Shown here: positions 1 to 64,000 of the stretch, in pieces
How positions within the stretch are numbered: the first letter of the stretch is position 1
Layout of the letters: each line of letters starts with the position of its first letter
DNA from: Pseudonocardiaceae bacterium
GTDB taxonomy: Bacteria > Actinomycetota > Actinomycetes > Mycobacteriales > Pseudonocardiaceae
Assembly (NCBI GenBank): GCA_050699595.1
Contig: JBOHFI010000028.1
Span: 2,427 to 66,426, forward strand
DNA length: 64,000 bases
Direction of reading: 5' to 3'
The notes under the pieces: model-generated
The model's input: the letters and a program-made list of their open reading frames with translations, nothing else
Databases searched by the model: none
What the model was told of the DNA's origin: nothing
Program-made: the position numbers and the translations under genes

Positions 1-2
1 CC

Positions 3-233
3 AGGGCGTTGCGCGCGGGTGGCTTCCCCGCCGCCGACTACATCGGCTCCGGTGGCCTGTATCCCCGCGCGGACCTCGCCGGGCTGAATCTGACCCAGAT
101 CCCGGCGGCGCTGGTCGAGTGCGCCAACATGCGCAACCCGCAAGAGGCCGCGCTGGTGTCCACACCGCAGGGCCGGGCCCGCTACGCGGCGGCCATCGCC
201 GACGGCATCATGGCCTGGCTCACCTCGCGGTGA
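3..233 (+). CDS. cell-wall amidase (N-acetylmuramoyl-L-alanine amidase-like), C-terminal part; 5' end lies outside the window
   Basis: Frame is open from the window edge to TGA at 231-233. Translation ...GLNLTQIPAALVECANMRNPQEAALVSTPQGRARYAAAIADGIMAWL resembles the conserved C-terminal block of Amidase_3-type enzymes. Confidence 0.55.
   Translation, partial: RALRAGGFPAADYIGSGGLYPRADLAGLNLTQIPAALVECANMRNPQEAALVSTPQGRARYAAAIADGIMAWLTSR
129..190 (+). repeat. direct repeat copy 1 (inside the intact amidase 3' end); partner at 4351-4410
   Basis: atgcgcaaccc...gcgctggtgtccacaccgc...cccgctacgcggc recurs at 4351-4410. By hand alignment there are about 5-6 substitutions and a 1-2 nt indel. Confidence 0.7.
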
Positions 234-621
234 GTACCTCGCACAACCGAAAGGGGACGCAAGAACGGGAGACGATCTCCCGCGAGTCGGGCCAGGGACA
301 TTGGGCGCGGTGCAGTGGCAGGTTGCTCGGACGGCACCACAGCAAGATCGAGCGTAATGGTGACGCCGCCGATTATCGGGCTTGTTGTGAGCCCGCAGCG
401 TGACACGGTGACAAAACGTCACCGGCTGACAACCGACGATGGTCCGTGTCTCATCAAGTGAAGCCACCGGCGTAACCTACTTATCTGAAGCCGCACATTT
501 TTGTCCCACCCTCGAAATGTGTGTTACGTCCGTTTTATGGCTCTGCCTGGCCGGTGAGGGTGTGCTGGGCTGCCAGGGTAGAGCTATTGTCGTCGCTCAA
601 GCCGTCCCTGGAGAGACTTCG

Positions 622-3276
622 GTGACCACGACCGCGGTGATCCTCGGGATCCTCGTGGGGGTCCTGATGGTGATCTTGCTTGCGCGGGTGGGCAGGCTGC
701 GGGCCTCGGTGGTCGAGCTGCCTCTGACGCCTCCGGTCGGGAAGCCGGTTGTCGACCCCGCTGTGGAGGCGCTCGCTGTGGAGAAGACAGCCTGGTTCCC
801 GGCCGAGCCGACGCGGTTCGTCGGCCGTGCTGAGGTGATGGACGCGGCCGGTACCGCGTTGGGCCCGGCTTCCGGGCGTGCCGCGGTGGTGTTCCAGGGG
901 ATGGCCGGGGTGGGCAAGACCACGTGCGCGGTGGAGCTGGCCTACCGTCGGCAGCGCGGCTTCGTCGCGTTGGCGTTCTGGTCCGCACCCACCGATCCGG
1001 ACCAGTTCGGTGATGCGTTGCGCCTGTTGGCGGTGGCGTTGGCGGCGCAACTCGGGGATTACGGGGTCGTGCTGCTCGAGGAGATCGCCACCCTGGAGCG
1101 GCTGCGGAATTTCCTGCCCACCCTCACCGCCGTCTTCGCCGACGCGGGACTGCTGCTGGTCATGGACGATCTCGACACCTTGCTCACCTCGGATGGCCAG
1201 TGGCGCGACCGTCGCTGGGAGCTGCTGATCAGCGCCCTCACCGGCCACCAGGGGTCCTCGCGGGTGATTTTGACCAGCCGGATCGTGCCGGCTGGACTGA
1301 ACCCCGACACGGTGTTGATCCGGACGGTGCACGCGCTGTCCCGGGACGAGTCCCTCATACTGGTCGGGGAGCTGCCCAACCTGCGGGTATTGCTGCGCGA
1401 TGTGGCGCTGGCCCGCTGTGTGCTCACACTGACACAGGGCCATCCCACCCTGCTGGAGCTCGCCGACGCGGCCGCAGCCGACCCGCCCCGGCTGGCCTAC
1501 CAACTGGCTGAGATCGAAGCGGCGGTGGACGGGGCGGCTGTGGACGGGGCGGCGCGGGCGGCGTTCCTCACCCAGGGCCACACCAGGCTGGACGCCGAAC
1601 AGTTGCGGCGGACCTTCACCACGTGGACCAGCACCGTCGCCGCGACGGCGCCCGCTCCGGCGCGGCTGCTGTTGCAAGCGTTGTGCCGGATCGAGGAGAC
1701 CGACCGGAACACGGCCGTCGTCGGCGCGAACTGGCCTGCCCTGTGGCGGCGCTGGGACCAGCCCGGTGAACCACCACCACTCGCCTCGGCGCTCGCGCCA
1801 CTGATCACCGCCGCACTGATCGCCACCGACCCGATCGATGATCCGAACGAGCCCGTGCACTACCGGATCCACCCCGACGTCGCCGAGGCCATCCACGCGG
1901 TCACCCCGGAGCCGGTCACCGCCGCGGTCGATGCGCAACTCGCCGCCTGGTGGACCGCCGTCGTCGGAGGCTGGGGGATCGAACAACAGCCCACCAGCAA
2001 GGACACCGACCACGTCATGCTGCGGGCCAGCCTGGCCGCCGCCCGTTACCTCCTACGCCGACACGACTGGAACGCCGCCAGTTGCCTACTCGAACGAGCC
2101 CTGATCCGGGACGGTTACTCCCCGGTCACCTCGCTTGCCGTCATCCCCCTGCTGCGGCGCATCGCCGAGGCCACCGGCGCTCTCAAAGACCTCATCGTGC
2201 TCGCCGCCGCTGCGCGGAAGGTGGATCCCGGTGCGGCCGAAACCCTGCTGCGCCGCGCCTACGACCAGGCCAGGGCCGACGGTGAATACGGGCTCGCCTC
2301 CACCACCGCCGGTGATCTGGTCACTCTGCTGCGTGACCAGGGCAGGCTGCACGAGGCTCTCACCCTGGCCGGCCAGAAGATCGAGCACACCCGCCGAGCC
2401 GGGTTCGGGTCCTGGACCCAGCTCAGCGACCAAGGCCGGCGGCTGCAGATACTCACTCTGCTCGGCCACCATGAGCAGGTCCTCATCGCCCTGCCCGCGT
2501 TGCGGGCTCAGATGGCGCAGCTGCCCGACCAGCGCGCCCACAACGACCGCGTGAACCCGTGGAACGCCCGGGAGGGCGTTCTGGACATCGGCCGGTTGTC
2601 CGCCGTAGCCCTGGAGCGCTGGGACGACGCGCTCGACCTCAACGACGAGATCGCCACCACCCAGCGACGGCGCGGCGCCAGCCCCCACGAGATCGCCCGC
2701 ACCCGGTTCACCGATTACCTGCCCCTGCGTCACCTCGGGCGGTTCACCGACGCTGACCACCTCCTGCGCGACTGCCAGGACGCCTTCGCCACCGCCGGTG
2801 ACATGACCCAGCTCGCCCTGGTCTATGGCGCCCGCGCCGATCTGGAAGACACCCGGCACCACCCGGTCGACGCCGCCGACCTCCAGCGCACCTCGCTGCG
2901 CCTGCGCTACCTCCGCCCCGACCCCCGCGAGATCTCCACAGCGCACCACACCCTCGCCGACTACCTGTCCCGCGCCGCCGGGGACCCCGCCGAGCAACGC
3001 GCCCACCGCCTCACCGCCGCACTCCTCAACCACCTCACCGGCGACACCCGCGAACTCACCAGGACACTCCAGATACTGGCCGGCGAGCTCCGCGGCGACG
3101 CCGGCTGTCCCGGTACACCGGCGCTTCCCACGACCCTGGCCGAGGTCACCCGCCTGGTCGACGCCGATGACGGGATCCGTCTCGGCGATCTCGTGGCCAT
3201 TCTGTGCCCCGACCCCGCCACCGCCGAGCACTCCCTGACCGACCTGTTAACGATCTTGATCAGGTACCTCGCGTAG
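622..3276 (+). CDS. membrane-anchored STAND NTPase (NB-ARC-like P-loop) with long helical/TPR-like C-terminal region
   Basis: ORF 439..3276. The likely start is GTG 622, preceded by ggagag; the sequence upstream is AT-richer and looks non-coding. N-terminal TM helix TTAVILGILVGVLMVILLA, Walker A GMAGVGKTT, Walker B LLLVMDDLD, then about 550 aa of Leu/Ala-rich helical repeats. Confidence 0.75.
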   Translation: MTTTAVILGILVGVLMVILLARVGRLRASVVELPLTPPVGKPVVDPAVEALAVEKTAWFPAEPTRFVGRAEVMDAAGTALGPASGRAAVVFQGMAGVGKTTCAVELAYRRQRGFVALAFWSAPTDPDQFGDALRLLAVALAAQLGDYGVVLLEEIATLERLRNFLPTLTAVFADAGLLLVMDDLDTLLTSDGQWRDRRWELLISALTGHQGSSRVILTSRIVPAGLNPDTVLIRTVHALSRDESLILVGELPNLRVLLRDVALARCVLTLTQGHPTLLELADAAAADPPRLAYQLAEIEAAVDGAAVDGAARAAFLTQGHTRLDAEQLRRTFTTWTSTVAATAPAPARLLLQALCRIEETDRNTAVVGANWPALWRRWDQPGEPPPLASALAPLITAALIATDPIDDPNEPVHYRIHPDVAEAIHAVTPEPVTAAVDAQLAAWWTAVVGGWGIEQQPTSKDTDHVMLRASLAAARYLLRRHDWNAASCLLERALIRDGYSPVTSLAVIPLLRRIAEATGALKDLIVLAAAARKVDPGAAETLLRRAYDQARADGEYGLASTTAGDLVTLLRDQGRLHEALTLAGQKIEHTRRAGFGSWTQLSDQGRRLQILTLLGHHEQVLIALPALRAQMAQLPDQRAHNDRVNPWNAREGVLDIGRLSAVALERWDDALDLNDEIATTQRRRGASPHEIARTRFTDYLPLRHLGRFTDADHLLRDCQDAFATAGDMTQLALVYGARADLEDTRHHPVDAADLQRTSLRLRYLRPDPREISTAHHTLADYLSRAAGDPAEQRAHRLTAALLNHLTGDTRELTRTLQILAGELRGDAGCPGTPALPTTLAEVTRLVDADDGIRLGDLVAILCPDPATAEHSLTDLLTILIRYLA

Positions 3277-3289
3277 CCAGGATAGGACG

Positions 3290-3799
3290 GGGGTCGTGCG
3301 GGTCGGCTCAGCAGGACGTTGTCCGCTCGGATATCGGCGTGGACGAGTGTGTCGCCGGTCAGGGCCCCCAGCCCTCGATCAGCCAGCGCGCGGAGTTCGT
3401 CCAGATGTCGTGCGGCCCACGGGTGAAGATCGGCGGGGGGATCAGCGGAGATGCGGTGCCAGCCTCCGAAGTTCTCGGCGAGTAAGTCAGCCGCCGTCGT
3501 CAGACCGGGCAGTGGCGGTGGGGTCAGCGACTCCGCGAGGTCGTCCGCGCCTCTTGGCGGTGCAATTCGGGACTGCGCTCGTTCTGCGCCGGACTCACCG
3601 CTTTCACGAACGCGCGCCTGCCGTCGGCGGTCCGGACCCGGTCGGCCGTTCCGGGCGAGAACCCGCCGACTTGCGACACCGCCTCGACGACGACACCCCC
3701 CACAATCACCTCCACGTCGCTACGGACCTCGTGCGGGAGCTCGGCCCACCCGATCCGCACGCCCGACGCACTGGTCATGCACGAGATGCCGGCATCCAA
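3290..3799 (-). pseudogene. aminoglycoside/choline-kinase-type phosphotransferase (APH family) remnant: frameshifted, internally shortened and 3'-truncated
   Basis: ORF 3524..3799 gives the N-lobe (GGFSPGTADRVRTADGRRAFVKAVS). A different minus-strand frame at 3300-3480 gives LHPWAARHLDELRAL...GDTLVHADIRADNVLL, the catalytic HxDxxxxN loop. Similarity stops where the STAND gene ends. Confidence 0.5.
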
Positions 3800-3880
3800 C
3801 CCCGCGCTGCCGCAGCCGCTTCTCGCAGCTCTTGCGCACGATTACGAGCACTGGGGTTGATGATCGCCGAAGACGTCATG

Positions 3881-4282
3881 TCAGCCTTGTCTCCGATGGC
3901 GAACACGGTCCGCTGAGACCACGTAACGCACCCGTTGCTCGCCTTCGTTGCGGAAGGGGTACCGATCCTGGCCGAGGTATTTCTTGGCTAGCCGGTCGAT
4001 CTGCTCATCCGCGCCGTCGGTGGTGCGGGTCGCGGTGCCGCGAACCTCGACGTAGTCGTAGGGGTTGTCCTGCGCGAAAACGACGACAGTGACATGCGGG
4101 TCGGCATCGAGATTCCTCGGCCAGCGCCGCCCGACGGCGCTGTTGACCTGGAGAGCCCCGTCAGCGACCTCCTGCCACACGACGGTGCTGTGGATGGATC
4201 CGTCCGGGTTGACGGTCGAGATCACGGCATGGTTGGGCGCGTCCAGCAACGCCTTCACGGCAGGGTCGTCGAGAGTCGCCAT
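3881..4282 (-). CDS. PPOX-class (pyridoxamine 5'-phosphate oxidase-like / F420-dependent) flavoenzyme
   Basis: Internal ATG at 4282 gives MATLDDPAVKALLDAPNHAVISTVNPDGSIHSTVVW...YVEVRGTA, typical of split-barrel PPOX-family proteins. The upstream part of ORF 3881..4471 is Arg/Pro-rich junk. Confidence 0.8.
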   Translation of the reverse strand: MATLDDPAVKALLDAPNHAVISTVNPDGSIHSTVVWQEVADGALQVNSAVGRRWPRNLDADPHVTVVVFAQDNPYDYVEVRGTATRTTDGADEQIDRLAKKYLGQDRYPFRNEGEQRVRYVVSADRVRHRRQG

Positions 4283-4350
4283 GCACCCGAGCCTACGACC
4301 GCACCCCTGAAGCTCGGTGAGCGACCGGCGCCGTTCGGCACGGTCTCGGC

Positions 4351-4410
4351 ATGCGCAACCCCTAGGAGGCTGCGCTGGTGTCCACACCGCGGGGCCGCCC
4401 GCTACGCGGC
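4351..4410 (+). repeat. direct repeat copy 2: displaced, decayed amidase 3' end
   Basis: Aligns to 129-190. It reads atg cgc aac ccc TAG in the amidase frame, so it is non-coding. Confidence 0.7.
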
Positions 4411-4457
4411 TGAGGCTGTTCGCTGACGCGTTGGGACGGTGTGTTCGACGAAGACGG

Positions 4458-4760
4458 GTCCAGGTCGCCACGAAACCTCGTCGCTTCGCCGACTATCAGG
4501 CGGGGAATCTTGAATAGTAGGATTGCTCCTGAGCGAATTTCACACGGCGATAAGGCAGTATACAACGTCATGTTGCCGTAGGGCTCCCGGCGACCGCCAT
4601 TCCGCAGGCAGGAAATCTCGCCGCGCGCAATCGGGTCGCCCCTCTGAACCCGCTCATTATGGCCAGATGTCGACAGCGTATCTCCACGGGCGAGTACGGC
4701 CCCGATCGGCACTCCACCTTCGGACAGCGACTCCCGAGCTTCATGGATGGCGATTTCCAT
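4458..4760 (-). pseudogene. cytidine/deoxycytidylate-type (CDA fold) deaminase remnant with lost zinc ligands and truncated C-terminus
   Basis: MEIAIHEARESLSEGGVPIGAVL...GHNERVQRGDPIARGEISCLRN...TLYTALSPCEIRSGAILLFKIPRLIVGE. The expected H-A-E reads A-R-G-E and the expected P-C-x-x-C reads P-C-E-I-R-S. Similarity ends at about residue 100. Confidence 0.55.
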
Positions 4761-4793
4761 TCAGTCGCATGGCTGACTCGTGCAAGGCCATGG

Positions 4794-4931
4794 TCATCGT
4801 GCCACCTGCGCGATCCGGCGTTGGCTCACGCCCTGGCGTCCGAGGAGCCGGTAGACGGTGGCGATGTCGCGGGCGGTCAGCGCGGCGCGCATCTCGTCGC
4901 TGTCGAAGAACTCGGCCTCGATCGGACTCAC
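4794..4931 (-). pseudogene. 45-codon N-terminal fragment of an XRE-type HTH regulator
   Basis: GTG 4931 ... TGA 4794 gives VSPIEAEFFDSDEMRAALTARDIATVYRLLGRQGVSQRRIAQVAR*. This resembles the start of actinomycete XRE regulators but stops inside the HTH. Confidence 0.35.
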
Positions 4932-5038
4932 CGATGGTTACCTCCCTCTCTGGGTGTGGAGGCACCTGGTGCCGGGGATTCGGGGAGCTGCACGCGGATA
5001 AGCAGTCGTTGCTTTTGCCCGCGCCCGCCGCCTCTCTC

Positions 5039-6542
5039 ATGGGTTTGAGGACCTTGCGGCGCAGCCTGGGTTTGCGCCTGGCCACCTACCGCCACGCGGC
5101 CGGTGTCTCGCAACCCGAGTTGGCTCACGCTCTCGGTCGGACTCGGACCACGATCTCGAAGGTCGAGCACGGCACGCGCGGGATGCCCGAGGAGCAGTGG
5201 AAGATCACCGACGAGGTGTGCCGTGCTGAGGGTGCCCTGGTGAGCGAGCACGCCACACTGGCGCAGGCCGAGCAGGACTACCGTTGGTCGGTGGCGCACC
5301 CAGCAGCGTCAGGCGCGGCAAGCGGCGGCGCAGGCCGGCGCGGATGCCCTCCGGGCCTCGCCCCCACACGCGGGGGAGCGTGGCCAGGTGGGTGGGCTCG
5401 ATGCATGGCCGCAGACGAGAGGTGTGGGCAGTGAGTTGGCCGAGGAGTTAATGCGGGAGGTGGTCGCGACATTGGCGCGGTCCCTGGGTCGTCGCGAGGC
5501 GCTGCGCGTCGCCAGATGGGCGCTGGCGGCCATGGGTCTGTCTGGCCTGGATGCTGACGAGTGCGCCCGGGTAGCACAGGCCCTGGACACTCCGCATCGG
5601 GTAGACCCCCATGTGGTGAATAACCTGGCGACCACGCTGGCCTATTGCAAGCGTCAAGAAGACACGCTCGGGCCGTGTGAGGTGCTGGATACGGTCGTTG
5701 CGCAGCATGGGATTGTGCGTCGTCTGCTGAAGGGTGGCTGCTCGGAGGGGTTACGCAGGTCGCTGAAGACGGTGGACAGCAACATGGCAACCACGATCGG
5801 TCACTACTTCCTGGATATGGGCCACCCTGACGGGGCCACACGCTACTTCGAGCGTGCCCGCCGAGCCGGTCACGACGCCCGTAACCCGGCGTGCGCCGCT
5901 TACGCGGCGTGCTGGGCAAGTTTTGCGGCATTCGAGCGCGGGGACACGCCCGCCGCGCTGGACGCCGCCGCCGCTGCGCGTAGCCTGGCCGCGCGCGCTG
6001 ATGATGTCCGGCTTAAAGCCTTGGCCGAACTGCGAGCTGCCGGAGCCTATGCGCTGGACGGCCAGTTCGGGCCGTGTCTGGCCGCGTGCGCACGGGCTCG
6101 GGAGTTCCTCGCCAGTGCAACTGCGGGTGCCCCCGAGTCACTGGCGTACTGGGTGAACGAGGGCACGCTGGACAAGGATCGCAGCAGATTTCTCTCACTG
6201 CTGGGCAAGCCACGACAGGCCGTCGAAGCCGCAACCCGTGCTTTAGCGCGGTACGAGCGCACCCCTTATGCGCACAGCCGCGCATTCTGTGAGGTGAAAC
6301 TCGGCAACGGGCTCGTGCTGTCCAAGGAGATCCCCGAGGCCGCGCGGGCGCTCGGTGACGTGGCCAGATTCGCGAGCCTCTCGCCACGGCTCACAGCGGA
6401 ACTCCACACCACCCGAGGCCTGATGCAACCCCGGGAGAACACCCAAGCCGTCACCGCACTCGATGCCAGGCTGGAAGCGTACGGAATCATACCCACCGCC
6501 GCGCCGCTCTGGCGGCCCGGGAGTTCTGGTCCGAGTAGCTGA
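5039..6542 (+). pseudogene. XRE-family HTH regulator with C-terminal TPR-like domain; apparent 1-nt frameshift near 5283-5290
   Basis: HTH (LATYRHAAGVSQPELAHALGRTRTTISKVEHG) lies in the frame of ORF 4523..5434. The natural continuation (RWRTQQRQARQAAAQAGADALRASPP... then 380 aa of helical repeats) lies in the frame of ORF 5388..6542. Confidence 0.6.
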
Positions 6543-6764
6543 ACAACCGCGACTCCTGATATGGGTTGTCGCCGTATCCGGGCGTGTGCTGAAGATCGTT
6601 CAGCGTGTCTCCCATGGGGTGAGTGGGGTGATGAAGTCCAGGCGGGTACGGTCTGCGAGGTATTGAGCGTCTGAGATCTCCACGCGCCGTCCGTGCTGGT
6701 CGAGGGAGATTCGCCGGCAACTCAGCATGGGCACACCAGGGTGGAGGTCCCACCCCCGCCGCAC

Positions 6765-6881
6765 GTGGTCCAGGCGATCGCCAGACACACGGACCTCGAC
6801 ATGACGATGAGGATCTACGCACACACCGACCTCGACACGATGCGCGAGGCTCTCGACAAGATCGATTGGGATGCGGAGTGA
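6765..6881 (+). pseudogene. tyrosine recombinase (phage-type integrase) C-terminal remnant
   Basis: ...HVVQAIARHTDLDMTMRIYAHTDLDTMREALDKI resembles the extreme C-terminus of tyrosine integrases (LGH....T...YAH). It ends 90 nt before the partial tRNA-Ser copy. Confidence 0.5.
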
Positions 6882-6970
6882 GCAGCCGTTGCTACATGAC
6901 TGCTACATCCAGGTGTCGAGGTAGTCACCTCGGTGACCATGCGAAGCTCCATAGTGCCTGGTCAGAGGGG

Positions 6971-7024
6971 CGGAAGCGGAGGGATTCGAACCCACGGTGC
7001 CTCTCGGCACGCTCGCTTTCAAGG
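6971..7024 (-). repeat. partial tRNA-Ser copy (3' acceptor to anticodon loop): att-like duplicate
   Basis: cggaagcggagggattcgaacccacggtgcc..cggcacgctcgctttcaagg matches 9904-9957 with 2 mismatches, both in the variable-arm loop. The sequences diverge completely after the anticodon loop. Confidence 0.85.
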
Positions 7025-7268
7025 TCCGGGACACGCCGACCGGCGGCGACCACCTGGGCAGTATGGGCAGCTCACCCGCTTGGTGCGTTCGCCCGCGACC
7101 GTCGCCGACCACGAGCGAACGCCACCACGAATGCAACCGCCTCCGGCCCCTCCCCCGCTCTGCTGCGTGTTGAGCCGCCGCCGGACTCCACTGCTACGGA
7201 GGACTAGCAGTGGGCGCTGTTGCGTTGTGCGAAGCGGCGGCAGTCTGGATCCCGTTCCCGTGGTCTGA

Positions 7269-7450
7269 TCAGATCGCCTGGGTCAGCTCGGTGAAGGCAG
7301 CCACCACCCGCAGCGTTGCGGGTTCCTCGGTTCCGAGTTCGTAGTGGCCGTGGCGGATGTTCTGGACGAACGCGTGCCCGGTGGTGATCACTCGCGCGCA
7401 GCGGAGCTGTTTGAGCCCGCACATCGGTCGCGCCAACTGTAGCCCGATCG
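7269..7450 (-). pseudogene. DDE transposase C-terminal fragment (IS6-like)
   Basis: Minus-strand translation ...LQLARPMCGLKQLRCARVITTGHAFVQNIRHGHYELGTEEPATLRVVAAFTELTQAI* ; the GHAFVQN(L/I)RRGHYEL...AAFxELA tail is typical of IS6-type transposases. No upstream catalytic part is present. Confidence 0.45.
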
Positions 7451-7553
7451 CTGCTATATCGGGACGCCTCCGTGCCCTGGTAACGCGTCCGCGACTTGCT
7501 ACCGCGCCCCGTAGGGAATCTACGCGACTTGTTACCGCGTCCCGTAAGGGTCA

Positions 7554-7895
7554 TCAGGCGGACTCGCGAAGGACCCGTCGAGCGATCTGCTCGACCTGCT
7601 CGACGGTGAGCACCGTCGCGGCGCCGCCTAGCAGGGCGTCGCGTAGGAGCCGACGAATCAGCGCCGACGGTGACACCTGCTCGGCGGTCGCACGCGCTCT
7701 GAGCTGTGTGTCCAGTTCACGGGTGATGCGCAGCGAGAACGCTACATCCAGCGCCGCGGCGTTCTCGGCCGCCTCGATCTCTGCGGCCTCCGCCTCCTCC
7801 TCGCCGTACTCCTCTCGCACCGCCCGCACCTCGGCTGCTAAGGTATCCTCGTCGTAACGGGTGTTCGTGTCATCGCTGCCTCGCTCGTATGTCAT
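7554..7895 (-). CDS. ribbon-helix-helix (CopG/BrnA-like) antitoxin candidate
   Basis: 113 aa with an acidic N-terminal half and C-terminal RITRELDTQLRARATAEQVSPSALIRRLLRDAL (RHH signature). It overlaps the 3' end of the upstream small ORF. Confidence 0.6.
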   Translation of the reverse strand: MTYERGSDDTNTRYDEDTLAAEVRAVREEYGEEEAEAAEIEAAENAAALDVAFSLRITRELDTQLRARATAEQVSPSALIRRLLRDALLGGAATVLTVEQVEQIARRVLRESA

Positions 7896-8193
7896 GGCCA
7901 GGCCTGCCCTTCGTAGTCACGCAGATCGGTGCCGCTCTCTTCCACGCCGTAACCCCGGCGTGCGCGCCACCGGTGGCGATAATCGTGATGACGAACCCAG
8001 CGCTCGGCGAGTAGCCGATGATCCGTACAGCACCGGTGCGGCTCTTTGGATCAGGGTCACGTTCGACCCGGCGCGGATCCGTCGCCGCCTCCAACGTCCA
8101 CGCGGGCTGGATGTTCACCGCGCCGGGGTAGCGGTCACTGCGCCGGCGGATGTACTCCGCGTCCGCGTCTCGCCACCACAGGTCATCCACCAC
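7870..8193 (-). CDS. putative toxin partner (BrnT-like gene order, toxin first); C-terminus possibly frameshifted
   Basis: MVDDLWWRDADAEYIRRRSDRYPGAVNIQPAWTLEAATDPRRVERDPDPKSRTGAVRIIGYSPSAGFVITIIA... An alternative frame at the 3' end reads ESGTDLRDYEGQAWP* and terminates in an ATGA overlap with the antitoxin start at 7895. Confidence 0.4.
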   Translation of the reverse strand: MVDDLWWRDADAEYIRRRSDRYPGAVNIQPAWTLEAATDPRRVERDPDPKSRTGAVRIIGYSPSAGFVITIIATGGAHAGVTAWKRAAPICVTTKGRPGHDIRARQR

Positions 8194-8462
8194 ATGATTG
8201 TCTCACAACGTCTTACGGCGACGTCTGCGGCGAGTGTTCAAGCAGCGATGAGATCGTGCGTGGCGTGGCGGCAGCGGCACTCGCTGGAGCGCGGCCGGGC
8301 TACGTGATCCGCTCACCGCGCGTGCCGCACGACTGCTGGGCCGCCCCACCGGGAAGGACATCACCCGGGCCACTCACCGGCCCAGCGCCACTCTATATTA
8401 GATTCACTTGAGGTATTCTGCAGGATAGTGAACTCACCGCTTCCATCGTTCCAGGGTCTGTA

Positions 8463-9233
8463 GTGAGCGTCGAAGCCGATCTGGTCCTGGGCTCGTACTC
8501 GAAGTGGCTGAAAAGTACGTCCAAGGTAGAAGTGCCGGAAAGCGGAGTGACCGAGCTCACGACGCCGTTTTTAGATCGTCACAATGATCACTTGCAGATC
8601 TACGCCGAAAAACGATCTCCCGACCTTTTTCTTCTGACCGACGATGGCTATATCGTGGCCGAACCGAAGTCGAGCGGAGTGGGCAGCCGGGGGCCGAGGC
8701 GGGAGGAGCTGCTGGGACGCCTCTTGGCTGGTCACGGCGTTGCCCTCCGGGAGTCGGAGCTCCAGATCGAGGCCAGCGCCAGCAACCTGGGTCAACGGAT
8801 TCATGGCCTGGTGCAGGCGATGATCAGTGTAGACGACATGTTCATGCTGGCGCAGCCGGCGGTTCAGGGAATCTTCGCGGAAGACGTCGGCAAGTTCTTG
8901 GATGATCACGGCGTGCGTTACGCGCCTCACGTTAAGTTCGGCGGCCGTAGCGGATTAGACCATCTGATGGATTTCGTTATCCCCAAGTCGAGATCTGCTC
9001 CCGAAAGAGTGCTGCAAGTGCTTAACACTCCACGTCGGGATCGTGTTGACAGCCTTTTGTTCGCTGTTGGTGACACGAAGCCGTCCCGGGGTGGCGACGT
9101 CGCATACTACGCTCTGGTGAACGATTCACGGCGCAAGGTGCAGCCGGAGATCCTGCACGCCCTGGCCGAGTATTCGGTGAAGGCTCGTGCTTGGTCTGAC
9201 CGAGATGAGCTCGTTGGCCAGCTGGCGGCCTGA
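8463..9233 (+). CDS. DUF1828/DUF1829-like protein (function unknown)
   Basis: 256 aa. The N-terminal TPFLDRHNDHLQIY block recalls DUF1828. The gene and its upstream region (8390-9100) are markedly lower in GC than the flanks. Confidence 0.55.
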   Translation: MSVEADLVLGSYSKWLKSTSKVEVPESGVTELTTPFLDRHNDHLQIYAEKRSPDLFLLTDDGYIVAEPKSSGVGSRGPRREELLGRLLAGHGVALRESELQIEASASNLGQRIHGLVQAMISVDDMFMLAQPAVQGIFAEDVGKFLDDHGVRYAPHVKFGGRSGLDHLMDFVIPKSRSAPERVLQVLNTPRRDRVDSLLFAVGDTKPSRGGDVAYYALVNDSRRKVQPEILHALAEYSVKARAWSDRDELVGQLAA

Positions 9234-9413
9234 CGAGCGGAGAGGGCGCAGGCGTGGCTCGGAAAGCAAGCTCGCACCCAGCCCACCGGCCGACGGCCAG
9301 AACGCCGCAGCTCTTGACCTGGCAGTCCGCTGGCACGGCAGGGAGTGCCGGACGAGCAGCCTGATCAGCGGTTAGGCGCTTACGAGGTGGCCGTCCCCTG
9401 CGAGACTTGCGAG

Positions 9414-9635
9414 TGGAAGCGGTCACTTGAGCGAGCAGGAGTGCCGGAACGCCGGTTGCACGACGCTCGGCATACGGCCGCCACGGTGCTGCTTGGAGTG
9501 CCGGATCGGGCGGTGATGGACGTCATGGAGTGGGCGCAGGTCACCATGACCAAGCGCTATCAGCACATCACCAGCGAGCCGACGACCATGATCGCCGACC
9601 GCACCGAACTCACCGCCCTGCTCCACGGCCACTAA
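9414..9635 (+). pseudogene. tyrosine recombinase C-terminal remnant adjacent to tRNA-Ser
   Basis: WKRSLERAGVPERRLHDARHTAATVLLGVPDRAVMDVMEWAQVTMTKRYQHI contains the H-x-x-R and catalytic Y region of tyrosine integrases. About 250 N-terminal residues are missing. Confidence 0.6.
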
Positions 9636-9903
9636 CACCCGCTGCGTACCTACCCCCGCCTCAAGGTGAGTAATCCGACTACTGGACCAGACCCACTCGC
9701 GCGCGGGCTTGCGACAGCTACGGGACAAACTCGACGAACACCAGGTGGGACCGGGCGCCTGACAATGGACCGCGCAGCCCGGGCCTCACCTGGCCCCCGA
9801 ACTGCCGATGTACACGCCTCAACGTCTCCAGAAACGCAACCGCCAGCACGAACGTCGGGGGAAGCGACCGCGCCCAGCCCGACATTCGTGCAGGTCAGCA
9901 CTG

Positions 9904-9988
9904 CGGAAGCGGAGGGATTCGAACCCACGGTGCCTTGCGGCACGCTCGCTTTCAAGGCGAGTGCATTAGACCGCTCTGCCACGCTTCC
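9904..9988 (-). tRNA. tRNA-Ser (anticodon UGA), class II with long variable arm
   Basis: The reverse complement folds by hand. Acceptor GGAAGCG/CGCTTCC, 3-bp D stem GCA/TGC, anticodon stem CTCGC/GCGAG with loop CTTGAAA (UGA). Variable arm GTGCC-GCAA-GGCAC and T loop TTCGAAT, with one U-U mismatch in the T stem. CCA is not encoded. Confidence 0.88.
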
Positions 9989-9999
9989 CGTCAGCCACG

Positions 10000-10974
10000 T
10001 TAGCGCAGCGACACCCGCTGCTCCGCCACGTCGGCCAGCTCGGTGCGGGGGACGCATCCGCGCCAGACTCGGTAGTCGACCTCCGCGAGACCGAGTTCAG
10101 CCGCCCTCGGTCCGTCGGGCCCGACGTAGTGGATCACTGCATGCTCCGGCTCGGCGTCCACCAGCTCGACTGGCAGGTCGTTCCACTTTCCGCACCAGCG
10201 AACCACATCGAGGGAGTCGAGCTCGTCGATCATCACCGTTAGCGTGTAGGCGCCGGCCTGGTCGGTGAAGTCCTCGTCGGGTCGCTGGCCGGGCAACGGG
10301 TGCAGCGTCACCTCGCCAGGGCGGGGGCCGAAGTCGGCGTCGAAGTCCCCGCCCTGGTATAGCGCGACCAGACCACGCCGCACGCTGGGCCGCAACGGTG
10401 CCGGTGGCCGGTTCCAGCCCGCCGGGCCGAGCATCGCGGGTCCGGTGCTGACCCAGCCGATCTGCCGGTTCAGGTAGGCGCCCACTCGCTGCTCGTCACC
10501 CTGGGAATCGATCCGCCACAGCTCGGTACCGGCCGGAAGCTCGATCAGATCCACCTGGTAGATGCCGCACTCGAACGGGGCGATGTAGAGCTGCGGGCTG
10601 TGTGCGTAGAAGCGCAGCACGTACAGTTCGTCGGTGATCGGCCAGCCCGTCACCTGGTGCAAACCCAGGAGATGGGCAAGCTCGGAGGACGAGCCCGCTG
10701 GAACGTCCTCCAGCCGCATCACGAAACCGGAGATCCGGTGTGGGTCGAAGCGCCGGGGCACCATCACGTTGCCCAGCGTCAGCTCTACCAAACCCGGCAG
10801 CACGACCTTCTGCATCGCGGTGTCCGCAGTCAGCTCACATACCTGATCGGGCACCCTCAGCGGGGGTGGCGCGGGCGCGAAACGTACTCCGGCGGGCGCG
10901 TGCTCCGGGCCCAGCGTCGAGGCCCTGTCGGTGCGCAACCCATCGGCTGCCACCCCTGCTACTGGATCTGTCAT
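10000..10974 (-). CDS. hypothetical protein
   Basis: ORF 10000..11151 trimmed to ATG 10974 (MTDPVAGV...). Codon usage looks coding and I recognise no domain. Confidence 0.55.
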   Translation of the reverse strand: MTDPVAGVAADGLRTDRASTLGPEHAPAGVRFAPAPPPLRVPDQVCELTADTAMQKVVLPGLVELTLGNVMVPRRFDPHRISGFVMRLEDVPAGSSSELAHLLGLHQVTGWPITDELYVLRFYAHSPQLYIAPFECGIYQVDLIELPAGTELWRIDSQGDEQRVGAYLNRQIGWVSTGPAMLGPAGWNRPPAPLRPSVRRGLVALYQGGDFDADFGPRPGEVTLHPLPGQRPDEDFTDQAGAYTLTVMIDELDSLDVVRWCGKWNDLPVELVDAEPEHAVIHYVGPDGPRAAELGLAEVDYRVWRGCVPRTELADVAEQRVSLR

Positions 10975-11140
10975 CAGCTCCACCACTCGCCGCCAGGATG
11001 CCCGTCCACATTGGTGAGGCCGGGCTGGGTGCGGGGAACCTACTACGCCATTCGGCGCAAGCCCGCCGGGAGGGGGTTGCCCGCCCGGCGGAAGGGTTTG
11101 ATATCCGCGACAGCCGCACCGACGCACCCACTGGGGTGGA

Positions 11141-11611
11141 TCACTGCCCAAGCAGGTGGCTCGTCACCCGCTCGAAGACCTCGGTCAGCAGGAGTCGTTC
11201 CTGGTCGGAGAGCAGATCGACCAGGTTGTCCCGGACGCCGCGGACATGGGTGGGGGCCGCGCTGCTCAGCACCTCCTGGCCGTGGTTGGTGAGCACCGCG
11301 AGCACTCCCCGCCGGTCACCCGGGCACTCCTCGCGGCGCACCAGCCCGGTTTTCTCCATCCGCCCGATCTGATGGGAGATCCGGCTCTTGGACGACGCGA
11401 CCTGCCCGGCCAGCGTGCTCATCCGGACCTGCCCGCCGGGCGCCTCGGCCAGCCGGACCAGCAATTCGTAGTCGGCCAGTCCCAGCTGGTGCGCCTCCTG
11501 CAAGTCACGGTTCAGCTGGGCATCGAGCAGCGTCTTGCCCAGCACGTAGGCGCGCCAGGCGCGCATCTCCTCAGCATTGAGCCAGCACAGCTGGCCATTC
11601 CCCCCGACCAC
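11141..11611 (-). CDS. MarR-family transcriptional regulator
   Basis: LGLADYELLVRLAEAPGGQVRMSTLAGQVASSKSRISHQIGRMEKTGLVRREECPGDRRGVLAVLT is a typical winged-helix MarR core. Confidence 0.85.
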   Translation of the reverse strand: MVGGNGQLCWLNAEEMRAWRAYVLGKTLLDAQLNRDLQEAHQLGLADYELLVRLAEAPGGQVRMSTLAGQVASSKSRISHQIGRMEKTGLVRREECPGDRRGVLAVLTNHGQEVLSSAAPTHVRGVRDNLVDLLSDQERLLLTEVFERVTSHLLGQ

Positions 11612-11620
11612 CCATTCAGA

Positions 11621-12799
11621 CTAACTGACGCTCTCCCGGACGACGCTGTGTGCGCCCAATTCTTGCGGGCAGGCGTAGCCGGCCAGGGCCAGCGTCAGAT
11701 CGAGATCACCGAGGAGCACCCGCAGCACGTGCTCCACCCCGCGCTGCCCGGCCAACCCGAGCCCGTACACCCAGGGCCGTCCCAGCAGCACCGCGCGCGC
11801 ACCCAGCGCCAGCGCGATCACCACGTCGGCGCCGCACCGGATCCCGGAGTCCAGCAGCACCGGGGCCCGCTCGCCGACGGCGGCCAGTACGTCGGGCAGG
11901 CAGTCCAGCGCGGCCCGTGCCCCGTCGACCTGCCGGCCGCCGTGATTGGACACCACCACCGCGTCGGCACCGTGGTCCAGCGCGGCTCGGGCGTCATCGG
12001 GGTGGCAGATCCCCTTGACCAGCACCGGCAGCCGGGTCCACTGGCGCAGCAGCGACAGGTCCGACCAGGCCAGCGCCGGATTGCCGAACAGCTCCACCCA
12101 TGTGCGCACGGCCAGCTGCATGGCCCGCTCCGACTCCTCGGGTAGGGCGTCCAGCCGGGATCGGAACACCGGGTCGGACAGGTAGTTCGCGATGGCCTCG
12201 GCGCGCAGGAACGGCAGGTGCGCAAGCTGGAGATCACGCGGTCGCCAGCCCAGCGTCCAGGTGTCCACGGTGACCACAATGGCCCGGTATCCGGCCGCCT
12301 CGGCGCGGCGGACCAGTGACTCGGCCACCTCCGGGTCGCGTGGCCAGTACAGCTGAAACCAGCGGAGCGCATCCGGGGCCGCGGCGGCGGCCTCCTCCAG
12401 CGTCGTGGTCGACAAGGTGGACAGCACGCTGGTCAGCCCCAGCGCGGCGACCGCGCGGGTGACGGCGAGGTCGGCGTCGGGGTGCACGAGGCCGAGCGCC
12501 CCGATCGGCGCGGTGAGCACCGGAGCCGTCATCGGCGTGCCCATCACGGTGGTGGACAGATCACGCGCGATGACGCCGCGCAGCATCCGCGGCACGATCC
12601 GCCACCGGGCGAACGCCTCCCGGTTCGCGGCGATGGTGCGCTCGGTGGACGCCCCACCGGCCACGTAGCTGAACGCCTCAGCCGGCAACGCATTCCGCGC
12701 CGCGGCCTCCAGACCGTCGGCGGTCATCGGCAGATCCGGTCGTTCCCCGGCGAGTCCCCGCAGGTAGATCTCGTTCGCCAGGTCACCGAAATGAGCCAT
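11621..12799 (-). CDS. FMN-dependent alpha-hydroxy-acid oxidising enzyme (lactate 2-monooxygenase / L-lactate dehydrogenase family)
   Basis: 392 aa with ...FSYVAGGASTERTIAANREAFARWRIVPRMLRGV... and C-terminal VVSNHGGRQVDGA...DSGIRCGADVVIALALGA motifs of the FMN_dh family. Confidence 0.85.
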   Translation of the reverse strand: MAHFGDLANEIYLRGLAGERPDLPMTADGLEAAARNALPAEAFSYVAGGASTERTIAANREAFARWRIVPRMLRGVIARDLSTTVMGTPMTAPVLTAPIGALGLVHPDADLAVTRAVAALGLTSVLSTLSTTTLEEAAAAAPDALRWFQLYWPRDPEVAESLVRRAEAAGYRAIVVTVDTWTLGWRPRDLQLAHLPFLRAEAIANYLSDPVFRSRLDALPEESERAMQLAVRTWVELFGNPALAWSDLSLLRQWTRLPVLVKGICHPDDARAALDHGADAVVVSNHGGRQVDGARAALDCLPDVLAAVGERAPVLLDSGIRCGADVVIALALGARAVLLGRPWVYGLGLAGQRGVEHVLRVLLGDLDLTLALAGYACPQELGAHSVVRESVS

Positions 12800-12857
12800 A
12801 CCAGCACCCTAAGCCCAGCAACGGCCACCGGACGGGCATAGCCGCAACCTGCCAGAT

Positions 12858-13856
12858 GTGCGGCGACTACTGTCAGGGACCGTGCGTGCGATCACGATCA
12901 CCGAGTACGGCGACCCGGCGGTGCTGCGCCTGGCCGAGGTGCCCGACCCCCGGCCGGGCCCCGGTGAGGTACTGATCGACGTGGTCGCGACCTCGGTCAA
13001 CCGGGCCGACCTGCTGCAACGGCAGGGCCGGTACACCCCGCCGCCCGGGGCCAGCGAGATCCTCGGGCTGGAGTGCGCCGGCACGGTGGCCGAGCTCGGC
13101 GACGGTGTGGCCGGGTTCGCGGTAGGCGATGAGGTGTGCGCCTTGCTGGCCGGCGGGGGTTACGCCGAGCGGGTCGCCGTGCCCGCCGGGCAGGTGATGC
13201 CGCTGCCGCCCGGGGTCGATGTGGTCACCGCGGGTGGTATTCCGGAGGTGGCCGCCACGGTGTGGTCGACGGTGGTGCGCCACGCCGGGCTCGCCGCCGG
13301 GGAGCTGCTGCTGGTACATGGCGGCTCCGGCGGTGTGGGCACCCACGCGATCCAGGTGGGCAGGGCGCTGGGGGCGCGGGTGGTGACCACGGCGTCGGCG
13401 GCCCGGCTGACGCGCTGCGCGGAGCTGGGTGCTGAGATCCTGATCGACTACCGCGAGCAGGACTTCGCCGCGCAGCTTGCCGGCCGCGTCGACGTCATCC
13501 TCGACAACATGGGCGCCAAGTATCTGTCCGGCAATCTCGCCGCGCTCGCCCCGGACGGGCGACTGTTGGTGATCGGTCTGCAAGGCGGTACGACCGCCGA
13601 GCTGAATCTCGGCGCGCTGCTGCCCAAGCGGATCAGCGTCGCGGCCATCGGGCTGCGCGGGCGGCCGGTGGACGGTCCGCACGGCAAAGCCGTCCTCTGC
13701 GCCGACGTCATCGCCCGGTTGTGGCCGATGTTCGGTGACGGTCGGGTAGCACCCGTGGTGCACGCGAGCGTCCCCTTGGCGCAGGCCGCGCAGGCGCACC
13801 AGATGCTCGAGGCCGGCGGCGTCGTCGGCAAGATCTTGCTGACCACCCGCGGCTGA
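12858..13856 (+). CDS. NAD(P)H:quinone oxidoreductase (medium-chain reductase, zeta-crystallin type)
   Basis: VRAITITEYGDPAVLRLAEVPDPRPGPGEVLIDVVATSVNRADLLQRQGRYTPPPGAS..ILGLECAG and LLVHGGSGGVGTHAIQ. The start may be a downstream GTG. Confidence 0.85.
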   Translation: MRRLLSGTVRAITITEYGDPAVLRLAEVPDPRPGPGEVLIDVVATSVNRADLLQRQGRYTPPPGASEILGLECAGTVAELGDGVAGFAVGDEVCALLAGGGYAERVAVPAGQVMPLPPGVDVVTAGGIPEVAATVWSTVVRHAGLAAGELLLVHGGSGGVGTHAIQVGRALGARVVTTASAARLTRCAELGAEILIDYREQDFAAQLAGRVDVILDNMGAKYLSGNLAALAPDGRLLVIGLQGGTTAELNLGALLPKRISVAAIGLRGRPVDGPHGKAVLCADVIARLWPMFGDGRVAPVVHASVPLAQAAQAHQMLEAGGVVGKILLTTRG

Positions 13857-13884
13857 CGTGATGTGGGGAGCGGAGGATGGGGTC

Positions 13885-14451
13885 ATGAGCGAACCGGATG
13901 AGCAGCAGGTCATCGTGATCGGGCCGGACGGCAGACCGGTGCACACGACGTCGATGCCGCTGGGGATGATGCCCGGCGGCGATTCTTACGACCAGCGCGG
14001 GTTGGAGGTCGCTGAGCAGGTCGAGCAACCCGCCAAGGTGATGCGGATCGGCAGCATGATCAAACAGCTGCTGGAGGAGGTGCGCGCCGCGCCGCTGGAC
14101 GATGCCAGCCGCAACCGGCTACGGGACATCCACGAGTCCTCGATCCGTGAGCTGGAGCAGGGCCTGGCCCCCGAGCTGCGCGAGGAACTGGAGCGGCTGT
14201 CCCTGCCGTTCAGCGAGGACTCCACACCCAGTGACGCCGAACTGCGGATCGCGCAGGCGCAGCTGGTGGGCTGGCTGGAGGGCCTGTTCCACGGCATCCA
14301 GACCGCCCTGTTCGCCCAGCAGATGGCCGCCCGGGTACAGCTGGAACAGATGCGCCGAGGCCTCCCCGCCGGCACCATTCCTCCCGGCATGCACTCCCAC
14401 GACACCCACCCCACTGAACCCGGCCCTCGGGGCACCGGCCAATACCTCTGA
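13885..14451 (+). CDS. bpa: bacterial proteasome activator (Bpa/PafE family)
   Basis: ATG 13885 after ggaggatgggg. AKVMRIGSMIKQLLEEVRAAPLD...LRIAQAQLVGWLEGLFHGIQTALFAQQM and a C-terminal GQYL, the proteasome-docking motif of this family. Confidence 0.8.
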   Translation: MSEPDEQQVIVIGPDGRPVHTTSMPLGMMPGGDSYDQRGLEVAEQVEQPAKVMRIGSMIKQLLEEVRAAPLDDASRNRLRDIHESSIRELEQGLAPELREELERLSLPFSEDSTPSDAELRIAQAQLVGWLEGLFHGIQTALFAQQMAARVQLEQMRRGLPAGTIPPGMHSHDTHPTEPGPRGTGQYL

Positions 14452-15331
14452 TCCGGCGCCGGCTCCCATGCACAGTGAGTCTGGCTGCTGTACACGGTGC
14501 GTCAACCAGTGGCAGGCTTGGGCGCGCAGTGGTCGGCACCGGAAGTCCGTCGGGGGTTGATGGTGACAGCAGGTGTGCACGCCCTAGCTCAGGGCCCGGC
14601 CTGTAACAACGTCAGCCACAGTCACGACCACAGCCGAGCCCCCTGCGAACGCGCCCTGGGGCTGGTGTGTCGTGAACTCGACGCCATGCACGTTTCGCCC
14701 CACAGGTCGGTCTCGTCGAGTTCACGGCGCTAAGCCACGCTGGTGATAGTGACCACAGTGAGGATCGGCGAGACCAAAGCCGCGAACACGGAATATCGGG
14801 CAGGTCCGGTCCGGCGGCGGTGAAAAGACCGGAGCGCATCGCCGACTTCGGCGCGCTGCGCGGTAGCACCGCCTTGCTGTGGTGCGGCCTCGTCTTGGTG
14901 GTCGCGGTATCCAGCACGTTCGCGGGCGCGATGCTTGGTGCGGGGCTGATGGACCGCTCCCGCTCCGTCTCCCGTAGCGACTACCTTGCTACCCGAAACT
15001 GTTCTCTCGCTCTTGCTGTTGCCCTCTCCCCAGCACAAGACCAAACTATGTTTGTGAAATTCGGGAGCCTGCGGGTGCTCCACAGCCGCCAACCGGCGGG
15101 CGGTCAGCAGCGTGGCCGCATGGTCACGCCCTCGGACCGGGTATCCGTAGCTGTGGTGGTGGGACCGTGGTGACGGTGGGGAAACGTGGTTTCGTGAGCG
15201 GATCCTGGGGCTGGCGGGCTGGCCAAGCTGGTCGCGTGACTCTTCTACGACCTCACCCCGGCCCCCGTCGGGCCTGGAGTGCTGCCGCCAACTCTGGATC
15301 GACCTAACATCAACTGACAGGAGGGGACGTC

Positions 15332-15823
15332 ATGCACAGCAAGGTCACTATCTTCGGTCACCCGGTACATCCCATGCTGGTCGCCTACCCCATCGCGTTC
15401 AACACCGCAACGCTGGTCGGCTTCATCATCGATGGGGTAAACCCGGAGTTGTTCTGGCTGAAGCTGACCATCGCCCTCAACGCCGCTGCCGTGGTGATGG
15501 CGGTCGTCGCCGCCGTCCCTGGCTTCATCGACTGGGCGGCGGGCATTCCGAGTGGAACCCCGGCCAAACTCACGGGGCGGATCCACATGGGGCTCAACGT
15601 GGCGGCGTTGGTGCTGTTCATCATCAGTTTCTTCGCCTACTACCGATACTGGAGCGGTCCCGCTGATGTTGGGGCAACGCTGGGGATCGTGCTGGCCGCG
15701 ATCGGCGTGGCGCTGACTGTCGCAGCGGGCTTCCAAGGCTGGGCACTGATCCAGAATCACCACGTCGGCGTCCGACTGACACCTGACCAGCAGCGGCTAG
15801 ATCGAGAAGCACAACCACGCTGA
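15332..15823 (+). CDS. DUF2231-type integral membrane protein
   Basis: MHSKVTIFGHPVHPMLVAYPIAF... followed by four predicted TM helices. RBS ggagggg lies upstream. Confidence 0.75.
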   Translation: MHSKVTIFGHPVHPMLVAYPIAFNTATLVGFIIDGVNPELFWLKLTIALNAAAVVMAVVAAVPGFIDWAAGIPSGTPAKLTGRIHMGLNVAALVLFIISFFAYYRYWSGPADVGATLGIVLAAIGVALTVAAGFQGWALIQNHHVGVRLTPDQQRLDREAQPR

Positions 15824-16048
15824 TATCGTCGGGTGGACGGTGTTGCGGATCAGTTGACCGCGATCAGTTCGGCTGGGCGAACGCGGCGAGCAGGCCCCTG
15901 AGGAGCCCGTCGAGCAGGCGCAGGTTCATTCCGCACACGAGTTCGGTGTATTTCCGCGCCAGGGTGTGAAAGGGGCAGTTAGCGAGCGTAACGTCGTCGC
16001 CTTCGGTACGCGGTTCGAAAACGAAGTCCGGCGACGAGGAGGCGTGAG

Positions 16049-16585
16049 ATGAGCGAGCAGCTGGTGGTAGTCGGTGTCGGCGGCTCCCCGGCCAGTTACA
16101 CGGCGCTGCGATGGACTCTGGCGCATGCCGGGTGCACCGGCGCCTGGGTGTGTGCGGTCCGCTGATGGACGCCGATATTGGCGAGGGGGTGGGAAGCGGC
16201 GGTCACCTCCGAACCGGTGCCACCCATCGCTGAACAGGAAGCGCGGGCCGAGCGGGAACTCGCGCAGGTCGTGGCGGCTGCACTGGCACGGGTCACCAAT
16301 GCGGCGACGCGGGTGACCGTGCGGCACAAGGTGGTCCGCGGGCCGGCTGGTCCGGTGCTCATCTCCCAGGCCGTTGGTGCTGACTTGCTGGTCGTCGGCC
16401 ACGGCCACCGGTCGATCGACATGCTGCACCGCTCGGTGAGCTGGTACTGCGCGCTGCGCGCGGCCTGCCCGGTGCTGGTCATTCCCCCCGCGATGGCCAC
16501 CCGGAGGACACTGGTTCCGGCGGCTATCGATCGCCACCGGCTCGCCGACCCCGCAGTGCCACTGGCAGACACCACCAAGAGCTGA
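16049..16585 (+). pseudogene. universal stress protein (UspA family) interrupted by an in-frame TGA at 16163-16165
   Basis: ATG 16049 after gaggagg. MSEQLVVVGVGGSPASYTALRWTLAHAG...VCAVR-TGA-WTP... continues in the same frame to ...GADLLVVGHGHR...VSWYCALRAACPVLVIP. Confidence 0.6.
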
Positions 16586-16618
16586 GGCAATGGTATTTCC
16601 GGTTGGTCGGCGTGTGGG

Positions 16619-17347
16619 TTAACCGGCGGTGAGTTCAACGCAGCACCTGCCGGCGCGGGGGGCCAGTACGGCGGTGACGGTGGAGGCCTGCAGGGCGTCG
16701 AGGAAGCCGGTGAGGAACGCGTGGTTGATACCGCAGACCAGCTGTGGTGCCCTGCTGGCCAAGGGCTGGAATGGGCAGTTGTGCAAGCGCAGGAGCAGGG
16801 GAGTGGCCCGATCGGGTTCAAAGCCATACTGAGCGAGGGTTCTGGTGGCCAGGGTCAGCGCGCGTTCGGCGCCTAGGCGCCCTCGCCGGGCTTGCTCGCG
16901 TTCGGCGGCGCCGAGTTCGGCGCCGCGGTGACGGGCGACCTGGAGAGCCGCCTCGCGACCGGTCTTGCTCTGATCTTCGGCGAGTAAGGCATCAATGAGG
17001 ATGCCGGCCAGCAGATCGTGCTCCCTGGCCGGGATGCTGATCCGCACCTGGGCGTCGGTGGGCTCGTAGACCTTCGGAGTACGACCCACTTTGCGGATCC
17101 CGCCGACCGGCTCATAGCGAGCTCGCAGCAGTCCCACCTCGACCAGCTTGTCCAGGTGGAACGCAGCCAGCCTGCGGGAAATCCCCACACTTGTGGCGGC
17201 CTCCTCTCGGCTGACCGGGCGGCGAGTCTGGCGGATGAACCCATACATCCGCCGCCGTAGCTCGTCGCTCAGCGCCGCCACGGCTACCAGCGCGGTTGCG
17301 GCAGGCAGGTGATCGGGCCTGGCACGGGAGGGAGTTGCGGGATCCAC
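16619..17347 (-). CDS. winged-helix (ArsR-like) transcriptional regulator
   Basis: LSDELRRRMYGFIRQTRRPVSREEAATSVGISRRLAAFHLDKLVEVGLLRARY... and C-terminal LHNCPF...VCGINHAFLTGFL. Confidence 0.7.
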   Translation of the reverse strand: MDPATPSRARPDHLPAATALVAVAALSDELRRRMYGFIRQTRRPVSREEAATSVGISRRLAAFHLDKLVEVGLLRARYEPVGGIRKVGRTPKVYEPTDAQVRISIPAREHDLLAGILIDALLAEDQSKTGREAALQVARHRGAELGAAEREQARRGRLGAERALTLATRTLAQYGFEPDRATPLLLRLHNCPFQPLASRAPQLVCGINHAFLTGFLDALQASTVTAVLAPRAGRCCVELTAG

Positions 17348-17973
17348 GATCCCACCTTAACGGCGGCGCTTCTCATCGAAAATCCCGGACGGCACTCTTC
17401 CACGGCTCTATTGACCCCGAGCGCCGGATAGTGCCAAACTTACCTGGAGAAATAAGTGGCCACACCCTGCTGGCATCACACCCGGCGCGCGGACTAGGCG
17501 ATCATGCATGTGTGGCGTGCACCGCAGCACCGGGGCCCTGCCACTGCCCCTCACCACGACCCCTCGCGGACCGCTCACCTGGGTGCGCCCACCCGAAGCG
17601 GGCGCACTGGGGCTGTGCCGGGAATTCGAGGTGTTCGCGGCACTGCGCACCGCGCTGCGCGGGGCGGCCACCGTGGGTCGGGGCTCGCCGAGCTGCCCCG
17701 CCATCCGTCCTCGGTCATTCCCGCTGAGCGGCGCTTCCCGCGAGCCTCGAAGAGGAAACGGGAAACAGCGTGGAAGCCTATGACCGCGAGGGATTCTTTG
17801 CCAGGATCGGAGGCGAATTTCCGGCGAGAGTCGACCATGGGACGGTGATGAATGCGGTGGAGGCCATGCGGTGGCCAGCGCATGTGCGGTGATGACGACT
17901 CGCGGTAAGCCCGGGGCCGCTCGTACTGGGCCGTGTGAGTGATTCGTTTTTCTCGCGAGTGCGTGGAGGTGGG

Positions 17974-19275
17974 ATGACCGAGCAGTGGATGTCGTTCGGG
18001 CCGGAGCTGCGGAGACTGCGGGTCGCGGCTGACCTGTCTCTCACCCGATTGGCAGGATTGCTGCACTACAGCAAGGGCCACGTCAGCAAAGTCGAGACGG
18101 GTCTCCAGCGGCCGACGCCGGAGCTGGCCCAGCGCTGCGACACGCTCCTCGGCGCGCAGGGCGCGCTCGCCACGCTGGTTCTTGCTCGGCCCTCCGTGGG
18201 CGGGGCTGGGGAAGCACTGACCAGACCGGTGACCGACGACAGCGAGGTGTGGGCGATGACCGTGGCCCCGGATGGCACGAGCAGGCTTCAGTTGGTGGAC
18301 CGCAGGCGGGTCCTGGCGGCGGGTACGACTTCAGCGCTGAGTTTCGGATTCAGCGATCGCGATGTGGCCGCTGCGGCACGGCAGGTCGCGTCGCTCGAGG
18401 GTTTGCGCGCATTGTTCGACCAGTTCCGCCGGCTCGGCCAGACCGCGAGCCCCGCGGTGGTGCTGCCCGCGCTGATCGCGCAGACGCAGACGGTGCAGGG
18501 CATCGCCGCCCACTCCGATGACCGCACCCGGGGTCCCACGCTCACGCTGGCCGCGCGGTACGCCGAGTATGCGGGCTGGATGTGCCAGGAGGCTGGCAAC
18601 GACGAGGCGGCGCTGTGGTGGACCGACCGGGCCGTGGGCCTGGCGGCCGAGGGTGGGGACCATGACCTGGCGAGCTACGCCCTGGTGCGCCGGGCGCTCA
18701 TGGCGCTCTACCGCAACGACGCCACCGCGACCGTCGGGTTGAGCCGCGGCGCGCAGCGGGGCTCGGTCCCGCCGCGTATCCGCGGGCTGGCCGCGCAGCG
18801 TGAGGCTCAGGGCCATGCCCTCGCTGGTGATCACGACGCCTGTCTGCGCTGCCTGGACCGCGCCCGTGGGCTGCTCGCGCTGGCGCCGTCGGATGCTGCT
18901 GCCCCGGTGCTCGGGTCGACGAATCTCACCGACGCCGTTAACATGATCACTGGCTGGTGTCTGTACGACCTCGGGCGGCCGGGGGAAGCCGCCGAGGTCC
19001 TCGATCGCGAGATCACCCTGCTGCCGCCGCAGGCGCTGCGCTCGCAGGCCCGGTACGGCATCCGCCGGGCGATGGCGCACGCCGCGGCCGGTGAGGTCGA
19101 GCATGCCTGCGAGATCGCCGAGCCGCTGTTGGGTGGGGTCGAGGTGGTCGGCTCGGCCACGATCCGTACCGACGTGCGCCGCCTCGCGAGGACCCTCTCC
19201 CGCTTCGGCACTACTCGATCCGTGCGCGAGCTGTCCCCTCGGCTCGCTGCGGCGTTGCAGAGTCCCGTCACCTGA
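17974..19275 (+). CDS. XRE-family HTH protein with TPR-like C-terminal domain; first gene of the TIR operon
   Basis: ATG 17974 after ggaggtggg. FGPELRRLRVAADLSLTRLAGLLHYSKGHVSKVETG, then about 350 aa of helical repeats. It ends 21 nt before the TIR gene. Confidence 0.8.
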   Translation: MTEQWMSFGPELRRLRVAADLSLTRLAGLLHYSKGHVSKVETGLQRPTPELAQRCDTLLGAQGALATLVLARPSVGGAGEALTRPVTDDSEVWAMTVAPDGTSRLQLVDRRRVLAAGTTSALSFGFSDRDVAAAARQVASLEGLRALFDQFRRLGQTASPAVVLPALIAQTQTVQGIAAHSDDRTRGPTLTLAARYAEYAGWMCQEAGNDEAALWWTDRAVGLAAEGGDHDLASYALVRRALMALYRNDATATVGLSRGAQRGSVPPRIRGLAAQREAQGHALAGDHDACLRCLDRARGLLALAPSDAAAPVLGSTNLTDAVNMITGWCLYDLGRPGEAAEVLDREITLLPPQALRSQARYGIRRAMAHAAAGEVEHACEIAEPLLGGVEVVGSATIRTDVRRLARTLSRFGTTRSVRELSPRLAAALQSPVT

Positions 19276-19296
19276 TCGGAGAAGGAGAGCTGCGGC

Positions 19297-20016
19297 ATGC
19301 ATGACATCTTCATCAACTATCGCAACGGCGACGAGGAGGGCACCGCGATGGCGATCCAGAGGGAGCTGTCTCGTCGGTTCGGCAGTGATCAGGTCTTCTT
19401 CGCCAGCAAGTCGATCGAGCCTGGCGCGAACTACATCTCCGATCTGCTCACCGCCGTCCGCAATAGCATGGTGCTGCTCGCGGTCATCGGCTCCCGCTGG
19501 CTCACCGCGGTCGATAAACAGGGCCGCAAATGCTTGGAGGACGAGAATGACTGGGTCCGCAGGGAGATTCTGGAGGCATTCGAGCACGGCGTGGTAGTCA
19601 TTCCCGTCCTGGTCGGCCACCTCCAGCCGCGACTGGACCGGTCCGACCTTCCTCCGGAGCTGGCCGGGCTTGCTGAACTCCATGCCCCCCGACTGGATAC
19701 CCACAGTTCTGAGCGAGATCTCCGCGAGCTGGGAGACAAGATCGCCAAGCTTGTCCCCTCGCTCGTCGACAGCGACCAGCCCGGGGAGCCTTCCGGACCG
19801 GACGCCGACGGACCGGCCTCGGAGACGTTGCGCGCGGGAGACCATGCCAGCTCGCAGAGCGGCGGCACCAGCACCGTGGTCAGCAACCCCCTCGGCTCGA
19901 TGAATTTCTACAGCGGAAGCCAGATCACCCGCGACGGCGTGAACGTGGCGGGTGGCAACAAGGGGGGCATCCACCAGGGGTTCGGCCCCGTGCGCAAACC
20001 TTCGGACGACCGGTGA
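19297..20016 (+). CDS. TIR-domain protein with low-complexity C-terminal tail
   Basis: MHDIFINYRNGDEEGTAMAIQRELSRRFGSDQVFFASKSIEPGANYISDLLTAVRNSMVLLAVIGSRWL...DWVRREILEAFEHGVVVIPVLV shows the bacterial TIR layout, including the conserved W-x-x-x-E position. RBS gaaggagag. Confidence 0.8.
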   Translation: MHDIFINYRNGDEEGTAMAIQRELSRRFGSDQVFFASKSIEPGANYISDLLTAVRNSMVLLAVIGSRWLTAVDKQGRKCLEDENDWVRREILEAFEHGVVVIPVLVGHLQPRLDRSDLPPELAGLAELHAPRLDTHSSERDLRELGDKIAKLVPSLVDSDQPGEPSGPDADGPASETLRAGDHASSQSGGTSTVVSNPLGSMNFYSGSQITRDGVNVAGGNKGGIHQGFGPVRKPSDDR

Positions 20017-22019
20017 TGGGCGCCGAGCCTGAATCGTTCGTCTCCGACCCCCCGGGGCTGGTGAGCACCGCCACTGGATACCAGGTCAACATCAACGGCC
20101 CCGTGGGCGACCTCGGGTTCCTTCAGGGACTGGTGCGCGCGGGCCGTGATCCGCGGACCGTCTTACTCGAGCACCTGCTGTGGCTGCACCGGCGGTTCGT
20201 CGAGCCGTATCCCTTCGGCACGGCTCGGGAGCTGCTGGCGGAGCACCGGAGCGTCGTGCTGACCGGCGAGCCGGGCAGCGGCCGGCGCGCGGTGGCGCAG
20301 ATGCTCCTGTACCGACTGCCCGGTACGGAGTTCCAGATTCGGGAGCTGCCGGATGGCGACCCAGATCAGCCGGAGCTGGACGCCACGATGGTCGACTCCG
20401 GGCAACGCCTGCTGTTGGATCTGTCCACCAGAGACGAGACGTACTGCGCCGGGGTGCTGGAACAGTTGTCGTCATACCGCCACGCGGTGCGAGATCGCGG
20501 CGCGCACCTGGTCGTCGTGCTCCCGAATAGCCGGAAGCACTATTTCAGTTCGGAACTCGGATCGTCCGTTGTGGACATCATCCGGCCGAACGGTATGGAG
20601 GTCTTCCGACGGTACTTGCGCTGGGATGACGCCACGCGCGATGCGCAACTCGATGTCGGTGAGTTGCTGGAGCTGTTGTGTTCCGAGCCGATGCAGCGAA
20701 TCGCCGAGCTGGCCGGGCTGGTGCGGTTCTTCAAGGAGTCAGAACCCGCGAAGGGGTTTTTGCGCTGGCGTGACAATGCGCTCGCGGCGCTGACCAAGTA
20801 CAGCAACGAGGTTACCGAGCAGGTGAAGGGCCTTGGCTCAGGTCAGCTGCGCGCGCTGCTGCTGACCACCGCGATGTTCAATGGAGCGCATGGGGATGCG
20901 ATCTTTACGTCGACCGCCAGACTGTGTGAGGTCATCGGGCATCCCGCAGATGACAAATCCCGACTGGAGCAAGCGGACCTCGCGGAGCAGGTCGCTGAAA
21001 TCGGAGTGACAATAGACTCTGCCGGACGAGTGTACTTCAAGCGGCTTGCCTACGACCGAGCTGTGCGCACTCATTTCTGGACTAACAATCCCGATCTGCG
21101 GGAAGATTTTCGCAAATGGATCGGGACCACGCTTGGGCACCCGACGCTCAGCAGTGAAGACCGGGACGAGGTGGTCACCCGATTCGCGCAGCAGGCGCTG
21201 CGAACCGACCGACCCGATGACCTGCGGTTCTTGGCTGAACGCTGGGTGAAGCGCACCAACCCCAGCTGGCCTTCACGCTTGCTGCCGCAGGCCGCGAGGG
21301 CTGTGGAGTGTGGTCTGAATGACGAGCGCCACGGCCTCTTCTTCCGACGCCAGCTCTACGCCTGGTCGCGAGATCCCAACCTGCCGCCAGACCTTGCCCA
21401 GGTGGTTGTCCAGGTGTGCTCGGAGGTACTCGTGCTGACCCACCCCGAGCAGGCCTTGGTCCGTCTGCACCACATCGCCCGGCGACACTTAGGTGAGCCC
21501 GGTGAGGCGGCGCGTGCCGCCTTGCTGATGCTCATCGACCGTGACCGTCGTCTGTACCGCCGTCTGCTCGACCGGGTAACCGACGGCCTGATGAAAGGCA
21601 CCGCTCGCGACCCGGCTCTGTTCGTTGAGCTCGCCGCCCCTGACCGGCTCACCCGGACGCCGCCGCTCATCGCGGACGCGGCCGTGCGAGCTCAGCTCAG
21701 TACCGGTTGGACGGCCGTGCTGGGCGGTTCGTCCTCGTCGGAGTGCACTCACCCAGTGCGGACCTGGTTAGCGGCGGCCCGCGAGGATGACTGGTACCGC
21801 GAGTGCTTGCTCACCGTGCTGGTCGAGGCAGGTGAGGGCCGGTTTGAGCTGCTCAGCCGCCTGCATGTCATGGCGCGCGACTGGGCGCACGTACCCGGGG
21901 AGTGCCAGCAGGAGCGGATCAACATCGCCGACCGCCTGGACGAAATGATCGATTCCGCGCTGGGGATCGACTTCACCGAACTCGACCTGCGAGACCGCAC
22001 CGAGGGGACCTCTCCATGA
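20013..22019 (+). CDS. large P-loop-like NTPase-fold protein with degenerate Walker A plus helical C-terminal region
   Basis: GTGATG overlap with the TIR stop codon. VVLTGEPGSGRRAVAQMLL has Lys and Ser/Thr of GxxxxGK[ST] both replaced by Arg. A Walker-B-like RLLLDLS follows, then about 450 aa of helical sequence. Confidence 0.7.
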   Translation: MMGAEPESFVSDPPGLVSTATGYQVNINGPVGDLGFLQGLVRAGRDPRTVLLEHLLWLHRRFVEPYPFGTARELLAEHRSVVLTGEPGSGRRAVAQMLLYRLPGTEFQIRELPDGDPDQPELDATMVDSGQRLLLDLSTRDETYCAGVLEQLSSYRHAVRDRGAHLVVVLPNSRKHYFSSELGSSVVDIIRPNGMEVFRRYLRWDDATRDAQLDVGELLELLCSEPMQRIAELAGLVRFFKESEPAKGFLRWRDNALAALTKYSNEVTEQVKGLGSGQLRALLLTTAMFNGAHGDAIFTSTARLCEVIGHPADDKSRLEQADLAEQVAEIGVTIDSAGRVYFKRLAYDRAVRTHFWTNNPDLREDFRKWIGTTLGHPTLSSEDRDEVVTRFAQQALRTDRPDDLRFLAERWVKRTNPSWPSRLLPQAARAVECGLNDERHGLFFRRQLYAWSRDPNLPPDLAQVVVQVCSEVLVLTHPEQALVRLHHIARRHLGEPGEAARAALLMLIDRDRRLYRRLLDRVTDGLMKGTARDPALFVELAAPDRLTRTPPLIADAAVRAQLSTGWTAVLGGSSSSECTHPVRTWLAAAREDDWYRECLLTVLVEAGEGRFELLSRLHVMARDWAHVPGECQQERINIADRLDEMIDSALGIDFTELDLRDRTEGTSP

Positions 22020-23110
22020 CCACCGAAGAGAAGACCTTGCTAGGCGTGCTCACCACCGCCGGCGTGCTGGTGCCGATCGCGCTCGGCGCCGCGCTCGGTT
22101 GGCCGGCGTGGTCGTGGCTGTTCCTCGCCGTCCCGCTTTTCGGTGCGCTGGGGCTGGCGTTCAGGAGCATCCAGCGCCACGTGCCGCCGGATGAGCGGTT
22201 ACCACCGCAGGCCTCACCACCCAGCCAAGCCGAGCAGCAGCATGAGGCACTGCCAACACCGATAGATGTCCCACTGCCGAGCGTGGTCCCCGACTACGCT
22301 TTTCACTTCTCTGCGGCGGCGTACTGGTGCCCTGTGGAGGGGTCGGCGATCCAGCACGCGGACCCCGGGGAACTCGCGGCCCATGCGATCATCGATCGGG
22401 CGTGGGCGATCACCGTGGTGGAGCAGCCTGGCAACGTCGATATCCTCAAGCATCGGCTGGCCAGCGAGCTCGGCATGGTGCGGCCGGACGGGTCTGGCGG
22501 CGTGGAGGTATGGGCCGACCAAGTCCAGCTCACGCTGTCCGATGCCGCCCGGGAACAACTGCGCAGGGGTTCAGACCTGCGCAAGGACGATGCCCTCTGG
22601 GAGCTCGAACTCGCCCGCGAGCGCCGCAAGCGCAACTACCTCAGCGACGTGCTGAAGAGCCCAGGCAGCGCGGTCACCTGGTTGCTGGTGCGGAAAGAAG
22701 ACGATGTCGAGAAAACCGTGGACCTCATCGACAAGCTGGCCCAGCTCTGCGCCGTGGCCAACCATGCGGAGGTGCCCGCGCTGGTCCCAAACGGCTCATC
22801 CCACAATGGGAGCCTCCCGACCACCTGGTTCCCCTCGGCCGGTCTCGCGGCGACACCGTTCTCCGACGCCAGGCCGGTGGTGAGCAGGGCGGGCGCGCTG
22901 ATGGACTCGCTGGACGTCGTCGGCGACGGGCGTGCCCTGTGCGCGCGCGGCCTCGCGCAGCTGATCAAAAATATCGGAAAGCCGGACGAAGCCCAGGAGA
23001 TCCAGCGGCACTTTGATGCACCCGCGACCGACAGCGAACCGGTGGAGCGTCCCGAGTCGAATGGCAACCTGAGGCCCGACGTGGAGCCGCCCCCACGGGA
23101 GGAACCCTAG
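22016..23110 (+). CDS. membrane protein: two N-terminal TM helices plus a soluble domain of unknown function
   Basis: ATGA overlap with the upstream stop. LLGVLTTAGVLVPIALGAALGWPAWSWLFLAVPLFGALGLAF, then about 300 aa with no recognisable domain and an acidic/Pro-rich tail. Confidence 0.65.
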   Translation: MTTEEKTLLGVLTTAGVLVPIALGAALGWPAWSWLFLAVPLFGALGLAFRSIQRHVPPDERLPPQASPPSQAEQQHEALPTPIDVPLPSVVPDYAFHFSAAAYWCPVEGSAIQHADPGELAAHAIIDRAWAITVVEQPGNVDILKHRLASELGMVRPDGSGGVEVWADQVQLTLSDAAREQLRRGSDLRKDDALWELELARERRKRNYLSDVLKSPGSAVTWLLVRKEDDVEKTVDLIDKLAQLCAVANHAEVPALVPNGSSHNGSLPTTWFPSAGLAATPFSDARPVVSRAGALMDSLDVVGDGRALCARGLAQLIKNIGKPDEAQEIQRHFDAPATDSEPVERPESNGNLRPDVEPPPREEP

Positions 23111-23955
23111 GGTGCTATGCGATTCTGCACGGTCCCGCCGATCACGCCCCAGAATGCCGATCGGGCGTCGCGCCGACCCACCTCGTCGTCTTTCAGCGAT
23201 CGTTTCAGCGCTTCCTCCACCGACGTGAGGAGTTCGATATCCACGGGGCGGGGGATGAGTGGTCGTTTAACGAGCAGGTCCGCGATTTCTGTCTCGGTTG
23301 CCGCACGCAGCCACTCTCGCGCGAAGGCTGCGGCGGCCCCGGAAGCCGAGGTTCCGGGCGCCGATTTGTCCTGCGCTAGGTATTGAGGGCTTTCGGCGAG
23401 TCCAGTCACGACAGGCGAGCGTGGTTTGAACATCGGTTCCGGTTGCGCCTTACTGAGGACGGCAAGGTGGTCGGCATCAAGGACGAGTTCCTCGGACTGA
23501 TTGTGGCCATTACCCTGGCACGCTATGCCGACCAGCACCACACGCACTCCGTAGTCCTGTGCCGCCCGTACTCCCTCGCGGAGGTCCTCGTCGCCGCTCA
23601 GCAGCACCGCATCGCTGATGGCCCGGTGCTGAGCGAGCGTGATGAGATCACGGTAGTTCAGGGCGTCGACTCCCTTCTGCTTGTTCTGGGCGTTGAGGCG
23701 ACCGAGGCGAAGCTTGACGTTGGGTAACCCGGCGACTTCGCGTTGCTCCTGCGTGCGGATCCCGTCGCGGGCGCCGTCGTACCAGTATGTGCGTAGCACA
23801 GGCAACTTGGTCGTCTCCGAGGCCACCTTCTGGAGCAGCTCCACGGCGAGGGACGGCTGGAGCGCCGTGCGTGCGCGGGCAGGACTGCCGCAGCACAGCT
23901 TGCCACCCTCGGCGTAAAGATAACCAGCATCGACCAAGATCGCACAGCGATCCAT
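23107..23955 (-). CDS. NYN-domain (LabA-like, PIN-fold) putative ribonuclease with C-terminal extension
   Basis: MDRCAILVDAGYLY...LRTYWYDG...KQKGVDALNYRDLITLAQHRAISDAVLLSGDEDLREGVRAAQDYGVRVVLVGI matches the NYN acidic-residue pattern. Its stop codon overlaps the stop of 22016..23110. Confidence 0.8.
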   Translation of the reverse strand: MDRCAILVDAGYLYAEGGKLCCGSPARARTALQPSLAVELLQKVASETTKLPVLRTYWYDGARDGIRTQEQREVAGLPNVKLRLGRLNAQNKQKGVDALNYRDLITLAQHRAISDAVLLSGDEDLREGVRAAQDYGVRVVLVGIACQGNGHNQSEELVLDADHLAVLSKAQPEPMFKPRSPVVTGLAESPQYLAQDKSAPGTSASGAAAAFAREWLRAATETEIADLLVKRPLIPRPVDIELLTSVEEALKRSLKDDEVGRRDARSAFWGVIGGTVQNRIAP

Positions 23956-23973
23956 TCACCCTCCACGAACACG

Positions 23974-24001
23974 AAAAAAGGGGCCGCCCGAAGACGGCCC
24001 C
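23974..24001 (-). terminator. intrinsic terminator downstream of the serine-hydrolase gene
   Basis: On the minus strand: GGGGCCG-tcttcggg-CGGCCCC followed by TTTTTT. Confidence 0.6.
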
Positions 24002-24120
24002 GGCCGCTCAACGGAGCGGTCATGCAGACTGCGTGTGTAACGCCTGTTCAGTATTGCGAAGGCAGCTGACGCTCGTCAAACCCGGACGAACGCTACAGCC
24101 CGGACACTACCCGCAGGTGT

Positions 24121-24972
24121 TCACCCATCAAGTCTGTCTCCAGAACATGATCTGGGGTGGGCGGCCAGGTCGGCGAGTACGGCGTCGCTGAAGGGGGGCC
24201 AGGTGTCGCGGGCCCAGGGGCCGAAGTCGCGGTCGGTGAGCGCTACACAGGCGGCGCCGGTTGCGGGGTCCACCCACAGGAACGTGCCGGAGCGTCCGAA
24301 GTGCCCGAAGGTTGACGGGGAGTTCCGGCTCCCCGTCCAGTGTGGGCTTTTGTGACCCCGCAGCTCGAAGCCCAGCCCCCAGTCGTTGGGACGCTGCATG
24401 CCCAAGCCGGGGAGCACCCCGTCCAGTCCCGGGTAGGCCACCTGGGTCGCCTCGGCCAGGATCTGCGGGGCCAGCAGCGTCGGTGCCTGTAGCTCCGCGG
24501 CGAACCGCGCCAGGTCCACGCAGGTGGACACCGCGCCGGCGGCGGCGGAGCCCGTCAGCTGGGACGAGGACATCCCCAGCGGCCCGAACACCCCTTCGGT
24601 CAGGTAGTCCGCGAAGTCGATACCGCAGGATGACGCCACCGCCTCGGCCAAGAGCGCGAACCCGGTGTTGGAGTAGATCCGCTTGGTCCCCGGCGCCGCC
24701 GAGACCTGGTGCGTGTCGAACGTCAGCCCGGAGGCGTGCGCGATCAGGTGGCGCACCGTGGCTCCTGGTGGCCCGGCCGGCTGGTGCCAGTCCAGCGCGC
24801 CCTCCTGCACCGCCAGCAGCACCGCGTAGGCGGTGAGCAGCTTGGTCACCGAGGTGAGCCGGAACGGCTGGTCCTGCGGGCCGTGGCTGCCCACCACGAC
24901 ACCGGAGGCGTCCACCACCGCGACGGCCACCGTGTCGACCGGCCACAGCAGTACGTTGTGCAGACTCTCCAT
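24121..24972 (-). CDS. beta-lactamase-related serine hydrolase (class C/PBP4*-type fold)
   Basis: ORF 24121..25158 trimmed to ATG 24972 (MESLHNV...). S-x-x-K motif in FRLTSVTKLLTAYAVL, plus YSNTGFALL. Confidence 0.8.
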   Translation of the reverse strand: MESLHNVLLWPVDTVAVAVVDASGVVVGSHGPQDQPFRLTSVTKLLTAYAVLLAVQEGALDWHQPAGPPGATVRHLIAHASGLTFDTHQVSAAPGTKRIYSNTGFALLAEAVASSCGIDFADYLTEGVFGPLGMSSSQLTGSAAAGAVSTCVDLARFAAELQAPTLLAPQILAEATQVAYPGLDGVLPGLGMQRPNDWGLGFELRGHKSPHWTGSRNSPSTFGHFGRSGTFLWVDPATGAACVALTDRDFGPWARDTWPPFSDAVLADLAAHPRSCSGDRLDG

Positions 24973-25026
24973 GATCAGCGAAGGTACCGTCGACTCTGTG
25001 GCGTCGTCTGGCGGGAGGTACTGAGC

Positions 25027-26118
25027 GTGCACTCTGATCGGCTGCTTCTCGGACCTGGACCCTCGAACCCCTACCCGGAGGCCATCGAGGCGTTGAGCCG
25101 GCCGGTGCTCGGGCACCTGGACCCGGAGTTCCTCGCCCTGGTGGCCGACACCGCGCACCGACTGCGGACCGTCTTCGGCACCCGCAACCGCCTCACTCTC
25201 CCGGTCAGCGGCACCGGGTCAGCGGGGATGGAGGCCTGCCTGGCCGGCCTCCTGGAGCCGGGGGAGTTGGCCATCGTCGGGGTGAACGGCTACTTCGGCG
25301 AGCGATTGTGCGAGGTGGCGCACCGGGTGGGCGCGCAGGTGCAGGCCGTGCACGCCCCATGGGGGCGGGCCCTGGATCCCGAAGCGCTGCTCGACGCCCA
25401 GCGCCAGGCGCCGCGGGCCCGGCTCGTCGCGGTGGTGCACGCCGAGACCTCCACCGGGGTGCGCAACGAGATCGCCCCGCTGCGCGCATTGCAGGAGACC
25501 GGCACGCTGCTGCTCCTCGACACCGTCACCTCGCTGGGCGGGATCCCGGTCGAGGTGGACGCCTGGGGCGTCGACGCCTGCTACTCGGCGACCCAGAAGT
25601 GCCTGGGCGCGCCGTCGGGAATCGCGCCGGTGACCCTGTCCGACCGGGCAGTGCGGCGGATCCGGGACCGGGAACGGCCGGTCGGTTCGTTCTACCTGGA
25701 CCTGAGCTTGCTGGACGCCTACTACCAGGGCGATCCCCCTCTCTACCACCACACCGCGAGCTCCACGCTGATCTCCTCGGTGCACGCGGGGCTGGGGCGG
25801 CTGCTGGCGGAGGGCCTGCCGGCGGTGTGGGAGCGGCACGCCCGGGTGGGCGAGCGGCTCCAGGAGGCGCTGCCCGAGCACGGTTTCGAGGTCTTCGCCG
25901 AGCCGGGCCACCGCTTACCGCAGCTCACCGCGGCCCGGCTGCCGAAGGGCGTGGTGGACGCCGAGGCCCGCGCAGCGTTACGCGAACACTTCGGCATCGA
26001 AGTCGGCGGCGGCCTAGGCCCCTTGTCCGGCACCGGCTGGCGCATCGGCCTGATGGGCCACAACGCCCGCAACCGCCCCGTCGCCACCCTGTTGTCCGCC
26101 CTCTCCTTCCTGGCCTGA
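25027..26118 (+). CDS. class V aminotransferase (serine-pyruvate / alanine-glyoxylate aminotransferase type)
   Basis: GTG 25027. LLLGPGPSNPYPEAIEALSRPVLGHLDPEF...LPVSGTGSAGMEA...VVHAETSTGV...DTVTSLGG...YSATQKCLGAPSG contains the PLP lysine context. Confidence 0.85.
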   Translation: MHSDRLLLGPGPSNPYPEAIEALSRPVLGHLDPEFLALVADTAHRLRTVFGTRNRLTLPVSGTGSAGMEACLAGLLEPGELAIVGVNGYFGERLCEVAHRVGAQVQAVHAPWGRALDPEALLDAQRQAPRARLVAVVHAETSTGVRNEIAPLRALQETGTLLLLDTVTSLGGIPVEVDAWGVDACYSATQKCLGAPSGIAPVTLSDRAVRRIRDRERPVGSFYLDLSLLDAYYQGDPPLYHHTASSTLISSVHAGLGRLLAEGLPAVWERHARVGERLQEALPEHGFEVFAEPGHRLPQLTAARLPKGVVDAEARAALREHFGIEVGGGLGPLSGTGWRIGLMGHNARNRPVATLLSALSFLA

Positions 26119-26135
26119 AGGCGCGTTCAGCGGGC

Positions 26136-26171
26136 TCAGCGGGGTAAACGAGGTGTTAACAACCCCGCTGA
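26136..26171 (+). terminator. stem-loop after the aminotransferase gene; no U-tract
   Basis: tcagcgggg (26136-26144) pairs with ccccgctga (26163-26171) around an 18-nt loop. Confidence 0.3.
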
Positions 26172-26270
26172 CCGCAGCTGACGGTGTATCAAGCGGGGTT
26201 CGTGCCGCTCTTATCGGGTGAATGTTCACCTGGTTTGTCACTGTTCGTGACTGATGAGTGGGGAATTGTG

Positions 26271-26645
26271 ATGATTGTTCGCAGCCTGTCGACGGTGAAG
26301 ACTGTCGAGTGGGGTAATGGTCTGAGCCGCCGCTTCCTCCTGGAGGCCGACGGACTCGGGTACACGGTGACCGATACGATCGTCCGGGCGGGCACCAGCT
26401 CCTGGATTGAGTATAACAGGCATCTCGAGGCGTGTTACTGCATCGGCGGCCGGGGTGAGGTGATCGATGCCGGCGGTGAGAGGTACGTCATCGAGCCGGG
26501 CACGTTGTATGCCCTCGACAAGCATGAGCCCCACAATCTCGTCGCCTCGGCCGAAGAGGATCTGAGGCTCGTGTGCGTGTTCTCCCCGGCGCTGATCGGA
26601 GAAGAGCGCCACAGCCTGGACCCGGCGCAGTTCTCCCATTACTGA
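26271..26645 (+). CDS. EctC-type cupin (ectoine-synthase family), solitary: no ectA/ectB in the window
   Basis: MIVRSLSTVKTVEWGNGLSRRFLLEADGLGYTVTDTIVRAGT...YNRHLEACYCIGGRGEV...IEPGTLYALDKHEPHNLVA..EDLRLVCVFSPALIGEERH is collinear with EctC over the full 124 aa. Confidence 0.8.
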   Translation: MIVRSLSTVKTVEWGNGLSRRFLLEADGLGYTVTDTIVRAGTSSWIEYNRHLEACYCIGGRGEVIDAGGERYVIEPGTLYALDKHEPHNLVASAEEDLRLVCVFSPALIGEERHSLDPAQFSHY

Positions 26646-26696
26646 TGCGGTCATCTCTCACCGATGCCGGCATCGCGTCCAGTCAGGAGTACGGCA

Positions 26697-27836
26697 GTGA
26701 TCAAATGGAGCGACGAGCAGCAGGCGTTGCGGAAATCCTTCAGCCAGTGGCACGAGGCGTTCAGCGCCGGGCACATCGAGGACGACCGGGACAGTGTGTT
26801 CTCCCGTGCGAGATGGGACCTGGTCCGCGAGTCGGGCCTGCTGTGCCTGCCGTTCGAGCAGCGGTGGGGCGGTCGTGGCCAGGACTTGCTCACCACGATG
26901 TACGTGCTGGAGGACCTGGGATACGGCTGCCGCGACAGCGGGCTGAACTTCTCAGTGTCGACGCATATCGTGAGTGCCGGCATCCCCGTGCAGCGATTCG
27001 GCTCAGACGACCTCAAACAGCGGTACATGGCCCGGATCTGTGATGGAGCGTCGATCGGCGCGCACGCCATCACCGAGCCCGAGGCCGGTTCGGACGCCAT
27101 GAGCTTGTCCACCACGGCCACGGCCGAGGGCGACTCGTTCATTCTCGATGGCAGGAAGGCGTTCATCAGCAACGGCCCGGTCGCGGACCTGTTCGTCGTC
27201 TACGCACGGACAGGCACCGGCCATGATTTCCAGGGGATCACCGCGTTCATCGTGGAACGCGGTACCCCGGGCTTCACCATCGGGCAGTCGGTCGAGAAGA
27301 TGGGCTTGCGGACCTCCCCGTTCTGTGAGTTGACATTCGAGGGCTGCCGGGTGCCGGCAGCGAACGTCCTCGGCCGGCCCGGGTCTGGTTTCTTCATCCT
27401 CGAGTACGTTCTGGCCTGGGAGATCCTCTGCTTGTTCATCATGGCGGTGGGGGAGATGCGCCATCGTCTGGGGCGCTGCCTTGACTACGCCAAGAATCGA
27501 AAGCAGTTCGGTGCGCCCATCGGCTCGTTCCAATCCGTCGCCGACAAGATCATCGATGCCAAGATCGGGGTCGAGACGTCCCGCAAGTGGCTTTATGACA
27601 CCGCTGAGAAGCACACGAATCGGGAGAACGTGACGATGGACATCGCCATCGCCAAGCTGGTGACCAGCGAGGCCAACGTCGCCTCCGCGATGGCCGCGGT
27701 GCAGCTCTTCGGCGGCCGGGGGTACCTGACCGAGTACGGCCTGGAGAAGGATCTCCGCAACGCCATCGCGGGGACCATCTACTCCGGCACCTCGGAGATG
27801 CAGCGGCGCCGGATCGCCACGCTGCTGGGTCTTTAG
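26697..27836 (+). CDS. acyl-CoA dehydrogenase-family flavoenzyme
   Basis: GTG 26697 after aggag. GAHAITEPEAGSDAMSL...DGRKAFISNGPVADLFVVYART... and C-terminal VQLFGGRGY...RNAIAGTIYSGTSEMQRRRIA. Confidence 0.85.
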   Translation: MIKWSDEQQALRKSFSQWHEAFSAGHIEDDRDSVFSRARWDLVRESGLLCLPFEQRWGGRGQDLLTTMYVLEDLGYGCRDSGLNFSVSTHIVSAGIPVQRFGSDDLKQRYMARICDGASIGAHAITEPEAGSDAMSLSTTATAEGDSFILDGRKAFISNGPVADLFVVYARTGTGHDFQGITAFIVERGTPGFTIGQSVEKMGLRTSPFCELTFEGCRVPAANVLGRPGSGFFILEYVLAWEILCLFIMAVGEMRHRLGRCLDYAKNRKQFGAPIGSFQSVADKIIDAKIGVETSRKWLYDTAEKHTNRENVTMDIAIAKLVTSEANVASAMAAVQLFGGRGYLTEYGLEKDLRNAIAGTIYSGTSEMQRRRIATLLGL

Positions 27837-28630
27837 GGCCCAGGCCGGTCGAGGTCGGCCAGCAGAACGCGGACGTCCTGGAGCAGGTCACGGTGCTCCA
27901 GGACGGCGCGCTCGATGTGGGCGACCCAGGTGCTGCCCACGATCGCCGCGTCCGCTCCGACGTCGCGCAGCGCCGCGAGGTGGCTCCGGTCCCGGACCCC
28001 GAAGCCGACCGCGATCGGGATCTCCGTGCGCCGGCGCAGGGCGGTGATGACCGGCGCCAGCGCGCCGTAGTCGGCCGGGCCGGCTCCGGTCTTCCCATAG
28101 TGCGCCGCCAGGTAGAGATAGGCGGATCCGTGGCGCCCCGCTTCGTCCAGCACCGCATCCGCCGAGGTGGCGTAGCACGTGCTCACGATGGGTTGACCGA
28201 GCAGATGAGCGGTCTCGTAGTACCCCTGGCGCAGCCTCGGGGGCAGGCCGTGCAGCAGCAGGGCGTCCGCGCCCGCCGACTGCACTCGACCCACGAACTC
28301 CCGAGGTGGCAGTGCCCGCGCGGTGTGGCTCCAGTCCGCCAGCAGCGCGATCTTGAGATGTGACAGCCGTGGACGGACGCTTGCCACGAAGGCGAGCGTG
28401 GCGTCCAGGTCGATGCCGCCCTCCAGCGCCCGGCGAGCGGAGCGCCGGATGACCGGCCCGTCGCTCACCGAGTCGGGGAAGGGGACGGCGAGCTCCAGGC
28501 AGTCCACCCGGCAGGCGTCCAGCTGGAGGACGAGATCCTCCAGCTGGTCCAGCGGCGGGTCACCGGCGTTGAGGAACACCGCGAGCCCGATGTCTCCCGG
28601 GTGCCGGTCGGCGAAGAACGCGGACATCAC
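27833..28630 (-). CDS. tryptophan synthase alpha-chain paralogue (TrpA-like)
   Basis: LELAVPFPDSVSDGPVIRRSARRAL retains the catalytic Glu/Asp context of TrpA, with C-terminal IPIAVGFGV...GADAAIVGS. Last gene of the minus-strand operon. Confidence 0.8.
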   Translation of the reverse strand: MMSAFFADRHPGDIGLAVFLNAGDPPLDQLEDLVLQLDACRVDCLELAVPFPDSVSDGPVIRRSARRALEGGIDLDATLAFVASVRPRLSHLKIALLADWSHTARALPPREFVGRVQSAGADALLLHGLPPRLRQGYYETAHLLGQPIVSTCYATSADAVLDEAGRHGSAYLYLAAHYGKTGAGPADYGALAPVITALRRRTEIPIAVGFGVRDRSHLAALRDVGADAAIVGSTWVAHIERAVLEHRDLLQDVRVLLADLDRPGP

Positions 28631-29679
28631 CGCCCCACCAGGTGCGGGGTGCGGTCTTCGTGTCGCCGTATCCGCTCGATCAGGCGCACCGGAAGACCCC
28701 GTTCCATCGACTGACGGGCTGATCGCAGGGCTCGCGGCCAGTCATCGGCCACCCCGCACGCGATCACGAGCGCCGCGGCGTTGAGGCAGATGCTGTCGAT
28801 CGCGGCGGGTGCGCCGTCACCGGAGAGCAGCGCGAGGAAATGGCCGGCGATGGAGGTGTCCTCGGTCGCGGGGCGCAGATCCTCCAGCGATCCCGCACCG
28901 AGCCCGAGCGCCTCCGGCGTCAAGCGGACGTCACGATCGCGGGTGCTGTCATAGATGACGTTCTCCTCGAAGCCGAGGAGCTCATCGACGCCGGTGTTGT
29001 TCGAACAGACCAACATCCGCCGGCCGGACTCCCGCCCCGCGAGATACCTGAAGATGGGGAGCAGTGCTGGGTCTGACACGCCGGTGACCTGCGCCGATAC
29101 CGGCACGTCCGCCAGGAAGGGGCCGAACGAATTGAAGAACCGTCCCAGAGCGCGCATGTCCCAGGGCAGGATGTTCGTGGCGAGCAGCCTCAGCTCCCTG
29201 GGGTAGACGAAGCTCCCGGCACAGGCGATCCCGAAGGACTCCACCATGGCGTCGGTCTGCGCATAGGAGGTGCTCAGCGGGACGCCGAGCCGGTCCAGCA
29301 GGTCGACGGATCCGCAGCGGCTCGTGTACGCGCGCGAGCCGGTCTTGATCACCTTGGCGCCGATGGTCGCGGCGACGAAAGCCGCCGCGGTGGACAGGTT
29401 GAACGTGCTCGGGCCACCACCTGTGCCCACGATGTTCACGGTTGCCCGCCGCGGTGGCGCACTGCCGGCGTGGCTGTTCCGAAGCGACGCCAGCAGTGCG
29501 CCCACCGAGGCCGCGTCGGGTGTCCGAGTGGACAAAGACGATACCAGCGCCACCGCCTCGCCTGGGTGCAGCACGCGGTCGCGCAGGCGGTCCCAGAAGG
29601 ACCGCCACATGGCCTCGGTGAGGGGATAGTCCCGGGTGACGAGCGCGACGAGAACGTCGCGCTCAGCGCTAGGTCGCAT
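28627..29679 (-). CDS. anthranilate phosphoribosyltransferase paralogue (TrpD-like, glycosyltransferase family 3)
   Basis: NIVGTGGGPSTFNLSTAAAFVAATIGAKVIKTGSRAYTSRCGSVDLLDRLGV, compared with canonical VGTGGDG..TFNISTAAAFV..G..V.KHGNR..SS..GSAD.LE.LGV. Start is uncertain: ATG 29679 or 29712, and both overlap the carrier-protein gene. Confidence 0.75.
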   Translation of the reverse strand: MRPSAERDVLVALVTRDYPLTEAMWRSFWDRLRDRVLHPGEAVALVSSLSTRTPDAASVGALLASLRNSHAGSAPPRRATVNIVGTGGGPSTFNLSTAAAFVAATIGAKVIKTGSRAYTSRCGSVDLLDRLGVPLSTSYAQTDAMVESFGIACAGSFVYPRELRLLATNILPWDMRALGRFFNSFGPFLADVPVSAQVTGVSDPALLPIFRYLAGRESGRRMLVCSNNTGVDELLGFEENVIYDSTRDRDVRLTPEALGLGAGSLEDLRPATEDTSIAGHFLALLSGDGAPAAIDSICLNAAALVIACGVADDWPRALRSARQSMERGLPVRLIERIRRHEDRTPHLVGR

Positions 29680-29932
29680 CGGCTTGGCGGCGCATGTGCT
29701 CGATGAAGTCACGGATCGCCGTCACCGAGCGGAAGGTTTCCGGGACGATCTCCGCGTCGTCCAGGGGGATCTCGAACGTGTCCTCCAGCCACACGATCAC
29801 TCGCAGTACCCCGAGGCTGTCGATGACACCACCGGCGAGGAGGTCGTAGTCCTCCTCCAGCTCCTCGACGGGGACGTCGGGCATGAACTCCTTGACGATG
29901 AACTCCTTGATGGTGCGGGTCTGGTCGCTCAT
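29669..29932 (-). CDS. stand-alone acyl/peptidyl carrier protein
   Basis: 87 aa, acidic, with the phosphopantetheine site GGVIDSLGVLRVIVWLE. Confidence 0.8.
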   Translation of the reverse strand: MSDQTRTIKEFIVKEFMPDVPVEELEEDYDLLAGGVIDSLGVLRVIVWLEDTFEIPLDDAEIVPETFRSVTAIRDFIEHMRRQADAT

Positions 29933-31446
29933 GTGCTTTTCTCCTCTTGGCTGAACACGCTGCGCTGCCGGTCGATCTTTCCGGTCGACGTTTTCGGCAA
30001 CGGCGTGGTGACGATGCGTATCGTTGAGGGGATGGCCGCCCGGTCCAGGCCGCGAGCGCAGTGCCGGCGCAGCGTCAGGCTGTTCAGCCGGCTGGTCGCC
30101 TCCCGCCGGACCACCGCGTGCAGCCGGTTTCCGGCCACCTCGTCGGGGACCGCGACGACCGCGACCTCCACCACCTGATCGTGGCCGAGGATGACCTGCT
30201 CGACTACTTGCGTGCTGATCCGCACGCCGCGGACCTTCACGAAGCTGTCGGTCCGGCCTTCCAGGGTGATCGTGCCGTCGTCGTGGCGCCGCACGGTGTC
30301 GCCGGTGCGGAAGTACGTCCGCCGGCCGGCGTCACCGGGGTATGAGACGAACTTGCCGTCGTTGAGCGCCGCGCAGAGATATCCCGAGGTCTGGAACGGG
30401 GTCGCGACCCACAGCTCGCCGGTCCCCGGCCCCTCGAGGGCCTGGCCCGCGTCGTCGACGACGAGCGCGCTGACCCCCTCGATCGGCCGGCCGATCGGGA
30501 GGTGGGGCTGGGTGGCGGCGTGCGATATGTCGATCTCATGGATGAAGCTGTCGTTGGTCTCGGTCGAGCCGTAGATGTTGGAGAAGCGCGCGTGCGGGAA
30601 CAGCGCGGGGAGTGCGGCGAGCGTGCGCTGGGGGGTACTGTCGCCGGTGACGATCACGTCGCGGGTGCTGGTGACGCGGTGGCCGCTGTCCTGGGTCGCG
30701 TCGATCAGCAGGCGGTACAGCATCGGGACCGCTTGGATGACCTGCGGCTGCGCGGTCGTGATCAGGTCCACCAGGTAATGGGCGTTGGTCGCTCGGTCCT
30801 GGTCGACCAGCGCGACGCATCCCCCGTGTGCCAGCGTGGTCCAGATGTCCAGCAGGCACAGGTCGAAGTTGAGCGGCGCGTAGTTGAGGACCGTGGTGTC
30901 GCCGGTGATGCCGAAGTGGGCACCGGCCCAGTCGGTGAAGCGGTCGATCGCCGGCAGCGCCAGCGGCACGATCTTCGGTACTCCGGTCGAACCGGAGGTG
31001 GTCAGCATCAACGCGGCTTCCCCGGCCGTGAGGGGCCGCGAGCGGTCTTCGGTGGGTGCCTCGCCCACGGCCTCGCAGCTCAGGCTGCCGGGATTCGTGC
31101 CTGGGGAGAGCATGTGCCCGCAGCCGGCTTGGGTGAACAACCGCTGGAGCGTGTCGCCGCCGAGGCTGGTTGAGGGCAGCAGGATCGAACGCCGGTCCAG
31201 CAGGCACGCCAAGATCAGCGAGATGGCGTGCGGCGACTTCTTGGCGAGGATGCCGAGGGGACCCCGCCGGGGAACAGCGAGCCGTTCAAGGTGCGCCTGG
31301 GTGTCACGCGCCATCTCCTGGAGATCGCCGTAGCTGATCCGCTCGCCGTGCCAGAGCAGCGCCGGCGCGCTCGGCCGGCGTCGCGCCTGCTCGATGATGC
31401 GCTCCGGAAGTGCGGCGACCGCGATGCTCATGGTCCTGGCGTTCAT
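29929..31446 (-). CDS. stand-alone adenylation enzyme (ANL superfamily, NRPS A-domain type)
   Basis: Core motifs LTTSGSTGVPKIV, NIYGSTETN, GELWVATPFQTSGY, YFRTGDTV, GRTDSFVKVRGVRI, LPKTSTGKIDR. Confidence 0.85.
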   Translation of the reverse strand: MNARTMSIAVAALPERIIEQARRRPSAPALLWHGERISYGDLQEMARDTQAHLERLAVPRRGPLGILAKKSPHAISLILACLLDRRSILLPSTSLGGDTLQRLFTQAGCGHMLSPGTNPGSLSCEAVGEAPTEDRSRPLTAGEAALMLTTSGSTGVPKIVPLALPAIDRFTDWAGAHFGITGDTTVLNYAPLNFDLCLLDIWTTLAHGGCVALVDQDRATNAHYLVDLITTAQPQVIQAVPMLYRLLIDATQDSGHRVTSTRDVIVTGDSTPQRTLAALPALFPHARFSNIYGSTETNDSFIHEIDISHAATQPHLPIGRPIEGVSALVVDDAGQALEGPGTGELWVATPFQTSGYLCAALNDGKFVSYPGDAGRRTYFRTGDTVRRHDDGTITLEGRTDSFVKVRGVRISTQVVEQVILGHDQVVEVAVVAVPDEVAGNRLHAVVRREATSRLNSLTLRRHCARGLDRAAIPSTIRIVTTPLPKTSTGKIDRQRSVFSQEEKST

Positions 31447-32150
31447 GCGGCACCTGTCATCTCTCGTCGGTGCTGGTCGAACTCACGCGACCAGCTCTGT
31501 GCGCTCTGTGCGCGCAGCAGCCCGGTGCCGACCAGCACGCCCTTGAATCCGGCGTTGATGAGGCGGGCGGCGACGTCCGGTTCGTCGATGCCGCTGGCGC
31601 TGACGGGGCACCGGGTCCCGGTCAGCAGCGCGAGCTCCCGCAACGCGAGGCTCCGGTCGACGTCGGCGTGGCCGCGTTCGCGGTGCTGGATGTCCTTGTT
31701 ATTGATCGCCACGACGCAGTCCTCGCCGTGGCTCACCGCCTCGAGCTCCGGCTCGCCGGCCGCTTCCACGAAGGGGGTCAACCCGTGGCGCAACGTCGTC
31801 GTGATCAGGCGCTGAAGCACCGATCTCGGGAGGATCCGAGCCGTCAGGAGGATCGCTGAGGCGCCCATGTCCTTCGCCTGGACGATCTGGCTCTCCTTCG
31901 TGATGAAGTCTTTTTTCAGAATGGGCAGGTCGGTGAGTCGGGCGACATCGTGCAGCATCGCGTCAGTGCCGCCGAACCAGCGCCCGGTCACCACGGACAG
32001 GCACGGCGCCCCGGCACGGTGGTATTCAGACACGATCTCGGATAACGAACGCCGCCGGAAGAGGTCCTCGCCGTCAGCGCTTCTCTTCTTGATCTCCATG
32101 ATCACAGGGTGGTGGGATGCGAGTAGTTCCCCGATGAATGTGTCAGACAT
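31443..32150 (-). CDS. indole-3-glycerol-phosphate synthase paralogue (TrpC-like)
   Basis: VIMEIKKRSADG, CLSVVTGRWFGG, PILKKDFITKESQIVQAKDMGASAILL and VAINNKDI are collinear with TrpC signature blocks, but the ASPS(K)G block is altered. Confidence 0.8.
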   Translation of the reverse strand: MSDTFIGELLASHHPVIMEIKKRSADGEDLFRRRSLSEIVSEYHRAGAPCLSVVTGRWFGGTDAMLHDVARLTDLPILKKDFITKESQIVQAKDMGASAILLTARILPRSVLQRLITTTLRHGLTPFVEAAGEPELEAVSHGEDCVVAINNKDIQHRERGHADVDRSLALRELALLTGTRCPVSASGIDEPDVAARLINAGFKGVLVGTGLLRAQSAQSWSREFDQHRREMTGAA

Positions 32151-32835
32151 GATGGTGGTCGTATTCTGTGTGGGCGGTCCACGCCCGGATGATGGCGTCG
32201 ATGTTCTCCGGCCGCAGTTCCCCGTCCGGCCCGCGCGCGTTGGTGTCGACGTCGATGCCGAGCCAGCTGGGGTTGCGGATCACGCGGGCGTACTCGCGCC
32301 GATTCTCCGAGCTGATGCCCCCGGCGAGGAGAAACGGCTGGGTGAGCCGCTCGGCGAGCGAGGAGACGACCCCGCCGTCCAGTGATCGACCGGTGCTTCC
32401 GATCCGACCATCGGCGGTCACCACGTCGAAGAGGAATACGTCGACGCCGGCCTTCTCGTAGGAGCGGATGAGGGGCGCCTCAAGACAGGAGGTCCCTCGG
32501 ACGTGTAGTGCCTTGATAATGTGTACCTCTTCCGGGATGGCCCGCTTGACCGCGCGGACCAGGGTGGGTGTCTGGTATCCGTGTAGCTGGACCCAGCTCA
32601 CGTGAGACTGACGGATGACCTCGTGCAGTGCTTCGGCGTCATCCAAGAATGTGACGAGGACCGGCTCCAGGCCGTGTGTCGCCCGGGCCGCTGCCGCCAG
32701 CCGTCGGAACTCGGTCAGCGGCAGGTCGGCGTGCCCACCCGGCACTGCGTGCCAGAGGCCGACGAAATCGACCGGGAGTGACCCGAGTAGATCGATCTCG
32801 TCTGGCCGGATAATACCACAGATCTTGACGCGCAT
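32143..32835 (-). CDS. phosphoribosylanthranilate isomerase paralogue (TrpF-like)
   Basis: ATG 32835. MRVKICGIIRPDEIDLL...VDFVGLWH.. and C-terminal FLLAGGIS..N. Confidence 0.75.
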   Translation of the reverse strand: MRVKICGIIRPDEIDLLGSLPVDFVGLWHAVPGGHADLPLTEFRRLAAAARATHGLEPVLVTFLDDAEALHEVIRQSHVSWVQLHGYQTPTLVRAVKRAIPEEVHIIKALHVRGTSCLEAPLIRSYEKAGVDVFLFDVVTADGRIGSTGRSLDGGVVSSLAERLTQPFLLAGGISSENRREYARVIRNPSWLGIDVDTNARGPDGELRPENIDAIIRAWTAHTEYDHHHV

Positions 32836-33091
32836 GATTTCCGATTCCCCCTTTCGGCGGTCGGTCACGGTGCCCACGAGTATGAGAGCGGGGTGATGCC
32901 GCGTTGATACCCGGATCCTGGGATTTCGCGGTGGTCGTGCGCGATGCGCCTATTTCGCGGGCAACCCTGACTAAGACCCGTGCCCGCGCCACAGGGTGGT
33001 CCGGAGATTTCAGGGTGCTTCCCGATGACGCCGACCCCACTGCGCGGGCACTCTGTTGTTCATGAACCCAGTACTGACTGATCGGGTGCAG

Positions 33092-33973
33092 ATGAGTACC
33101 GTGACGACCCAGCCTGCGACGACCCAGCCGGCGCTGGCCGGCTCAGTGGCCCTGGTGACGGGTGGTGGGCGCGGCATCGGGCGGGTGCTGGCGCTCGCCT
33201 TGGCCGACGCCGGCGCGGCGGTGGGCCTGATCGCTCGCTCCACCGAGCAGCTCGCGGAGTCGGCGCGACTGATCGAGGCGGCGGGCGGTGTCGTCGCCGA
33301 GGTCAGCGCGGACCTGGCCGACCCGGACTCCGCCGCGATCGCCGTGGAGAAGCTGCGCTCCGAGCTCGGCCCCGTCGACCTGCTCGTGAACAACGCCGGG
33401 ATCAGCGGGCCGGTCGGGCTGGCCTGGGAGGTCCGGGAGGACGACTGGTGGCGCACCGTCGAGGTCAACCTGCGCAGTGTCACGCTGTGCAGCCGGCTGG
33501 TGCTGCCGGAGATGACGGCCCGCCGGCGGGGCCGGATCGTGAACCTGACCAGCCAGGCCGGCGTGTTCCGCTGGCCGACGATGTCCGCGTACTCGGTGTC
33601 CAAGGCGGCCGTCGTTAAGTTCACCGAGAACCTCGGACACGAGACCAGGCGCTCGGGTGTCAGTGTCTTCAGCGTGAACCCCGGCCTGCTGCGGATCGGG
33701 CTCAGCGAGCGGGCGGTGGCCAGAGCCACGGCGGCGGACTCGGCGGAGCACCTGATCAACACCTGGATCCGCCGGGAGCTTGCCGCCGGCCGGGGCGCGG
33801 AGCCGCACCAGGCCGCTGAGCTGCTGCTCCGCATCGCCACCGGCGAGGTTGACCGGCTCAGCGGCCGCCACCTCTCGGTGCACGACGACCTGGACACCCT
33901 GCTCGCCCGAACCGAGGACATCCTCCGCGACGACCTCTACCTGCTGGGGCTGAGCAGCCTGCCGCGTGATTGA
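33092..33973 (+). CDS. short-chain dehydrogenase/reductase (SDR)
   Basis: VALVTGGGRGIGR, LVNNAGI and YSVSKAAV (the TGxxxGxG, NNAG and YxxxK motifs). Confidence 0.85.
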   Translation: MSTVTTQPATTQPALAGSVALVTGGGRGIGRVLALALADAGAAVGLIARSTEQLAESARLIEAAGGVVAEVSADLADPDSAAIAVEKLRSELGPVDLLVNNAGISGPVGLAWEVREDDWWRTVEVNLRSVTLCSRLVLPEMTARRRGRIVNLTSQAGVFRWPTMSAYSVSKAAVVKFTENLGHETRRSGVSVFSVNPGLLRIGLSERAVARATAADSAEHLINTWIRRELAAGRGAEPHQAAELLLRIATGEVDRLSGRHLSVHDDLDTLLARTEDILRDDLYLLGLSSLPRD

Positions 33974-34047
33974 GCTCGGCCGCGCGCCGCGTAACCTTGC
34001 CTCACCTCCGCGCGCCGCGAGGAGGTGAGGCAAGCGGGGGTTTCTTC

Positions 34048-35247
34048 GTGGATGTTGACTACGACGCACGCACGATCGGCCGTCGGCTGCGGCAGGTCCG
34101 GCATTCGCGGGGCAAGTCGTTGCGGGTGGTCGCCGGGCTGGTCGGGATCGGCAAGTCGCAGTTGTCGCAGATCGAGCGTGGTGAGTCATGCCCCAGCCTG
34201 AGGCTGATCGTGGCCCTGGCGAACGTGCTGGAGATCGCTCCGTCGGAGTTGACCAGGCTGCCGCTGCCCGCGCCCGCCAACGGGCACACCGACTCCACCA
34301 CGGAGGCGGTCCGGCTGGCGCTGGACGCGATCGACATCGACCGCCCCGGTGGGTTGGTATTGCCTGTTGCGGTGCTGCGGGATCAGGTGACCCGGATCAA
34401 CCAGCAGCGGCTGGCGTGCCGGTTCCCCGAGGTCGCCGCCGACCTGCCCAGACTGATCCGGAACCTGCACACCACGCTGGCCACCGGCGCCGACCACGCC
34501 GAGTTGCTCGATCTCGCCGTCTACCTGCATGTGCATGTCACCCGCTTCTGGCTCATCGAGGCGGCCGCGCCCGCCGACCTGCTCCGCCGGGTCGCCTTCC
34601 TGGCCCGACGCCTGGCCCAGGAGCGCGATGAGGTCACCACGCTCGCGGTCGCCTCGCTCGCCGTGACCGACGTGCTGCTGAACGGTGGCGCGTTTGAGCT
34701 GGGCCAGGCTGAGCTGGACTCGATCACCCTGCCGCCGACGACCGCCGGCACCGCCGGTCTGGTGGCCGTGGTCACCGTGCTCCATGCTCAGGCCGCCTCG
34801 GTGACCAGCCGTCCGGGCGATGTGGCCGCTCCGATGGAGGCCGCCGCGGAGCTGGCCGAGCGGTTCGGCGCAACCGGCGAAACCGACTCCGTGGGGTATC
34901 TGTTCGGTCCGGCCAACGCGGGCGTCATGCGCATGTGGCTCGCGCTCGACGCGGACGAGCCCGACCAGGCGGTCAGGGTCGCGCTCGACGTCGACCCTGA
35001 GCGTCACCCCGTCCCCGTGCTTCGGGCCACATATTGGATCCACTACGGCCGCGCGCTGGCCCGGCTGAGGGGACGCCGGGACGACGCCGTGATGGCACTG
35101 CGCACAGCGGAGGACATCTTCCCCACCAAGGTGCGCCGGAATCCGATGGTCCACGAGGTGATCACCGAGCTGCTCACCCGCGCGCGCCCGGATGCCGTGG
35201 GCCGGGAGTTGCGGGGGATGGCCTACCGGGCGGGCCTGCCGGTGTGA
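34048..35247 (+). CDS. XRE-family HTH regulator with TPR-like C-terminal domain
   Basis: GTG 34048. IGRRLRQVRHSRGKSLRVVAGLVGIGKSQLSQIERGE, followed by a helical C-terminal domain. Confidence 0.75.
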   Translation: MDVDYDARTIGRRLRQVRHSRGKSLRVVAGLVGIGKSQLSQIERGESCPSLRLIVALANVLEIAPSELTRLPLPAPANGHTDSTTEAVRLALDAIDIDRPGGLVLPVAVLRDQVTRINQQRLACRFPEVAADLPRLIRNLHTTLATGADHAELLDLAVYLHVHVTRFWLIEAAAPADLLRRVAFLARRLAQERDEVTTLAVASLAVTDVLLNGGAFELGQAELDSITLPPTTAGTAGLVAVVTVLHAQAASVTSRPGDVAAPMEAAAELAERFGATGETDSVGYLFGPANAGVMRMWLALDADEPDQAVRVALDVDPERHPVPVLRATYWIHYGRALARLRGRRDDAVMALRTAEDIFPTKVRRNPMVHEVITELLTRARPDAVGRELRGMAYRAGLPV

Positions 35248-35303
35248 CCCGTCCGGGTGGCGTCCACTGTGGCCGGACACCCAGAGCTTGATCAGGTTCA
35301 CTG

Positions 35304-35660
35304 TTGTGCACCGTGAGCGACGATATCTCCGAGACACAGGATCAGCCCGGCGAGCGAGCCGGGGAGGGCAAGGGTGCTGCGGATGAGCATCCGGCGTGGT
35401 GCTCGCCGGAGTACTGCCATGTCAACGACGAGGGAGTACGGGTCCATGAGCAGGCCCCGGTGGTCTGGGAGGACGAGACGTCGGAGGTGCTGTTCGACAG
35501 CCGGCTGGTCGACCCGTCGGACGCCGAAATCGTCTACGTCGAGCTGCGTCTCAAGAGCCTGGGGTTCGGGAGCTGGTTCTATGGGGGGTTCCCGCTGGAC
35601 ACGGCGCGACGGCTGCGTGATCAGCTGACCGCGCACCTGGACGCTGCGGAGCTGTCCTAG
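35304..35660 (+). CDS. small hypothetical protein
   Basis: 118 aa with HPAWCSPEYCHV..., resembling small Cys/His-containing proteins often found next to XRE regulators in actinomycete mobile DNA. The start is uncertain. Confidence 0.45.
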   Translation: MCTVSDDISETQDQPGERAGEGKGAADEHPAWCSPEYCHVNDEGVRVHEQAPVVWEDETSEVLFDSRLVDPSDAEIVYVELRLKSLGFGSWFYGGFPLDTARRLRDQLTAHLDAAELS

Positions 35661-35714
35661 GCGCTTGCGGGACGAAGTCGGTGTGATCGAGTCACGTGGT
35701 GCTCGGGTGGGGGT

Positions 35715-35775
35715 GATCGTGGTTTGTGTGTCGGAAACGACACGGGATGTCGTTTCCGACACACAAACCACGATC
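35715..35775. terminator. 27-bp perfect inverted repeat (bidirectional terminator candidate) between convergent genes
   Basis: gatcgtggtttgtgtgtcggaaacgac (35715-35741), 7-nt loop, gtcgtttccgacacacaaaccacgatc (35749-35775). Confidence 0.7.
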
Positions 35776-35818
35776 TTGAGGGTCTTCGGGGTCGGGCTGG
35801 GGCGCAGGCGAAGCCTCT

Positions 35819-37015
35819 TTAGATGAAACCCTGCCTCAGGGTCGCGACGGAGACGTGCGGCCAGCCCACATTTGTCGGAAGATTGTTTGCGACCTCGAAG
35901 TTCAGGATGGTCATCTGCGCGTACTGAAGTTGTTTGAAGGGCGGGAGGAGCTTGCGGCTGACTTTCTCGATCCAGAATGTGGCGTAGACCAGCGCGGTCT
36001 CGGCATTCGGCCCCAGTTTTCCGGCTGGTTCGCCACCCTCGAGGAAAGGGATGTTCCGGACACCGCCGGTCACGTCTAGGGGGCTCACGTCGACAGTCGG
36101 ATCGCCGGGTGGCGGCAATCGATGACTGTTGGCTTTCTTGAAAAACGTGATTTTTGCCTGGCTCGCGATATTGAGTGCGACTCCCTCGAAGGTGTCCCCG
36201 TCGGCGACCTGCTGATTGATGACGGCTTGGAGGAGTTTGATCGGGTCGTTGACCACGTCCTGCATGGGTACGCCGTTGATCTGCTTGGGAAGGGGAGGCT
36301 CGGGTGGGTTGGTCCTGAAGGGCGTCCGGGGATTGTCAATGCCTTCGGGGATGGTGAGGTCGTACTCCGGAAATGGTTTAGGCGCGGGCGTGGACAGCTT
36401 CTCCGAGGTTCCCGGCGCGTGGATGATCTGTGGGGGTATGATGAACGGGGTACTGTTGAATGAGGGGAACTGGGAGAACGCGTATTCCGCGGCGGGAGTC
36501 TTGAGGGTCGGCGGGCCGGTGAAGTTTTGGGCCGTGCCCTGGGCGAGTATGGAGGTACCATGGGGGATCGATCCCAATCGGGCTACGATCTGCCCGCCCG
36601 GGGGAGCCGACTCCGGCGGGTAGGTCGTCGGCGGCTGCGTGATCCAGAGTCCGGGTTCGATGTGGAGCAGGCCTCCGGTGGAGGCGTCGGTGATCTGTTG
36701 AAGATAGGTCAAGCCGAATAGGTCGATGTCATCCTGCCCGAACCCTCGGTTCGGGACCGACGCGTTGATGGGATCGAATTTCAACGTTTCCCGTGTTTGA
36801 TTGAGTTGAAGATACAGATCAGCCTTATCTTTGCCGGCCGGCCGCTTGATGTTATCGTGGAAATCCGGTCGCGCGATGAGGTTGAATCCGGTCCCCTGCC
36901 AGGTTCCGGCGAGTTCCCCGAGAAGCCCCAGATTGCCGAGGATGGTAGTGTTGTCAAGTGCGAGCCGAACCGAGTTTATGCCTATGTCGACCGGAATCCC
37001 GCCTGGTGTTGACAT
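35819..37015 (-). CDS. hypothetical protein; N-terminus resembles nitrobindin/THAP4-type heme-binding beta-barrel (weak)
   Basis: 398 aa with LGLLGELAGTWQGTGFNLIARP near the N-terminus. It is Pro-rich and its GC is clearly lower than the neighbours. Confidence 0.6.
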   Translation of the reverse strand: MSTPGGIPVDIGINSVRLALDNTTILGNLGLLGELAGTWQGTGFNLIARPDFHDNIKRPAGKDKADLYLQLNQTRETLKFDPINASVPNRGFGQDDIDLFGLTYLQQITDASTGGLLHIEPGLWITQPPTTYPPESAPPGGQIVARLGSIPHGTSILAQGTAQNFTGPPTLKTPAAEYAFSQFPSFNSTPFIIPPQIIHAPGTSEKLSTPAPKPFPEYDLTIPEGIDNPRTPFRTNPPEPPLPKQINGVPMQDVVNDPIKLLQAVINQQVADGDTFEGVALNIASQAKITFFKKANSHRLPPPGDPTVDVSPLDVTGGVRNIPFLEGGEPAGKLGPNAETALVYATFWIEKVSRKLLPPFKQLQYAQMTILNFEVANNLPTNVGWPHVSVATLRQGFI

Positions 37016-37210
37016 TGTTGCTCTCCATTCATGAAGGTCACGCTGAGTAACGTGGACCTAGCGCTGACGTATGGAGGAGCGGCGAGCCGGCATCGGTGAT
37101 ACGTCAGGTCCGGAAGATGTCATCCACGTTGACGCGCCAGTGATGGTTGTTATGCGCGAAACCGCCGGGCGGGTCGAGGCCGTTGCGTACGGGTCGGTAG
37201 CCTCTGCGCG

Positions 37211-37933
37211 ATGATCAGACCGGCGGTGGCTCTGGGCGTGGCGGGGACCATGGCCGCCGCTGTCGGCTGGGCCGCTCCGGTGTTGCTCCGGGACCGGGTG
37301 CTGCGCGCGGCGGTGTGGCCTGGCCTGGCCGGTATCGGCCGGCCGGGCGGCGTGGCGTTGACTTTCGACGACGGACCCGACCCCGATGGCACCCCCGCGG
37401 TGCTCGACGCGCTGGATCGACTCGGCTGGACCGCCACGTTCTTCATGCTCGGTGCACAGGTGATGCGCTATCCGGACGTGGCGGCGGCGGTGGTGGCCGC
37501 TGGGCATGAAGCCGCGGTACACGGGTTCAGCCACCGCAACCACCTGGCCCGTGGGCCGGCCGACGTGCACCGGGACGTGGTGCGCGCCGCGGCGGTGATC
37601 GCTGCGGTGACCGGAGCGCGGCCGAGGTGGTTCCGGCCACCCTACGGCGTGCTCACGCTGGGGTCGCTGATCGCGGCCCGTCGCGCCGGGTTGCGTCCGG
37701 TGCTGTGGACGGCGTGGGGCCGGGACTGGGAAGCCCGCAGCCCGGCCCAGGTGGCGAACACCGTCGGAGGACACCTCAGGCCGGGCGGCACGGTTCTGCT
37801 GCACGACTCGGACTGTGTGGCCCGGGTGGCCGGTAGCTGGCGGAGCACTGTGCAGGCGCTACCCCGGCTGGCTGAGCTCGCCGATCAGCTGGGCTGCGTG
37901 GTCGGACCGCTGCGCGACCACTTCGCCGAGTAG
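37211..37933 (+). CDS. polysaccharide deacetylase (NodB homology domain)
   Basis: VALTFDDGPDPDGTPAVLDAL...ATFFMLG...GHEAAVHGFSH...RPPYG...TVLLHD. Confidence 0.85.
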   Translation: MIRPAVALGVAGTMAAAVGWAAPVLLRDRVLRAAVWPGLAGIGRPGGVALTFDDGPDPDGTPAVLDALDRLGWTATFFMLGAQVMRYPDVAAAVVAAGHEAAVHGFSHRNHLARGPADVHRDVVRAAAVIAAVTGARPRWFRPPYGVLTLGSLIAARRAGLRPVLWTAWGRDWEARSPAQVANTVGGHLRPGGTVLLHDSDCVARVAGSWRSTVQALPRLAELADQLGCVVGPLRDHFAE

Positions 37934-37938
37934 GCCCA
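37877..37938 (+). repeat. 62-nt direct repeat copy 1 (deacetylase 3' end plus stop)
   Basis: ctcgccgatcagctgggctgcgtGgtcggaccgctgcgcgaccacttcgccgagtaggccca is identical to 45855-45916 except for one base. Confidence 0.9.
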
Positions 37939-38258
37939 CCGGGCGACTGACCGGTCGACATCCCGGCCAGGACGACCCGGTTCGCCTCCAGCGTCAACGA
38001 CGTGAGCGACACGCGCTGCTTTGCCGCCCTGACCAGCACCCCGTTGCGCGGGCACCTGGGCGGTCCCTGCGACCCGAAACGCCGGCTCGATCGCATTTCC
38101 GCCCCCTCGTGCCGCGTTAGTCCACGCAGAGGTACGTCTATCAAGGTTCGCTGACGCGACTTGACGCCTGGCTCGATACCGAACACCAGCCGCGCCTGGG
38201 GCACCACGAAATCTGGCGTGCCGGTGGGGTGACCGGACCTGGTACGCCGAAAGCAATA

Positions 38259-38879
38259 TCAGGCGAGGTCACGCGGACGGTCGTCCTTGGACGGACGCCA
38301 ATAGCCCGGCTTTTCGACCTCCCCCACCGGAATGAATCCGATGCCAAGGTTCACTGCCATCTCATCGTTGTTATCCGATATCGGCGTCCTGGCATGGACG
38401 ACTTCTTTGGCGTGAAAAATGATGACTTCTCCGGGCTCATGCACGATCGCGACCGGTTCGGGCCCGTGCGGAAACAGCAGAAGACCCGAGCGTCGTTCGG
38501 AAAAATATTCATGACGAAGCATGATGGTGACGTTAATCGTGAAATCACCGGTATCGAGATGTGGCGGGATATGACTTTTCGGGACATCGTAATAGCGATA
38601 ATTCCCGTGCCCGCTGGCGGTCGCCGGCATGGAATTTTCGTTTACGAAGGACGTCAATTCTTCGGAGTCGCGTAGCGCCTTTCCTGCAGGCCCCAGATCG
38701 GCGAAGTGCTGCGTGCGGTTCTGTGCCGCTCCTTCGCGTTGCTCCGCCGCTTCCCGCTGCAGGTCGGCGAATAGCTCCTCGGTCAGCCAGGCGGGACGAC
38801 CGAGGTAGAACACCCCGTCCTGTCGTCCTATCGGCCTCGTCGCGCGAGTGTCGGCCAAAGCTCGAGTTGCACCGGTCAC
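38259..38879 (-). CDS. hypothetical protein, possible Fe(II)/2-oxoglutarate-dependent oxygenase fold
   Basis: 206 aa with an H-x-D (PHLDTGD) and a distal His/Arg (EVVHARTP) spaced as in the 2OG-oxygenase jelly roll. GC is about 50-55%. The functional call is weak. Confidence 0.5.
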   Translation of the reverse strand: MTGATRALADTRATRPIGRQDGVFYLGRPAWLTEELFADLQREAAEQREGAAQNRTQHFADLGPAGKALRDSEELTSFVNENSMPATASGHGNYRYYDVPKSHIPPHLDTGDFTINVTIMLRHEYFSERRSGLLLFPHGPEPVAIVHEPGEVIIFHAKEVVHARTPISDNNDEMAVNLGIGFIPVGEVEKPGYWRPSKDDRPRDLA

Positions 38880-38996
38880 CGCAGGCCTCCCTTCGTCATC
38901 TTATGTAGAGACCGGAACCGAGTTCATGAACGCTATCACACCGCTAGCGGCCCGAGAAACAACTTGGCGACTAGCCGCCATCGTCACAACAAACCA

Positions 38997-39026
38997 TTGA
39001 CAGTCCATTGCGTAGCTGCGTAGCGT
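38997..39026 (+). promoter_or_regulatory. promoter candidate with a tandem 8-mer in the spacer
   Basis: TTGACA (38997-39002), 18 nt, TAGCGT (39021-39026). The spacer contains tgcgtagc twice in tandem (39009-39024). Confidence 0.35.
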
Positions 39027-39066
39027 TTGTACCGTGCCTATTTGACGATCAGAGAGGAGGTGTTCG

Positions 39067-39213
39067 ATGCACGAGGAAATGAACCAGGCAAGCGACGCCG
39101 GTGACGCGATTCCCGCCCCGCTGAATCACCCCGATGCCTTCCTGGTGTTCGAGTGGGACACAACTCAGTGCGACACAACCCAGAAGGGCGACGAGGGCGA
39201 ATCTGGCCGCTGA
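39067..39213 (+). CDS. unannotated 48-codon ORF: candidate RiPP precursor peptide
   Basis: agagaggagg-N6-ATG. MHEEMNQASDAGDAIPAPLNHPDAFLVFEWDTTQCDTTQKGDEGESGR*. It lies 180 nt upstream of the YcaO gene on the same strand and is below the 60-aa cut-off of the supplied ORF track. Confidence 0.45.
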   Translation: MHEEMNQASDAGDAIPAPLNHPDAFLVFEWDTTQCDTTQKGDEGESGR

Positions 39214-39256
39214 ATGTCGAGCAGTCCGACGCTCGGTTGCCGCAGTTCAACATGAG

Positions 39257-39301
39257 CAAGCTGCGTTCTCGCAAGCCTCGGCCACACGAGAACGCAGCTT
39301 G
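39257..39301 (+). terminator. 15-bp perfect stem-loop between the small ORF and the YcaO gene (attenuator or partial terminator candidate)
   Basis: caagctgcgttctcg (39257-39271) pairs with cgagaacgcagcttg (39287-39301) around a 15-nt loop. Confidence 0.5.
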
Positions 39302-39393
39302 TCCGAGAGTTACCTGCACCATGTCCGAGCACGTCGGTATTGACGAACCCTGGCGCCAACGCGGGCGCGGTGGATCGCTCGAAGGGTCCGAGT

Positions 39394-41664
39394 ATGACAA
39401 GCAGAAACTGCCATCCACGTCTGATCCGCGTTGATATCATCGCCCACCCCGATGGTGGTGTAGTGGTGACAACTCCACAGGGCAAGGCCTTCCGCGTCCA
39501 CCTTGATGAAGCCGAGTTGACGAACGTTCTCGTGGCCTGTGACGGACAGACCCCACTGCGAGATATCGTCAGTGATCGCGCTCAGTCAGACGAACTTCGC
39601 GCCTTGTTGGAGATGCTTCACGCCGAGGGTTGCTTGTCTAGTTCGGCATCGAAAACCAACATCGAGGACTGGGTCCGCTTCGGCGACTCGGTCACCGACT
39701 CTGACCGACCGTCTCGCACTGATCTGGTAGTGGTTGGATCCGGTCGTCTCGCCTCTACCGCAGCTGAATTGTTGCACAGTGTTTTCGGGAAACGGTTCGG
39801 CAGTGCACGGTCTATTGCGTCGCCTGCCGAGCTAACCCGAGGTGACCAGACGGCGGACACGGTGATGTTGGTGTTCGCTGACCAGTTCGACCATTCTATG
39901 CTCACCGCCATCGACCACGACCGCAGACAAGACGGCCGCTGGTGGTCGTACTTCTACTTCGATGTGCAGCGAGGCTGGTTCGGTCCTCACTCGCAGCCCG
40001 GTCGTGGGCCGAGCTTCGCCGACTCGTACGCCCGCAGGCTGGCTGCCGCAGCCGACCCGGCAGCGATCCGAGGGCGGGAAACTCGCTCGCATACATGGGA
40101 CGAGTATCTGCCACCGCACCCAGAGTTGGTATGGATGTTGTCGGCCTACCTCATCGACGTCGAACGGTGGCTCGCCGGCACCCCAGCGCTCGGACTTTGG
40201 CATGAGGTCGAGCTCAACCCGATCGCCATGCACATCACTCGCTGTCCGGTACTGCCTCTGCCTGACTCGCCGCCGGCACATCTTCCGCGTGGGCTGGTGC
40301 CCGATCCGACCGAAATGCTTCTCAATGCCCGCCTGGGAATTGTCACCAGCCTCTCCATGGTCGCGCCTCACCCGTCTGTGCCCACACTGACGACGATCAA
40401 GGCTGCCGGTTGCGACATCAGCCGCGTACGTCCATGGAACAACGATCCCGTCGGTGGCGGAAGCAGCTTCGGTGACGTCGATCGTGCGCGGGAAGCCGCC
40501 ATCGGCGAACTTGTCGAGCGTTACTGCGGTAACATCGTCCGCCCCGACTTGCTCAGCTGGGCGACCTTCGACGAGCTAGCAGCCGCAGGCGAGCATGCGG
40601 TGGATCCAGACAGTCTGGCCCTGTTCTCACAGCGCCAATACGCCGCGTCTGGCTTTCCGTTCGTCCCGTTGACCCGCGACACGCCAATCCACTGGGTACG
40701 TGGCCGGTCGCTGACCAGAGACGTGGCAGCCTGGTTACCGGCCAGCCTGGTCTATATCAATTGGTACAACACACCGTGGGGTACGGGTGACCCGCCCACG
40801 AACGGCACGTTCCACCCCGGGGTGGCTACTGGTTCGACTCTGCACAACTCTGTGGCCTCCGGGCTGCAGGAGATCATCGAACGACACGCCACGATGGTGT
40901 GGTGGCTCAATCGCCAGCCATTACGTGCTGTGAAAGCCGCCTCGGAAATTCACTCAGTCTGGCGGAACCGCGTGTCGGACGATCAGCTGCGCGCCTGGCT
41001 GATCCATATCGACAACGAGTTCTCCGTTCCAGTGATGGCGGGTGTCGTCGAAGACACGGCGCAGTCTTTTTTCACGATCGGGTTCGCCGCGCGCGCCACC
41101 CCCGAGGAAGCCGCCTTGAAGGCATGGGCCGAGGGGGTGATCCTTCAGGAAGTCAGCCGAGAACTACAGTCGCCGACGAGTGCCTACAGTTCAGCAATCG
41201 CCCGTGGCCGGCTACCAGACCAGGGGCTCAAGCCGTGGCGGGCAGATCGGCGGTACCTCGACGACTATCGTGCTGATTTCCATGATGTCGTGACATTGAT
41301 CTGTCAAAGCCAGATCTATCTCGACCCCAGGGCCGCGGAGCTCGTACGACCGTGGGTCGATGTCCCCGTCGACCGGTCGATGCTGGATCTGCCGCGGCTT
41401 AAGTCTGGAAGCCTGGCCGCTGTACAAGCCGCTGTACAAGTCGCTGGGTACGAGATCTTCTACGCCGACATCACCACGCCCGATGTCGCGGCCGCAGGGT
41501 TGAGCGTCACCCGGACTCTCGTGCCGGGCACGATCGCGAACTCCCCCGCAGCCTTCCCCTTCCTTGGTGGCCGCGTCGTGCAGGACAGTGCGGTCCGGCT
41601 TGGATGGCAGTCCCGTCCCCTGTCGGAAGCCGAACTAACCACGATTCCGTTGCCGCATACGTAG
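39394..41664 (+). CDS. fused E1-like (SagC/Ocin-ThiF-like) / YcaO-domain enzyme
   Basis: C-terminal half: GGGSSFGDVDRAREAAIGELVERYCG ... GVATGSTLHNSVASGLQEIIERHATMVWW (YcaO ATP/Mg-binding blocks). N-terminal ~330 aa contain a Rossmann-like LVVVGSGRLASTAAELL. The start is either 39394 or 39340. Confidence 0.8.
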   Translation: MTSRNCHPRLIRVDIIAHPDGGVVVTTPQGKAFRVHLDEAELTNVLVACDGQTPLRDIVSDRAQSDELRALLEMLHAEGCLSSSASKTNIEDWVRFGDSVTDSDRPSRTDLVVVGSGRLASTAAELLHSVFGKRFGSARSIASPAELTRGDQTADTVMLVFADQFDHSMLTAIDHDRRQDGRWWSYFYFDVQRGWFGPHSQPGRGPSFADSYARRLAAAADPAAIRGRETRSHTWDEYLPPHPELVWMLSAYLIDVERWLAGTPALGLWHEVELNPIAMHITRCPVLPLPDSPPAHLPRGLVPDPTEMLLNARLGIVTSLSMVAPHPSVPTLTTIKAAGCDISRVRPWNNDPVGGGSSFGDVDRAREAAIGELVERYCGNIVRPDLLSWATFDELAAAGEHAVDPDSLALFSQRQYAASGFPFVPLTRDTPIHWVRGRSLTRDVAAWLPASLVYINWYNTPWGTGDPPTNGTFHPGVATGSTLHNSVASGLQEIIERHATMVWWLNRQPLRAVKAASEIHSVWRNRVSDDQLRAWLIHIDNEFSVPVMAGVVEDTAQSFFTIGFAARATPEEAALKAWAEGVILQEVSRELQSPTSAYSSAIARGRLPDQGLKPWRADRRYLDDYRADFHDVVTLICQSQIYLDPRAAELVRPWVDVPVDRSMLDLPRLKSGSLAAVQAAVQVAGYEIFYADITTPDVAAAGLSVTRTLVPGTIANSPAAFPFLGGRVVQDSAVRLGWQSRPLSEAELTTIPLPHT

Positions 41665-41679
41665 GTCTGAGAGCAGCAG

Positions 41680-41831
41680 TCGGTCCGAGGCCGCGTCCAG
41701 CCCGGGGTCTGCTTGAACAGACGAAACGTGTGCTCGAGACTGAAACGGCGTAGGAATGCCTGCCAGCAACGATCGACTTCGGCCGGGGTGGCGTCCACAC
41801 CCGGCCACCGCAACCAGACCGGCTGGTTCAC
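41680..41831 (-). pseudogene. DDE transposase internal fragment
   Basis: NQPVWLRWPGVDATPAEVDRCWQAFLRRFSLEHTFRLFKQTPGWTRPR is a block I recognise from actinomycete DDE transposases (IS701-like). Only about 50 codons are present. Confidence 0.4.
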
Positions 41832-41837
41832 TTCACC

Positions 41838-42647
41838 TCATAAGAGCCACTGGCGCGCGGCGATGAACCCGGCCTGAAACCGGCTCTTGGCTCCGAGATG
41901 ATCGAGAATTTCACCCATGCGGCGGCTGATCGTGCGATCCGATATGTGTAGATTTCGTGCCGCAACCGTACTGGTCGATCCGGCCGCCAACTCGGCGACG
42001 ATATCCTTGAGATGCTGCGGCATCGGATCCACCGGCGACATTTCGATATGAGCCTGTATTGCAGACCAGAGAAAATCATGACACGCTGTCAGCAGATTCA
42101 CGGCATCCTGGTCCCGAACGACTAGCAGTCGCGGCCGACGATCTCTTTCCTGAAGCTCCGACAGCAACGCGATATCCCGGTTGAGGGCCATGAGCGGCAG
42201 CTGGATCGGAAGGTATCGAACAGCATCATTAACGCCGTTTGGTTGCGGGGATCGTTGGGTGGGGGTCCGCCCTGCCGGATCGGTCGACTCGAGGATACGG
42301 GACGATCTTGCCGCATCGTCCTTGCCCATGAGGCCTACACAAAACAGCAGCAAATTGATGCTGTGCGGCGATCCTCGACCGATGGTTAATCGTTGGACGA
42401 TCGGATCTGGGCATGCGGAATCGCTGTAGACAGATTGGCGGTACTCGCTGGAAAAACGCTCGATCTCACTCTTGTCGGAAAGGTGAGAGACTGCGGGCAG
42501 CTGTTGAACTCGGCGGGTCACTTCCTGAAGGATTGACGCGGCCAACAGCTCCAGATAGCCTACGCCGACCGCGACGGTATTGGGGGTGCCGGCTGATGTG
42601 GTAGATGTCCGTGCCGGAGAGATCCTTGGTGGTGAAGGCCTCGACAT
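41838..42647 (-). CDS. LuxR-family (GerE-type HTH) regulator; N-terminal domain unknown
   Basis: C-terminal LKDIVAELAAGSTSTVAARNLHISDRTISRRMGEILDHLGAKSRFQAGFIAARQWLL. The start is uncertain (ATG 42647 chosen; the ORF is open to 42917). GC is lower than surroundings. Confidence 0.6.
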   Translation of the reverse strand: MSRPSPPRISPARTSTTSAGTPNTVAVGVGYLELLAASILQEVTRRVQQLPAVSHLSDKSEIERFSSEYRQSVYSDSACPDPIVQRLTIGRGSPHSINLLLFCVGLMGKDDAARSSRILESTDPAGRTPTQRSPQPNGVNDAVRYLPIQLPLMALNRDIALLSELQERDRRPRLLVVRDQDAVNLLTACHDFLWSAIQAHIEMSPVDPMPQHLKDIVAELAAGSTSTVAARNLHISDRTISRRMGEILDHLGAKSRFQAGFIAARQWLL

Positions 42648-43798
42648 GTTCGCGGGAACCGGACGCGGTGAAAACGACCCCCCGACGGCCTGCACGTTCC
42701 CTCCTCCGCGTCTCAGAGCCGCACACCCGAGCCGGCGACGGGCAGGTGTTGGATGTGGCGATCGAACCAGCCGGGCATCTGGAGCGGAGACCGAAGGTCG
42801 CGGGCCTGAGCCGGGCATCGTGGGCAGCGGAACCGTCCATCCATCCCTGCTCCGTGACCGAGAGCCAACACCATGATCGGCCCTCTCGTCGCGGTCCAGT
42901 CGCATCCCCGTGGCCACCCCTCCGACCCGGCGTTCAGATCAGCAATCATCATGCGTGGTATCATAAGCTCATATGAACACGGTTTGTCAACGTGTTGTGT
43001 CCGCTCACCTCCGGCTACCGTCAGCTTGGATCGGGGGCTGTAGGCCCTTGCAGGTGATGCCGCTCGCAGGGACGTACAGCTATGGTCCGTGTCGAGAGAT
43101 TCGCGGCGACCCGGCGCGCTTCCTGCCGCGTTCAATGTTGGGCAAAAGCAGCAGAGAGTCGATTTGATTGGCGCCGTGAGTACCCCAGCCCAAGCGGTAT
43201 CCCGGCCTCCTCGACGGGCATCGATTCTGGTCCGTGCGTACCGGGATCCACCGGAGAGAGGGGGCCGTCAGACTATTGCGTCTGGACGCAGCAAGCCCGA
43301 TCGGCATGTGGAGGAGGTTGGTGATCTATGTCCACGAGATGATCGATGAAGAGATTCTGGCTCGTCGTGAGCTCGATAAAGCTATGCCAGCGCATCGCTG
43401 CTCGGCGTAGCCGGTTCACCTTGCTGGGTGGAGCGCCAGCGCGTCTGGGTGCGGTCGCAGAACTCAGCGTAGGTCAGGTCTGTGGGGGATCCTCCGGCGC
43501 CGGCCGGCCGGCTGCTCGCAGTATGTCCAGCTCCGCAGCCGGCGCTTCTAGCTCGCCACCGGCACGCGGATGACACGCCTGCCGACACGCATCCCCAGGC
43601 GGGTTTCGACTCCCGGCAACAGTTATGATAAGATCAAGAGGAGTGTTGGTTGCCTGCAAGCGCGAAGACGCGAGGTCCAGTTGGGTCGCGAAGGTATGGA
43701 CCGCGTAGCCTGACTGGGACGGCGCTTCGGTAAAATCACCCTATTGTGCAGGACACGTTGAATCGGACCTGAGCAGTCCGGTCGGTTGGAGGTGGCCG

Positions 43799-45835
43799 TT
43801 GACCACGACCAATGACGGAGCGGAGCGTAAGCGAGACCAACTGGATGCCGAACGGTGTCGGTTGCGGTATGCGCGGGAATGCCTGACGCGCAACCGTGAG
43901 GAAATGCTTCGCATGGCCGAGTCGATGGTAGCACGTGGCGACGACGAGGAGATGATCGCCTGGCTGTATCGTAGGGCTTTCCAACTGGAAGACCGTGACG
44001 ATGCGCCGCTGTTCTTCGGTCGGATTGACGGCCCTTTGCCCGACCCCGTCTACATCGGACGTCGCTACGTCGCGGACGGCGACAACGAGCCAGCGGTGAT
44101 CGACTGGCGCACCGAGATGGCAACACGATTCTATCGGGCCACGGCCGCTCAGCCCATGAAAGTCACGCGCCGCCGTCGGTACGGCTTCTCCGACGAGCAG
44201 GAGATGACCAGCTTCGACGACGAGCAGCTTGCGGACATGGCCGCAGACGCAGGCCTGAGTGTTTTTGTACGTCAGGAGATCGAACTGGCCCACTACGGGC
44301 CGATGCGAGACATCGTGGCAACAATCCAACCCGACCAGGACCACATTGTCCGGCTCGGCGCGGGTGACTCCCTGGTTGTGCAGGGTGGACCCGGCACAGG
44401 CAAGACCGCTGTCGGGCTACACCGTGCGGCGTTCCTGTTGTTCGAGTACCGCCAGGTGCGACAACAGGGTGTACTCGTGGTAGGGCCCAACGACACATTC
44501 GTGCACCACATCTCCCGTGTGCTCCCTACTTTGGGGGAAATCGAGTGCAAACACGTGTCGCTAGCCGGGCTGGTCGGGGCAGACCGTGCCCCGACAGAGG
44601 ACCCGGACGTGGCCAAGTTGAAAGGCGACGCGCGATTGGCGACCGTGCTCGGGCGCGCGCTTTGGTCGACGGTGGGTCGAGCGCATGATGACTTTGTCGT
44701 CACCAACACCAGCCCCTATATCCGGGTCTACCCGGAAGAACTCGTCCGCCTTTCCAGGGACCTCATCGCAGACCGCAAGGATTTCGGTTCTGCCCGGGAG
44801 CTCATGCGGGAGCGGGTTGCCAATCGGGTGCGCCGCAAGCTGGAACTGCGAGGCCGCTCCCTCAGCGATACCGCGACCCGCAAGCTCGCGCGCGCGCAAC
44901 AGACCCGTGTGCTGGTGGAGTCGATCTGGCCGGTGCTCAAGCCGCGCGATGTGCTGTTCCGGTTGTACTCCGATGCGAGGCACCTCGCCCGGTGCGCCAA
45001 GGGAGTGCTCGACGAACAGGAACAGCAGGCGCTGCAGTGGGCCGAGCCACCCGCAACCGCCGCCAAAGCGCAGTGGACTGCGGCCGATCATGTTCTCCTC
45101 GACGAACTGGCCTCACTCCTAGACGCCCAGCCCCGATTCGGTCACGTCGTACTCGACGAGGCTCAGGACCTCTCCGCCATGCAGTTGCGCGCGGTGGGTC
45201 GCCGCTGCCGGGGCACAGCTACTATTCTTGGCGACCTCGCGCAGCAGACGACACCGTGGGGGCTACCTTCCTGGCACGCTGTCCTCGGCGTGTTGGGAAG
45301 GCCTGGCGAGGTCGTTACTCTCCACACCAGCTACCGTGTACCACAGCAGATTCTTGATATTGCCAACCGGCTGCTCGGCGAGATCGCCCCGGACCTGCCC
45401 CCCACCACCTCTGCCCGCTCGGCAGCGGATGCAGTCGTGCTGATCGCCGCGCCGTTATCCAGCGGAAGTGGCCCGATCGCAGTTGCACGCATCATCGCCG
45501 GGATAGTTCGAACGCTGCCAGTGGAGAGGGGCAGCGTTGGAGTTATCGTTGCCGACCCCGACGCCGAGCAGCTGCGCAGAGCCCTGGGCGCCGAGGGTAT
45601 CGAGCCTGTAAACGCTGACGAGGTGGATCGCGATAGGCGGCTGGCTCTAGTTCCTGTCGGCACGGTCAAGGGAATGGAATTCGACAATGTGCTGGTGGTC
45701 GACCCTCACCGTGTGATCGAGATGGGGGAAACCGGCATGCGACTGCTTTACGTCGCTCTGACCCGAGCAATATCGCAGCTCACAATTATACATACCGCCG
45801 CGTTGCCCGAGGTACTCGGTCTCGCTTCTGTGTGA
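43799..45835 (+). CDS. UvrD-like superfamily-1 helicase of the HelD type
   Basis: TTG 43799 after ggagg. N-terminal coiled-coil (AERKRDQLDAERCRLRYARECL...), motif I QGGPGTGKTAVGLHR, motif II VVLDEAQDLS and C-terminal KGMEFDNVLVVDPH...LLYVALTRA. Confidence 0.8.
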   Translation: MTTTNDGAERKRDQLDAERCRLRYARECLTRNREEMLRMAESMVARGDDEEMIAWLYRRAFQLEDRDDAPLFFGRIDGPLPDPVYIGRRYVADGDNEPAVIDWRTEMATRFYRATAAQPMKVTRRRRYGFSDEQEMTSFDDEQLADMAADAGLSVFVRQEIELAHYGPMRDIVATIQPDQDHIVRLGAGDSLVVQGGPGTGKTAVGLHRAAFLLFEYRQVRQQGVLVVGPNDTFVHHISRVLPTLGEIECKHVSLAGLVGADRAPTEDPDVAKLKGDARLATVLGRALWSTVGRAHDDFVVTNTSPYIRVYPEELVRLSRDLIADRKDFGSARELMRERVANRVRRKLELRGRSLSDTATRKLARAQQTRVLVESIWPVLKPRDVLFRLYSDARHLARCAKGVLDEQEQQALQWAEPPATAAKAQWTAADHVLLDELASLLDAQPRFGHVVLDEAQDLSAMQLRAVGRRCRGTATILGDLAQQTTPWGLPSWHAVLGVLGRPGEVVTLHTSYRVPQQILDIANRLLGEIAPDLPPTTSARSAADAVVLIAAPLSSGSGPIAVARIIAGIVRTLPVERGSVGVIVADPDAEQLRRALGAEGIEPVNADEVDRDRRLALVPVGTVKGMEFDNVLVVDPHRVIEMGETGMRLLYVALTRAISQLTIIHTAALPEVLGLASV

Positions 45836-45854
45836 ACGCCCTCGCCCGCCCTCG

Positions 45855-45916
45855 CTCGCCGATCAGCTGGGCTGCGTCGTCGGACCGCTGCGCGACCACT
45901 TCGCCGAGTAGGCCCA
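45855..45916 (+). repeat. 62-nt direct repeat copy 2: displaced deacetylase 3' end
   Basis: 61/62 identical to 37877-37938. Confidence 0.9.
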
Positions 45917-45933
45917 ATCCAGGAGAGCGCGGT

Positions 45934-47061
45934 TCAGGCCGGTCGTGAATCCTGGCCGGGAACGGCATGGTGACCGCGTTCGGCGAGCAGAGTCAGCACG
46001 ACCGAGGCGGTGTCCGGGTTGCGCACCACGTGGCTGGGATCGCCCCGGTGCAGCGCCTGTTGCTTGATCGCGGTGATCAACCCGGCCTCGTCCCTCGGCC
46101 AGGGCGCCAGCCCGGCTTCGTCGAGGACCTCGGAGTTGGCTATCCCGTGTCCCGGAATCGGGCGGTAGGTCACCGCGGGCAGTCCGGCGGTCAAGGCCTC
46201 GGTCAGGGACAGACCGCCCGCGTTGTGCACCAGCACGTCGACGGCCGCCATCAGCTCCGGGACGTCGTCGCGCCAGCCGAGGGCGACCACGCCGGGCTGG
46301 GCCGACAACTGTTTGCGGAGCCGCTCGTTGCGCCCGCAGAGCACCACCACCTCCGCGACGCCCGACGAGCTGATGGTGTGAACCACACGGGGTACGTCAC
46401 CCATGCCGAGCGACCCCGTCGCCAAGAGCACCACCAGGCCCTCCGGTGACAGGCCCAGCTCGGCGCGCAACCGATGGCGATGGGCAGGGTCGGGCTGATG
46501 GGCGAACCGGGATGACACCAGCCCGCCGACGGCCCGCATGGGTGTGTGGTAGACCAGGTGTCCCATCCGCGCCGTGGCCTCGGTCACCGTCACATGGTGG
46601 TCGACGCTGTGGTGCACCCACAGCCGGTGCACCGCCGGGTCGGTGAGGAAGGTCACCAGGGTCGCGTCCACCGACCCGGCTTCCTTGAGCTGGCCCAGCG
46701 TCTGGCTGGCCAACATGTAGGTGGACACCACGACGTCGTGATCGCCGACCCAGCGCAGCACGTGACGCTGCGCCATCCGGCACAGCCCCAGGGCGACCCG
46801 CTGCACCCAACCGGCGTGCTCCAGATGGGCGAACATCCAGTCGAAGAACGCCGGCGCATAGCCGACGCTCAACCGGTAGCCATCCCGCAGCATGTACCGG
46901 AATATCCGCGGCAGCGCGTCCAGGTAGTCCCGGCGGTCCGCCGGGATGCCGGACTTGGCCAGCCGACTGATGAGCTCGTCGGCGGCGCCGTCGTGACCTG
47001 CGCCGACGCTGCCCGAGATGACCAGCACCCGTGTCGCCGTGCTCGTTGCCCGTCCGCCCAT
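45934..47061 (-). CDS. glycosyltransferase (GT28 / MGDG-synthase-like)
   Basis: VLVISGSVGAGHDGAADELISRL... and C-terminal VLVHNAGGLSLTEALTAGLP. Confidence 0.8.
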   Translation of the reverse strand: MGGRATSTATRVLVISGSVGAGHDGAADELISRLAKSGIPADRRDYLDALPRIFRYMLRDGYRLSVGYAPAFFDWMFAHLEHAGWVQRVALGLCRMAQRHVLRWVGDHDVVVSTYMLASQTLGQLKEAGSVDATLVTFLTDPAVHRLWVHHSVDHHVTVTEATARMGHLVYHTPMRAVGGLVSSRFAHQPDPAHRHRLRAELGLSPEGLVVLLATGSLGMGDVPRVVHTISSSGVAEVVVLCGRNERLRKQLSAQPGVVALGWRDDVPELMAAVDVLVHNAGGLSLTEALTAGLPAVTYRPIPGHGIANSEVLDEAGLAPWPRDEAGLITAIKQQALHRGDPSHVVRNPDTASVVLTLLAERGHHAVPGQDSRPA

Positions 47062-47206
47062 TGGTCTCTACCCATCCCACGCGCCGTCCGGCTCTGTCAG
47101 GACTGTCTCCTACAGCGTGTAAGAGACTAGCTGATATGGCGTGGTGTGACGATCCCCCCTGAAAGCCACACTCAGAGTGAGACGGAAAGGGCGGCGCAGC
47201 TGCCCG

Positions 47207-48109
47207 TCAGGTCGGCCACAACCAGTAGATGAGCTGGTAGAACGCGATAGTGGCCTGTACAGCGGCGATCGTGGTGGCCACACCCAGCGCCAGCACGCTG
47301 CTGGGTACCAAGGGCTCGGGCCGGGGCGGGTCGGCTCGCAACGCGGCGACCCGAGCCGACACCCCGCATCCGGCGAAGGGCAACGCGGCTGGCCGCAGCG
47401 GCACCTGACCGGCGACCTCGCCGGCCAACGCCGCCTTGGTCAGCGCTCGAGCGACCAGCTCCCGGCTGCCGGTCACCGCCGCGGCGTGCTCATCGGCGCT
47501 GCGCTCGACGAGGAAAGCCACCGCCTCCCGCACCGGAACCAGCACCGGATTGACCGCGGCGCAGATCTCGGTCGCGGCCCGGAGCCAGTGATGCCTGCTC
47601 TGCAGGTGCGCCCGCTCGTGAGCCAGTACAACCCGTCGCTCATCACCATCCAGTACCGACAACAGACCGCGGGTGACCAGGATTCGGCCTGGACGGCCCG
47701 GTACGGCGAAGGCGTGCGGCGCGTCCAACGCCACCACAGCCAGCTCACCGGCCCCGCATGAGCTGCACACCGCCCGCAGCTCCCGGGTCGTGGCCCGGCG
47801 GGCCCGCAGGACCTTCGCCACCCGGATCACGCCGACGATCAGCAGGATCACGGCGGTGATCCCGATCAGCTTGGGCACCGGATCCTGCAGCTCCACCCCA
47901 CGCTCGAGGGCTTCATCGGCGACCAGTGAGGTACAGCCCAGCAGAGTGGCCGCCAGCAGGACCAGACCCCAGGTCGCCGCCGCCGCGCACAGCATGGCGG
48001 CGACCACGAACGCAGCGGCTCGCGTCGGCGCGATCCGGGCGACGACGATCCGGCTGATCGCCGCCAGCAGCAGCGACAGCGCCGCCGGCACGTACACGCT
48101 GATCGTCAT
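47207..48109 (-). CDS. M56-family membrane metallopeptidase (BlaR1/MecR1-like sensor)
   Basis: Multiple TM helices and HEXXH (VLAHERAHLQSRHH). Its start overlaps the BlaI-like gene stop. Confidence 0.8.
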   Translation of the reverse strand: MTISVYVPAALSLLLAAISRIVVARIAPTRAAAFVVAAMLCAAAATWGLVLLAATLLGCTSLVADEALERGVELQDPVPKLIGITAVILLIVGVIRVAKVLRARRATTRELRAVCSSCGAGELAVVALDAPHAFAVPGRPGRILVTRGLLSVLDGDERRVVLAHERAHLQSRHHWLRAATEICAAVNPVLVPVREAVAFLVERSADEHAAAVTGSRELVARALTKAALAGEVAGQVPLRPAALPFAGCGVSARVAALRADPPRPEPLVPSSVLALGVATTIAAVQATIAFYQLIYWLWPT

Positions 48110-48462
48110 GGGCGCCGCCGCAGCATCGCCCGCAGCAATCGCGCATCCTCCACCGACAACGAGGTGGCGAACCGCTGCAGCACGGCCTGCCGATCCCGGC
48201 CGCGGCTCAGCAACGCCTGCATCTGCTCGGCGGCGAGCTCTTCGGCACCCTTGACCGGGAAATACTCGTGGCGACGGCCGTCAGCCACCCGGCCGATCAG
48301 CCCCTTCTCATACAACCGGACCAAGATGGTCTGCACGGTGTTATAGGCCAGGCCATCACCGACCGCCTCCCGGACCTGCGCCGCCGTGAGTGGCCCGTCG
48401 GACGTCCACAACGCGGCCAGCACTTCGGCCTCGAGCTCGCCCGCCGCCCGCCGCGATGGCAT
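48106..48462 (-). CDS. BlaI/MecI/CopY-family transcriptional repressor
   Basis: GELEAEVLAALWTSDGPLTAAQVREAV..GLAYNTVQTILVRLYEKGLI.R....RRHEYFP. Confidence 0.85.
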   Translation of the reverse strand: MPSRRAAGELEAEVLAALWTSDGPLTAAQVREAVGDGLAYNTVQTILVRLYEKGLIGRVADGRRHEYFPVKGAEELAAEQMQALLSRGRDRQAVLQRFATSLSVEDARLLRAMLRRRP

Positions 48463-48550
48463 CTGACCATCCTAACCAGCCGACGCCGCACTCAGTCACG
48501 CGAGCCCGTGGATATGGTGATACCGACATCCCACATCCCGGAGAGTCTCG

Positions 48551-49939
48551 ATGACCCGACTGAGCCAGTCCGTTGACCGCGTGACCGCCCTGCTCACGGG
48601 CGCGGACCTCGCGGTCGAAGCCGCCGTGCGCGATCTGCTGACCGAGACCATGCAGCGCCGCGGCCTGGACCTGTCGGACCTGCGCCCGGCCGAGCAGGCC
48701 GCCCTGATCGCCCCCCGGTCCCAGGAGCTTGCGCCATCCGTCGATGCGCTGGCCGAGCGGATCATCACGGCCGAGCAGAAGGGCCGCCGGTTCATCGCCA
48801 AGTTCGGTATCGACCCCACCGGGCATGAGGTGCACCTGGGGCACACGGTGCCGATGCTCATCCTCAGCCGTTTCCAGAGGATGGGCCACGAGGTGGTGTT
48901 CATCGTGGGGGACCTGACCGCGAAGATCGGCGACCCGTCCGGCCGCTCCGATGATCGCCCGGCGCTGACTGATGAGGATATCGCCCGCAACCTCGTCACC
49001 TACCGTGAGCAGGTCACCCCGTTCTTCGACTTCGAGCGTGCCCAGTTCCGGCACAACGGTGACTGGTTGCGGCAGATCACGTTGCCGGAGATCATCGAGA
49101 TCACCGCGAAGATCCCGGTGTCCATGCCGCTGCAACGCGAGGACTTCCGCAAGCGCCTCGATGCTGGGCAGGGCCTGTCGCTGGCCGAGTTGATGTACTC
49201 GGTCGTGATGGCGTTGGACTCGGTGGAGACCCACTGCGACCTGGAGGTCGGCGGGATCGACCAGTTCCTCAACATGCAGATGTGCCGCAAGGTGATGGAC
49301 ATCTGCGGGCAGACGCCGGAGTTGGTGGTCGCCACCTCGCTCATCGAGGGCACGGACGGCACCGGGGCCAAGATGAGCAAGTCGAGGGGCAACTACGTGC
49401 CGCTCACCGCTTCGGCGGGCGAGATGTTCGGCAAGATCATGTCCGTGCCCGATCGCCTGGTGGAGCAGTACTTCCGGGCGCTGTCGGAGTGGTGGGATTC
49501 CGAACTCGCCGTCACCGCTGAGCGAGTGCGGGCCGGGTCGCTGCACCCGATGGACGTGAAGAAGATCCTGGCCGGGGAGGTCACCGCCGCCATCCACGGT
49601 GTGGACGCGGCGATGCAGGCCCGCGAGGAGTTCGTGGCCCGCTTCTCCCAGCGCACCTTCGCCGCGGCCGGAGACCTGCCCACCATCAGTGATCTCGGTC
49701 AGTCGGTCATCGACGCGGTCAAAGCCCTGGGCTTCGCCACGAGCAACGGCGACGTCCGTCGCGTCGCCGAACAGAACGGCCTGCGTCTGGTGGTCGAGTC
49801 CGAGGGCGGTCAGAAGCAGGTGACGCTCACCGCTGAGGAGGCCCGCGAGCCGTTGGTCGTCGTGGTCAAGGACAAGCTCGAGGGCCAGTCCGGCGACTTC
49901 TACCTCAAGGTCGGCCGCAAACTCGCCCGCATCACCTGA
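48551..49939 (+). CDS. tyrS: tyrosine--tRNA ligase, type 2 (TyrZ-like) with ~70-aa N-terminal extension
   Basis: HIGH region GIDPTGHEVHLGHTVP, IVGDLTAKIGDPSGRS, GGIDQFLN, KMSKS, and a C-terminal S4-like domain. Confidence 0.8.
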   Translation: MTRLSQSVDRVTALLTGADLAVEAAVRDLLTETMQRRGLDLSDLRPAEQAALIAPRSQELAPSVDALAERIITAEQKGRRFIAKFGIDPTGHEVHLGHTVPMLILSRFQRMGHEVVFIVGDLTAKIGDPSGRSDDRPALTDEDIARNLVTYREQVTPFFDFERAQFRHNGDWLRQITLPEIIEITAKIPVSMPLQREDFRKRLDAGQGLSLAELMYSVVMALDSVETHCDLEVGGIDQFLNMQMCRKVMDICGQTPELVVATSLIEGTDGTGAKMSKSRGNYVPLTASAGEMFGKIMSVPDRLVEQYFRALSEWWDSELAVTAERVRAGSLHPMDVKKILAGEVTAAIHGVDAAMQAREEFVARFSQRTFAAAGDLPTISDLGQSVIDAVKALGFATSNGDVRRVAEQNGLRLVVESEGGQKQVTLTAEEAREPLVVVVKDKLEGQSGDFYLKVGRKLARIT

Positions 49940-50016
49940 CGATGCTGGCCGCACACGGATGAACACCAGCCAGGCTGATGCCTGTTATTCGTGACTCGCC
50001 TCGACGCCGTCACTGG

Positions 50017-51462
50017 TCATGTGGTGATGTCCTCGTCGTCCTGGGCGCTGTGCAGAAAGCTGGTGATCTCCTCGTCCAATTCCATCAGGCTCACCGAGTG
50101 CAGTGTCCGCATCTGCCGCTGTAGCGACTGAATCCGAAGGACTGTTCCTCTGGAGCTGACCCGACCTGCCGTGTTCAGCGCATCGCGGGTCAACGCTGCG
50201 GCGTGTTCGTGGTCGCCTGCGACCAGGTAGGCGGTGGCGAGATCGGTCTGCACGAGACAGCGGCTTCGCACGCGCCACGGCTCGTAGCTGTCCAACGTGC
50301 GGGTCATCAGCAGAGCGGCGTGTGCCGGCTCGCCGCTGTCCCGGAGTGCTCGGCCCAGGTCAGCGGCTAGTTCGGCTTCGGTGTAGAAGCTCAGCCACGC
50401 TGGCTCCCCATCAGAGCGACACCGTTCGTAGTGCCGCTCGGCTTCTAGTACCGCGGTTCGAGTGGCGCTGGCGTCCCGGCCCAGCGCGTGTGCCCGCGCT
50501 TCCACAGCACTGAGTACGGCCGCCAAGGCCGGGGTCGCCTTCCCGGCCACCGCCTTCCCCGCTCGTGCCAGCGCTACCGCCTGGTGGGTGCAGTGCTGGC
50601 CGGTCGCGTTCTTGATCGTCAAACGGCTCATGGCGCACAGCATGTAACCCGCGAACAGCCGGTTGCCCGCGTTCATCGCCAGGTTGAGGGCCTGGACGTA
50701 GTAGCGCTGCGCCAGGGCGTGACGGCCCACGTCGACGGCCGTGAACCCCGCCAGCCGAGTGGCCTGTGCCACTGCTGTCAGCAGCGCCCTGCCGGTCGAA
50801 TCCGAGTAGCAACCGTGTAACAGCGTGGTCGCCTCGTCGTGCAGTAGCCGCACGACTCGTACTCGAATTCGGCCCGATCCGTAACGGAAGTCCATCCGCC
50901 GCAGCTGCGCAACGCTGTCGGTCAGGATCTCCACATCGGTCATGCCGATACGCCTACTGCCCGCATCCCTGGCCGCGTCGGCCACCGGCGGCGCGGCCAG
51001 GGCGAGCAGCGCCGGTTCGGCGAAGGCCGCTGCGGTGAACGTAATCCCCGGCAGGAGAACCCGTCGCTTCACGTCCGCTCCCGACAATTCGACGATCGTG
51101 TGCAGCGTGCTGTCCAGTCTCCCCGCATACCGCAGGGCGTCATCCGCCGGATGACCGTCGATCACCACCGGCAGCACCAGACCACCCTGCGACGACACAG
51201 GATCACTGGACTCGCCGGACCCCACCACGGCCACCAGGTCACCACCGCGCACCGATGGCGGCAATCGCACTAGCTCGATCAACCTGTCTCGTGAGACGGA
51301 CAGCACGCGGGCGATCTTCGGCCAGAGGTACGGCAACGGCTCGTGGTCTCCCGCCTCCCAGCGCACCACAGTGGACCGATCCACCCCCACCTCCTCCGCG
51401 AACGACTCCTGCGTGTACCCCACCGCTTTGCGAGCATGGACCAGACCCTCCCGTTTCCCCAT
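50017..51462 (-). CDS. XRE-family HTH regulator with TPR-like C-terminal domain
   Basis: ATG 51462. MGKREGLVHARKAVGYTQESFAEEVGVDRSTVVRWEAG, then about 400 aa of helical repeats. Confidence 0.75.
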   Translation of the reverse strand: MGKREGLVHARKAVGYTQESFAEEVGVDRSTVVRWEAGDHEPLPYLWPKIARVLSVSRDRLIELVRLPPSVRGGDLVAVVGSGESSDPVSSQGGLVLPVVIDGHPADDALRYAGRLDSTLHTIVELSGADVKRRVLLPGITFTAAAFAEPALLALAAPPVADAARDAGSRRIGMTDVEILTDSVAQLRRMDFRYGSGRIRVRVVRLLHDEATTLLHGCYSDSTGRALLTAVAQATRLAGFTAVDVGRHALAQRYYVQALNLAMNAGNRLFAGYMLCAMSRLTIKNATGQHCTHQAVALARAGKAVAGKATPALAAVLSAVEARAHALGRDASATRTAVLEAERHYERCRSDGEPAWLSFYTEAELAADLGRALRDSGEPAHAALLMTRTLDSYEPWRVRSRCLVQTDLATAYLVAGDHEHAAALTRDALNTAGRVSSRGTVLRIQSLQRQMRTLHSVSLMELDEEITSFLHSAQDDEDITT

Positions 51463-51609
51463 TGCGGCATGCTCCCACACCGGGGTGAGCCAACTCACCG
51501 CAACCAAGGAGAGGGGTTCGCCAGCCGCAACTGGCGCATTCTGACAGCTCGACAGTGCCGTCCCGGAAGAGATTTCAGCGTGGGCCGCGAGGATGCGTCG
51601 TAGAGCCGA

Positions 51610-52656
51610 TCAGAGGAAGAACGAGTGCTCCGGCTGGGGCAATACCGCACGCAGATCGTCGGCCCACCGCTCTACGTCGGCTAGGCGCCCTGCCTCCCGG
51701 AGCCGCTCCACCTCGCGGAAGACTCGGTTGAGGTGGTGGCCGCGGCCGTTGCCGGGGGGATCGCCGTACAGGTCCGAGCACGGCAGAAGGTCACCACTGG
51801 GCGTCACCTCGCCGAACCAGCCGGCGGCCAGGCAGCCACGGTCGTCAGGAGGAAGCGGTTCCACTTCGGCCAACGACGCGTCTGGGGCAACCACGTCGAC
51901 GCCAGCCTCGGCCAGCAGCCTGCGAGCTTGGGAGGTGGGGCAAGTGTGAGCGAGGAACGCGGCCCGTACGTCATCGTCGGTGTCGATCTGTGCGCCGTTC
52001 AGTGGGAACGCCGGGCGCAGTATCAGGTAGTCGACCGCTCCCGCGCCATGCCGCTTGCAAAGCCCGGACACGAACTCCGCGACCGCCTCGATGTCATCGA
52101 CATTGTTGCGATCGACCACGACTGACACGCCAAGGAGCGTTCGGGACCGGCGTTGTACGCGCAGCTCAGCCAATATCTCAAGGTTGTGCGACACACGACG
52201 TTGGTACGGCATCCGCAGGTCGTAGTCGTGGTGACGACGGTGTACGTCAGGTGTCACCGCGTTGAGACTGACCCGGACGAACACGAGCTCGGCGTCGAAC
52301 AGCGTCGCGGTCTGCTCGGCGTTGAATAGGCTGCCGTTGGTGAACACACACTGATTCACTCCACGCTTGTGCGCGCGGGTGACGGCGGAGTAGAGCAGCG
52401 GATTCATGGTGGGCTCCCCGCCCACCCACATGATCTCCACGCGGTGTTCAGCGAGGTGATCGATCACGGCGTCGATTCGGGATCGCCGCATCACTGTCAG
52501 CGGCGACGACCGGGGGTGGTGGAAGACGTCTGTGTCCGACCATTCCTCCCGTGCGCTGCGGCAGCTACACCAGGGACACGCGAAGTTGCACAGGAAGGTC
52601 GGGCTCACCTCGACGTGCAGCGGCAGCACCTCGTGATAGCGCCCGGCGAGCACCAA
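51610..52656 (-). CDS. radical SAM enzyme, subfamily not recognised
   Basis: CNFACPWC (CxxxCxxC), IMWVGGEPTMNP, VFTNGSLF. The start is set to TTG 52656 or GTG 52653 because the longer ORF (to 53022) runs through serS. Confidence 0.75.
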   Translation of the reverse strand: MVLAGRYHEVLPLHVEVSPTFLCNFACPWCSCRSAREEWSDTDVFHHPRSSPLTVMRRSRIDAVIDHLAEHRVEIMWVGGEPTMNPLLYSAVTRAHKRGVNQCVFTNGSLFNAEQTATLFDAELVFVRVSLNAVTPDVHRRHHDYDLRMPYQRRVSHNLEILAELRVQRRSRTLLGVSVVVDRNNVDDIEAVAEFVSGLCKRHGAGAVDYLILRPAFPLNGAQIDTDDDVRAAFLAHTCPTSQARRLLAEAGVDVVAPDASLAEVEPLPPDDRGCLAAGWFGEVTPSGDLLPCSDLYGDPPGNGRGHHLNRVFREVERLREAGRLADVERWADDLRAVLPQPEHSFFL

Positions 52657-52720
52657 GCGGACGCGGTCGCCCCAGTGACCGGGCTGCTCAGGGAGGGGCC
52701 ACGTGGACCGCTCCTGGATC

Positions 52721-54022
52721 TCAGCCGCCGTCGTGGCGCTGTCCCTGCGCGCGCAGCGGCCCGAGGGTCTCGGCACCGCCCATGTACGGCCGCAGCACTT
52801 CTGGCAGGAGTACTCGGCCGTCGGGTTGTTGGCCGTGCTCGACGATGGCCGCCCATAGCCGCGGTGTGGCCACTGCGGAACCGTTGAGCAGGCACACGTG
52901 TCGGGTGCCGCCTTCCGTGCGCACCCGAATCCCGCTGCGCCGGGCTTGGAAGTCAGTGAAGCTGCCGACCGAGGACACCTCCAGCCAACGGTCGACGCCG
53001 GGGGCGTACACCTCCAGGTCAAAAATCCGCGCCGAGGAGAACGTCAGGTCGCCGGTGCATAGGTCCACCACGCGGTATGGCAGCTCCAGCTCTGTCAGTG
53101 TGCGCTCGGCGTCGGCGAGCAACTCGGCGAACTCGTGCTCGACGTTTTCTGGCAGGCATATCCGCACCAGCTCGACCTTGTGAAACTCATGCAGTCTCTG
53201 CATACCGCGGGTGTCCTTGCCGGCGCTACCGGCCTCGCGACGGAAACAGGAGGTGTAGGTCATATACCGGCGTGGCAGGTCGGCGGGGTCGAGGATCTCC
53301 TCACGGTGCAGCGCGGTCAGCGGCACCTCGCCGGTGGGCACCAGCCACAGGTTGTCGAGCGTAGTGGTGTATGCGTCATCGGCGAACTTGGGCAGGTGGC
53401 CGGTTCCGACCATGATCTGCTCGCGCACCATGTGGGGAACGATGAGTTCCTCATATACACCGCGATGCGTGTCCAGTCCCCACGACACCAGCGCTCGCAG
53501 CAGCCGGGCACCGTCGCCGCGCAGCACCGAGAAGCCCGAACCGCTGAGCTTGGCGGCGCGCTCGACGTCGAGAATGCCTAGGTCGCCAGCCACCTCCCAA
53601 TGCGGCCGAAGCTCCGGCGCGGGCACCGCCTCGGGGCCTCCGTAGCGCAGCACCACGTTGGCCGACTCGTCGTCACCCACCGGGGCCTCAGGATCGGGCA
53701 AGTTCGGTAGCGTCAGCAGCAGGTCGAGCGACGACTGCTCGGCGTCCTTGAATGTGCTCTCCAGCTCGGCGATCACGAGCTTGAGCTGCACCAGTTCGGC
53801 GCGGCGTGCCTCAACAGAGGCGTCCTTGTTGGCGATAAGCCGGCTCATCTCCTTGGACTGCCGGTTCATGGTCGCTCGCGCCTCGTCGAGCTGGGCGCGG
53901 AGCTGACGTCGGTGCAGCACAGAGTCGCGCGCACGGTGAACCTTCGCCGGATCGATACCCTTGGTGGCCAGCCGCTTGGCCACCTCGTCGGAGTGATCGA
54001 GGATCAGATCAAGATCGAGCAC
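52721..54022 (-). CDS. serS: serine--tRNA ligase
   Basis: 433 aa with an N-terminal coiled-coil arm and class II motifs (TSCFRREAGSAGKDTRGMQRLHEFHKVE; LLNGSAVATPRLWAAIVEHGQQPDG). Confidence 0.9.
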   Translation of the reverse strand: MLDLDLILDHSDEVAKRLATKGIDPAKVHRARDSVLHRRQLRAQLDEARATMNRQSKEMSRLIANKDASVEARRAELVQLKLVIAELESTFKDAEQSSLDLLLTLPNLPDPEAPVGDDESANVVLRYGGPEAVPAPELRPHWEVAGDLGILDVERAAKLSGSGFSVLRGDGARLLRALVSWGLDTHRGVYEELIVPHMVREQIMVGTGHLPKFADDAYTTTLDNLWLVPTGEVPLTALHREEILDPADLPRRYMTYTSCFRREAGSAGKDTRGMQRLHEFHKVELVRICLPENVEHEFAELLADAERTLTELELPYRVVDLCTGDLTFSSARIFDLEVYAPGVDRWLEVSSVGSFTDFQARRSGIRVRTEGGTRHVCLLNGSAVATPRLWAAIVEHGQQPDGRVLLPEVLRPYMGGAETLGPLRAQGQRHDGG

Positions 54023-54108
54023 AGTCTTGTCTCCAGCTCGGGGGGGCTACCGTTGGGGCGGGCGTTTTGTTCAGGTGAACCGATACATCTGCCAACGCTA
54101 CCTCGCGC

Positions 54109-54273
54109 GAAGAATGAGTGGCCCAGTGGGTAGGTGGCCTCCCGTAGATCGTCCACCCAGCGCCACACCTCGGACATACGGCCCGCACGCCGGAACTGTT
54201 CAATCTGGTGGAACACCCGATTGTGATGGTGCCCCCGCGAGTTATGCGGGCAAGTGGTCTGAAAACATTCACG
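54109..54273 (-). pseudogene. C-terminal remnant (~55 codons) of a radical SAM paralogue
   Basis: SRGHHHNRVFHQIEQFRRAGRMSEVWRWVDDLREATYPLGHSFF aligns with the C-terminus of 51610..52656 (GRGHHLNRVFREVERLREAGRLADVERWADDLRAVLPQPEHSFF), about 24/44 identical by hand count. Confidence 0.5.
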
Positions 54274-55417
54274 TCAACTCGATGATCACCTGGCGGTTCT
54301 GCGCCGCCGGGATGGGGATGAGGTTGCCCTGTTGATCTCGATCCGGCACAAAACCGGGAAAATCGCTGCCCACGCCGCGGGTGCTGATTCGGTCGGCCGG
54401 GGCGCCGAGTTTTACCAGGAGATCACGAACAGCATCAGCTCGTTGTTCCGACAGCTGGAGCCGGTATTCTGCAGTGCCGTCCGAGGCGGCGGTTCCGGTG
54501 AGCAGCGCCTTTTTCCCATTCTTGATGGCCTGCGCGTAGTCGGCGAGGACCACACGGGCCTGATCGGGATCTCGAAACGCGGCCTGATTGGGCACGAAGC
54601 CGACGGCGCCGTCCCGCAGTACTGTGACCGACGGCAGCGGTCCGATCGAGCGCCCCGCGACCGGCACGATGGTGACGGGCGGCAGCCCGTCCAGCGTTCG
54701 CGTGCTGGGTAGCGGAGCCTGCTTGACCTCTGCGTTGCCACCCGCCGATTCGACGATCTTCGTCCAGAGCGCGACCAGCACGGATCGGGCCGGCGCGGGC
54801 AGCGGCTGCTGTGGCGGCGCGGTGTCGCCGAGTCCGGTGAACACCACACGCATCCCGGTGAGGTTGGGCAGCTGTTGCGTGCGCCGGAGCTGGCCGACCA
54901 CCTCGTCGGGGTTCGCGTTGAGCAGCGCGCCGCCCTGGTCCTCGAATCGCAGGGCGCCGGTGGTCTGCAGACCGCTGTCGATCACCACGATGGTCTTGGG
55001 TCCGACGGCGTCGCTGACTGAGCGCGCCGCGAGGGTGATCGCGGTGAGCAGGTCCACCTCAGGGTTGCCGGCGCGGGTCTTGTCGATCAGGTTCGTGAGC
55101 TGGTTGACCTGATCCTGCTGATAGAGAGGATTGTCGTTCCCGGTCTTGAGTGATACTGGGGCCGACGCGGTAGGGTTCCCGTCGTCCACGATGACGGTTG
55201 CGGATGAGCCGAGCCCGGATGCGGTGTCGATCTCGTCCTTGACCGTGGCCAACAGGCTGGGCGCCATCATATTGGAATGCGCTCCCACGATCACGGCGAG
55301 CGCTCCCGGGGTAGCAGTCGCCCTGGTATTGCCGCAGCCGGTGCAGAGTAGCAAACCGAGAACGAGCGCGCCGCCGAGCAGGCCGCGCCTCGTTCCCGGG
55401 GAAACCGGAGAATGCAT
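54269..55417 (-). CDS. secreted/lipoprotein with C-terminal OmpA/MotB-like peptidoglycan-binding domain
   Basis: Signal/lipobox-like LLGGALVLGLLLCTGCGN and C-terminal LLTGTAASDGTAEYRLQLSEQRADAVRDLLVKLG...RISTRGVG...NRQVIIEL. The middle alpha/beta region is possibly vWA-like (weak). Confidence 0.75.
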   Translation of the reverse strand: MHSPVSPGTRRGLLGGALVLGLLLCTGCGNTRATATPGALAVIVGAHSNMMAPSLLATVKDEIDTASGLGSSATVIVDDGNPTASAPVSLKTGNDNPLYQQDQVNQLTNLIDKTRAGNPEVDLLTAITLAARSVSDAVGPKTIVVIDSGLQTTGALRFEDQGGALLNANPDEVVGQLRRTQQLPNLTGMRVVFTGLGDTAPPQQPLPAPARSVLVALWTKIVESAGGNAEVKQAPLPSTRTLDGLPPVTIVPVAGRSIGPLPSVTVLRDGAVGFVPNQAAFRDPDQARVVLADYAQAIKNGKKALLTGTAASDGTAEYRLQLSEQRADAVRDLLVKLGAPADRISTRGVGSDFPGFVPDRDQQGNLIPIPAAQNRQVIIELT

Positions 55418-55451
55418 CGTTGTCGTCCTTTTCCGCCGGTGAAGACGCGGC

Positions 55452-56666
55452 TCAGTTCCCTATCGACTCAGTTCCCTGGAGCTGGTCGGGGCGCGACGCG
55501 CGGCCGGCGGCGATCTCAACCCCATCAGTGACCGTGGGGTTGGCCAGGTTGCGGACGAGATGGTGCTGGTAGTGGTGCTTGAGCTCGGCGGCGAAACCGT
55601 CCTGCGCAGCCCGCTTACCGGCCCACTGCTCGGCGAGATCGGCTTCCGATTCACGAGCCTGTTGCACGTCGAAGCCCGCCACCACCAGGTCGGTGTGCTT
55701 GGCCACCAGCTCGGCCCGGAGCTCATTCACCCGCAGGTGTGCCGCACGCAGATTCTTCAGATACGGATTGTACCTGGTGGCGCTGCGCAGCAGAACGACC
55801 GCTCCGATGGCGAGTACGACGAGCAGCCAGCCGAAGGTGAGGGTTCCCCAGCCGATTCCGGCGCGTTCGAGCAAGGACGGCTCCCCGGGCTGCACGCCGC
55901 TGGGCTGCCGTAGCAGATAGGCCGTGCGAATTTGCGCCACAAACAATGACACGCCCACCCACAGCAATGTTCCGGCCACCAGCCCGGCGACGAGGACTCC
56001 TCGATCGCGGCGCCCTCGGCGAACTCGGGCGACCAGCTCGCCGAGCTGCTTGGGGAGCAGGACGTTCACCAGGATGATGGACGCCGACAGCACCATTGTC
56101 TCCCGCAGAGAGTTCCCCATCAGCTGGAACGCGGTGTAGTTCAGGCCGATCTCGGCGATCGCGGCTCCCAGGTAGGTCAACCAATCCTTGATGACCTCCC
56201 CGCGACGGTTCTCGTCGATCCGGCTCCGCGCGGGCCAGTATCCCCCGTTGTCGCCGGGTTCCGCACCGTCGACGATATTCTGCATGTGGTCGAGATATGC
56301 GCAGGCCTCGCGCAGCTCCTGGTCGAGTCGGTTGTCGGCCCGCTCTGCTGTCGCATGCTTGCGGATCGCGGTCCGATAGAGCAGCTGGGCGGTTTTCCGG
56401 TCCTTGTGCTGGCGCAGTTCCGCCTCGGCCGACCAGCGGTGATTCCACCGATCGATCTTGTGTTCCATGATCAGCGGATGACCGTGCGTGCCGAGATCGA
56501 CGTCGTACATGTCGCTGGCCGCATCCTTGCGCGCCTCGGACTCGACGAAATCTCGGAGCATGACCTCATCGACCTCGGGACCGGGGTCCGGGCCCGCCAC
56601 CACGTGGATGTCGTCTTCGCTGGGAATGGGTCTCGGAGGCTTCTTGCGCAGCGGCACCGCGATCAT
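55452..56666 (-). CDS. integral membrane protein with flanking coiled-coil regions (unknown function)
   Basis: 404 aa with about 4 central TM helices (e.g. VLVAGLVAGTLLWVGVSLFVA, LTFGWLLVVLAIGAVVLL). The start overlaps the upstream gene stop. Confidence 0.65.
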   Translation of the reverse strand: MIAVPLRKKPPRPIPSEDDIHVVAGPDPGPEVDEVMLRDFVESEARKDAASDMYDVDLGTHGHPLIMEHKIDRWNHRWSAEAELRQHKDRKTAQLLYRTAIRKHATAERADNRLDQELREACAYLDHMQNIVDGAEPGDNGGYWPARSRIDENRRGEVIKDWLTYLGAAIAEIGLNYTAFQLMGNSLRETMVLSASIILVNVLLPKQLGELVARVRRGRRDRGVLVAGLVAGTLLWVGVSLFVAQIRTAYLLRQPSGVQPGEPSLLERAGIGWGTLTFGWLLVVLAIGAVVLLRSATRYNPYLKNLRAAHLRVNELRAELVAKHTDLVVAGFDVQQARESEADLAEQWAGKRAAQDGFAAELKHHYQHHLVRNLANPTVTDGVEIAAGRASRPDQLQGTESIGN

Positions 56667-57448
56667 TCCCCTGTTCTCGATCCGGGTTCCGCGGCCACGT
56701 CGCGGGCCGGTAGCGTCAGCGCGGGCGTTCGGCTGGCGAAGTCCTTCAGACGCCAGTGGTATTTCTCCGCGCTCGGGCCATCGATCTCGAGAACGAGAAT
56801 CGGTAGTTCATCGTCGGGCCATGGCTCAGTGCCGGCCGCCGGTGGCGGGCTGGTCCGCTGCGGGTCCGAACAGCGTCGATGGAGCGCGGTGTGATAGATC
56901 TTCACCAGATGTTCGTACCGTGCGGCATGGGCGCCTGCGGCCTCCCGGGCGACTTCGATGAGGTGGTGCCGGGCGCTGAAGAGTTGGCCGAGTCGCTGCT
57001 CAGCCTCCTTCTGCTCGCGTACCCAGCGCTGGTACGTCTTCTGCGCCGCGGCGGTCTCCCGGGCCTTGAGTACCCGTGGCGGAATCGTGGACAGCGGTTG
57101 TGGGTCGGCCTCATCGGCTGACGGTTGTACCGGAGCCGCCTCCGGTGCAACCGCCTGCTCCCGGCGGTGCTGGTCGAGCAGAATGAGCACCTGCACCGCC
57201 TCACGGTCAATCGGATCGATCTTGTGGTGCAGCCATCCGCTGACCGCTCGCCGGCTGAGCTCCGCGTCGGCGCGCAGCGACTCCAGGTAGGGTGGCGGCT
57301 GCTCTGGGTCAGTGGGGGGCCGCTGGGCGTCGCGGCGGCCGTGCCAGGCCACCCGCCAGCGTTCCACGGCCCGGACCGGCCGGGGAGCGGGAGCCGCCCC
57401 GTCTATGGTGGGCACGAGCTGCATCGAACCCTTTCCCGTGTCAGTCAC
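56663..57448 (-). CDS. hypothetical protein; first gene of a three-gene operon
   Basis: 261 aa, charged/helical centre, no recognisable domain. Confidence 0.55.
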   Translation of the reverse strand: MTDTGKGSMQLVPTIDGAAPAPRPVRAVERWRVAWHGRRDAQRPPTDPEQPPPYLESLRADAELSRRAVSGWLHHKIDPIDREAVQVLILLDQHRREQAVAPEAAPVQPSADEADPQPLSTIPPRVLKARETAAAQKTYQRWVREQKEAEQRLGQLFSARHHLIEVAREAAGAHAARYEHLVKIYHTALHRRCSDPQRTSPPPAAGTEPWPDDELPILVLEIDGPSAEKYHWRLKDFASRTPALTLPARDVAAEPGSRTGE

Positions 57449-58070
57449 CCCATTGATGATCGGGCGGTTGTACTATTGATACCCCATCAAGGCGGTGTTC
57501 TGTTACAGAACGCATTCGATCAGGGGATTTGGTTACTCTCAGTAGTCAAACCTCGGCCTGCGTCGAAGGTGGTGAGGAGCGGTGTCGCTGGCCGCGCACG
57601 CCGTCGCTCCTGACAGCTCGTCCCGAGCAGGGTAGGCGGGAATCGATCATCTACGATGCACCTCATGGCGACGGTCAGTGTGCATCCGATTCAACGTGAG
57701 TTCAGTCTTGCGGGCGGTAAGCAGAGTTGTCGGCTCTGTGGCGCTGAGGAGCGTTGGACCGCCAGCGCGGAGCCTCTGATCCAGGGACCGGCGCTGCAGC
57801 GCACGCTGCACCTGGTGCATCTCGTCAGGGCACACTTGGCGGACGTTCAAGCGACCTTCTCAGCAACAGAACGCAAGAAGGAGATCACGGTCCACGACGA
57901 GTAGACCCCGGGGTCTCGCCGCTGTGGCACTGGTTGGTGGTCAGCGTGATGCGGCCCGCGAACATGGTGTGGTCACGCTGGGATAATGTCAGGAATGTCA
58001 TGGACCGGTCAGGTGGCTACGTCCAACCCTGACAGGGCAAACGAGTCGCATCCATTGACTGAGAAGAGTC

Positions 58071-59151
58071 ATGAACGCCACGCTGACAACCATGCTTGTC
58101 AGAAATGGTAACCACGCGGAACCACGCTTGCCGCAGTTCCGCGTCACCGTGAATGCCCGGTGTGGACGAGCGTGCTTCTTCTGCCGTCCGTCCGGCGAAG
58201 CGGTAGCCACGGCGGCCGGCATGGAGCTGAAGGTTGACGACCTCATCGCCGTTGCCAAGGTGGTGCGGGGTGCGGGCATCACCAGCATCAAACTCACGGG
58301 TGGCGACCCTGCTCTGTACGGTCCACTTGAGGAAGCGGTGTTTCGGCTTCGCCGCGAGGCTGAGTTCGATCAAGTTGAGGTGGATCTCCCGGCACCCTTC
58401 GATCGGCGAGCGCGCCGAACGCCTTGCGGCCTCTGGGGTTACCCAGTTCACCATGAGTATCGACACGTTGGACAAGCGGTTGCACCACGAACTGTGCGGC
58501 GTGGATGATCTGCCCGAGGTGATTGGCGCACTTCAACGGTGCGTCGAGACCGGAATTCCCGTCAAAGTGAACATGGTTGTGATGGGCGGCATCAACGATG
58601 ATGAAGTGGCGTCGCTGGCTGGTTTCTGCGCTATGAGCGGCGTGCGCACTCTCAAGTTGCTCGATGTCATCAAGGACCTGGATGAAGGCTCTGAGAGCTT
58701 CGCGCGGCGACTCGCGATCAAGCGGGGCACGAAGCTGTCCGAGCTGTACGTGCCGCTCGGGACGTTCGCCGAGAAGTTCTTGGCCGTGGCCGTCCAGCGT
58801 GAGGTGCGCACCCAAGGCGGTCTCGGCCACCCCATGAACGTGGCGACTCTGCCGTCCGGCCTCGAGATAATGTTCAAGGACAGCGGCGTCGGAGCTTGGT
58901 ACGGCTCGATCTGCAATGGCTGTCCGTTCTTCCCCTGTCACGACGCACTGATGGCCCTACGCCTGACGGCCGATCTCCGCCTGCAGTTCTGCTTGCTGCG
59001 CCGGGACAACACGGCGGATCTGTCGAGCGTTGTCCACGACACCAACCAGCTCAGCGCGCTGGTTGGTGCGGCGCTCGAACCGTACACCAGCGCCAAATTC
59101 CGCACACCGGCTACCGATGCGCTCACGCTCACCGCGGCGGTGCCGGCATGA
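58071..59151 (+). pseudogene. MoaA-family radical SAM enzyme split by a 1-nt frameshift near 58383
   Basis: ORF 58071..58508 gives CGRACFFC (CxxxCxxC) and IKLTGGDPAL. ORF 58234..59151 (+1 frame) continues with TMSIDTLD... and the MoaA-type second cluster/GTP region ICNGCPFFPC...RLTADLRLQFCLL. Confidence 0.7.
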
Positions 59152-60530
59152 GCCGTTTTCTCGGACCGTCAACGCGTCGGCCTCTTGTGATCTTGCTGTA
59201 TCCAAAGGTAGACCACGAGAAGGATTACGTCTACTTCTGGATGCCATTCTCACTGCTGACGCTCGCCAAGCCGCTGCTCGATGAAGACCTGGCCGATGTA
59301 GCGCTCTTCGATGGCAACCAGACGAGCGAGGACGACTGGTCACGCTTCCTCGATGAGCATCTGGATCGGGCGTTATGCATCGGCGTGAGCATCATGACGG
59401 GCGGCGGCCAGATTGGACATGCGCTCGACCTGGTACAAACTGCGAGGGAGCGCACGAACTGCCCACCAGTGGTGTTCGGCGGCCCGCACGTCAACGTGCT
59501 CGCCGATCATACCGCTGAACACGAGCTCGTTGACGCGGTACTGGTCGGACCAGGCCAGAACTCGATGCCCGCGTTCGTCACCGCGCTCATGAACAACACG
59601 ACGTGGGAAGATGTACCGGGTCTCGTCGCCCGGCGAGGACGCGAGCTGGTACGCGGACCGCTCAACCCGCCGCGTACGGGTCTGATGGGCCACTATCCCT
59701 GGCACTTACTCGATATCGAGCGCTACGTGCGCGATGACCCGACTGTGGCATCGCGGACGCTGAACTACATCAGTTCGCAGGGCTGTGTCTACAAGTGCCA
59801 GTTCTGTTACGAACTGACCTACCAACGGAAGTACAGCGCTATGGCCGCTGACCGCCTGGTCGCCGACATCGACGACTTACAACGGCGCTTCGACGTGAAC
59901 GGGATCAAATTCTACGACGCTGACTGGTTCGTGAATCTCAAGCGAGCAGCGGCCTTCTGCCGAGGCGTCATCGACGGTGGGCTCGACTTGGCGTGGGCAG
60001 CGTCGATCAACCCGAACGATATCTTGAAGGCTCGGCGCGCAGGTATACCGCTCTTGAGGCTCGTGGCTGAGAGCGGCGGTTCACGGCTGCTGATGGGAGT
60101 CGAGTCCGGTAACGACCGAGTGCTACGCGACGTGGTACGCAAGGAAGTCACCCGAGCGCAAATCCTCGACGTGGCAAGCGATATCGCCGATCATGGTCTG
60201 TTGGGATCGTACACGTTTATCGTCGGCTTTCCCGGTGAGAGCGACGCCGAGCAGGACGATACCTACAGGCTGATCGAAGAGCTTCGGACACTGAAGCCGA
60301 CGCCCGAGACCCGCGTCCATCTGTTCGCGCCGTACCCCGGCACGCCGCTCTACGAGGACGCCATACGAGCGGGTTTCATCCCTCCGTCCACCTTGGATGG
60401 TTGGTCACGATTCGACTACTACGACTCACAAACCCCGTGGACGTCGGCCGAGACGGTACGCCGCGCTCGTGCCGCGACCCAGATGCGACTACGTCCCCAA
60501 GAATTACGGCCCCACGAGGTAGTTACATGA
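59148..60530 (+). CDS. B12-binding-domain (class B) radical SAM enzyme
   Basis: ATGA overlap with the upstream stop. N-terminal Rossmann-like cobalamin domain (LCIGVSIMTGGGQ...VVFGGPHV) and core CVYKCQFC, MGVESGNDRVL. Confidence 0.85.
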   Translation: MSRFLGPSTRRPLVILLYPKVDHEKDYVYFWMPFSLLTLAKPLLDEDLADVALFDGNQTSEDDWSRFLDEHLDRALCIGVSIMTGGGQIGHALDLVQTARERTNCPPVVFGGPHVNVLADHTAEHELVDAVLVGPGQNSMPAFVTALMNNTTWEDVPGLVARRGRELVRGPLNPPRTGLMGHYPWHLLDIERYVRDDPTVASRTLNYISSQGCVYKCQFCYELTYQRKYSAMAADRLVADIDDLQRRFDVNGIKFYDADWFVNLKRAAAFCRGVIDGGLDLAWAASINPNDILKARRAGIPLLRLVAESGGSRLLMGVESGNDRVLRDVVRKEVTRAQILDVASDIADHGLLGSYTFIVGFPGESDAEQDDTYRLIEELRTLKPTPETRVHLFAPYPGTPLYEDAIRAGFIPPSTLDGWSRFDYYDSQTPWTSAETVRRARAATQMRLRPQELRPHEVVT

Positions 60531-61495
60531 CCACCTTCGCCCCGATGGCGCTGGCTCGGGTGCGCAACGACCTGTGCCAGAAGTGGCGTGAGTATCTGCT
60601 TGACGGCTTCGCCGTTGAAGTCACAACGCCGACCCTGCACACCTGTCCTGACATCGCTCCTGTCCGTCAGTTCACGACGGTGCACCCGAGCACGGGTGAG
60701 GTCGCGTACCTGCGGATCGCTCCGACTGAGTACCTGAAGCGACTAGTGGCGGCTGGGCAAGACCGTGTCTTCGAGTTCTCGACCAACTTCCGCGACGACC
60801 CCGTCGACGGCACCCACCTGCCGGAGTTCACCTCGCTGGAGGTGATGGCTCGCGACACTACCTGCGCCGACATGGAGCGCAACGCGGCGGACCTATGCGA
60901 ATTAGCAGTCGAGATCGCGCGGCGGTATCGCCCGCTGACCGAACTGCCGGTGTGGGTTGAACAGTGGGAGCAGTGCCGGATACGGCGCATCGAACTGTCC
61001 GACGAGCTGAGCGAGTACGTCGCCGGTACACCCGACTGGCTGGAGTGGCCCACAGTGATCGGGGCGCTGCTCGCTGACTTCGGGGAGCCGGTCGAACCGA
61101 GTGTCACACTGCCGGTCTTGACGGACCAGCTTGTCACCGTGCTCGCTCAGCGAACGAGTGGCGCCGTGCTGATCGGCGGTTTTCCGGATTTCTTGGGCGG
61201 GCCGGCCGCGCCGCATCCGACCCGGCTCGGCTTCAAACAGCGCAGCGAGTTGTTCATCGACGGGCTCGAAGTCGCCAATATGTCGACCAATTTGACTAAT
61301 GGTCGAGCATTACGTCAGTGGCATCAGGATGGCGTCCAGGCGAAAACCGTGCTGGGTATTAAAACCAACCATCTTGACGAGGAGCTGCTCAGTCATCTTG
61401 ATGGCAACCTGCCGCCGTCCGCAGTGCTCGGCTTTGGCGTTGAACGCATGTTGCAGGCCACCCTCGGCCTTCCCGATATTCGCGCTCTCCGGTAG
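60527..61495 (+). CDS. class IIb aminoacyl-tRNA-synthetase catalytic-core paralogue without anticodon-binding domain (EpmA/GenX-like)
   Basis: ATGA overlap with the upstream stop. 322 aa with motif 2-like FRDDPVDGTHLPEFTSLE and motif 3-like LGFGVERMLQ, collinear with LysRS-type cores. Confidence 0.8.
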   Translation: MTTFAPMALARVRNDLCQKWREYLLDGFAVEVTTPTLHTCPDIAPVRQFTTVHPSTGEVAYLRIAPTEYLKRLVAAGQDRVFEFSTNFRDDPVDGTHLPEFTSLEVMARDTTCADMERNAADLCELAVEIARRYRPLTELPVWVEQWEQCRIRRIELSDELSEYVAGTPDWLEWPTVIGALLADFGEPVEPSVTLPVLTDQLVTVLAQRTSGAVLIGGFPDFLGGPAAPHPTRLGFKQRSELFIDGLEVANMSTNLTNGRALRQWHQDGVQAKTVLGIKTNHLDEELLSHLDGNLPPSAVLGFGVERMLQATLGLPDIRALR

Positions 61496-61504
61496 AATCG
61501 ACTC

Positions 61505-62455
61505 ATGAGAGAGCCTGCCATGCGTATGGTCCGCCCGAAATCACTGCGAGCTGGTGGCGTTATCGGCGTGGTGTCGGTATCCGCGCCTGAGCCCGCGACC
61601 GAAGGCGAGTTCTTCGATCGCGGCGTGGCTGCCCTCGAACAGTGTGGCTATGATGTGGTGCTCGGCAAGCACACCACCGGTCAACAGGGCTACGTCACGG
61701 CAAGCGGCGAAGCGCTCGCGGCCGACCTGCACGAGCTGTTCAGCAACCAGCGGGTGTCAGCCATCGTCTGCGCGGGCGGGGGTGTCAACGCCAACCGCCT
61801 GCTGCGCCACCTGAGCTTTGACATCATCGGCGCGCAGCCCAAGATACTGGTCGGTGTCAGCAACCCGACTGTACTGCTCAACGCCATTACTGAACAGACC
61901 GGTCTCATCACCTTCCATGGGCCGAGCGTGGTGTGGGACTTCGGCGTGGAAAACGGCGCACCCGCACCCGCGCTCACGCGTACGCACTTCTGGGAGCTAC
62001 TCGGAAGTCGCGAGCCTGCCTACGCCGTACCCGTACAGAAGGACTGGCGCTGGCTGCGGAAGGGTGATCTGTCCGGCCGGGTGATCGCTGGAAACCTCGC
62101 CTCACTGCAAGGCCTGCTCGGTACCCCATATGAGCCGAACTGGGACGATGCGGTGCTGTTCTGGGAAGACATCGCTAAACCGGTGAACCGACTTGACATG
62201 ACGCTGACACATTTCCGCGATGCGGGCGTGTTCGACCGCATCAACGGCATGGTGGTCGGCAAACTGGTGGCCTGCGAGCCAAGCGACGGCGTCACCTACG
62301 ACGCGATGCTGCTCGACTTGCTTCGTGGCAACGAGTTCCCGATCTTGACCGAAGTGCCGTTCGGGCACACGGCGGGCAAGCTGACGTTGCCGATCGGCGC
62401 GCAGCTGCACGCCTCACCGGACAGCGATGTGCTGCAATTCGAGTTTCCGGCTTAG
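61505..62455 (+). CDS. S66-family LD-carboxypeptidase / MccF-like serine peptidase
   Basis: GVIGVVSVSAP..., ILVGVSNPTVLLNAI (nucleophile elbow), PFGHTAGKLTLPIG. Confidence 0.8.
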   Translation: MREPAMRMVRPKSLRAGGVIGVVSVSAPEPATEGEFFDRGVAALEQCGYDVVLGKHTTGQQGYVTASGEALAADLHELFSNQRVSAIVCAGGGVNANRLLRHLSFDIIGAQPKILVGVSNPTVLLNAITEQTGLITFHGPSVVWDFGVENGAPAPALTRTHFWELLGSREPAYAVPVQKDWRWLRKGDLSGRVIAGNLASLQGLLGTPYEPNWDDAVLFWEDIAKPVNRLDMTLTHFRDAGVFDRINGMVVGKLVACEPSDGVTYDAMLLDLLRGNEFPILTEVPFGHTAGKLTLPIGAQLHASPDSDVLQFEFPA

Positions 62456-62476
62456 CTCAGGGAGGAATCGCCAGCT

Positions 62477-62872
62477 GTGATGCGCGCGATCATCGTCAAA
62501 GAGAGCTTGGAAGATGGCGAGCTACCATCGAGCTTGCGCGGCTCTCGGGTGCGTGAGTACCGGCACCCGCTTGATGAGGACACCGTGATCACCATCATCG
62601 AACTGGTCGTTGCCGAGCGGCACGCCCTCGATGCCGGTATGGCGTTGTCACGGAAGCTGGTATCCCGGCTGTACTATGCGCATATTCTCAACGACCAGTC
62701 GATGTACATCGTCTTCCCGAACTGTCTCGTGTATCTCGATCGGGACGACGCTGACGGTGAGCGGCAGGCGCACGCCATCGGACAGACCTTCGACATTCCG
62801 CTGTCACAGATGCGCTTCCAGGAGATGTTCGAAATTGATCACCCCGACGACCCGGCGATGGCCGGCCCGTGA
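62477..62872 (+). CDS. hypothetical protein
   Basis: 131 aa, lower GC, no recognised domain. Its stop overlaps the next start. Confidence 0.5.
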   Translation: MMRAIIVKESLEDGELPSSLRGSRVREYRHPLDEDTVITIIELVVAERHALDAGMALSRKLVSRLYYAHILNDQSMYIVFPNCLVYLDRDDADGERQAHAIGQTFDIPLSQMRFQEMFEIDHPDDPAMAGP

Positions 62873-63603
62873 CGAGCCACGCGGCTGGCTCTTCGCCACT
62901 CGCTGTCGTTGCCGGTGCGAGTGGCGCCATCGGCTCGGCTACGGTCCAGGCGCTGACGTCGGCGGGCTGGTCGGTGATCGGCACCTACCGGCATGCCCGG
63001 CCGGAACCGTGCGCGGGCGTGTTCTGGGTCCCTTTCGACGGCATACACGCAGGCGGTACAGCCGAGCTTCACACAGCGGTCGCGGCCAGCCCCGGGCCGC
63101 TGCAAGCCGTGGTCTGCTGCCTGGGCACGCCATCGAGCAAGCGGCCGATCGCAGACACCGACCCCGACGAGTTCGACGCGGTGTTCGCCGGCAATGTCAC
63201 CAGCGTTGTTCGGCTGTGGCAGGCGGTACACGAACGCGCCCGTAAGGCAGCGGCTGGTGTGGTAATACTGGGCTCGGACACTACGGCGACGCTGCGCGCG
63301 GACAACGGGGCTTACAGCGCGGCCAAGGCTGGTCTCGAAGCGCTGAGCACGACACTGGCGGCCGAGGAAGCCGAGCACGGCGTACGGGTCAACCTGGTGG
63401 CTCCTTCATTGGTGGCGTCGCCGCTGGCCGAAAATGTGCTCGCGCTCAAGGATGTGTCCGACGTCGATGCCTACTACCGGGCGCTGCCCTGGGGCCGAGC
63501 TCTGTCCCCGTCCGAGGTGGCCTCTGTTGCCGTGGAGATCGCGACCGCGTCACACTGGCGCTATGCCAGTGGTCAGGTGGTGCGTCTGGCGGTGCACGGT
63601 TGA
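62869..63603 (+). CDS. short-chain dehydrogenase/reductase (SDR)
   Basis: LAVVAGASGAIGSA and YSAAKAGLE (YxxxK). Confidence 0.8.
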   Translation: MTSHAAGSSPLAVVAGASGAIGSATVQALTSAGWSVIGTYRHARPEPCAGVFWVPFDGIHAGGTAELHTAVAASPGPLQAVVCCLGTPSSKRPIADTDPDEFDAVFAGNVTSVVRLWQAVHERARKAAAGVVILGSDTTATLRADNGAYSAAKAGLEALSTTLAAEEAEHGVRVNLVAPSLVASPLAENVLALKDVSDVDAYYRALPWGRALSPSEVASVAVEIATASHWRYASGQVVRLAVHG

Positions 63604-63605
63604 CG

Positions 63606-64000
63606 ATGGTGACTAAGCGGCACTCTCGCCAGGTCGGCATCGTGCACGTGCTGCGGGCGCGTGAGTGGGTGTCGGCGAACTCCCTTGCGCGGCGCTTCGA
63701 GGTCGTGGCCCGCACTATCTACCGGGACGTTGAGGAGCTGATCGCGGCGGGCGTGCCGATCGAGTCGGTCTCCGGTCCGGAAGGGGGCTACCGGCTGGCG
63801 TCTGATCAACCACTCACACCGCTCACTCTGAGCGCGGACGAGGCGCTGAAGCTCTACGTGGTGAGCCTGCTCGACCGACGAAAATCGAACGAGCCGGACA
63901 GCGACGTGCCCGAGCTGGGCAACACCTACTCACGCGAAGCCCTCAAGCGGCTCAGTCAGCGCATTTACTTCGACACGGCCGACTGGTACTGGAAGGACGA
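63606..64000 (+). CDS. YafY-type (HTH_11 + WYL) transcriptional regulator, N-terminal part; 3' end outside the window
   Basis: ATG 63606. MVTKRHSRQVGIVHVLRAREWVSANSLARRFEVVARTIYRDVEELIAAGVPIESVSGPEGGYRL. Absent from the ORF track because no stop is reached. Confidence 0.7.
   Translation, partial: MVTKRHSRQVGIVHVLRAREWVSANSLARRFEVVARTIYRDVEELIAAGVPIESVSGPEGGYRLASDQPLTPLTLSADEALKLYVVSLLDRRKSNEPDSDVPELGNTYSREALKRLSQRIYFDTADWYWKD

What the first reader, a model, noticed from the sequence alone, without database searches (positions are those of the whole stretch)
17974..23110. Four-gene coupled operon XRE/TPR - TIR - degenerate P-loop protein - 2-TM protein: candidate novel defence or conflict system
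Directly seen: the genes are co-oriented with a 21-nt gap (19275/19297) and then overlapping stop/start codons (GTGATG at 20013-20018, ATGA at 22016-22019), which implies co-translation. The TIR protein has the bacterial TIR layout, including the W-x-x-x-E position. Established knowledge: bacterial TIR domains act as NAD+-consuming or signal-generating effectors in Thoeris, some CBASS, Avs and pAgo systems. The partners here are a 668-aa P-loop-like protein with helical repeats and a membrane protein of unknown fold, which do not match the ThsA/ThsB, CBASS or Avs architectures I know. The TIR is a separate small protein rather than fused to the NTPase. Inference: a sensor (XRE/TPR and/or NTPase-like scaffold), a TIR signal/effector and a membrane effector module.
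Basis: partly seen in the sequence, partly recalled or inferred. Interest (0 to 1): 0.78.

Follow-up and report, generated by a model that had tools for sequence, protein, structure and literature searches.

The report
TIR plus NLR-like four-gene actinomycete cassette
This is a real four-gene operon, conserved across filamentous actinomycetes, in which a SARM1-like TIR enzyme and an NLR-like sensor protein carry the same short glycine-rich tag, which suggests an unnamed cell-suicide or immunity module of a kind already described in outline.

Summary
Four co-oriented, coding-like ORFs sit at 17974-23110, with a 21-nt gap and then overlapping stop/start codons. The same four genes occur in the same order in 72 of 80 related loci from Streptomyces, Kitasatospora, Saccharopolyspora, Streptosporangium, Pseudonocardiales and others; 256 species genomes encode the large protein.

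- **g1** is an NsdA-family XRE/TPR regulator.
- **g2** is a TIR whose invariant Glu aligns with the catalytic E642 of SARM1.
- **g3** has a STAND (NLR-like) fold with a family-wide degenerate Walker A (K to R) and a helical solenoid.
- **g4** is a 2-TM hairpin protein with a weakly SPFH-like cytoplasmic domain.

Cognate pairs are more alike than non-cognate pairs, and one natural TIR-STAND fusion lacks the motif. This is the layout of amyloid-signalling (BASS-type) NLR/effector pairs. In this window the match is decayed (z 2.6).

PADLOC, NCBIfam and Pfam name no system for it.

Verdict: a new variant of a known kind. The likely function is regulated NAD+ depletion. An immune role is inferred, not shown.

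The parts
17974..19275 (+). g1: XRE-type HTH plus TPR-like regulator of the NsdA family (433 aa from ATG 17974; alternative GTG 17935)
   Evidence: Pfam HTH_31 7.3e-14 on residues 8-65. NCBIfam NF053720 NsdA_fam_reg 2.3e-54, 185.5 bits against a cut-off of 75. Found upstream of the TIR gene in 75 of 80 loci at 49-86% identity, the best conserved of the four genes.
19276..19296 (+). 21-nt g1/g2 spacer with a Shine-Dalgarno-like AGAAGGAGAG
   Evidence: Read directly. The median g1-g2 gap in related loci is 15 nt.
19297..20016 (+). g2: stand-alone TIR protein (239 aa). TIR domain about residues 1-158; G/N/Q-rich tail residues 159-239
   Evidence: Pfam TIR_2 2.4e-8, 35 bits against 28. The closest solved structure is the SARM1 TIR. 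671 homologues, the 120 listed all 144-277 aa. The exact protein is P0155, from a Pseudonocardiaceae MAG.
19564..19566 (+). Codon of Glu90 (DWVRRE), the predicted catalytic glutamate of the TIR
   Evidence: Invariant in 80 of 80 homologues, together with D85, W86 and R88. Aligns without gaps to residue 642 of full-length SARM1. That E642 is the catalytic residue is established knowledge.
19876..19941 (+). TIR-tail copy of the shared motif (residues 194-215, VVSNPLGSMNFYSGSQITRDGV); degenerate in this genome
   Evidence: Family consensus is [FYV][VI]x[ED][AS]xGP[VL]H[TS]GxGxQ[FY]N. The PSSM score here is 4.2, against 20-40 in most loci and a shuffled maximum of 3.4. The divergence is by clustered point substitutions, not a frameshift.
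20016..22019 (+). g3: STAND/NLR-like protein (667 aa from ATG 20016; GTG 20013 is an in-frame alternative)
   Evidence: AlphaFold2 model with pLDDT 87 and pTM 0.84. Layout: disordered 1-42, nucleotide-binding domain (NBD) 78-192, helical domain 193-320, winged helix 321-358, helical repeats 359-650. Foldseek top hits are a STAND-TPR protein (6mfv), NOD2, MalT, an Avs5 filament and AAA+ proteins. Pfam nSTAND3 1.8e-7, partial.
20037..20102 (+). g3 N-terminal copy of the shared motif (residues 8-29, FVSDPPGLVSTATGYQVNINGP)
   Evidence: PSSM score 19.5. Lies in the segment with pLDDT below 50. Local alignment of tail against N-terminus in this window gives z 2.6, p 0.025; the family median z is 6.6.
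20265..20288 (+). Degenerate Walker A, GEPGSGRR
   Evidence: In 74 homologues the Lys position is R in 68 and K in 1. The following Ser/Thr position is R/H/N/S/Q.
20409..20426 (+). Walker B-like LLLDLS, with a single acidic residue
   Evidence: D in 71 of 74, followed by L and S/T, with no second acidic residue.
21090..21965 (+). C-terminal alpha-solenoid of g3 (residues 359-650), the presumed ligand- or partner-binding domain; contains the near-invariant ALVRLHH motif
   Evidence: Helices listed. Invariant A480, V482, R483, L484 and near-invariant H485, H486. Importin/condensin-type repeat proteins appear among the Foldseek hits. As conserved as the NBD (0.54-0.59 against 0.57).
22016..23110 (+). 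g4: membrane protein (364 aa) of an orphan family
   Evidence: No Pfam, NCBIfam, PADLOC or PDB sequence match. 515 cluster representatives, almost all near full-length matches with no wider relatives. Follows g3 in 76 of 80 loci.
22022..22177 (+). g4 transmembrane hairpin (helices 3-27 and 31-54)
   Evidence: AlphaFold2/DSSP. Conserved GWPxWSW turn. Retained in the 108-aa Saccharopolyspora version.
22253..22765 (+). g4 cytoplasmic alpha/beta domain plus long helix (residues 80-250), SPFH-like by fold
   Evidence: pLDDT mostly 82-96 across this stretch. Foldseek PDB hits are prohibitin (8rrh, 7e-4), stomatin (3bk6), HflK/C, flotillin and FliL, with low TM-scores. Pfam Band_7 is not detected.
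22874..23014 (+). g4 C-terminal helices (residues 287-333, ...GKPDEAQEIQRHFDAP)
   Evidence: Conserved in alignment A2. Together with the TM hairpin, this is the only part of g4 kept in the Saccharopolyspora mini-version.

Best explanation
The region is a chromosomal four-gene module for regulated cell death or immunity, built on the NLR principle.

- g1, an XRE/NsdA-family DNA-binding protein, sets expression of the operon.
- g3 is the sensor and scaffold. It has the STAND fold and a helical solenoid. Its P-loop has lost the Walker A lysine across the whole family, so it probably switches by binding rather than by hydrolysing nucleotide.
- When g3 is triggered and oligomerises, its disordered N-terminal ~22-residue G/N/Q-rich motif pairs with the homologous motif in the C-terminal tail of the separately encoded TIR protein g2. 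The pairing may work by amyloid-like templating, as in BASS/HET-s systems.
- This clusters the SARM1-like TIR domains, which then hydrolyse NAD+ and stop growth or kill the cell.
- g2 and g3 are translationally coupled, which would keep their amounts matched.
- g4 is held in the membrane by a TM hairpin and faces the cytoplasm. It anchors or gates the complex through its C-terminal helices, with an SPFH-like scaffold domain in most lineages.

Shown: the gene set, its conservation, the folds, the catalytic-residue alignment and the shared motif. Inferred: oligomerisation, templating, NADase activity, the trigger, the role of g4 and the anti-phage purpose.
For: Synteny and coupling. The four genes are syntenic in 72 of 80 loci across many genera. 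The g2/g3 stop-start overlap occurs in 77 of 79 loci.

Shared motif.
- One PSSM fits both the TIR tails and the g3 N-termini, scoring 20-40 against a shuffled maximum of 3.4.
- A model-free local alignment gives median z 6.6, with z above 3 in 67 of 80 loci.
- Cognate pairs are more alike than non-cognate pairs (BLOSUM 44 against 35; permutation p 5e-5; n=61).
- The minimal three-gene locus L031 has 15 of 22 identical residues.
- The motif region of g3 is modelled as disordered.
- The tail is rich in G, N and Q and poor in L and K, as reported for BASS motifs.
- 13 of 80 tails also carry a block resembling BASS2.
- The natural fusion P0031 (TIR_2 plus nSTAND3, 798 aa) lacks both the tail and the N-terminal motif, and is still followed by a g4 homologue.

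TIR. It is nearest to the SARM1 TIR, and E90 aligns with E642. E90 is invariant.

g3. High-confidence STAND architecture.

Precedents. TIR2-BASS/NLR pairs are noted by Dyrka et al.. A validated amyloid-signalling antiphage pair, Bab/Agp, is described. Avs5 couples nSTAND3 to an NAD-targeting effector.
Against: - No experiment exists for any member.
- In this window the motif match is weak (z 2.6, p 0.025; tail PSSM 4.2), so this copy may couple poorly or differently.
- The core motif fragments are absent from the published BASS1-10 pair table, and amyloid formation is untested.
- The degenerate Walker A and B question a normal STAND switch. Avs5 needs its Walker A lysine.
- The solenoid is no more variable than the NBD, unlike many arms-race sensors.
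- The cassette is absent from phages and from ordinary plasmids.
- It lies in core housekeeping DNA in about 32 Streptomyces species.
- No defence genes were seen next to it in the window.
- PADLOC finds nothing.
- The SPFH similarity of g4 is marginal (E 7e-4, TM 0.2-0.48).
Confidence: 0.5

Rival explanations
1. Thoeris-like signalling. The TIR protein makes a cyclic or linear ADPR-derived messenger. The membrane protein g4 (or g3) is the receptor and effector that damages the membrane. g3 only modulates the TIR.
For: - TIR-plus-transmembrane-effector operons are common among the newly described Thoeris types.
- g4 is a conserved 2-TM protein translationally linked to the operon.
- SARM1-type TIRs can also cyclise ADPR (established knowledge).
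Against: - ThsB models do not match: PADLOC ThsB1 E 0.037; NCBIfam ThcB4 at 11 bits against a cut-off of 220.
- The TIR is physically tied to the STAND protein by a shared motif and by a natural fusion. That is the pattern of NLR effector domains, not of free signal generators.
- In Saccharopolyspora, g4 loses its whole globular domain and keeps only the hairpin and one helix. That leaves no obvious ligand pocket.
Confidence: 0.13
2. The module is not antiviral. It is an endogenous regulatory or programmed-death device of filamentous actinomycetes (development, hyphal compartment death, stress), governed by an NsdA-like regulator.
For: - g1 belongs to the family named after NsdA, a Streptomyces regulator of sporulation and antibiotic production (the biology is established knowledge).
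- The cassette sits at a conserved core position, fmt-priA-[cassette]-metK-coaBC-rpoZ-gmk, in about 32 Streptomyces species.
- It is absent from phages and from ordinary plasmids.
- All g3 domains are evenly conserved.
- BASS/NLR pairs are enriched in multicellular bacteria.
Against: - Distribution is patchy: 256 species genomes among 185,579.
- The position differs in other genomes. In S. clavuligerus the cassette lies next to an IS, and loci from other genera have unrelated flanks.
- Decayed or rearranged copies exist (L038, P0032, and the degenerate motif in this window). That fits a dispensable accessory system.
- The TIR-plus-STAND grammar is that of validated defence systems.
Confidence: 0.2
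3. The shared motif is an ordinary non-amyloid docking peptide or small adaptor, like the effector-associated domains of Kaur et al. It recruits the TIR one-to-one to the STAND oligomer without templated polymerisation.
For: - Homotypic adaptor pairs between a core NTPase and an adjacent effector are widespread.
- The core motif is not among BASS1-10.
- Gly/His-rich sequences (GPVHTGxGxQ) could form a turn or a metal-binding element rather than a cross-beta core.
Against: - Length (~22 aa), predicted disorder, G/N/Q-rich and L/K-poor composition, the extra pseudo-repeat-like blocks in the effector only, and the BASS2-like block in 13 of 80 tails all match amyloid-signalling motifs.
- EADs are globular domains, not 22-residue segments.
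Confidence: 0.3
4. The copy in this window is a decaying, non-functional relic of the system.
For: - The TIR-tail motif has lost His, Thr and Gly of the core through clustered substitutions.
- The tail-to-N-terminus match is only z 2.6.
- A NYN-domain gene, not seen in any related locus, overlaps the 3' end of g4.
Against: - All four ORFs are intact with a strong coding signature.
- The TIR catalytic residues are intact.
- Both motif copies changed at the same core positions (H and the second G), which could be co-variation.
- Translational coupling is preserved.
Confidence: 0.12

Closest known systems
BASS amyloid-signalling NLR/effector gene pairs of filamentous bacteria (Dyrka et al. 2020, bioRxiv 10.1101/2020.01.06.895854), and the validated E. 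coli Bab/Agp pair (bioRxiv 10.1101/2024.11.07.622273)
   Same: - The effector gene lies immediately upstream of, and is collinear with, an NLR-like gene, usually with overlapping stop and start.
- A ~20-25-aa G/N/Q-rich motif sits at the effector C-terminus and at the NLR N-terminus.
- The effector carries extra repeat-like blocks.
- The hosts are actinomycetes.
- TIR2 is listed among non-Bell effectors.
- 13 of 80 tails carry a BASS2-like block.
   Different: - The NTPase is not NACHT or NB-ARC. It is a weak nSTAND3 match with a dead-looking P-loop.
- The core motif (GP[VL]H[TS]GxGxQ) is not in the BASS1-10 table.
- Two further conserved genes (the XRE/NsdA regulator and the TM/SPFH-like protein) belong to the unit.
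- Amyloid formation is untested.
Avs5 / AVAST type 5 (SIR2-nSTAND3-repeat protein)
   Same: - The NTPase domain hits the same Pfam family, nSTAND3.
- Walker B has a single acidic residue.
- The sensor is a C-terminal helical repeat domain.
- The effector targets NAD+.
- The Avs5 filament appears among the Foldseek hits.
   Different: - Avs5 is a single polypeptide with a SIR2 effector and a functional GxxGxGK[ST] that is needed for defence.
- Here the effector is a separate TIR, the Walker A lysine is Arg, and only 51 of 155 nSTAND3 positions match.
- No PADLOC Avs model matches.
SARM1 TIR domain (NAD+ hydrolase)
   Same: - It is the best sequence match among solved structures.
- The DWV[HR][KR]E segment aligns, and the catalytic Glu is conserved.
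- Activity of such TIRs depends on oligomerisation (established knowledge).
   Different: - The match is weak (E 1.4e-3).
- SARM1 is regulated by ARM and SAM domains in one chain, not by a separate STAND protein.
EAD-coupled and inactive-STAND (iSTAND) conflict systems of multicellular prokaryotes (Kaur, Burroughs, Iyer, Aravind 2020, 2021)
   Same: - The same adaptor occurs on the core NTPase and on an adjacent effector.
- TIR effectors are used.
- Catalytically inactive STAND modules occur.
- The systems are enriched in actinomycetes.
   Different: - There is no MoxR-vWA pair.
- The adaptor here is a short disordered motif rather than a globular EAD.
- The effector is fixed (always TIR) rather than swapped.
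Thoeris (ThsB TIR plus effector)
   Same: A small stand-alone TIR protein in an operon with a membrane protein.
   Different: - No ThsB or ThsA model matches.
- A STAND protein is present and is linked to the TIR by a motif and by a natural fusion.
SPFH (stomatin/prohibitin/flotillin/HflK/C) membrane scaffolds
   Same: g4 has an N-terminal membrane hairpin, then an alpha/beta domain and a long helix. SPFH proteins are the top Foldseek hits.
   Different: - There is no sequence-level match to Band_7.
- TM-scores are low.
- The domain is dispensable in Saccharopolyspora.
- No NfeD partner was noted among the genes examined.

Membership tests
BASS-type amyloid-signalling NLR/effector pair | Effector and NLR-like genes are adjacent and collinear | tested here: met
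   g2 lies directly upstream of g3. Stop and start overlap in the window and in 77 of 79 loci.
BASS-type amyloid-signalling NLR/effector pair | The same short motif occurs at the effector C-terminus and at the NLR N-terminus | tested here: met
   For the family: PSSM 20-40 against a shuffled maximum of 3.4; local alignment median z 6.6; cognate above non-cognate, p 5e-5. For this window only marginal: z 2.6, p 0.025.
BASS-type amyloid-signalling NLR/effector pair | The partner has NLR architecture (nucleotide-binding oligomerisation domain plus repeats) | tested here: met
   The AlphaFold2 model shows NBD, helical domain, winged helix and solenoid. STAND, NOD2 and MalT are among the Foldseek hits. 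Pfam NACHT and NB-ARC are not hit.
BASS-type amyloid-signalling NLR/effector pair | The motif belongs to one of the described classes BASS1-10 | tested here: not met
   Core fragments (VHTG, VHSG, LHTG, GSGNQ, GSGDQ, GTGDQ) are absent from supplementary table 2. Only an accessory block in 13 of 80 TIR tails resembles BASS2, and none of the g3 N-termini has it.
BASS-type amyloid-signalling NLR/effector pair | The motif forms amyloid, and the NLR side templates the effector side | not testable with these tools
   Only the composition (G 18.8%, N 6.6%, Q 5.3%, L 2.1%, K 1.7%) and predicted disorder are consistent.
Avs / AVAST (STAND antiviral ATPases) | Canonical Walker A GxxxxGK[ST], required for function | tested here: not met
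   GEPGSGRR in the window. R in 68 of 74 and K in 1 of 74 at the Lys position.
Avs / AVAST (STAND antiviral ATPases) | The effector domain is fused to the N-terminus of the STAND protein | tested here: not met
   The TIR is a separate gene in the 79 loci where it was found. A single metagenomic fusion exists, P0031.
Avs / AVAST (STAND antiviral ATPases) | Match to Avs profile models | tested here: not met
   PADLOC returns only PDC-S73 at E 9e-4, 16 bits, on the P-loop stretch.
Pfam nSTAND3 (PF20720) | Score above the gathering threshold over the domain | tested here: inconclusive
   31.4 bits against 27.2, but only model positions 1-51 of 155 align. Many homologues carry the precomputed PF20720 label.
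Thoeris | ThsB-type TIR together with a recognised Ths effector | tested here: not met
   PADLOC ThsB1 E 0.037. NCBIfam ThcB4 at 11.3 bits against a cut-off of 220. No effector model hit for g3 or g4.
TIR NADase (SARM1-like, Pfam TIR_2) | TIR fold signature plus a catalytic glutamate at the SARM1 E642 position | tested here: met
   TIR_2 at 35 bits against 28. E90 aligns to E642 and is invariant in 80 sequences. Enzymatic activity itself was not tested.
NsdA-family XRE/TPR-like regulators (NCBIfam NF053720) | Score above the curated cut-off over the full length | tested here: met
   185.5 bits against 75; residues 25-421 against model positions 29-430 of 432. The same holds for the Streptomyces orthologue in L047.
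SPFH / Band 7 | Sequence match to Band_7, or a clear structural superposition | tested here: inconclusive
   No Pfam hit in any of 33 members. Foldseek top hits are all SPFH proteins, but E is 7e-4 to 0.08 and TM-scores are 0.2-0.48.
Actinobacterial holin-X (PF07332) | Score above the gathering threshold | tested here: not met
   About 9 bits against 28.4, on the TM hairpin only, with a best E of 0.035. This is treated as hydrophobic noise.

The most novel reading that the evidence does not exclude
This is a previously undescribed four-component immune or suicide system of filamentous actinomycetes. A pseudo-NTPase NLR has lost ATP hydrolysis. It transmits activation by prion-like templating of a new amyloid motif class (GP[VL]H[TS]GxGxQ) to a SARM1-like TIR NADase. 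A membrane-anchored SPFH-like cage (g4) acts as the trigger sensor or gate, for example for envelope breach during phage entry. An RRNPP-like XRE/TPR regulator (g1) sets the threshold.
Probability: 0.2. Interest if true: 0.8.

Novelty: new variant of a known kind. Interest (0 to 1): 0.62.

Why it matters
If the model is right, three things follow.
- Amyloid-like NLR signalling in bacteria would extend from pore-forming Bell effectors to an enzymatic SARM1-like NADase. It would also extend to a STAND clade (nSTAND3-like) that earlier motif screens could not see, because they required NACHT or NB-ARC.
- It would give a natural example of an NLR that works with a dead P-loop.
- It would add a membrane SPFH-like partner to NLR signalling.

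The cassette is present in tractable strains: S. clavuligerus ATCC 27064, S. rimosus and Saccharopolyspora spinosa NRRL 18395. The ideas are therefore directly testable, and the cassette would add an unnamed entry to the sparse catalogue of Streptomyces defence and regulated-death systems.

Tried and rejected
1. **NYN gene (23107-23955, minus) as a fifth member.** It is absent from all 80 related loci. Rejected.
2. **Upstream HTH_20 gene (16619-17347, minus) as a member.** It is found only in the closest relative, L001. Rejected.
3. **Palindrome CATGCGGTGGCCAGCGCATG (17865-17884) as the g1 operator.** It is not found in any related locus, and 39 of 100 shuffles give at least one such match. 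Rejected.
4. **Promoter and terminator scans of 17300-24100.** Nothing above the shuffled expectation within the operon.
5. **Known defence systems.** PADLOC, NCBIfam and Pfam give no system-level match.
6. **g4 as a holin.** Holin-X hits are noise level.
7. **g4 relatives by sequence.** No PDB match. The exhaustive profile search finds only the same compact family.
8. **g1 against solved structures.** Nothing useful, so an RRNPP relationship remains untested.
9. **Core motif as a known BASS class.** It is not in BASS1-10.
10. **A compensated frameshift or assembly error as the cause of the degenerate window motif.** The DNA alignment shows in-frame point substitutions.
11. **Mobility.** No phage hits, and only two hits on 2.8-3.1 Mb replicons listed as plasmids.
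12. **Literature.** Searches for the motif string and for NsdA+TIR or SPFH+TIR combinations found no description of this cassette.
13. **Second XRE gene at 33970-35247 as a g1 paralogue.** No meaningful similarity.

Full report
**1. What is in the sequence**

The window is high-GC actinomycete DNA. The TIR protein is 100% identical to a protein from a Pseudonocardiaceae MAG (P0155). Four + strand ORFs occupy 17974-23110. All show third-position GC of 0.79-0.85 and second-position GC of 0.45-0.56.

- A 21-nt spacer with a GGAG-type ribosome-binding site separates g1 from g2.
- GTGATG lies at 20013-20018.
- ATGA lies at 22016-22019.

Because homologues of the large protein start MS/MG, ATG 20016 is the likelier g3 start. 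On the minus strand, a NYN-domain gene (23107-23955) converges on g4, and the two stop codons overlap in CTAG.

**2. The four proteins**

g1 (433 aa) has an XRE-type HTH (HTH_31, 7e-14). It matches the NCBIfam NsdA-family TPR-like regulator model over its whole length, at 185 bits against a cut-off of 75.

g2 (239 aa) is a TIR_2 protein.
- Its nearest solved relative is the TIR domain of SARM1.
- From residue 85 onward the alignment has no gaps, which places Glu90 of DWVRRE on SARM1 residue 642. That residue is the catalytic glutamate by established knowledge.
- In 80 homologues D85, W86, R88 and E90 are invariant.

g3 (667 aa) gives a confident AlphaFold2 model (pLDDT 87, pTM 0.84).
- Residues 1-42 are disordered.
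- A five-stranded P-loop domain follows, then a helical domain, a winged helix and a long helical solenoid.
- Foldseek places it with STAND and AAA+ proteins: a STAND-TPR protein (6mfv), NOD2, MalT, the Avs5 filament, RuvB and RFC. The solenoid resembles importin- and condensin-type repeats.
- Pfam nSTAND3 is hit just above threshold, but only over the first third of the model.
- In 74 homologues the Walker A lysine is Arg in 68 and Lys in one. The following Ser/Thr is not kept, and Walker B has a single Asp. The 'degenerate P-loop' is therefore a property of the family, not of this copy.

g4 (364 aa) has no sequence family.
- The model shows a TM hairpin (residues 3-27 and 31-54), a confident alpha/beta domain with a long helix (80-250), and C-terminal helices.
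- The best structural matches are all SPFH proteins (prohibitin, stomatin, HflK/C, flotillin, FliL), but at marginal scores.
- An exhaustive profile search finds 515 cluster representatives, almost all near full-length matches (about 260-690 aa, most 330-450), and no wider relatives.

**3. Conservation**

A scan of one genome per species found relatives of g3 in 256 genomes.
- In the 80 best loci, tblastn finds g1, g2, g3 and g4 in the same order and strand in 72.
- The genera include Streptomyces, Kitasatospora, Saccharopolyspora, Streptosporangium, Sphaerisporangium, Actinomadura, Sinosporangium, Spirillospora and Peterkaempfera, plus Pseudonocardiales and Egibacteraceae MAGs.
- The NYN gene and the upstream HTH_20 gene are not conserved, so they are not part of the unit.
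- The g2/g3 overlap is -4 in 68 loci and -1 in 9 of 79. g3/g4 are within 30 nt in 68 of 76.
- S. clavuligerus ATCC 27064 carries the same four genes.

Variants are informative.
- L008, L031 and the P0031 contig lack g1.
- Saccharopolyspora has a 108-aa g4 that keeps only the TM hairpin and the C-terminal helix.
- L038 has a truncated TIR gene followed by 3.5 kb of unrelated genes.
- P0031 is a TIR-STAND fusion. P0032 joins g3 to the C-terminal part of g4.

**4.

The C-terminal tail of the TIR protein and the N-terminus of g3 share a ~22-residue motif. Its consensus is [FYV][VI]x[ED][AS]xGP[VL]H[TS]GxGxQ[FY]N.

- One PSSM scores 20-40 on both sides in most loci, against a maximum of 3.4 for shuffled sequences.
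- That PSSM was built from the same sequences, so I also ran a model-free test. Local alignment of the last 100 residues of g2 against the g3 N-terminal region gives median z 6.6 against 200 shuffles, with z above 3 in 67 of 80 loci.
- Cognate pairs are more alike than non-cognate pairs: 8.9 against 7.6 identities of 22, and BLOSUM 44 against 35, with permutation p 5e-5. Related loci are not independent, so that p-value is only indicative.
- In the three-gene locus L031 the two copies share 15 of 22 residues.
- The TIR-STAND fusion P0031 lacks both the tail and the N-terminal motif. This is expected if their only job is to join the two proteins.
- The tail is G/N/Q-rich and L/K-poor, and the g3 copy lies in the disordered segment.
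- The tails contain further blocks. In 13 of 80 loci one block closely resembles published BASS2 sequences. For example, L041 has VHNAVSGGSQGTVVQSRDFTG, against BASS2 VHSTISGGTQYGPVLQGRDFS.
- The core motif itself is not in the BASS1-10 table. That screen required a Bell effector and a NACHT or NB-ARC partner, so it could not have found this family.

**5. This window's copy**

Here the match is weak. The tail reads VVSNPLGSMNFYSGSQITRDGV (PSSM 4.2) and the g3 N-terminus reads FVSDPPGLVSTATGYQVNINGP (19.5). The local alignment gives z 2.6, p 0.025. The DNA alignment with close relatives shows clustered in-frame substitutions, not a frameshift. Both copies lost the His and the second Gly of the core. 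This may be co-variation or early decay. Everything else is intact.

**6. Genomic setting**

In the window the neighbours are a proteasome activator, dehydrogenases, a beta-lactamase-fold protein, an aminotransferase, an acyl-CoA dehydrogenase and Trp-pathway paralogues. No mobile or defence genes were seen among the ORFs examined.

In about 32 Streptomyces species the flanks are shared. In L047 the order is fmt, priA, [cassette], metK, coaBC, rpoZ, gmk ... pyrD, which is core housekeeping DNA. Other genera have unrelated flanks, and S. clavuligerus has the cassette next to cobN and an IS. There are no phage hits, and only two hits on megabase-sized replicons listed as plasmids. The g3 domains are evenly conserved, at 0.54-0.62.

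**7. Interpretation**

The best-supported reading is an NLR-type module.
- g3 is the sensor and scaffold.
- g2 is a SARM1-like NADase effector recruited through the shared motif, possibly by amyloid-like templating.
- g1 is the transcriptional regulator.
- g4 is a membrane-anchored partner.

The gene set, the folds, the catalytic-residue alignment and the motif are shown. Activation, templating, NAD+ hydrolysis, the trigger and the biological purpose are inferred by analogy. The analogues are BASS pairs, the validated Bab/Agp system, Avs5 and the EAD and iSTAND systems.

The rivals are:
- a Thoeris-like signalling scheme with g4 as effector;
- an endogenous developmental or stress-death role, suggested by the NsdA-family regulator and the core chromosomal site;
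- a plain docking motif without amyloid;
- decay of this particular copy.

**8. Novelty**

No library or paper searched names this cassette. Homologues are annotated 'hypothetical', 'nSTAND3 domain-containing NTPase' or, wrongly, 'ABC transporter substrate-binding protein'.

The principle is already described: a STAND protein plus a separate effector with a matched terminal motif, with TIR as a possible effector. I therefore rate this a new variant of a known kind. Its distinguishing marks are the family-wide pseudo-P-loop, a new motif class, and two extra conserved genes.

Noticed in passing
window 23107-23955 (-): A 282-aa NYN-domain (predicted RNase) gene converges on g4. The two stop codons overlap in CTAG. 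It is absent from all 80 related loci, so it is a lineage-specific neighbour.
   Followed up: partly
L057 9989-10315 (+) (Saccharopolyspora spinosa NRRL 18395); also L051, L052, L064: In Saccharopolyspora, g4 is replaced by a 108-aa protein with only the TM hairpin and the conserved C-terminal helix (…RFAKLIEAAGNPGVADEVRQRFDAP). The SPFH-like domain is missing.
   Followed up: partly
P0031 (JGI contig, 6542 bp) and P0032 (NCBI contig, 40.9 kb): P0031 is a natural TIR_2-STAND fusion (798 aa). It lacks the TIR tail and the STAND N-terminal motif, has no g1 upstream, and is followed by a g4 homologue. P0032 joins most of g3 in frame to the C-terminal third of g4, which looks like a deletion.
   Followed up: partly
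L012, L020, L028, L033, L034, L041, L044, L050, L056, L064, L068, L071, L074 (TIR tails): 13 of 80 TIR tails carry an extra block upstream of the shared motif that closely resembles published BASS2 amyloid motifs (…GGxQGTVVQxRDFTG…). None of the cognate g3 N-termini has it. This raises the possibility of cross-talk with other NLRs in the same genome.
   Followed up: partly
L038 4442-8000 (Streptomyces sp. NBC_01622): The TIR gene is truncated after about 162 residues. It is separated from g3 by 3.5 kb encoding a LysR regulator, an inositol monophosphatase-family protein and an oxidoreductase. This is a disrupted copy of the cassette.
   Followed up: yes
L047 (Streptomyces sp. YU58) and about 31 other Streptomyces loci: The cassette sits between priA and metK, inside the fmt-priA-metK-coaBC-rpoZ-gmk-pyrD housekeeping cluster. 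I could not test whether species lacking the cassette have priA and metK adjacent.
   Followed up: partly
L081 (S. clavuligerus ATCC 27064, CM001015.1, 3028767-3041558): The same four genes lie at a different chromosomal site, downstream of cobN and followed by an IS (HTH_28/HTH_33 plus a DDE_3 transposase).
   Followed up: no
annotation column: Several Streptomyces g3 homologues are named 'ABC transporter substrate-binding protein' in NCBI and UniRef. This appears to be a mis-annotation, given the STAND fold.
   Followed up: no
window 9903-9988 (-) and 3300-9900: The only RNA gene in the window is a tRNA-Ser (TGA). The adjacent 4-10 kb stretch has lower GC (0.635-0.67) than its surroundings (0.69-0.72). 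It could be an integrated element.
   Followed up: no
window 33970-35247 (+): A second XRE-type (HTH_31) 425-aa protein with a long helical C-terminal part. It is not detectably related to g1 (BLASTP E 0.04).
   Followed up: partly
window 35000-38000: This stretch has lower GC (0.63-0.66) and strong positive GC skew (up to 0.16). It contains a 398-aa minus-strand ORF (35819-37015) that I did not annotate.
   Followed up: no
window 27833-32279 (-): A run of Trp-pathway-like genes (TrpA-like, a family-3 glycosyl transferase of the TrpD type, an IGPS/TrpC-like protein) is interleaved with an AMP-binding enzyme. It may belong to a specialised-metabolite cluster rather than to primary tryptophan synthesis.
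   Followed up: no
window 430-3276 (+) and 10000-11163 (-): Two large ORFs with coding-like composition (948 aa and 387 aa) have no Pfam family at E <= 1e-4.
   Followed up: no

What the first reader, a model, noticed from the sequence alone, without database searches (positions are those of the whole stretch)
38259..41664. Minimal YcaO module with an unannotated 48-aa candidate precursor, a post-ORF hairpin and a divergent oxygenase-like gene
Directly seen: a 48-codon ORF (39067-39213) has one of the best Shine-Dalgarno sequences in the window (agagaggagg, 6-nt spacer). Its C-terminal half is rich in Thr/Cys (FEWDTTQCDTTQKGDEGESGR). A 15-bp perfect stem-loop follows (39257-39301), and then a fused E1-like/YcaO gene. 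Established knowledge: YcaO enzymes ATP-activate peptide backbone amides for azoline, thioamide or amidine formation on Cys/Ser/Thr-containing cores. Precursor genes are typically short, unannotated and followed by a partial terminator that raises the precursor:enzyme transcript ratio. No FMN dehydrogenase, TfuA, protease or transporter is present, so this would be an unusually minimal RiPP-like unit, possibly with hydroxylation by the divergent 2OG-like enzyme. It is carried on a recently inserted island.
Basis: partly seen in the sequence, partly recalled or inferred. Interest (0 to 1): 0.75.

Follow-up and report, generated by a model that had tools for sequence, protein, structure and literature searches.

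The report
Uncharacterised YcaO peptide cluster on island
A 48-codon gene and the peptide-modifying YcaO enzyme next to it form a small natural-product (RiPP) gene cluster on an 8-kb inserted island; the peptide belongs to a widespread family with no name in the libraries and papers I could search, and its conserved histidine and tryptophan residues do not fit the usual YcaO chemistry.

Summary
All the described features are present. The 48-aa ORF (39067-39213) is a real, conserved gene. Homologous 28-51-aa ORFs lie directly upstream of orthologous fused RRE/E1-like/YcaO genes in at least 52 of 91 loci from Actinomycetota, Chloroflexota and Acidobacteriota.

Family pattern:
- Consensus M-[IF]-x-x-I...L-A-P-(N)-x-N-H-H-x6-F-x-W, followed by 1-3 residues.
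- Trp is invariant. Ala-Pro, His and Phe are at least 90% conserved.

A stem-loop after the precursor stop codon is a family trait. The window's copy shows two compensatory pair changes against its closest relative. The divergent 206-aa gene is an Fe(II)/2OG oxygenase by fold and by an invariant HxD...H triad. The island is real: 63-nt direct repeats lie 7,978 bp apart, and GC is about 0.62 against 0.70 outside.

- The Thr/Cys-rich tail is a variable follower.
- The Cys comes from a 15-nt tandem duplication specific to this lineage.
- Relatives also carry PNPOx-like, prolyl-oligopeptidase, JmjC and MFS genes, so the minimal layout is probably derived.
- GenBank already annotates the ORF as hypothetical.

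The chemistry is unresolved. The default is ATP-dependent cyclodehydration (-18 Da), but no Ser, Thr or Cys is conserved across the family. Pfam, NCBIfam and the papers I could search do not describe this peptide family.

The parts
37876..37938 (.). Left copy of the 63-nt direct repeat. It is the true 3' end of the polysaccharide deacetylase gene (37211-37933) and marks the left island boundary.
   Evidence: the repeat finder family D1: 2 copies, 98% identical, 7,978 bp apart. Sequences read. Pfam Polysacc_deac_1 for the host gene.
38259..38879 (-). Fe(II)/2-oxoglutarate-dependent oxygenase, 206 aa, GTG start. It is transcribed divergently from the precursor gene and is probably a peptide hydroxylase.
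   Evidence: AlphaFold2 pLDDT 90.1. Foldseek PDB top hits are HalD/HalB, a BesD-type hydroxylase, OGFOD1, P4H, PHD2 and SnoN (E 2e-7 to 7e-6, TM 0.52-0.68). H107-x-D109...H162 is invariant in 19 homologues. The Pfam Tet_JBP match is only 15.8 bits, below the cut-off. The gene sits next to ycaO in every subfamily locus, L081-L090.
38997..39026 (+). Putative promoter of the precursor/ycaO operon: TTGACA (38997-39002), 18-nt spacer, TAGCGT (39021-39026).
   Evidence: Read directly. Both hexamers and the spacing are conserved in L085-L087 (TTGACA-18-TAGCAT) in alignment A2. The consensus scan did not call it. This is an inference.
39051..39060 (+). Shine-Dalgarno sequence agagaggagg, 6 nt before the ATG.
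   Evidence: It is conserved as GAGGAG in L085-L087. On its own it is not statistically unusual.
39067..39213 (+). Precursor peptide gene, 48 aa: MHEEMNQASDAGDAIPAPLNHPDAFLVFEWDTTQCDTTQKGDEGESGR. Proposed leader is residues 1-18, ending in Ala-Pro. The conserved core is LNHPDAFLVFEW(D). The follower is acidic and variable, and includes a lineage-specific 15-nt duplication (DTTQC|DTTQK).
   Evidence: Orthologous ORFs in L085, L088, L090, L081, L082-84, L001 and L091. Family HMM hits in 52 sequences, all on the + strand upstream of ycaO. 76 protein clusters in the 5.8-billion protein set. Synonymous changes are frequent at conserved codons. The duplication is visible in alignment A2.
39257..39301 (+). 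Conserved RNA stem-loop (15-bp perfect stem, 15-nt loop) starting 43 nt after the precursor stop codon. Probably an attenuator or a 3'-end stabiliser.
   Evidence: pair I8. Two compensatory G:C to A:T pair changes against L085-87. A related hairpin is present in L088. Family-wide enrichment of stems after the precursor: 52% of loci against 2.2% of random windows for stems of 9 bp or more. No Rfam match.
39340..41664 (+). Fused RRE / E1-like / YcaO cyclodehydratase. The ORF starts at TTG 39340 (774 aa); the alternative start is ATG 39394 (756 aa). Domains: RRE about residues 30-95, E1-like about 128-330, YcaO about 370-774.
   Evidence: Pfam PF02624. TIGR03604 above its cut-off. Alignment A1 with invariant GE-x-x-ER and E-x-x-ER motifs. 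Profile match to LynD/TruD/MusD. AF2 pLDDT 85 with a strand-strand-strand/helix-helix-helix N-terminus. Foldseek best hits LynD, TruD and MusD, E 5e-36 to 2e-29.
41838..42917 (-). LuxR/GerE-type regulator. The ORF is 359 aa. The part homologous to the cluster regulators of relatives is 41841-42563.
   Evidence: Pfam GerE 6e-5 (23.0 bits, just under the 23.5-bit cut-off). tblastn gives 59% identity to the L085 regulator and 33% to the L088 regulator, at the same position relative to ycaO.
43799..45835 (+). UvrD-like superfamily-1 helicase carried on the island. It travels with the module in the closest relative. Its role is unknown and it is probably not biosynthetic.
   Evidence: Pfam UvrD_C, UvrD-helicase and UvrD_C_2. 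83% identical to the helicase next to the module in L085.
45854..45916 (.). Right copy of the 63-nt direct repeat. It marks the right island boundary.

Best explanation
This is a compact gene cluster for a ribosomally made, post-translationally modified peptide (RiPP). It sits on a 7.98-kb island inserted at the 3' end of a polysaccharide deacetylase gene.

Shown:
- The 48-aa ORF is a conserved peptide gene paired with a fused RRE/E1-like/YcaO enzyme.
- An Fe/2OG oxygenase and a LuxR-type regulator are conserved with the pair.
- A conserved stem-loop follows the peptide gene.

Inferred mechanism:
1. A conserved promoter (TTGACA-18-TAGCGT) drives the peptide gene and ycaO.
2. The stem-loop terminates part of the transcripts or protects a short precursor mRNA, so the peptide is made in excess of the enzyme.
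3. The N-terminal part of the peptide, up to the conserved Ile/Leu-Ala-Pro, docks on the winged-helix RRE of the enzyme.
4. The YcaO domain uses ATP to O-phosphorylate one backbone amide of the core. An intramolecular nucleophile attacks and phosphate leaves, giving a -18 Da cyclised product.
5. The oxygenase adds a hydroxyl (+16 Da). The core Pro of 'NHP' is the best guess for its target.
6. The leader is removed after the conserved Pro. Relatives encode a prolyl oligopeptidase for this. Here a host peptidase would be needed.

My working choice for the YcaO site in this window is Thr32/Thr33, directly after Phe-x-Trp-Asp, giving a methyloxazoline. They are the nearest conserved hydroxyl residues in the oxygenase-bearing subfamily. 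The site is not established. The only family-wide constants are His and Trp, not Ser, Thr or Cys.
For: Peptide gene:
- Orthologous small ORFs share MFEEIEK...ILAPQNHP...LSFVWDTT with the window peptide, upstream of YcaO genes 54-79% identical to the window's.
- The wider family pattern occurs upstream of YcaO homologues in at least 52 of 91 sequences from three phyla.
- The family profile finds 76 clusters in 5.8 billion proteins.
- Synonymous changes are frequent at conserved codons, for example 9 synonymous against 2 non-synonymous between L088 and L090.

Enzyme:
- TIGR03604 scores above its cut-off.
- ATP/Mg motifs are invariant.
- The architecture matches LynD, TruD and MusD by profile and by fold, with a canonical RRE topology.

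Hairpin:
- Two compensatory pair changes against L085-87.
- Family-wide enrichment after the precursor stop.

Oxygenase:
- Fold and iron-binding triad.
- It is restricted to this subfamily, and all those cores contain a Pro after His.
- Precedent: an Fe/2OG peptide hydroxylase acts in a YcaO RiPP cluster (CzlI, PMC11575548).

Other:
- The regulator is conserved in position.
- An S9 peptidase is encoded in four subfamily loci (L081, L088-L090). More distant S9 homologues (27-32% identical) lie near ycaO in eight Actinomycetaceae loci, and the Pro before the core is conserved.
Against: - There is no experimental product.
- No Ser, Thr or Cys position is conserved across the family. One member (L021, core HNHAVQAAVFGWN) has none.
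- The window peptide has none between the Pro and the Trp. The Ser at position W-3 in relatives is Val here.
- This lineage has lost the PNPOx-like gene that is translationally coupled to ycaO in sister clusters, and it has lost the peptidase. The pathway may be truncated or changed.
- The hairpin has no U-tract.
- With the window subfamily left out of the HMM, the window peptide itself is not detected. It is linked to the wider family through intermediates: L001 at 1e-4, L082 at 4e-4 and L090 at 3e-3.
- The C-terminal motif is PLPHT, not a full PxPxP.
Confidence: 0.8

Rival explanations
1. The Thr/Cys-rich C-terminal half (TTQCDTTQKGDEGESGR) is the core, and the YcaO installs several azolines there (thiazoline at Cys35, oxazolines at Thr32/33/37/38). 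This would be a minimal linear azoline peptide.
For: The enzyme is SagD/TOMM-type and resembles cyanobactin heterocyclases. In the window, the only Ser, Thr or Cys residues after the conserved Pro lie in this tail. 'WDTT' is shared by most of the subfamily.
Against: - The tail after Trp-Asp-Thr-Thr varies in length and sequence among relatives.
- The wider family has only 1-3 residues after the Trp.
- Cys35 and Thr37/38 come from a 15-nt duplication that the 79%-identical relative lacks.
- In the two-cassette precursor of L008 the next leader starts right after 'QWG', which places the core end at the Trp.
Confidence: 0.15
2. The YcaO carries out non-canonical chemistry on the invariant residues. 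It activates a backbone amide near the conserved Phe-x-Trp or Asn-His, and the attacking group is not a Ser, Thr or Cys side chain. Candidates are indole C2 of Trp (a Bischler-Napieralski-type closure to a dihydro-beta-carboline), the His imidazole or Asn carboxamide nitrogen, or the new N-terminal amine after cleavage behind Pro (an amidine, as in klebsazolicin, bottromycin and streptamidine).
For: - Trp is invariant, and His, Ala-Pro and Phe are at least 90% conserved.
- The spacing is fixed: the last His lies 9 residues before Trp, and Pro to Trp is mostly 11-13 residues.
- No Ser, Thr or Cys is conserved, and one core has none.
- Amidine formation by YcaO enzymes that have E1-like partners is documented (PMC8442711).
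Against: - All characterised fused E1-like/YcaO enzymes make azolines from Cys, Ser or Thr. This rests on established knowledge and on the LynD/TruD/MusD matches.
- 39 of 40 unique cores contain at least one Ser, Thr or Cys, often at W-3 or W-4.
- No paper in the searchable library reports carbon nucleophiles for YcaO.
- The conserved His and Trp could serve recognition or bioactivity instead.
Confidence: 0.2
3. The cluster is a decaying remnant. After losing the PNPOx-like partner, the peptidase and the exporter, the island copy no longer makes a mature product.
For: PNPOx, S9 peptidase, JmjC, MFS and methyltransferase genes are present in sister clusters but absent from the whole window. The Ser at W-3 is replaced by Val, and the follower carries a duplication.
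Against: - The YcaO, oxygenase, regulator and peptide ORFs are all intact and keep every family-invariant residue.
- The same reduced gene set persists in a relative at 79% YcaO identity. That relative keeps the promoter, Shine-Dalgarno site and hairpin, with compensatory changes.
- Many distant family members have only the precursor and ycaO close together.
Confidence: 0.1
4. The inverted repeat at 39257-39301 is a DNA operator for the LuxR-type regulator, not an RNA element.
For: It is a perfect palindrome, and a regulator is encoded in the cluster. Concerted changes in both arms would also preserve a dimer-binding site.
Against: It lies downstream of the peptide gene, not at the promoter. 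Unrelated sequences form stems at the same position across the family. A 15-bp stem with a variable loop is typical of an RNA hairpin.
Confidence: 0.1

Closest known systems
Cyanobactin heterocyclases PatD/TruD/LynD and MusD (fused RRE/E1-like/YcaO; PDB 4BS9, 4V1T, 7U58)
   Same: Same three-domain architecture and length (about 750-780 aa). They are the best sequence-profile and fold matches. The ATP/Mg motifs are conserved. A short peptide gene lies just upstream. One relative (L008) even has two leader-core cassettes in one precursor, as cyanobactin precursors do.
   Different: Only about 19-20% identity. There are no PatA/PatG-type subtilisin proteases or macrocyclase. The core is not Cys/Ser/Thr-rich. 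The conserved motifs (Ala-Pro, Asn-His-His, Phe-x-Trp) are unrelated to cyanobactin recognition sequences. Hosts are actinomycetes, not cyanobacteria.
Linear azol(in)e peptides / TOMM systems (SagBCD, McbBCD)
   Same: The YcaO scores above the TIGR03604 SagD-family cut-off. The E1-like domain resembles McbB and MccB.
   Different: There is no SagB-type FMN dehydrogenase in the island. Sister clusters carry a PNPOx-like split-barrel protein instead. The C and D functions are fused. The core is not rich in heterocyclisable residues.
Streptamidine (ami) family, PMC8442711
   Same: A widespread actinobacterial family of YcaO-associated short peptides. Its cores also lack Ser/Thr/Cys-rich stretches and contain His. 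It was overlooked by annotation and was found by looking for small ORFs next to ycaO.
   Different: Streptamidine uses a standalone YcaO (AmiD) plus a separate AmiB, a hydrolase, a dehydrogenase and Fec-type transporters. Its precursor motifs centre on ALV/HLSATH. That survey analysed only standalone YcaOs, so it did not cover fused enzymes like this one.
Curacozole / YM-216391 clusters (PMC11575548)
   Same: An actinomycete YcaO RiPP cluster that includes an Fe/2OG (JmjC-type) oxygenase. That enzyme hydroxylates a residue of the precursor peptide, and an aromatic residue is required in the core.
   Different: There the YcaO is standalone and works with an E1-like/dehydrogenase fusion. The product is a polyazole macrocycle from a Cys/Ser/Thr-rich core. 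The oxygenase here has a different, smaller double-stranded beta-helix fold, closer to BesD, P4H and OGFOD1.

Membership tests
YcaO superfamily, azoline-forming (TOMM/SagD-type) cyclodehydratase | YcaO domain scoring above the curated thresholds | tested here: met
   PF02624 at 164.9 bits against 25.7. TIGR03604 at 244.5 bits against 219.25.
YcaO superfamily, azoline-forming (TOMM/SagD-type) cyclodehydratase | Conserved acidic ATP/Mg2+-binding motifs (two E-x-x-E-R motifs) | tested here: met
   G389-E390-x-x-E393-R394 and E511-x-x-E514-R515 are invariant in 27 homologues. Assigning these motifs to ATP/Mg binding rests on established knowledge of YcaO structures.
YcaO superfamily, azoline-forming (TOMM/SagD-type) cyclodehydratase | Proline-rich C-terminal PxPxP motif | tested here: inconclusive
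   The C-terminus is I-P-L-P-H-T (family consensus PLPHA). Two of the three prolines are present.
YcaO superfamily, azoline-forming (TOMM/SagD-type) cyclodehydratase | Substrate core with conserved Cys, Ser or Thr that become azolines | tested here: not met
   No Ser, Thr or Cys column is conserved in 40 unique cores. One core has none. The window has none between the Pro and the Trp. The enzyme may still work this way at variable positions.
YcaO superfamily, azoline-forming (TOMM/SagD-type) cyclodehydratase | ATP-dependent loss of 18 Da from the peptide | not testable with these tools
   This needs co-expression or in vitro reconstitution followed by mass spectrometry.
Fused heterocyclase architecture (PatD/TruD/LynD type) | N-terminal RiPP recognition element plus an E1-like domain fused to YcaO | tested here: met
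   The profile aligns from query residue 46-60 onward to TruD and MusD. The model shows three strands and three helices at residues 32-95, then an alpha/beta domain at 128-330. Full-length Foldseek matches to LynD, TruD and MusD; McbB and MccB match the N-terminal part.
Cyanobactins | PatA/PatG-type subtilisin proteases or macrocyclase, and their recognition sequences | tested here: not met
   None are in the island or in the relatives examined. Some relatives carry S9 prolyl oligopeptidases instead.
Linear azol(in)e peptides | SagB-type FMN-dependent azoline dehydrogenase in the cluster | tested here: not met
   The Pfam and NCBIfam scans of island ORFs found no such hit. Relatives carry PNPOx_N-type proteins, which the window lacks.
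Thioamidated RiPPs (YcaO-TfuA) | TfuA gene adjacent to ycaO | tested here: not met
   No TfuA in the island or in the annotated neighbourhoods of relatives.
Streptamidine-type clusters | Standalone YcaO with AmiB/AmiC/AmiE and ALV-motif precursors | tested here: not met
   The YcaO here is fused, the precursor motif is different, and there are no ami-type neighbours.
RiPP precursor peptide (generic) | Short ORF conserved next to the modifying enzyme, on the same strand, with a conserved leader and under purifying selection | tested here: met
Fe(II)/2-oxoglutarate-dependent oxygenases (206-aa protein) | Double-stranded beta-helix fold with an HxD/E...H iron-binding triad | tested here: met
   pLDDT 90. 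There are 486 PDB matches at E 0.001 or better, and the top 50 are Fe/2OG oxygenases. H107, D109 and H162 are invariant. By sequence alone the Pfam match is below threshold: Tet_JBP at 15.8 bits against 34.9.
Integrated genomic island | Flanking direct repeats that duplicate the target site, and deviating base composition | tested here: met
   63-nt repeats, 98% identical, 7,978 bp apart, duplicating the 3' end of the deacetylase gene. GC 0.57-0.66 against about 0.70.
Integrated genomic island | Integrase or transposase on the element | tested here: not met
   No recombinase domain in the ORFs scanned and no tRNA. A copy of the module in another metagenome lies next to Tn3 transposase fragments.

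The most novel reading that the evidence does not exclude
The family-defining reaction may be a new kind of YcaO chemistry centred on the invariant Trp, or on the His placed 9 residues before it. One example is ATP-driven activation of the amide preceding Trp, followed by attack of indole C2. That would be an enzymatic Bischler-Napieralski cyclisation giving a peptide-embedded dihydro-beta-carboline, which the PNPOx-like flavoprotein of sister clusters could aromatise. Another example is an imidazole- or carboxamide-derived amidine. Either would define a new RiPP class present in hundreds of actinobacterial species, including human-associated Actinomyces, Mobiluncus and Varibaculum.
Probability: 0.15. 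Interest if true: 0.9.

Novelty: new variant of a known kind. Interest (0 to 1): 0.65.

Why it matters
YcaO enzymes are a main source of new peptide backbone chemistry: azolines, thioamides, amidines and ATP-dependent cleavage. This window points to a large family that the sources I could search do not describe.

The peptide profile finds 76 clusters.
- Annotation: every named peptide in the family is labelled 'hypothetical' or 'uncharacterized' and none matches a Pfam or NCBIfam model.
- Substrate: the conserved residues (Pro, His, Phe-x-Trp at fixed spacing) do not look like a normal azoline substrate.
- Test system: the window cluster is small enough to test directly. It has four genes in under 5 kb: peptide, YcaO, Fe/2OG oxygenase and regulator.
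- Outcomes: if the chemistry is ordinary, this is a new family of small His/Trp-containing oxazoline peptides. If not, it extends the known range of YcaO reactions.
- Mobility: the case also shows a RiPP module moving as an 8-kb island with clear att-like repeats.

Tried and rejected
- Streptamidine membership. Rejected: that family has a standalone YcaO and ALV/HLSATH motifs.
- NCBIfam and Pfam names for the peptides. None found, even at E = 10.
- Literature. Seven full-text searches found no description of this family: streptamidine; YcaO with tryptophan/amidine/E1-like; YcaO with prolyl oligopeptidase; genus names; all YcaO papers since 2022; Bischler-Napieralski/carboline; PNPOx/F420/JmjC. 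Subscription journals are not covered, so a published description cannot be excluded.
- A universally conserved neighbour gene besides the peptide. All-against-all clustering of ORFs in 81 loci found none in more than 15 loci.
- A remnant of PNPOx, peptidase, JmjC, MFS or methyltransferase anywhere in the window. No tblastn hit at 1e-3.
- The hairpin as a dispersed repeat. The stem sequence occurs only at this site in the window.
- A known RNA family in the island. No Rfam hit at E of 1 or below.
- The island on known plasmids. No near match. Only distant YcaO relatives lie on Streptomyces plasmids.
- Transposase identity for the ORF at 41460-41831 (minus strand). No Pfam support.
- The Shine-Dalgarno site as independent evidence. 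It is not enriched over chance.
- A leave-one-subfamily-out HMM does not reach the window peptide directly. It reaches only L001, L082 and L090, with L081 marginal at E = 0.19.

Full report
**Observation**

The window is a high-GC actinomycete contig. The exact YcaO and peptide sequences occur in a Pseudonocardiaceae MAG.

- The ORF at 39067-39213 has 48 codons and follows agagaggagg with a 6-nt spacer.
- A perfect 15-bp stem with a 15-nt loop lies at 39257-39301. The local fold is -60.7 kcal/mol, z = -5.5.
- An ORF at 39340-41664 carries a YcaO domain. It scores above the curated cut-off of the SagD/TOMM model TIGR03604, at 244.5 against 219.25 bits.
- A 206-aa gene at 38259-38879 is transcribed divergently.

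The Shine-Dalgarno site alone is not remarkable: GGAGG-N4-9-ATG occurs 11 times in the window against 14.7 expected. The ORF is also already annotated in GenBank, as a hypothetical protein.

**Is the small ORF a gene?**

Yes. The YcaO has about 50 full-length homologues in the protein collection.

In the closest relatives (YcaO 54-79% identical) an ORF at the same place encodes a clearly homologous peptide:
- MHEEMEKATCTGEGPVAAPNHPDSFLVFEWDTTQKDGEVAGS
- MFEEIEKANDGRELLIAPQNHPDARLSFVWDTTAGTEETFSEETATESDTV
- MFEEIEKANDGREMILAPQNHPHAFLSFVWDTTAEPETDN
- MFEDIEKASEGQDEILAPQNHAHPFVSFVWDATDDRAAWDLS

More distant loci come from Actinomycetota, Chloroflexota, Holophagae and Acanthopleuribacter. They carry 28-45-aa ORFs directly upstream of ycaO with the same plan:
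- MIKRIAGSRVAKLLAPNNHHTSLGTTFSWKK
- MIKKIKERRWEKALAPNGNHHTHQLGSGITAIRWIKK
- MAEITITTVEEQRAAETVLAPNSNHHGHVATAFSWA

Further support:
- An HMM of these peptides hits 52 of 91 sequences, always on the ycaO strand and upstream. In the window it hits only this ORF.
- A profile search of 5.8 billion proteins finds 76 clusters. None has a Pfam domain, and every name a source gives is 'hypothetical' or 'uncharacterized'.
- Conserved residues are often encoded by different codons, for example 9 synonymous against 2 non-synonymous differences between L088 and L090 over 17 codons.

One caveat: with the window's own subfamily left out of the HMM, the window peptide is not reached directly. Only its relatives L001, L082 and L090 are reached. 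Its link to the wider family therefore runs through intermediates.

**Anatomy of the peptide family**

In an alignment of 27 members, Trp is invariant, and Ala-Pro, one His and the Phe at W-2 are at least 90% conserved. The last His lies 9 residues before Trp in most members. Pro to Trp is mostly 11-13 residues. In most members only 1-3 residues follow the Trp.

One Chloroflexales precursor (L008) holds two leader-core cassettes, and the second leader starts right after '...QWG'. The core therefore probably runs from just after the conserved Pro to about the Trp.

The long acidic tails of the window subfamily vary in length and sequence, as follower peptides do. The window's 'DTTQC DTTQK' is a 15-nt tandem duplication that the 79% relative lacks, so the Cys is lineage-specific.

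No Ser, Thr or Cys column is conserved. One core (HNHAVQAAVFGWN) has none. The window has none between the Pro and the Trp, because the Ser at W-3 in its relatives is Val here.

**The enzyme**

- Alignment A1 shows invariant GE-x-x-ER and E-x-x-ER motifs.
- A profile of the family matches the cyanobactin heterocyclases LynD, TruD and MusD at 1e-45 to 1e-47 from about residue 46 onward. The archaeal thioamidation YcaOs match only at 1e-13 to 1e-16.
- The AlphaFold2 model (pLDDT 85) has three strands and three helices at residues 32-95, which is the RiPP recognition element topology. An alpha/beta E1-like domain follows, then the YcaO domain.
- Its best PDB fold matches are LynD, TruD and MusD over the full length. 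McbB and MccB match the N-terminal part.
- The real start is either TTG 39340 or ATG 39394. The first 19 residues are predicted to be disordered and are not conserved.

**The hairpin**

The closest relative has the same stem with two G:C to A:T changes compensated on both arms. Phytomonospora has a related stem (AGCTGCGTTCC...) after its precursor gene.

Across 44 loci, a perfect stem of 9 bp or more lies within 120 nt after the precursor stop in 52%. The figure is 2.2% for 1,760 random windows from the same loci. For stems of 11 bp or more it is 43% against 0.5%.

There is no U-tract and no Rfam match. I read it as an RNA element that attenuates read-through or stabilises the precursor transcript. 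This is an inference from position and conservation.

**The other genes**

The 206-aa protein is modelled at pLDDT 90. It matches Fe/2OG oxygenases: HalD/HalB, a BesD-type hydroxylase, OGFOD1, prolyl hydroxylases and SnoN, at TM 0.52-0.68. H107-x-D109 and H162 are invariant. The HxD form points to a hydroxylase rather than a halogenase, on established knowledge.

Only about 20 clusters of this protein exist in the collection. It sits beside ycaO in every subfamily locus and nowhere else. The cores that go with it all have a Pro after the His (NHP, NHAHP). The two related cores without it (L001, L091) do not. This is a weak hint that the Pro is the target. An Fe/2OG peptide hydroxylase in a YcaO cluster has a precedent in CzlI (PMC11575548).

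A LuxR/GerE-type regulator follows ycaO on the opposite strand, as in relatives.

Sister clusters add several genes:
- a PNPOx_N-like protein whose stop overlaps the ycaO start
- an S9 prolyl oligopeptidase
- a JmjC_2 oxygenase
- an MFS_3 transporter
- a methyltransferase

None of these is anywhere in the window. PNPOx is present in the outgroups L001 and L091, so its absence here is most simply a loss. The S9 peptidases in four subfamily loci, together with more distant S9 homologues near ycaO in Actinomycetaceae loci, fit leader removal after the conserved Pro. This too is an inference.

**The island**

A 63-nt direct repeat (98% identical) lies at 37876-37938 and 45854-45916. It duplicates the last codons and the stop of a polysaccharide deacetylase gene. 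GC between the repeats is 0.57-0.66 against about 0.70 outside.

The island carries the oxygenase, the peptide gene, ycaO, the regulator and a UvrD-like helicase. The helicase also accompanies the module (83% identity) in another metagenome, next to Tn3 fragments. No integrase, transposase domain or tRNA was found.

**How it most likely works**

Shown: the parts and their conservation.

Inferred: promoter, hairpin-controlled excess of precursor, leader docking on the RRE, ATP-dependent O-phosphorylation of one backbone amide, ring closure with loss of phosphate (-18 Da), hydroxylation (+16 Da), and cleavage after Pro by a host peptidase.

The site is open. For this window I favour Thr32/33 directly after Phe-x-Trp-Asp, because a hydroxyl residue at W+3 is kept in the oxygenase-bearing subfamily. 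Across the family, however, only His and Trp are constant. A non-canonical nucleophile therefore stays a live rival.

**Comparison and novelty**

It works like a cyanobactin- or TOMM-type heterocyclase system and shares that architecture.
- It is not a cyanobactin: there are no PatA/G proteases.
- It is not a classical LAP: there is no SagB dehydrogenase.
- It is not a thioamitide: there is no TfuA.
- It is not streptamidine-type: that family has a standalone YcaO and other motifs (PMC8442711).

No curated model or paper in the searchable library describes the peptide family (and seven literature searches). Subscription journals could not be checked.

I rate it a new variant of a known kind. 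It is of real interest to RiPP specialists, and most of that interest depends on what the YcaO does to a core whose invariant residues are His and Trp.

Noticed in passing
window 37876-37938 and 45854-45916: A 63-nt direct repeat (98% identical), 7,978 bp apart, duplicates the 3' end of the polysaccharide deacetylase gene. It gives exact att-like boundaries for the low-GC island. No integrase, transposase domain or tRNA was found inside, so how the island moved is unexplained.
   Followed up: partly
window 39340-41664 and 38259-38879: The GenBank annotation of this MAG calls the YcaO as a 455-aa protein (P0004, starting at MPDPTEM) and the oxygenase as 184 aa (P0052). The continuous ORFs and the homologues indicate 756-774 aa and 206 aa. 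The RRE/E1-like half of the enzyme is therefore missing from the public protein record.
   Followed up: partly
window 39163-39192: A 15-nt tandem duplication (GACACAACTCAGTGC / GACACAACCCAGAAG) inside the precursor gene gives DTTQC-DTTQK. The closest relative (L085-87) has a single copy.
   Followed up: yes
L008 5327-5554: A Chloroflexales MAG precursor holds two complete leader-core cassettes in one ORF (RKVETRRWDKAIAPNHNHHTVPAAQWG, then VRKVEAQRWDKAIAPNHNHHTVPGPQWG). This resembles multi-cassette cyanobactin precursors.
   Followed up: no
L031, L039, L042 (about 7800-7940) and L036 7311-7523: More distant fused YcaO genes (34-37% identical) in Amycolatopsis and Streptomyces are preceded by peptides with 4-5 tandem VVHNRA repeats and no Trp, for example MISTVKANVVTAVVHNRAVVHNRAVVHNRAVVHNRSVAK. 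A Sorangium locus has a peptide with two ...TANPTPTITFGW repeats. These may be sister precursor families.
   Followed up: no
L088 5537-6004, L090 798-1274, L091 6540-7004: A PNPOx_N-like split-barrel protein of about 155 aa is translationally coupled to ycaO (overlapping stop and start) in sister clusters. The window and L085-87 lack it. It could be an unconventional flavin- or F420-dependent partner of the YcaO.
   Followed up: partly
window 43799-45835: A UvrD-like SF1 helicase travels with the RiPP module (83% identical in L085) but in a different orientation relative to the oxygenase gene. Its role on the island is unknown.
   Followed up: partly
window 35819-37015: A second low-GC patch (0.60) just left of the island encodes an FMP-type heme-binding protein (NF040572, 201 bits). 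It is separated from the island by the high-GC deacetylase gene and may be a separate acquisition.
   Followed up: no
P0092 (L068, Actinomyces gerencseriae) and L053-L075: One precursor cluster was seen on 249 contigs. Relatives occur in human-associated Actinomyces, Mobiluncus, Varibaculum and Arcanobacterium with HCHH...FAWK cores, so the family is common in host-associated actinomycetes.
   Followed up: no
window 42918-43798: About 880 bp between the regulator and the helicase have no ORF with any family match and no homologue in the related loci.
   Followed up: partly
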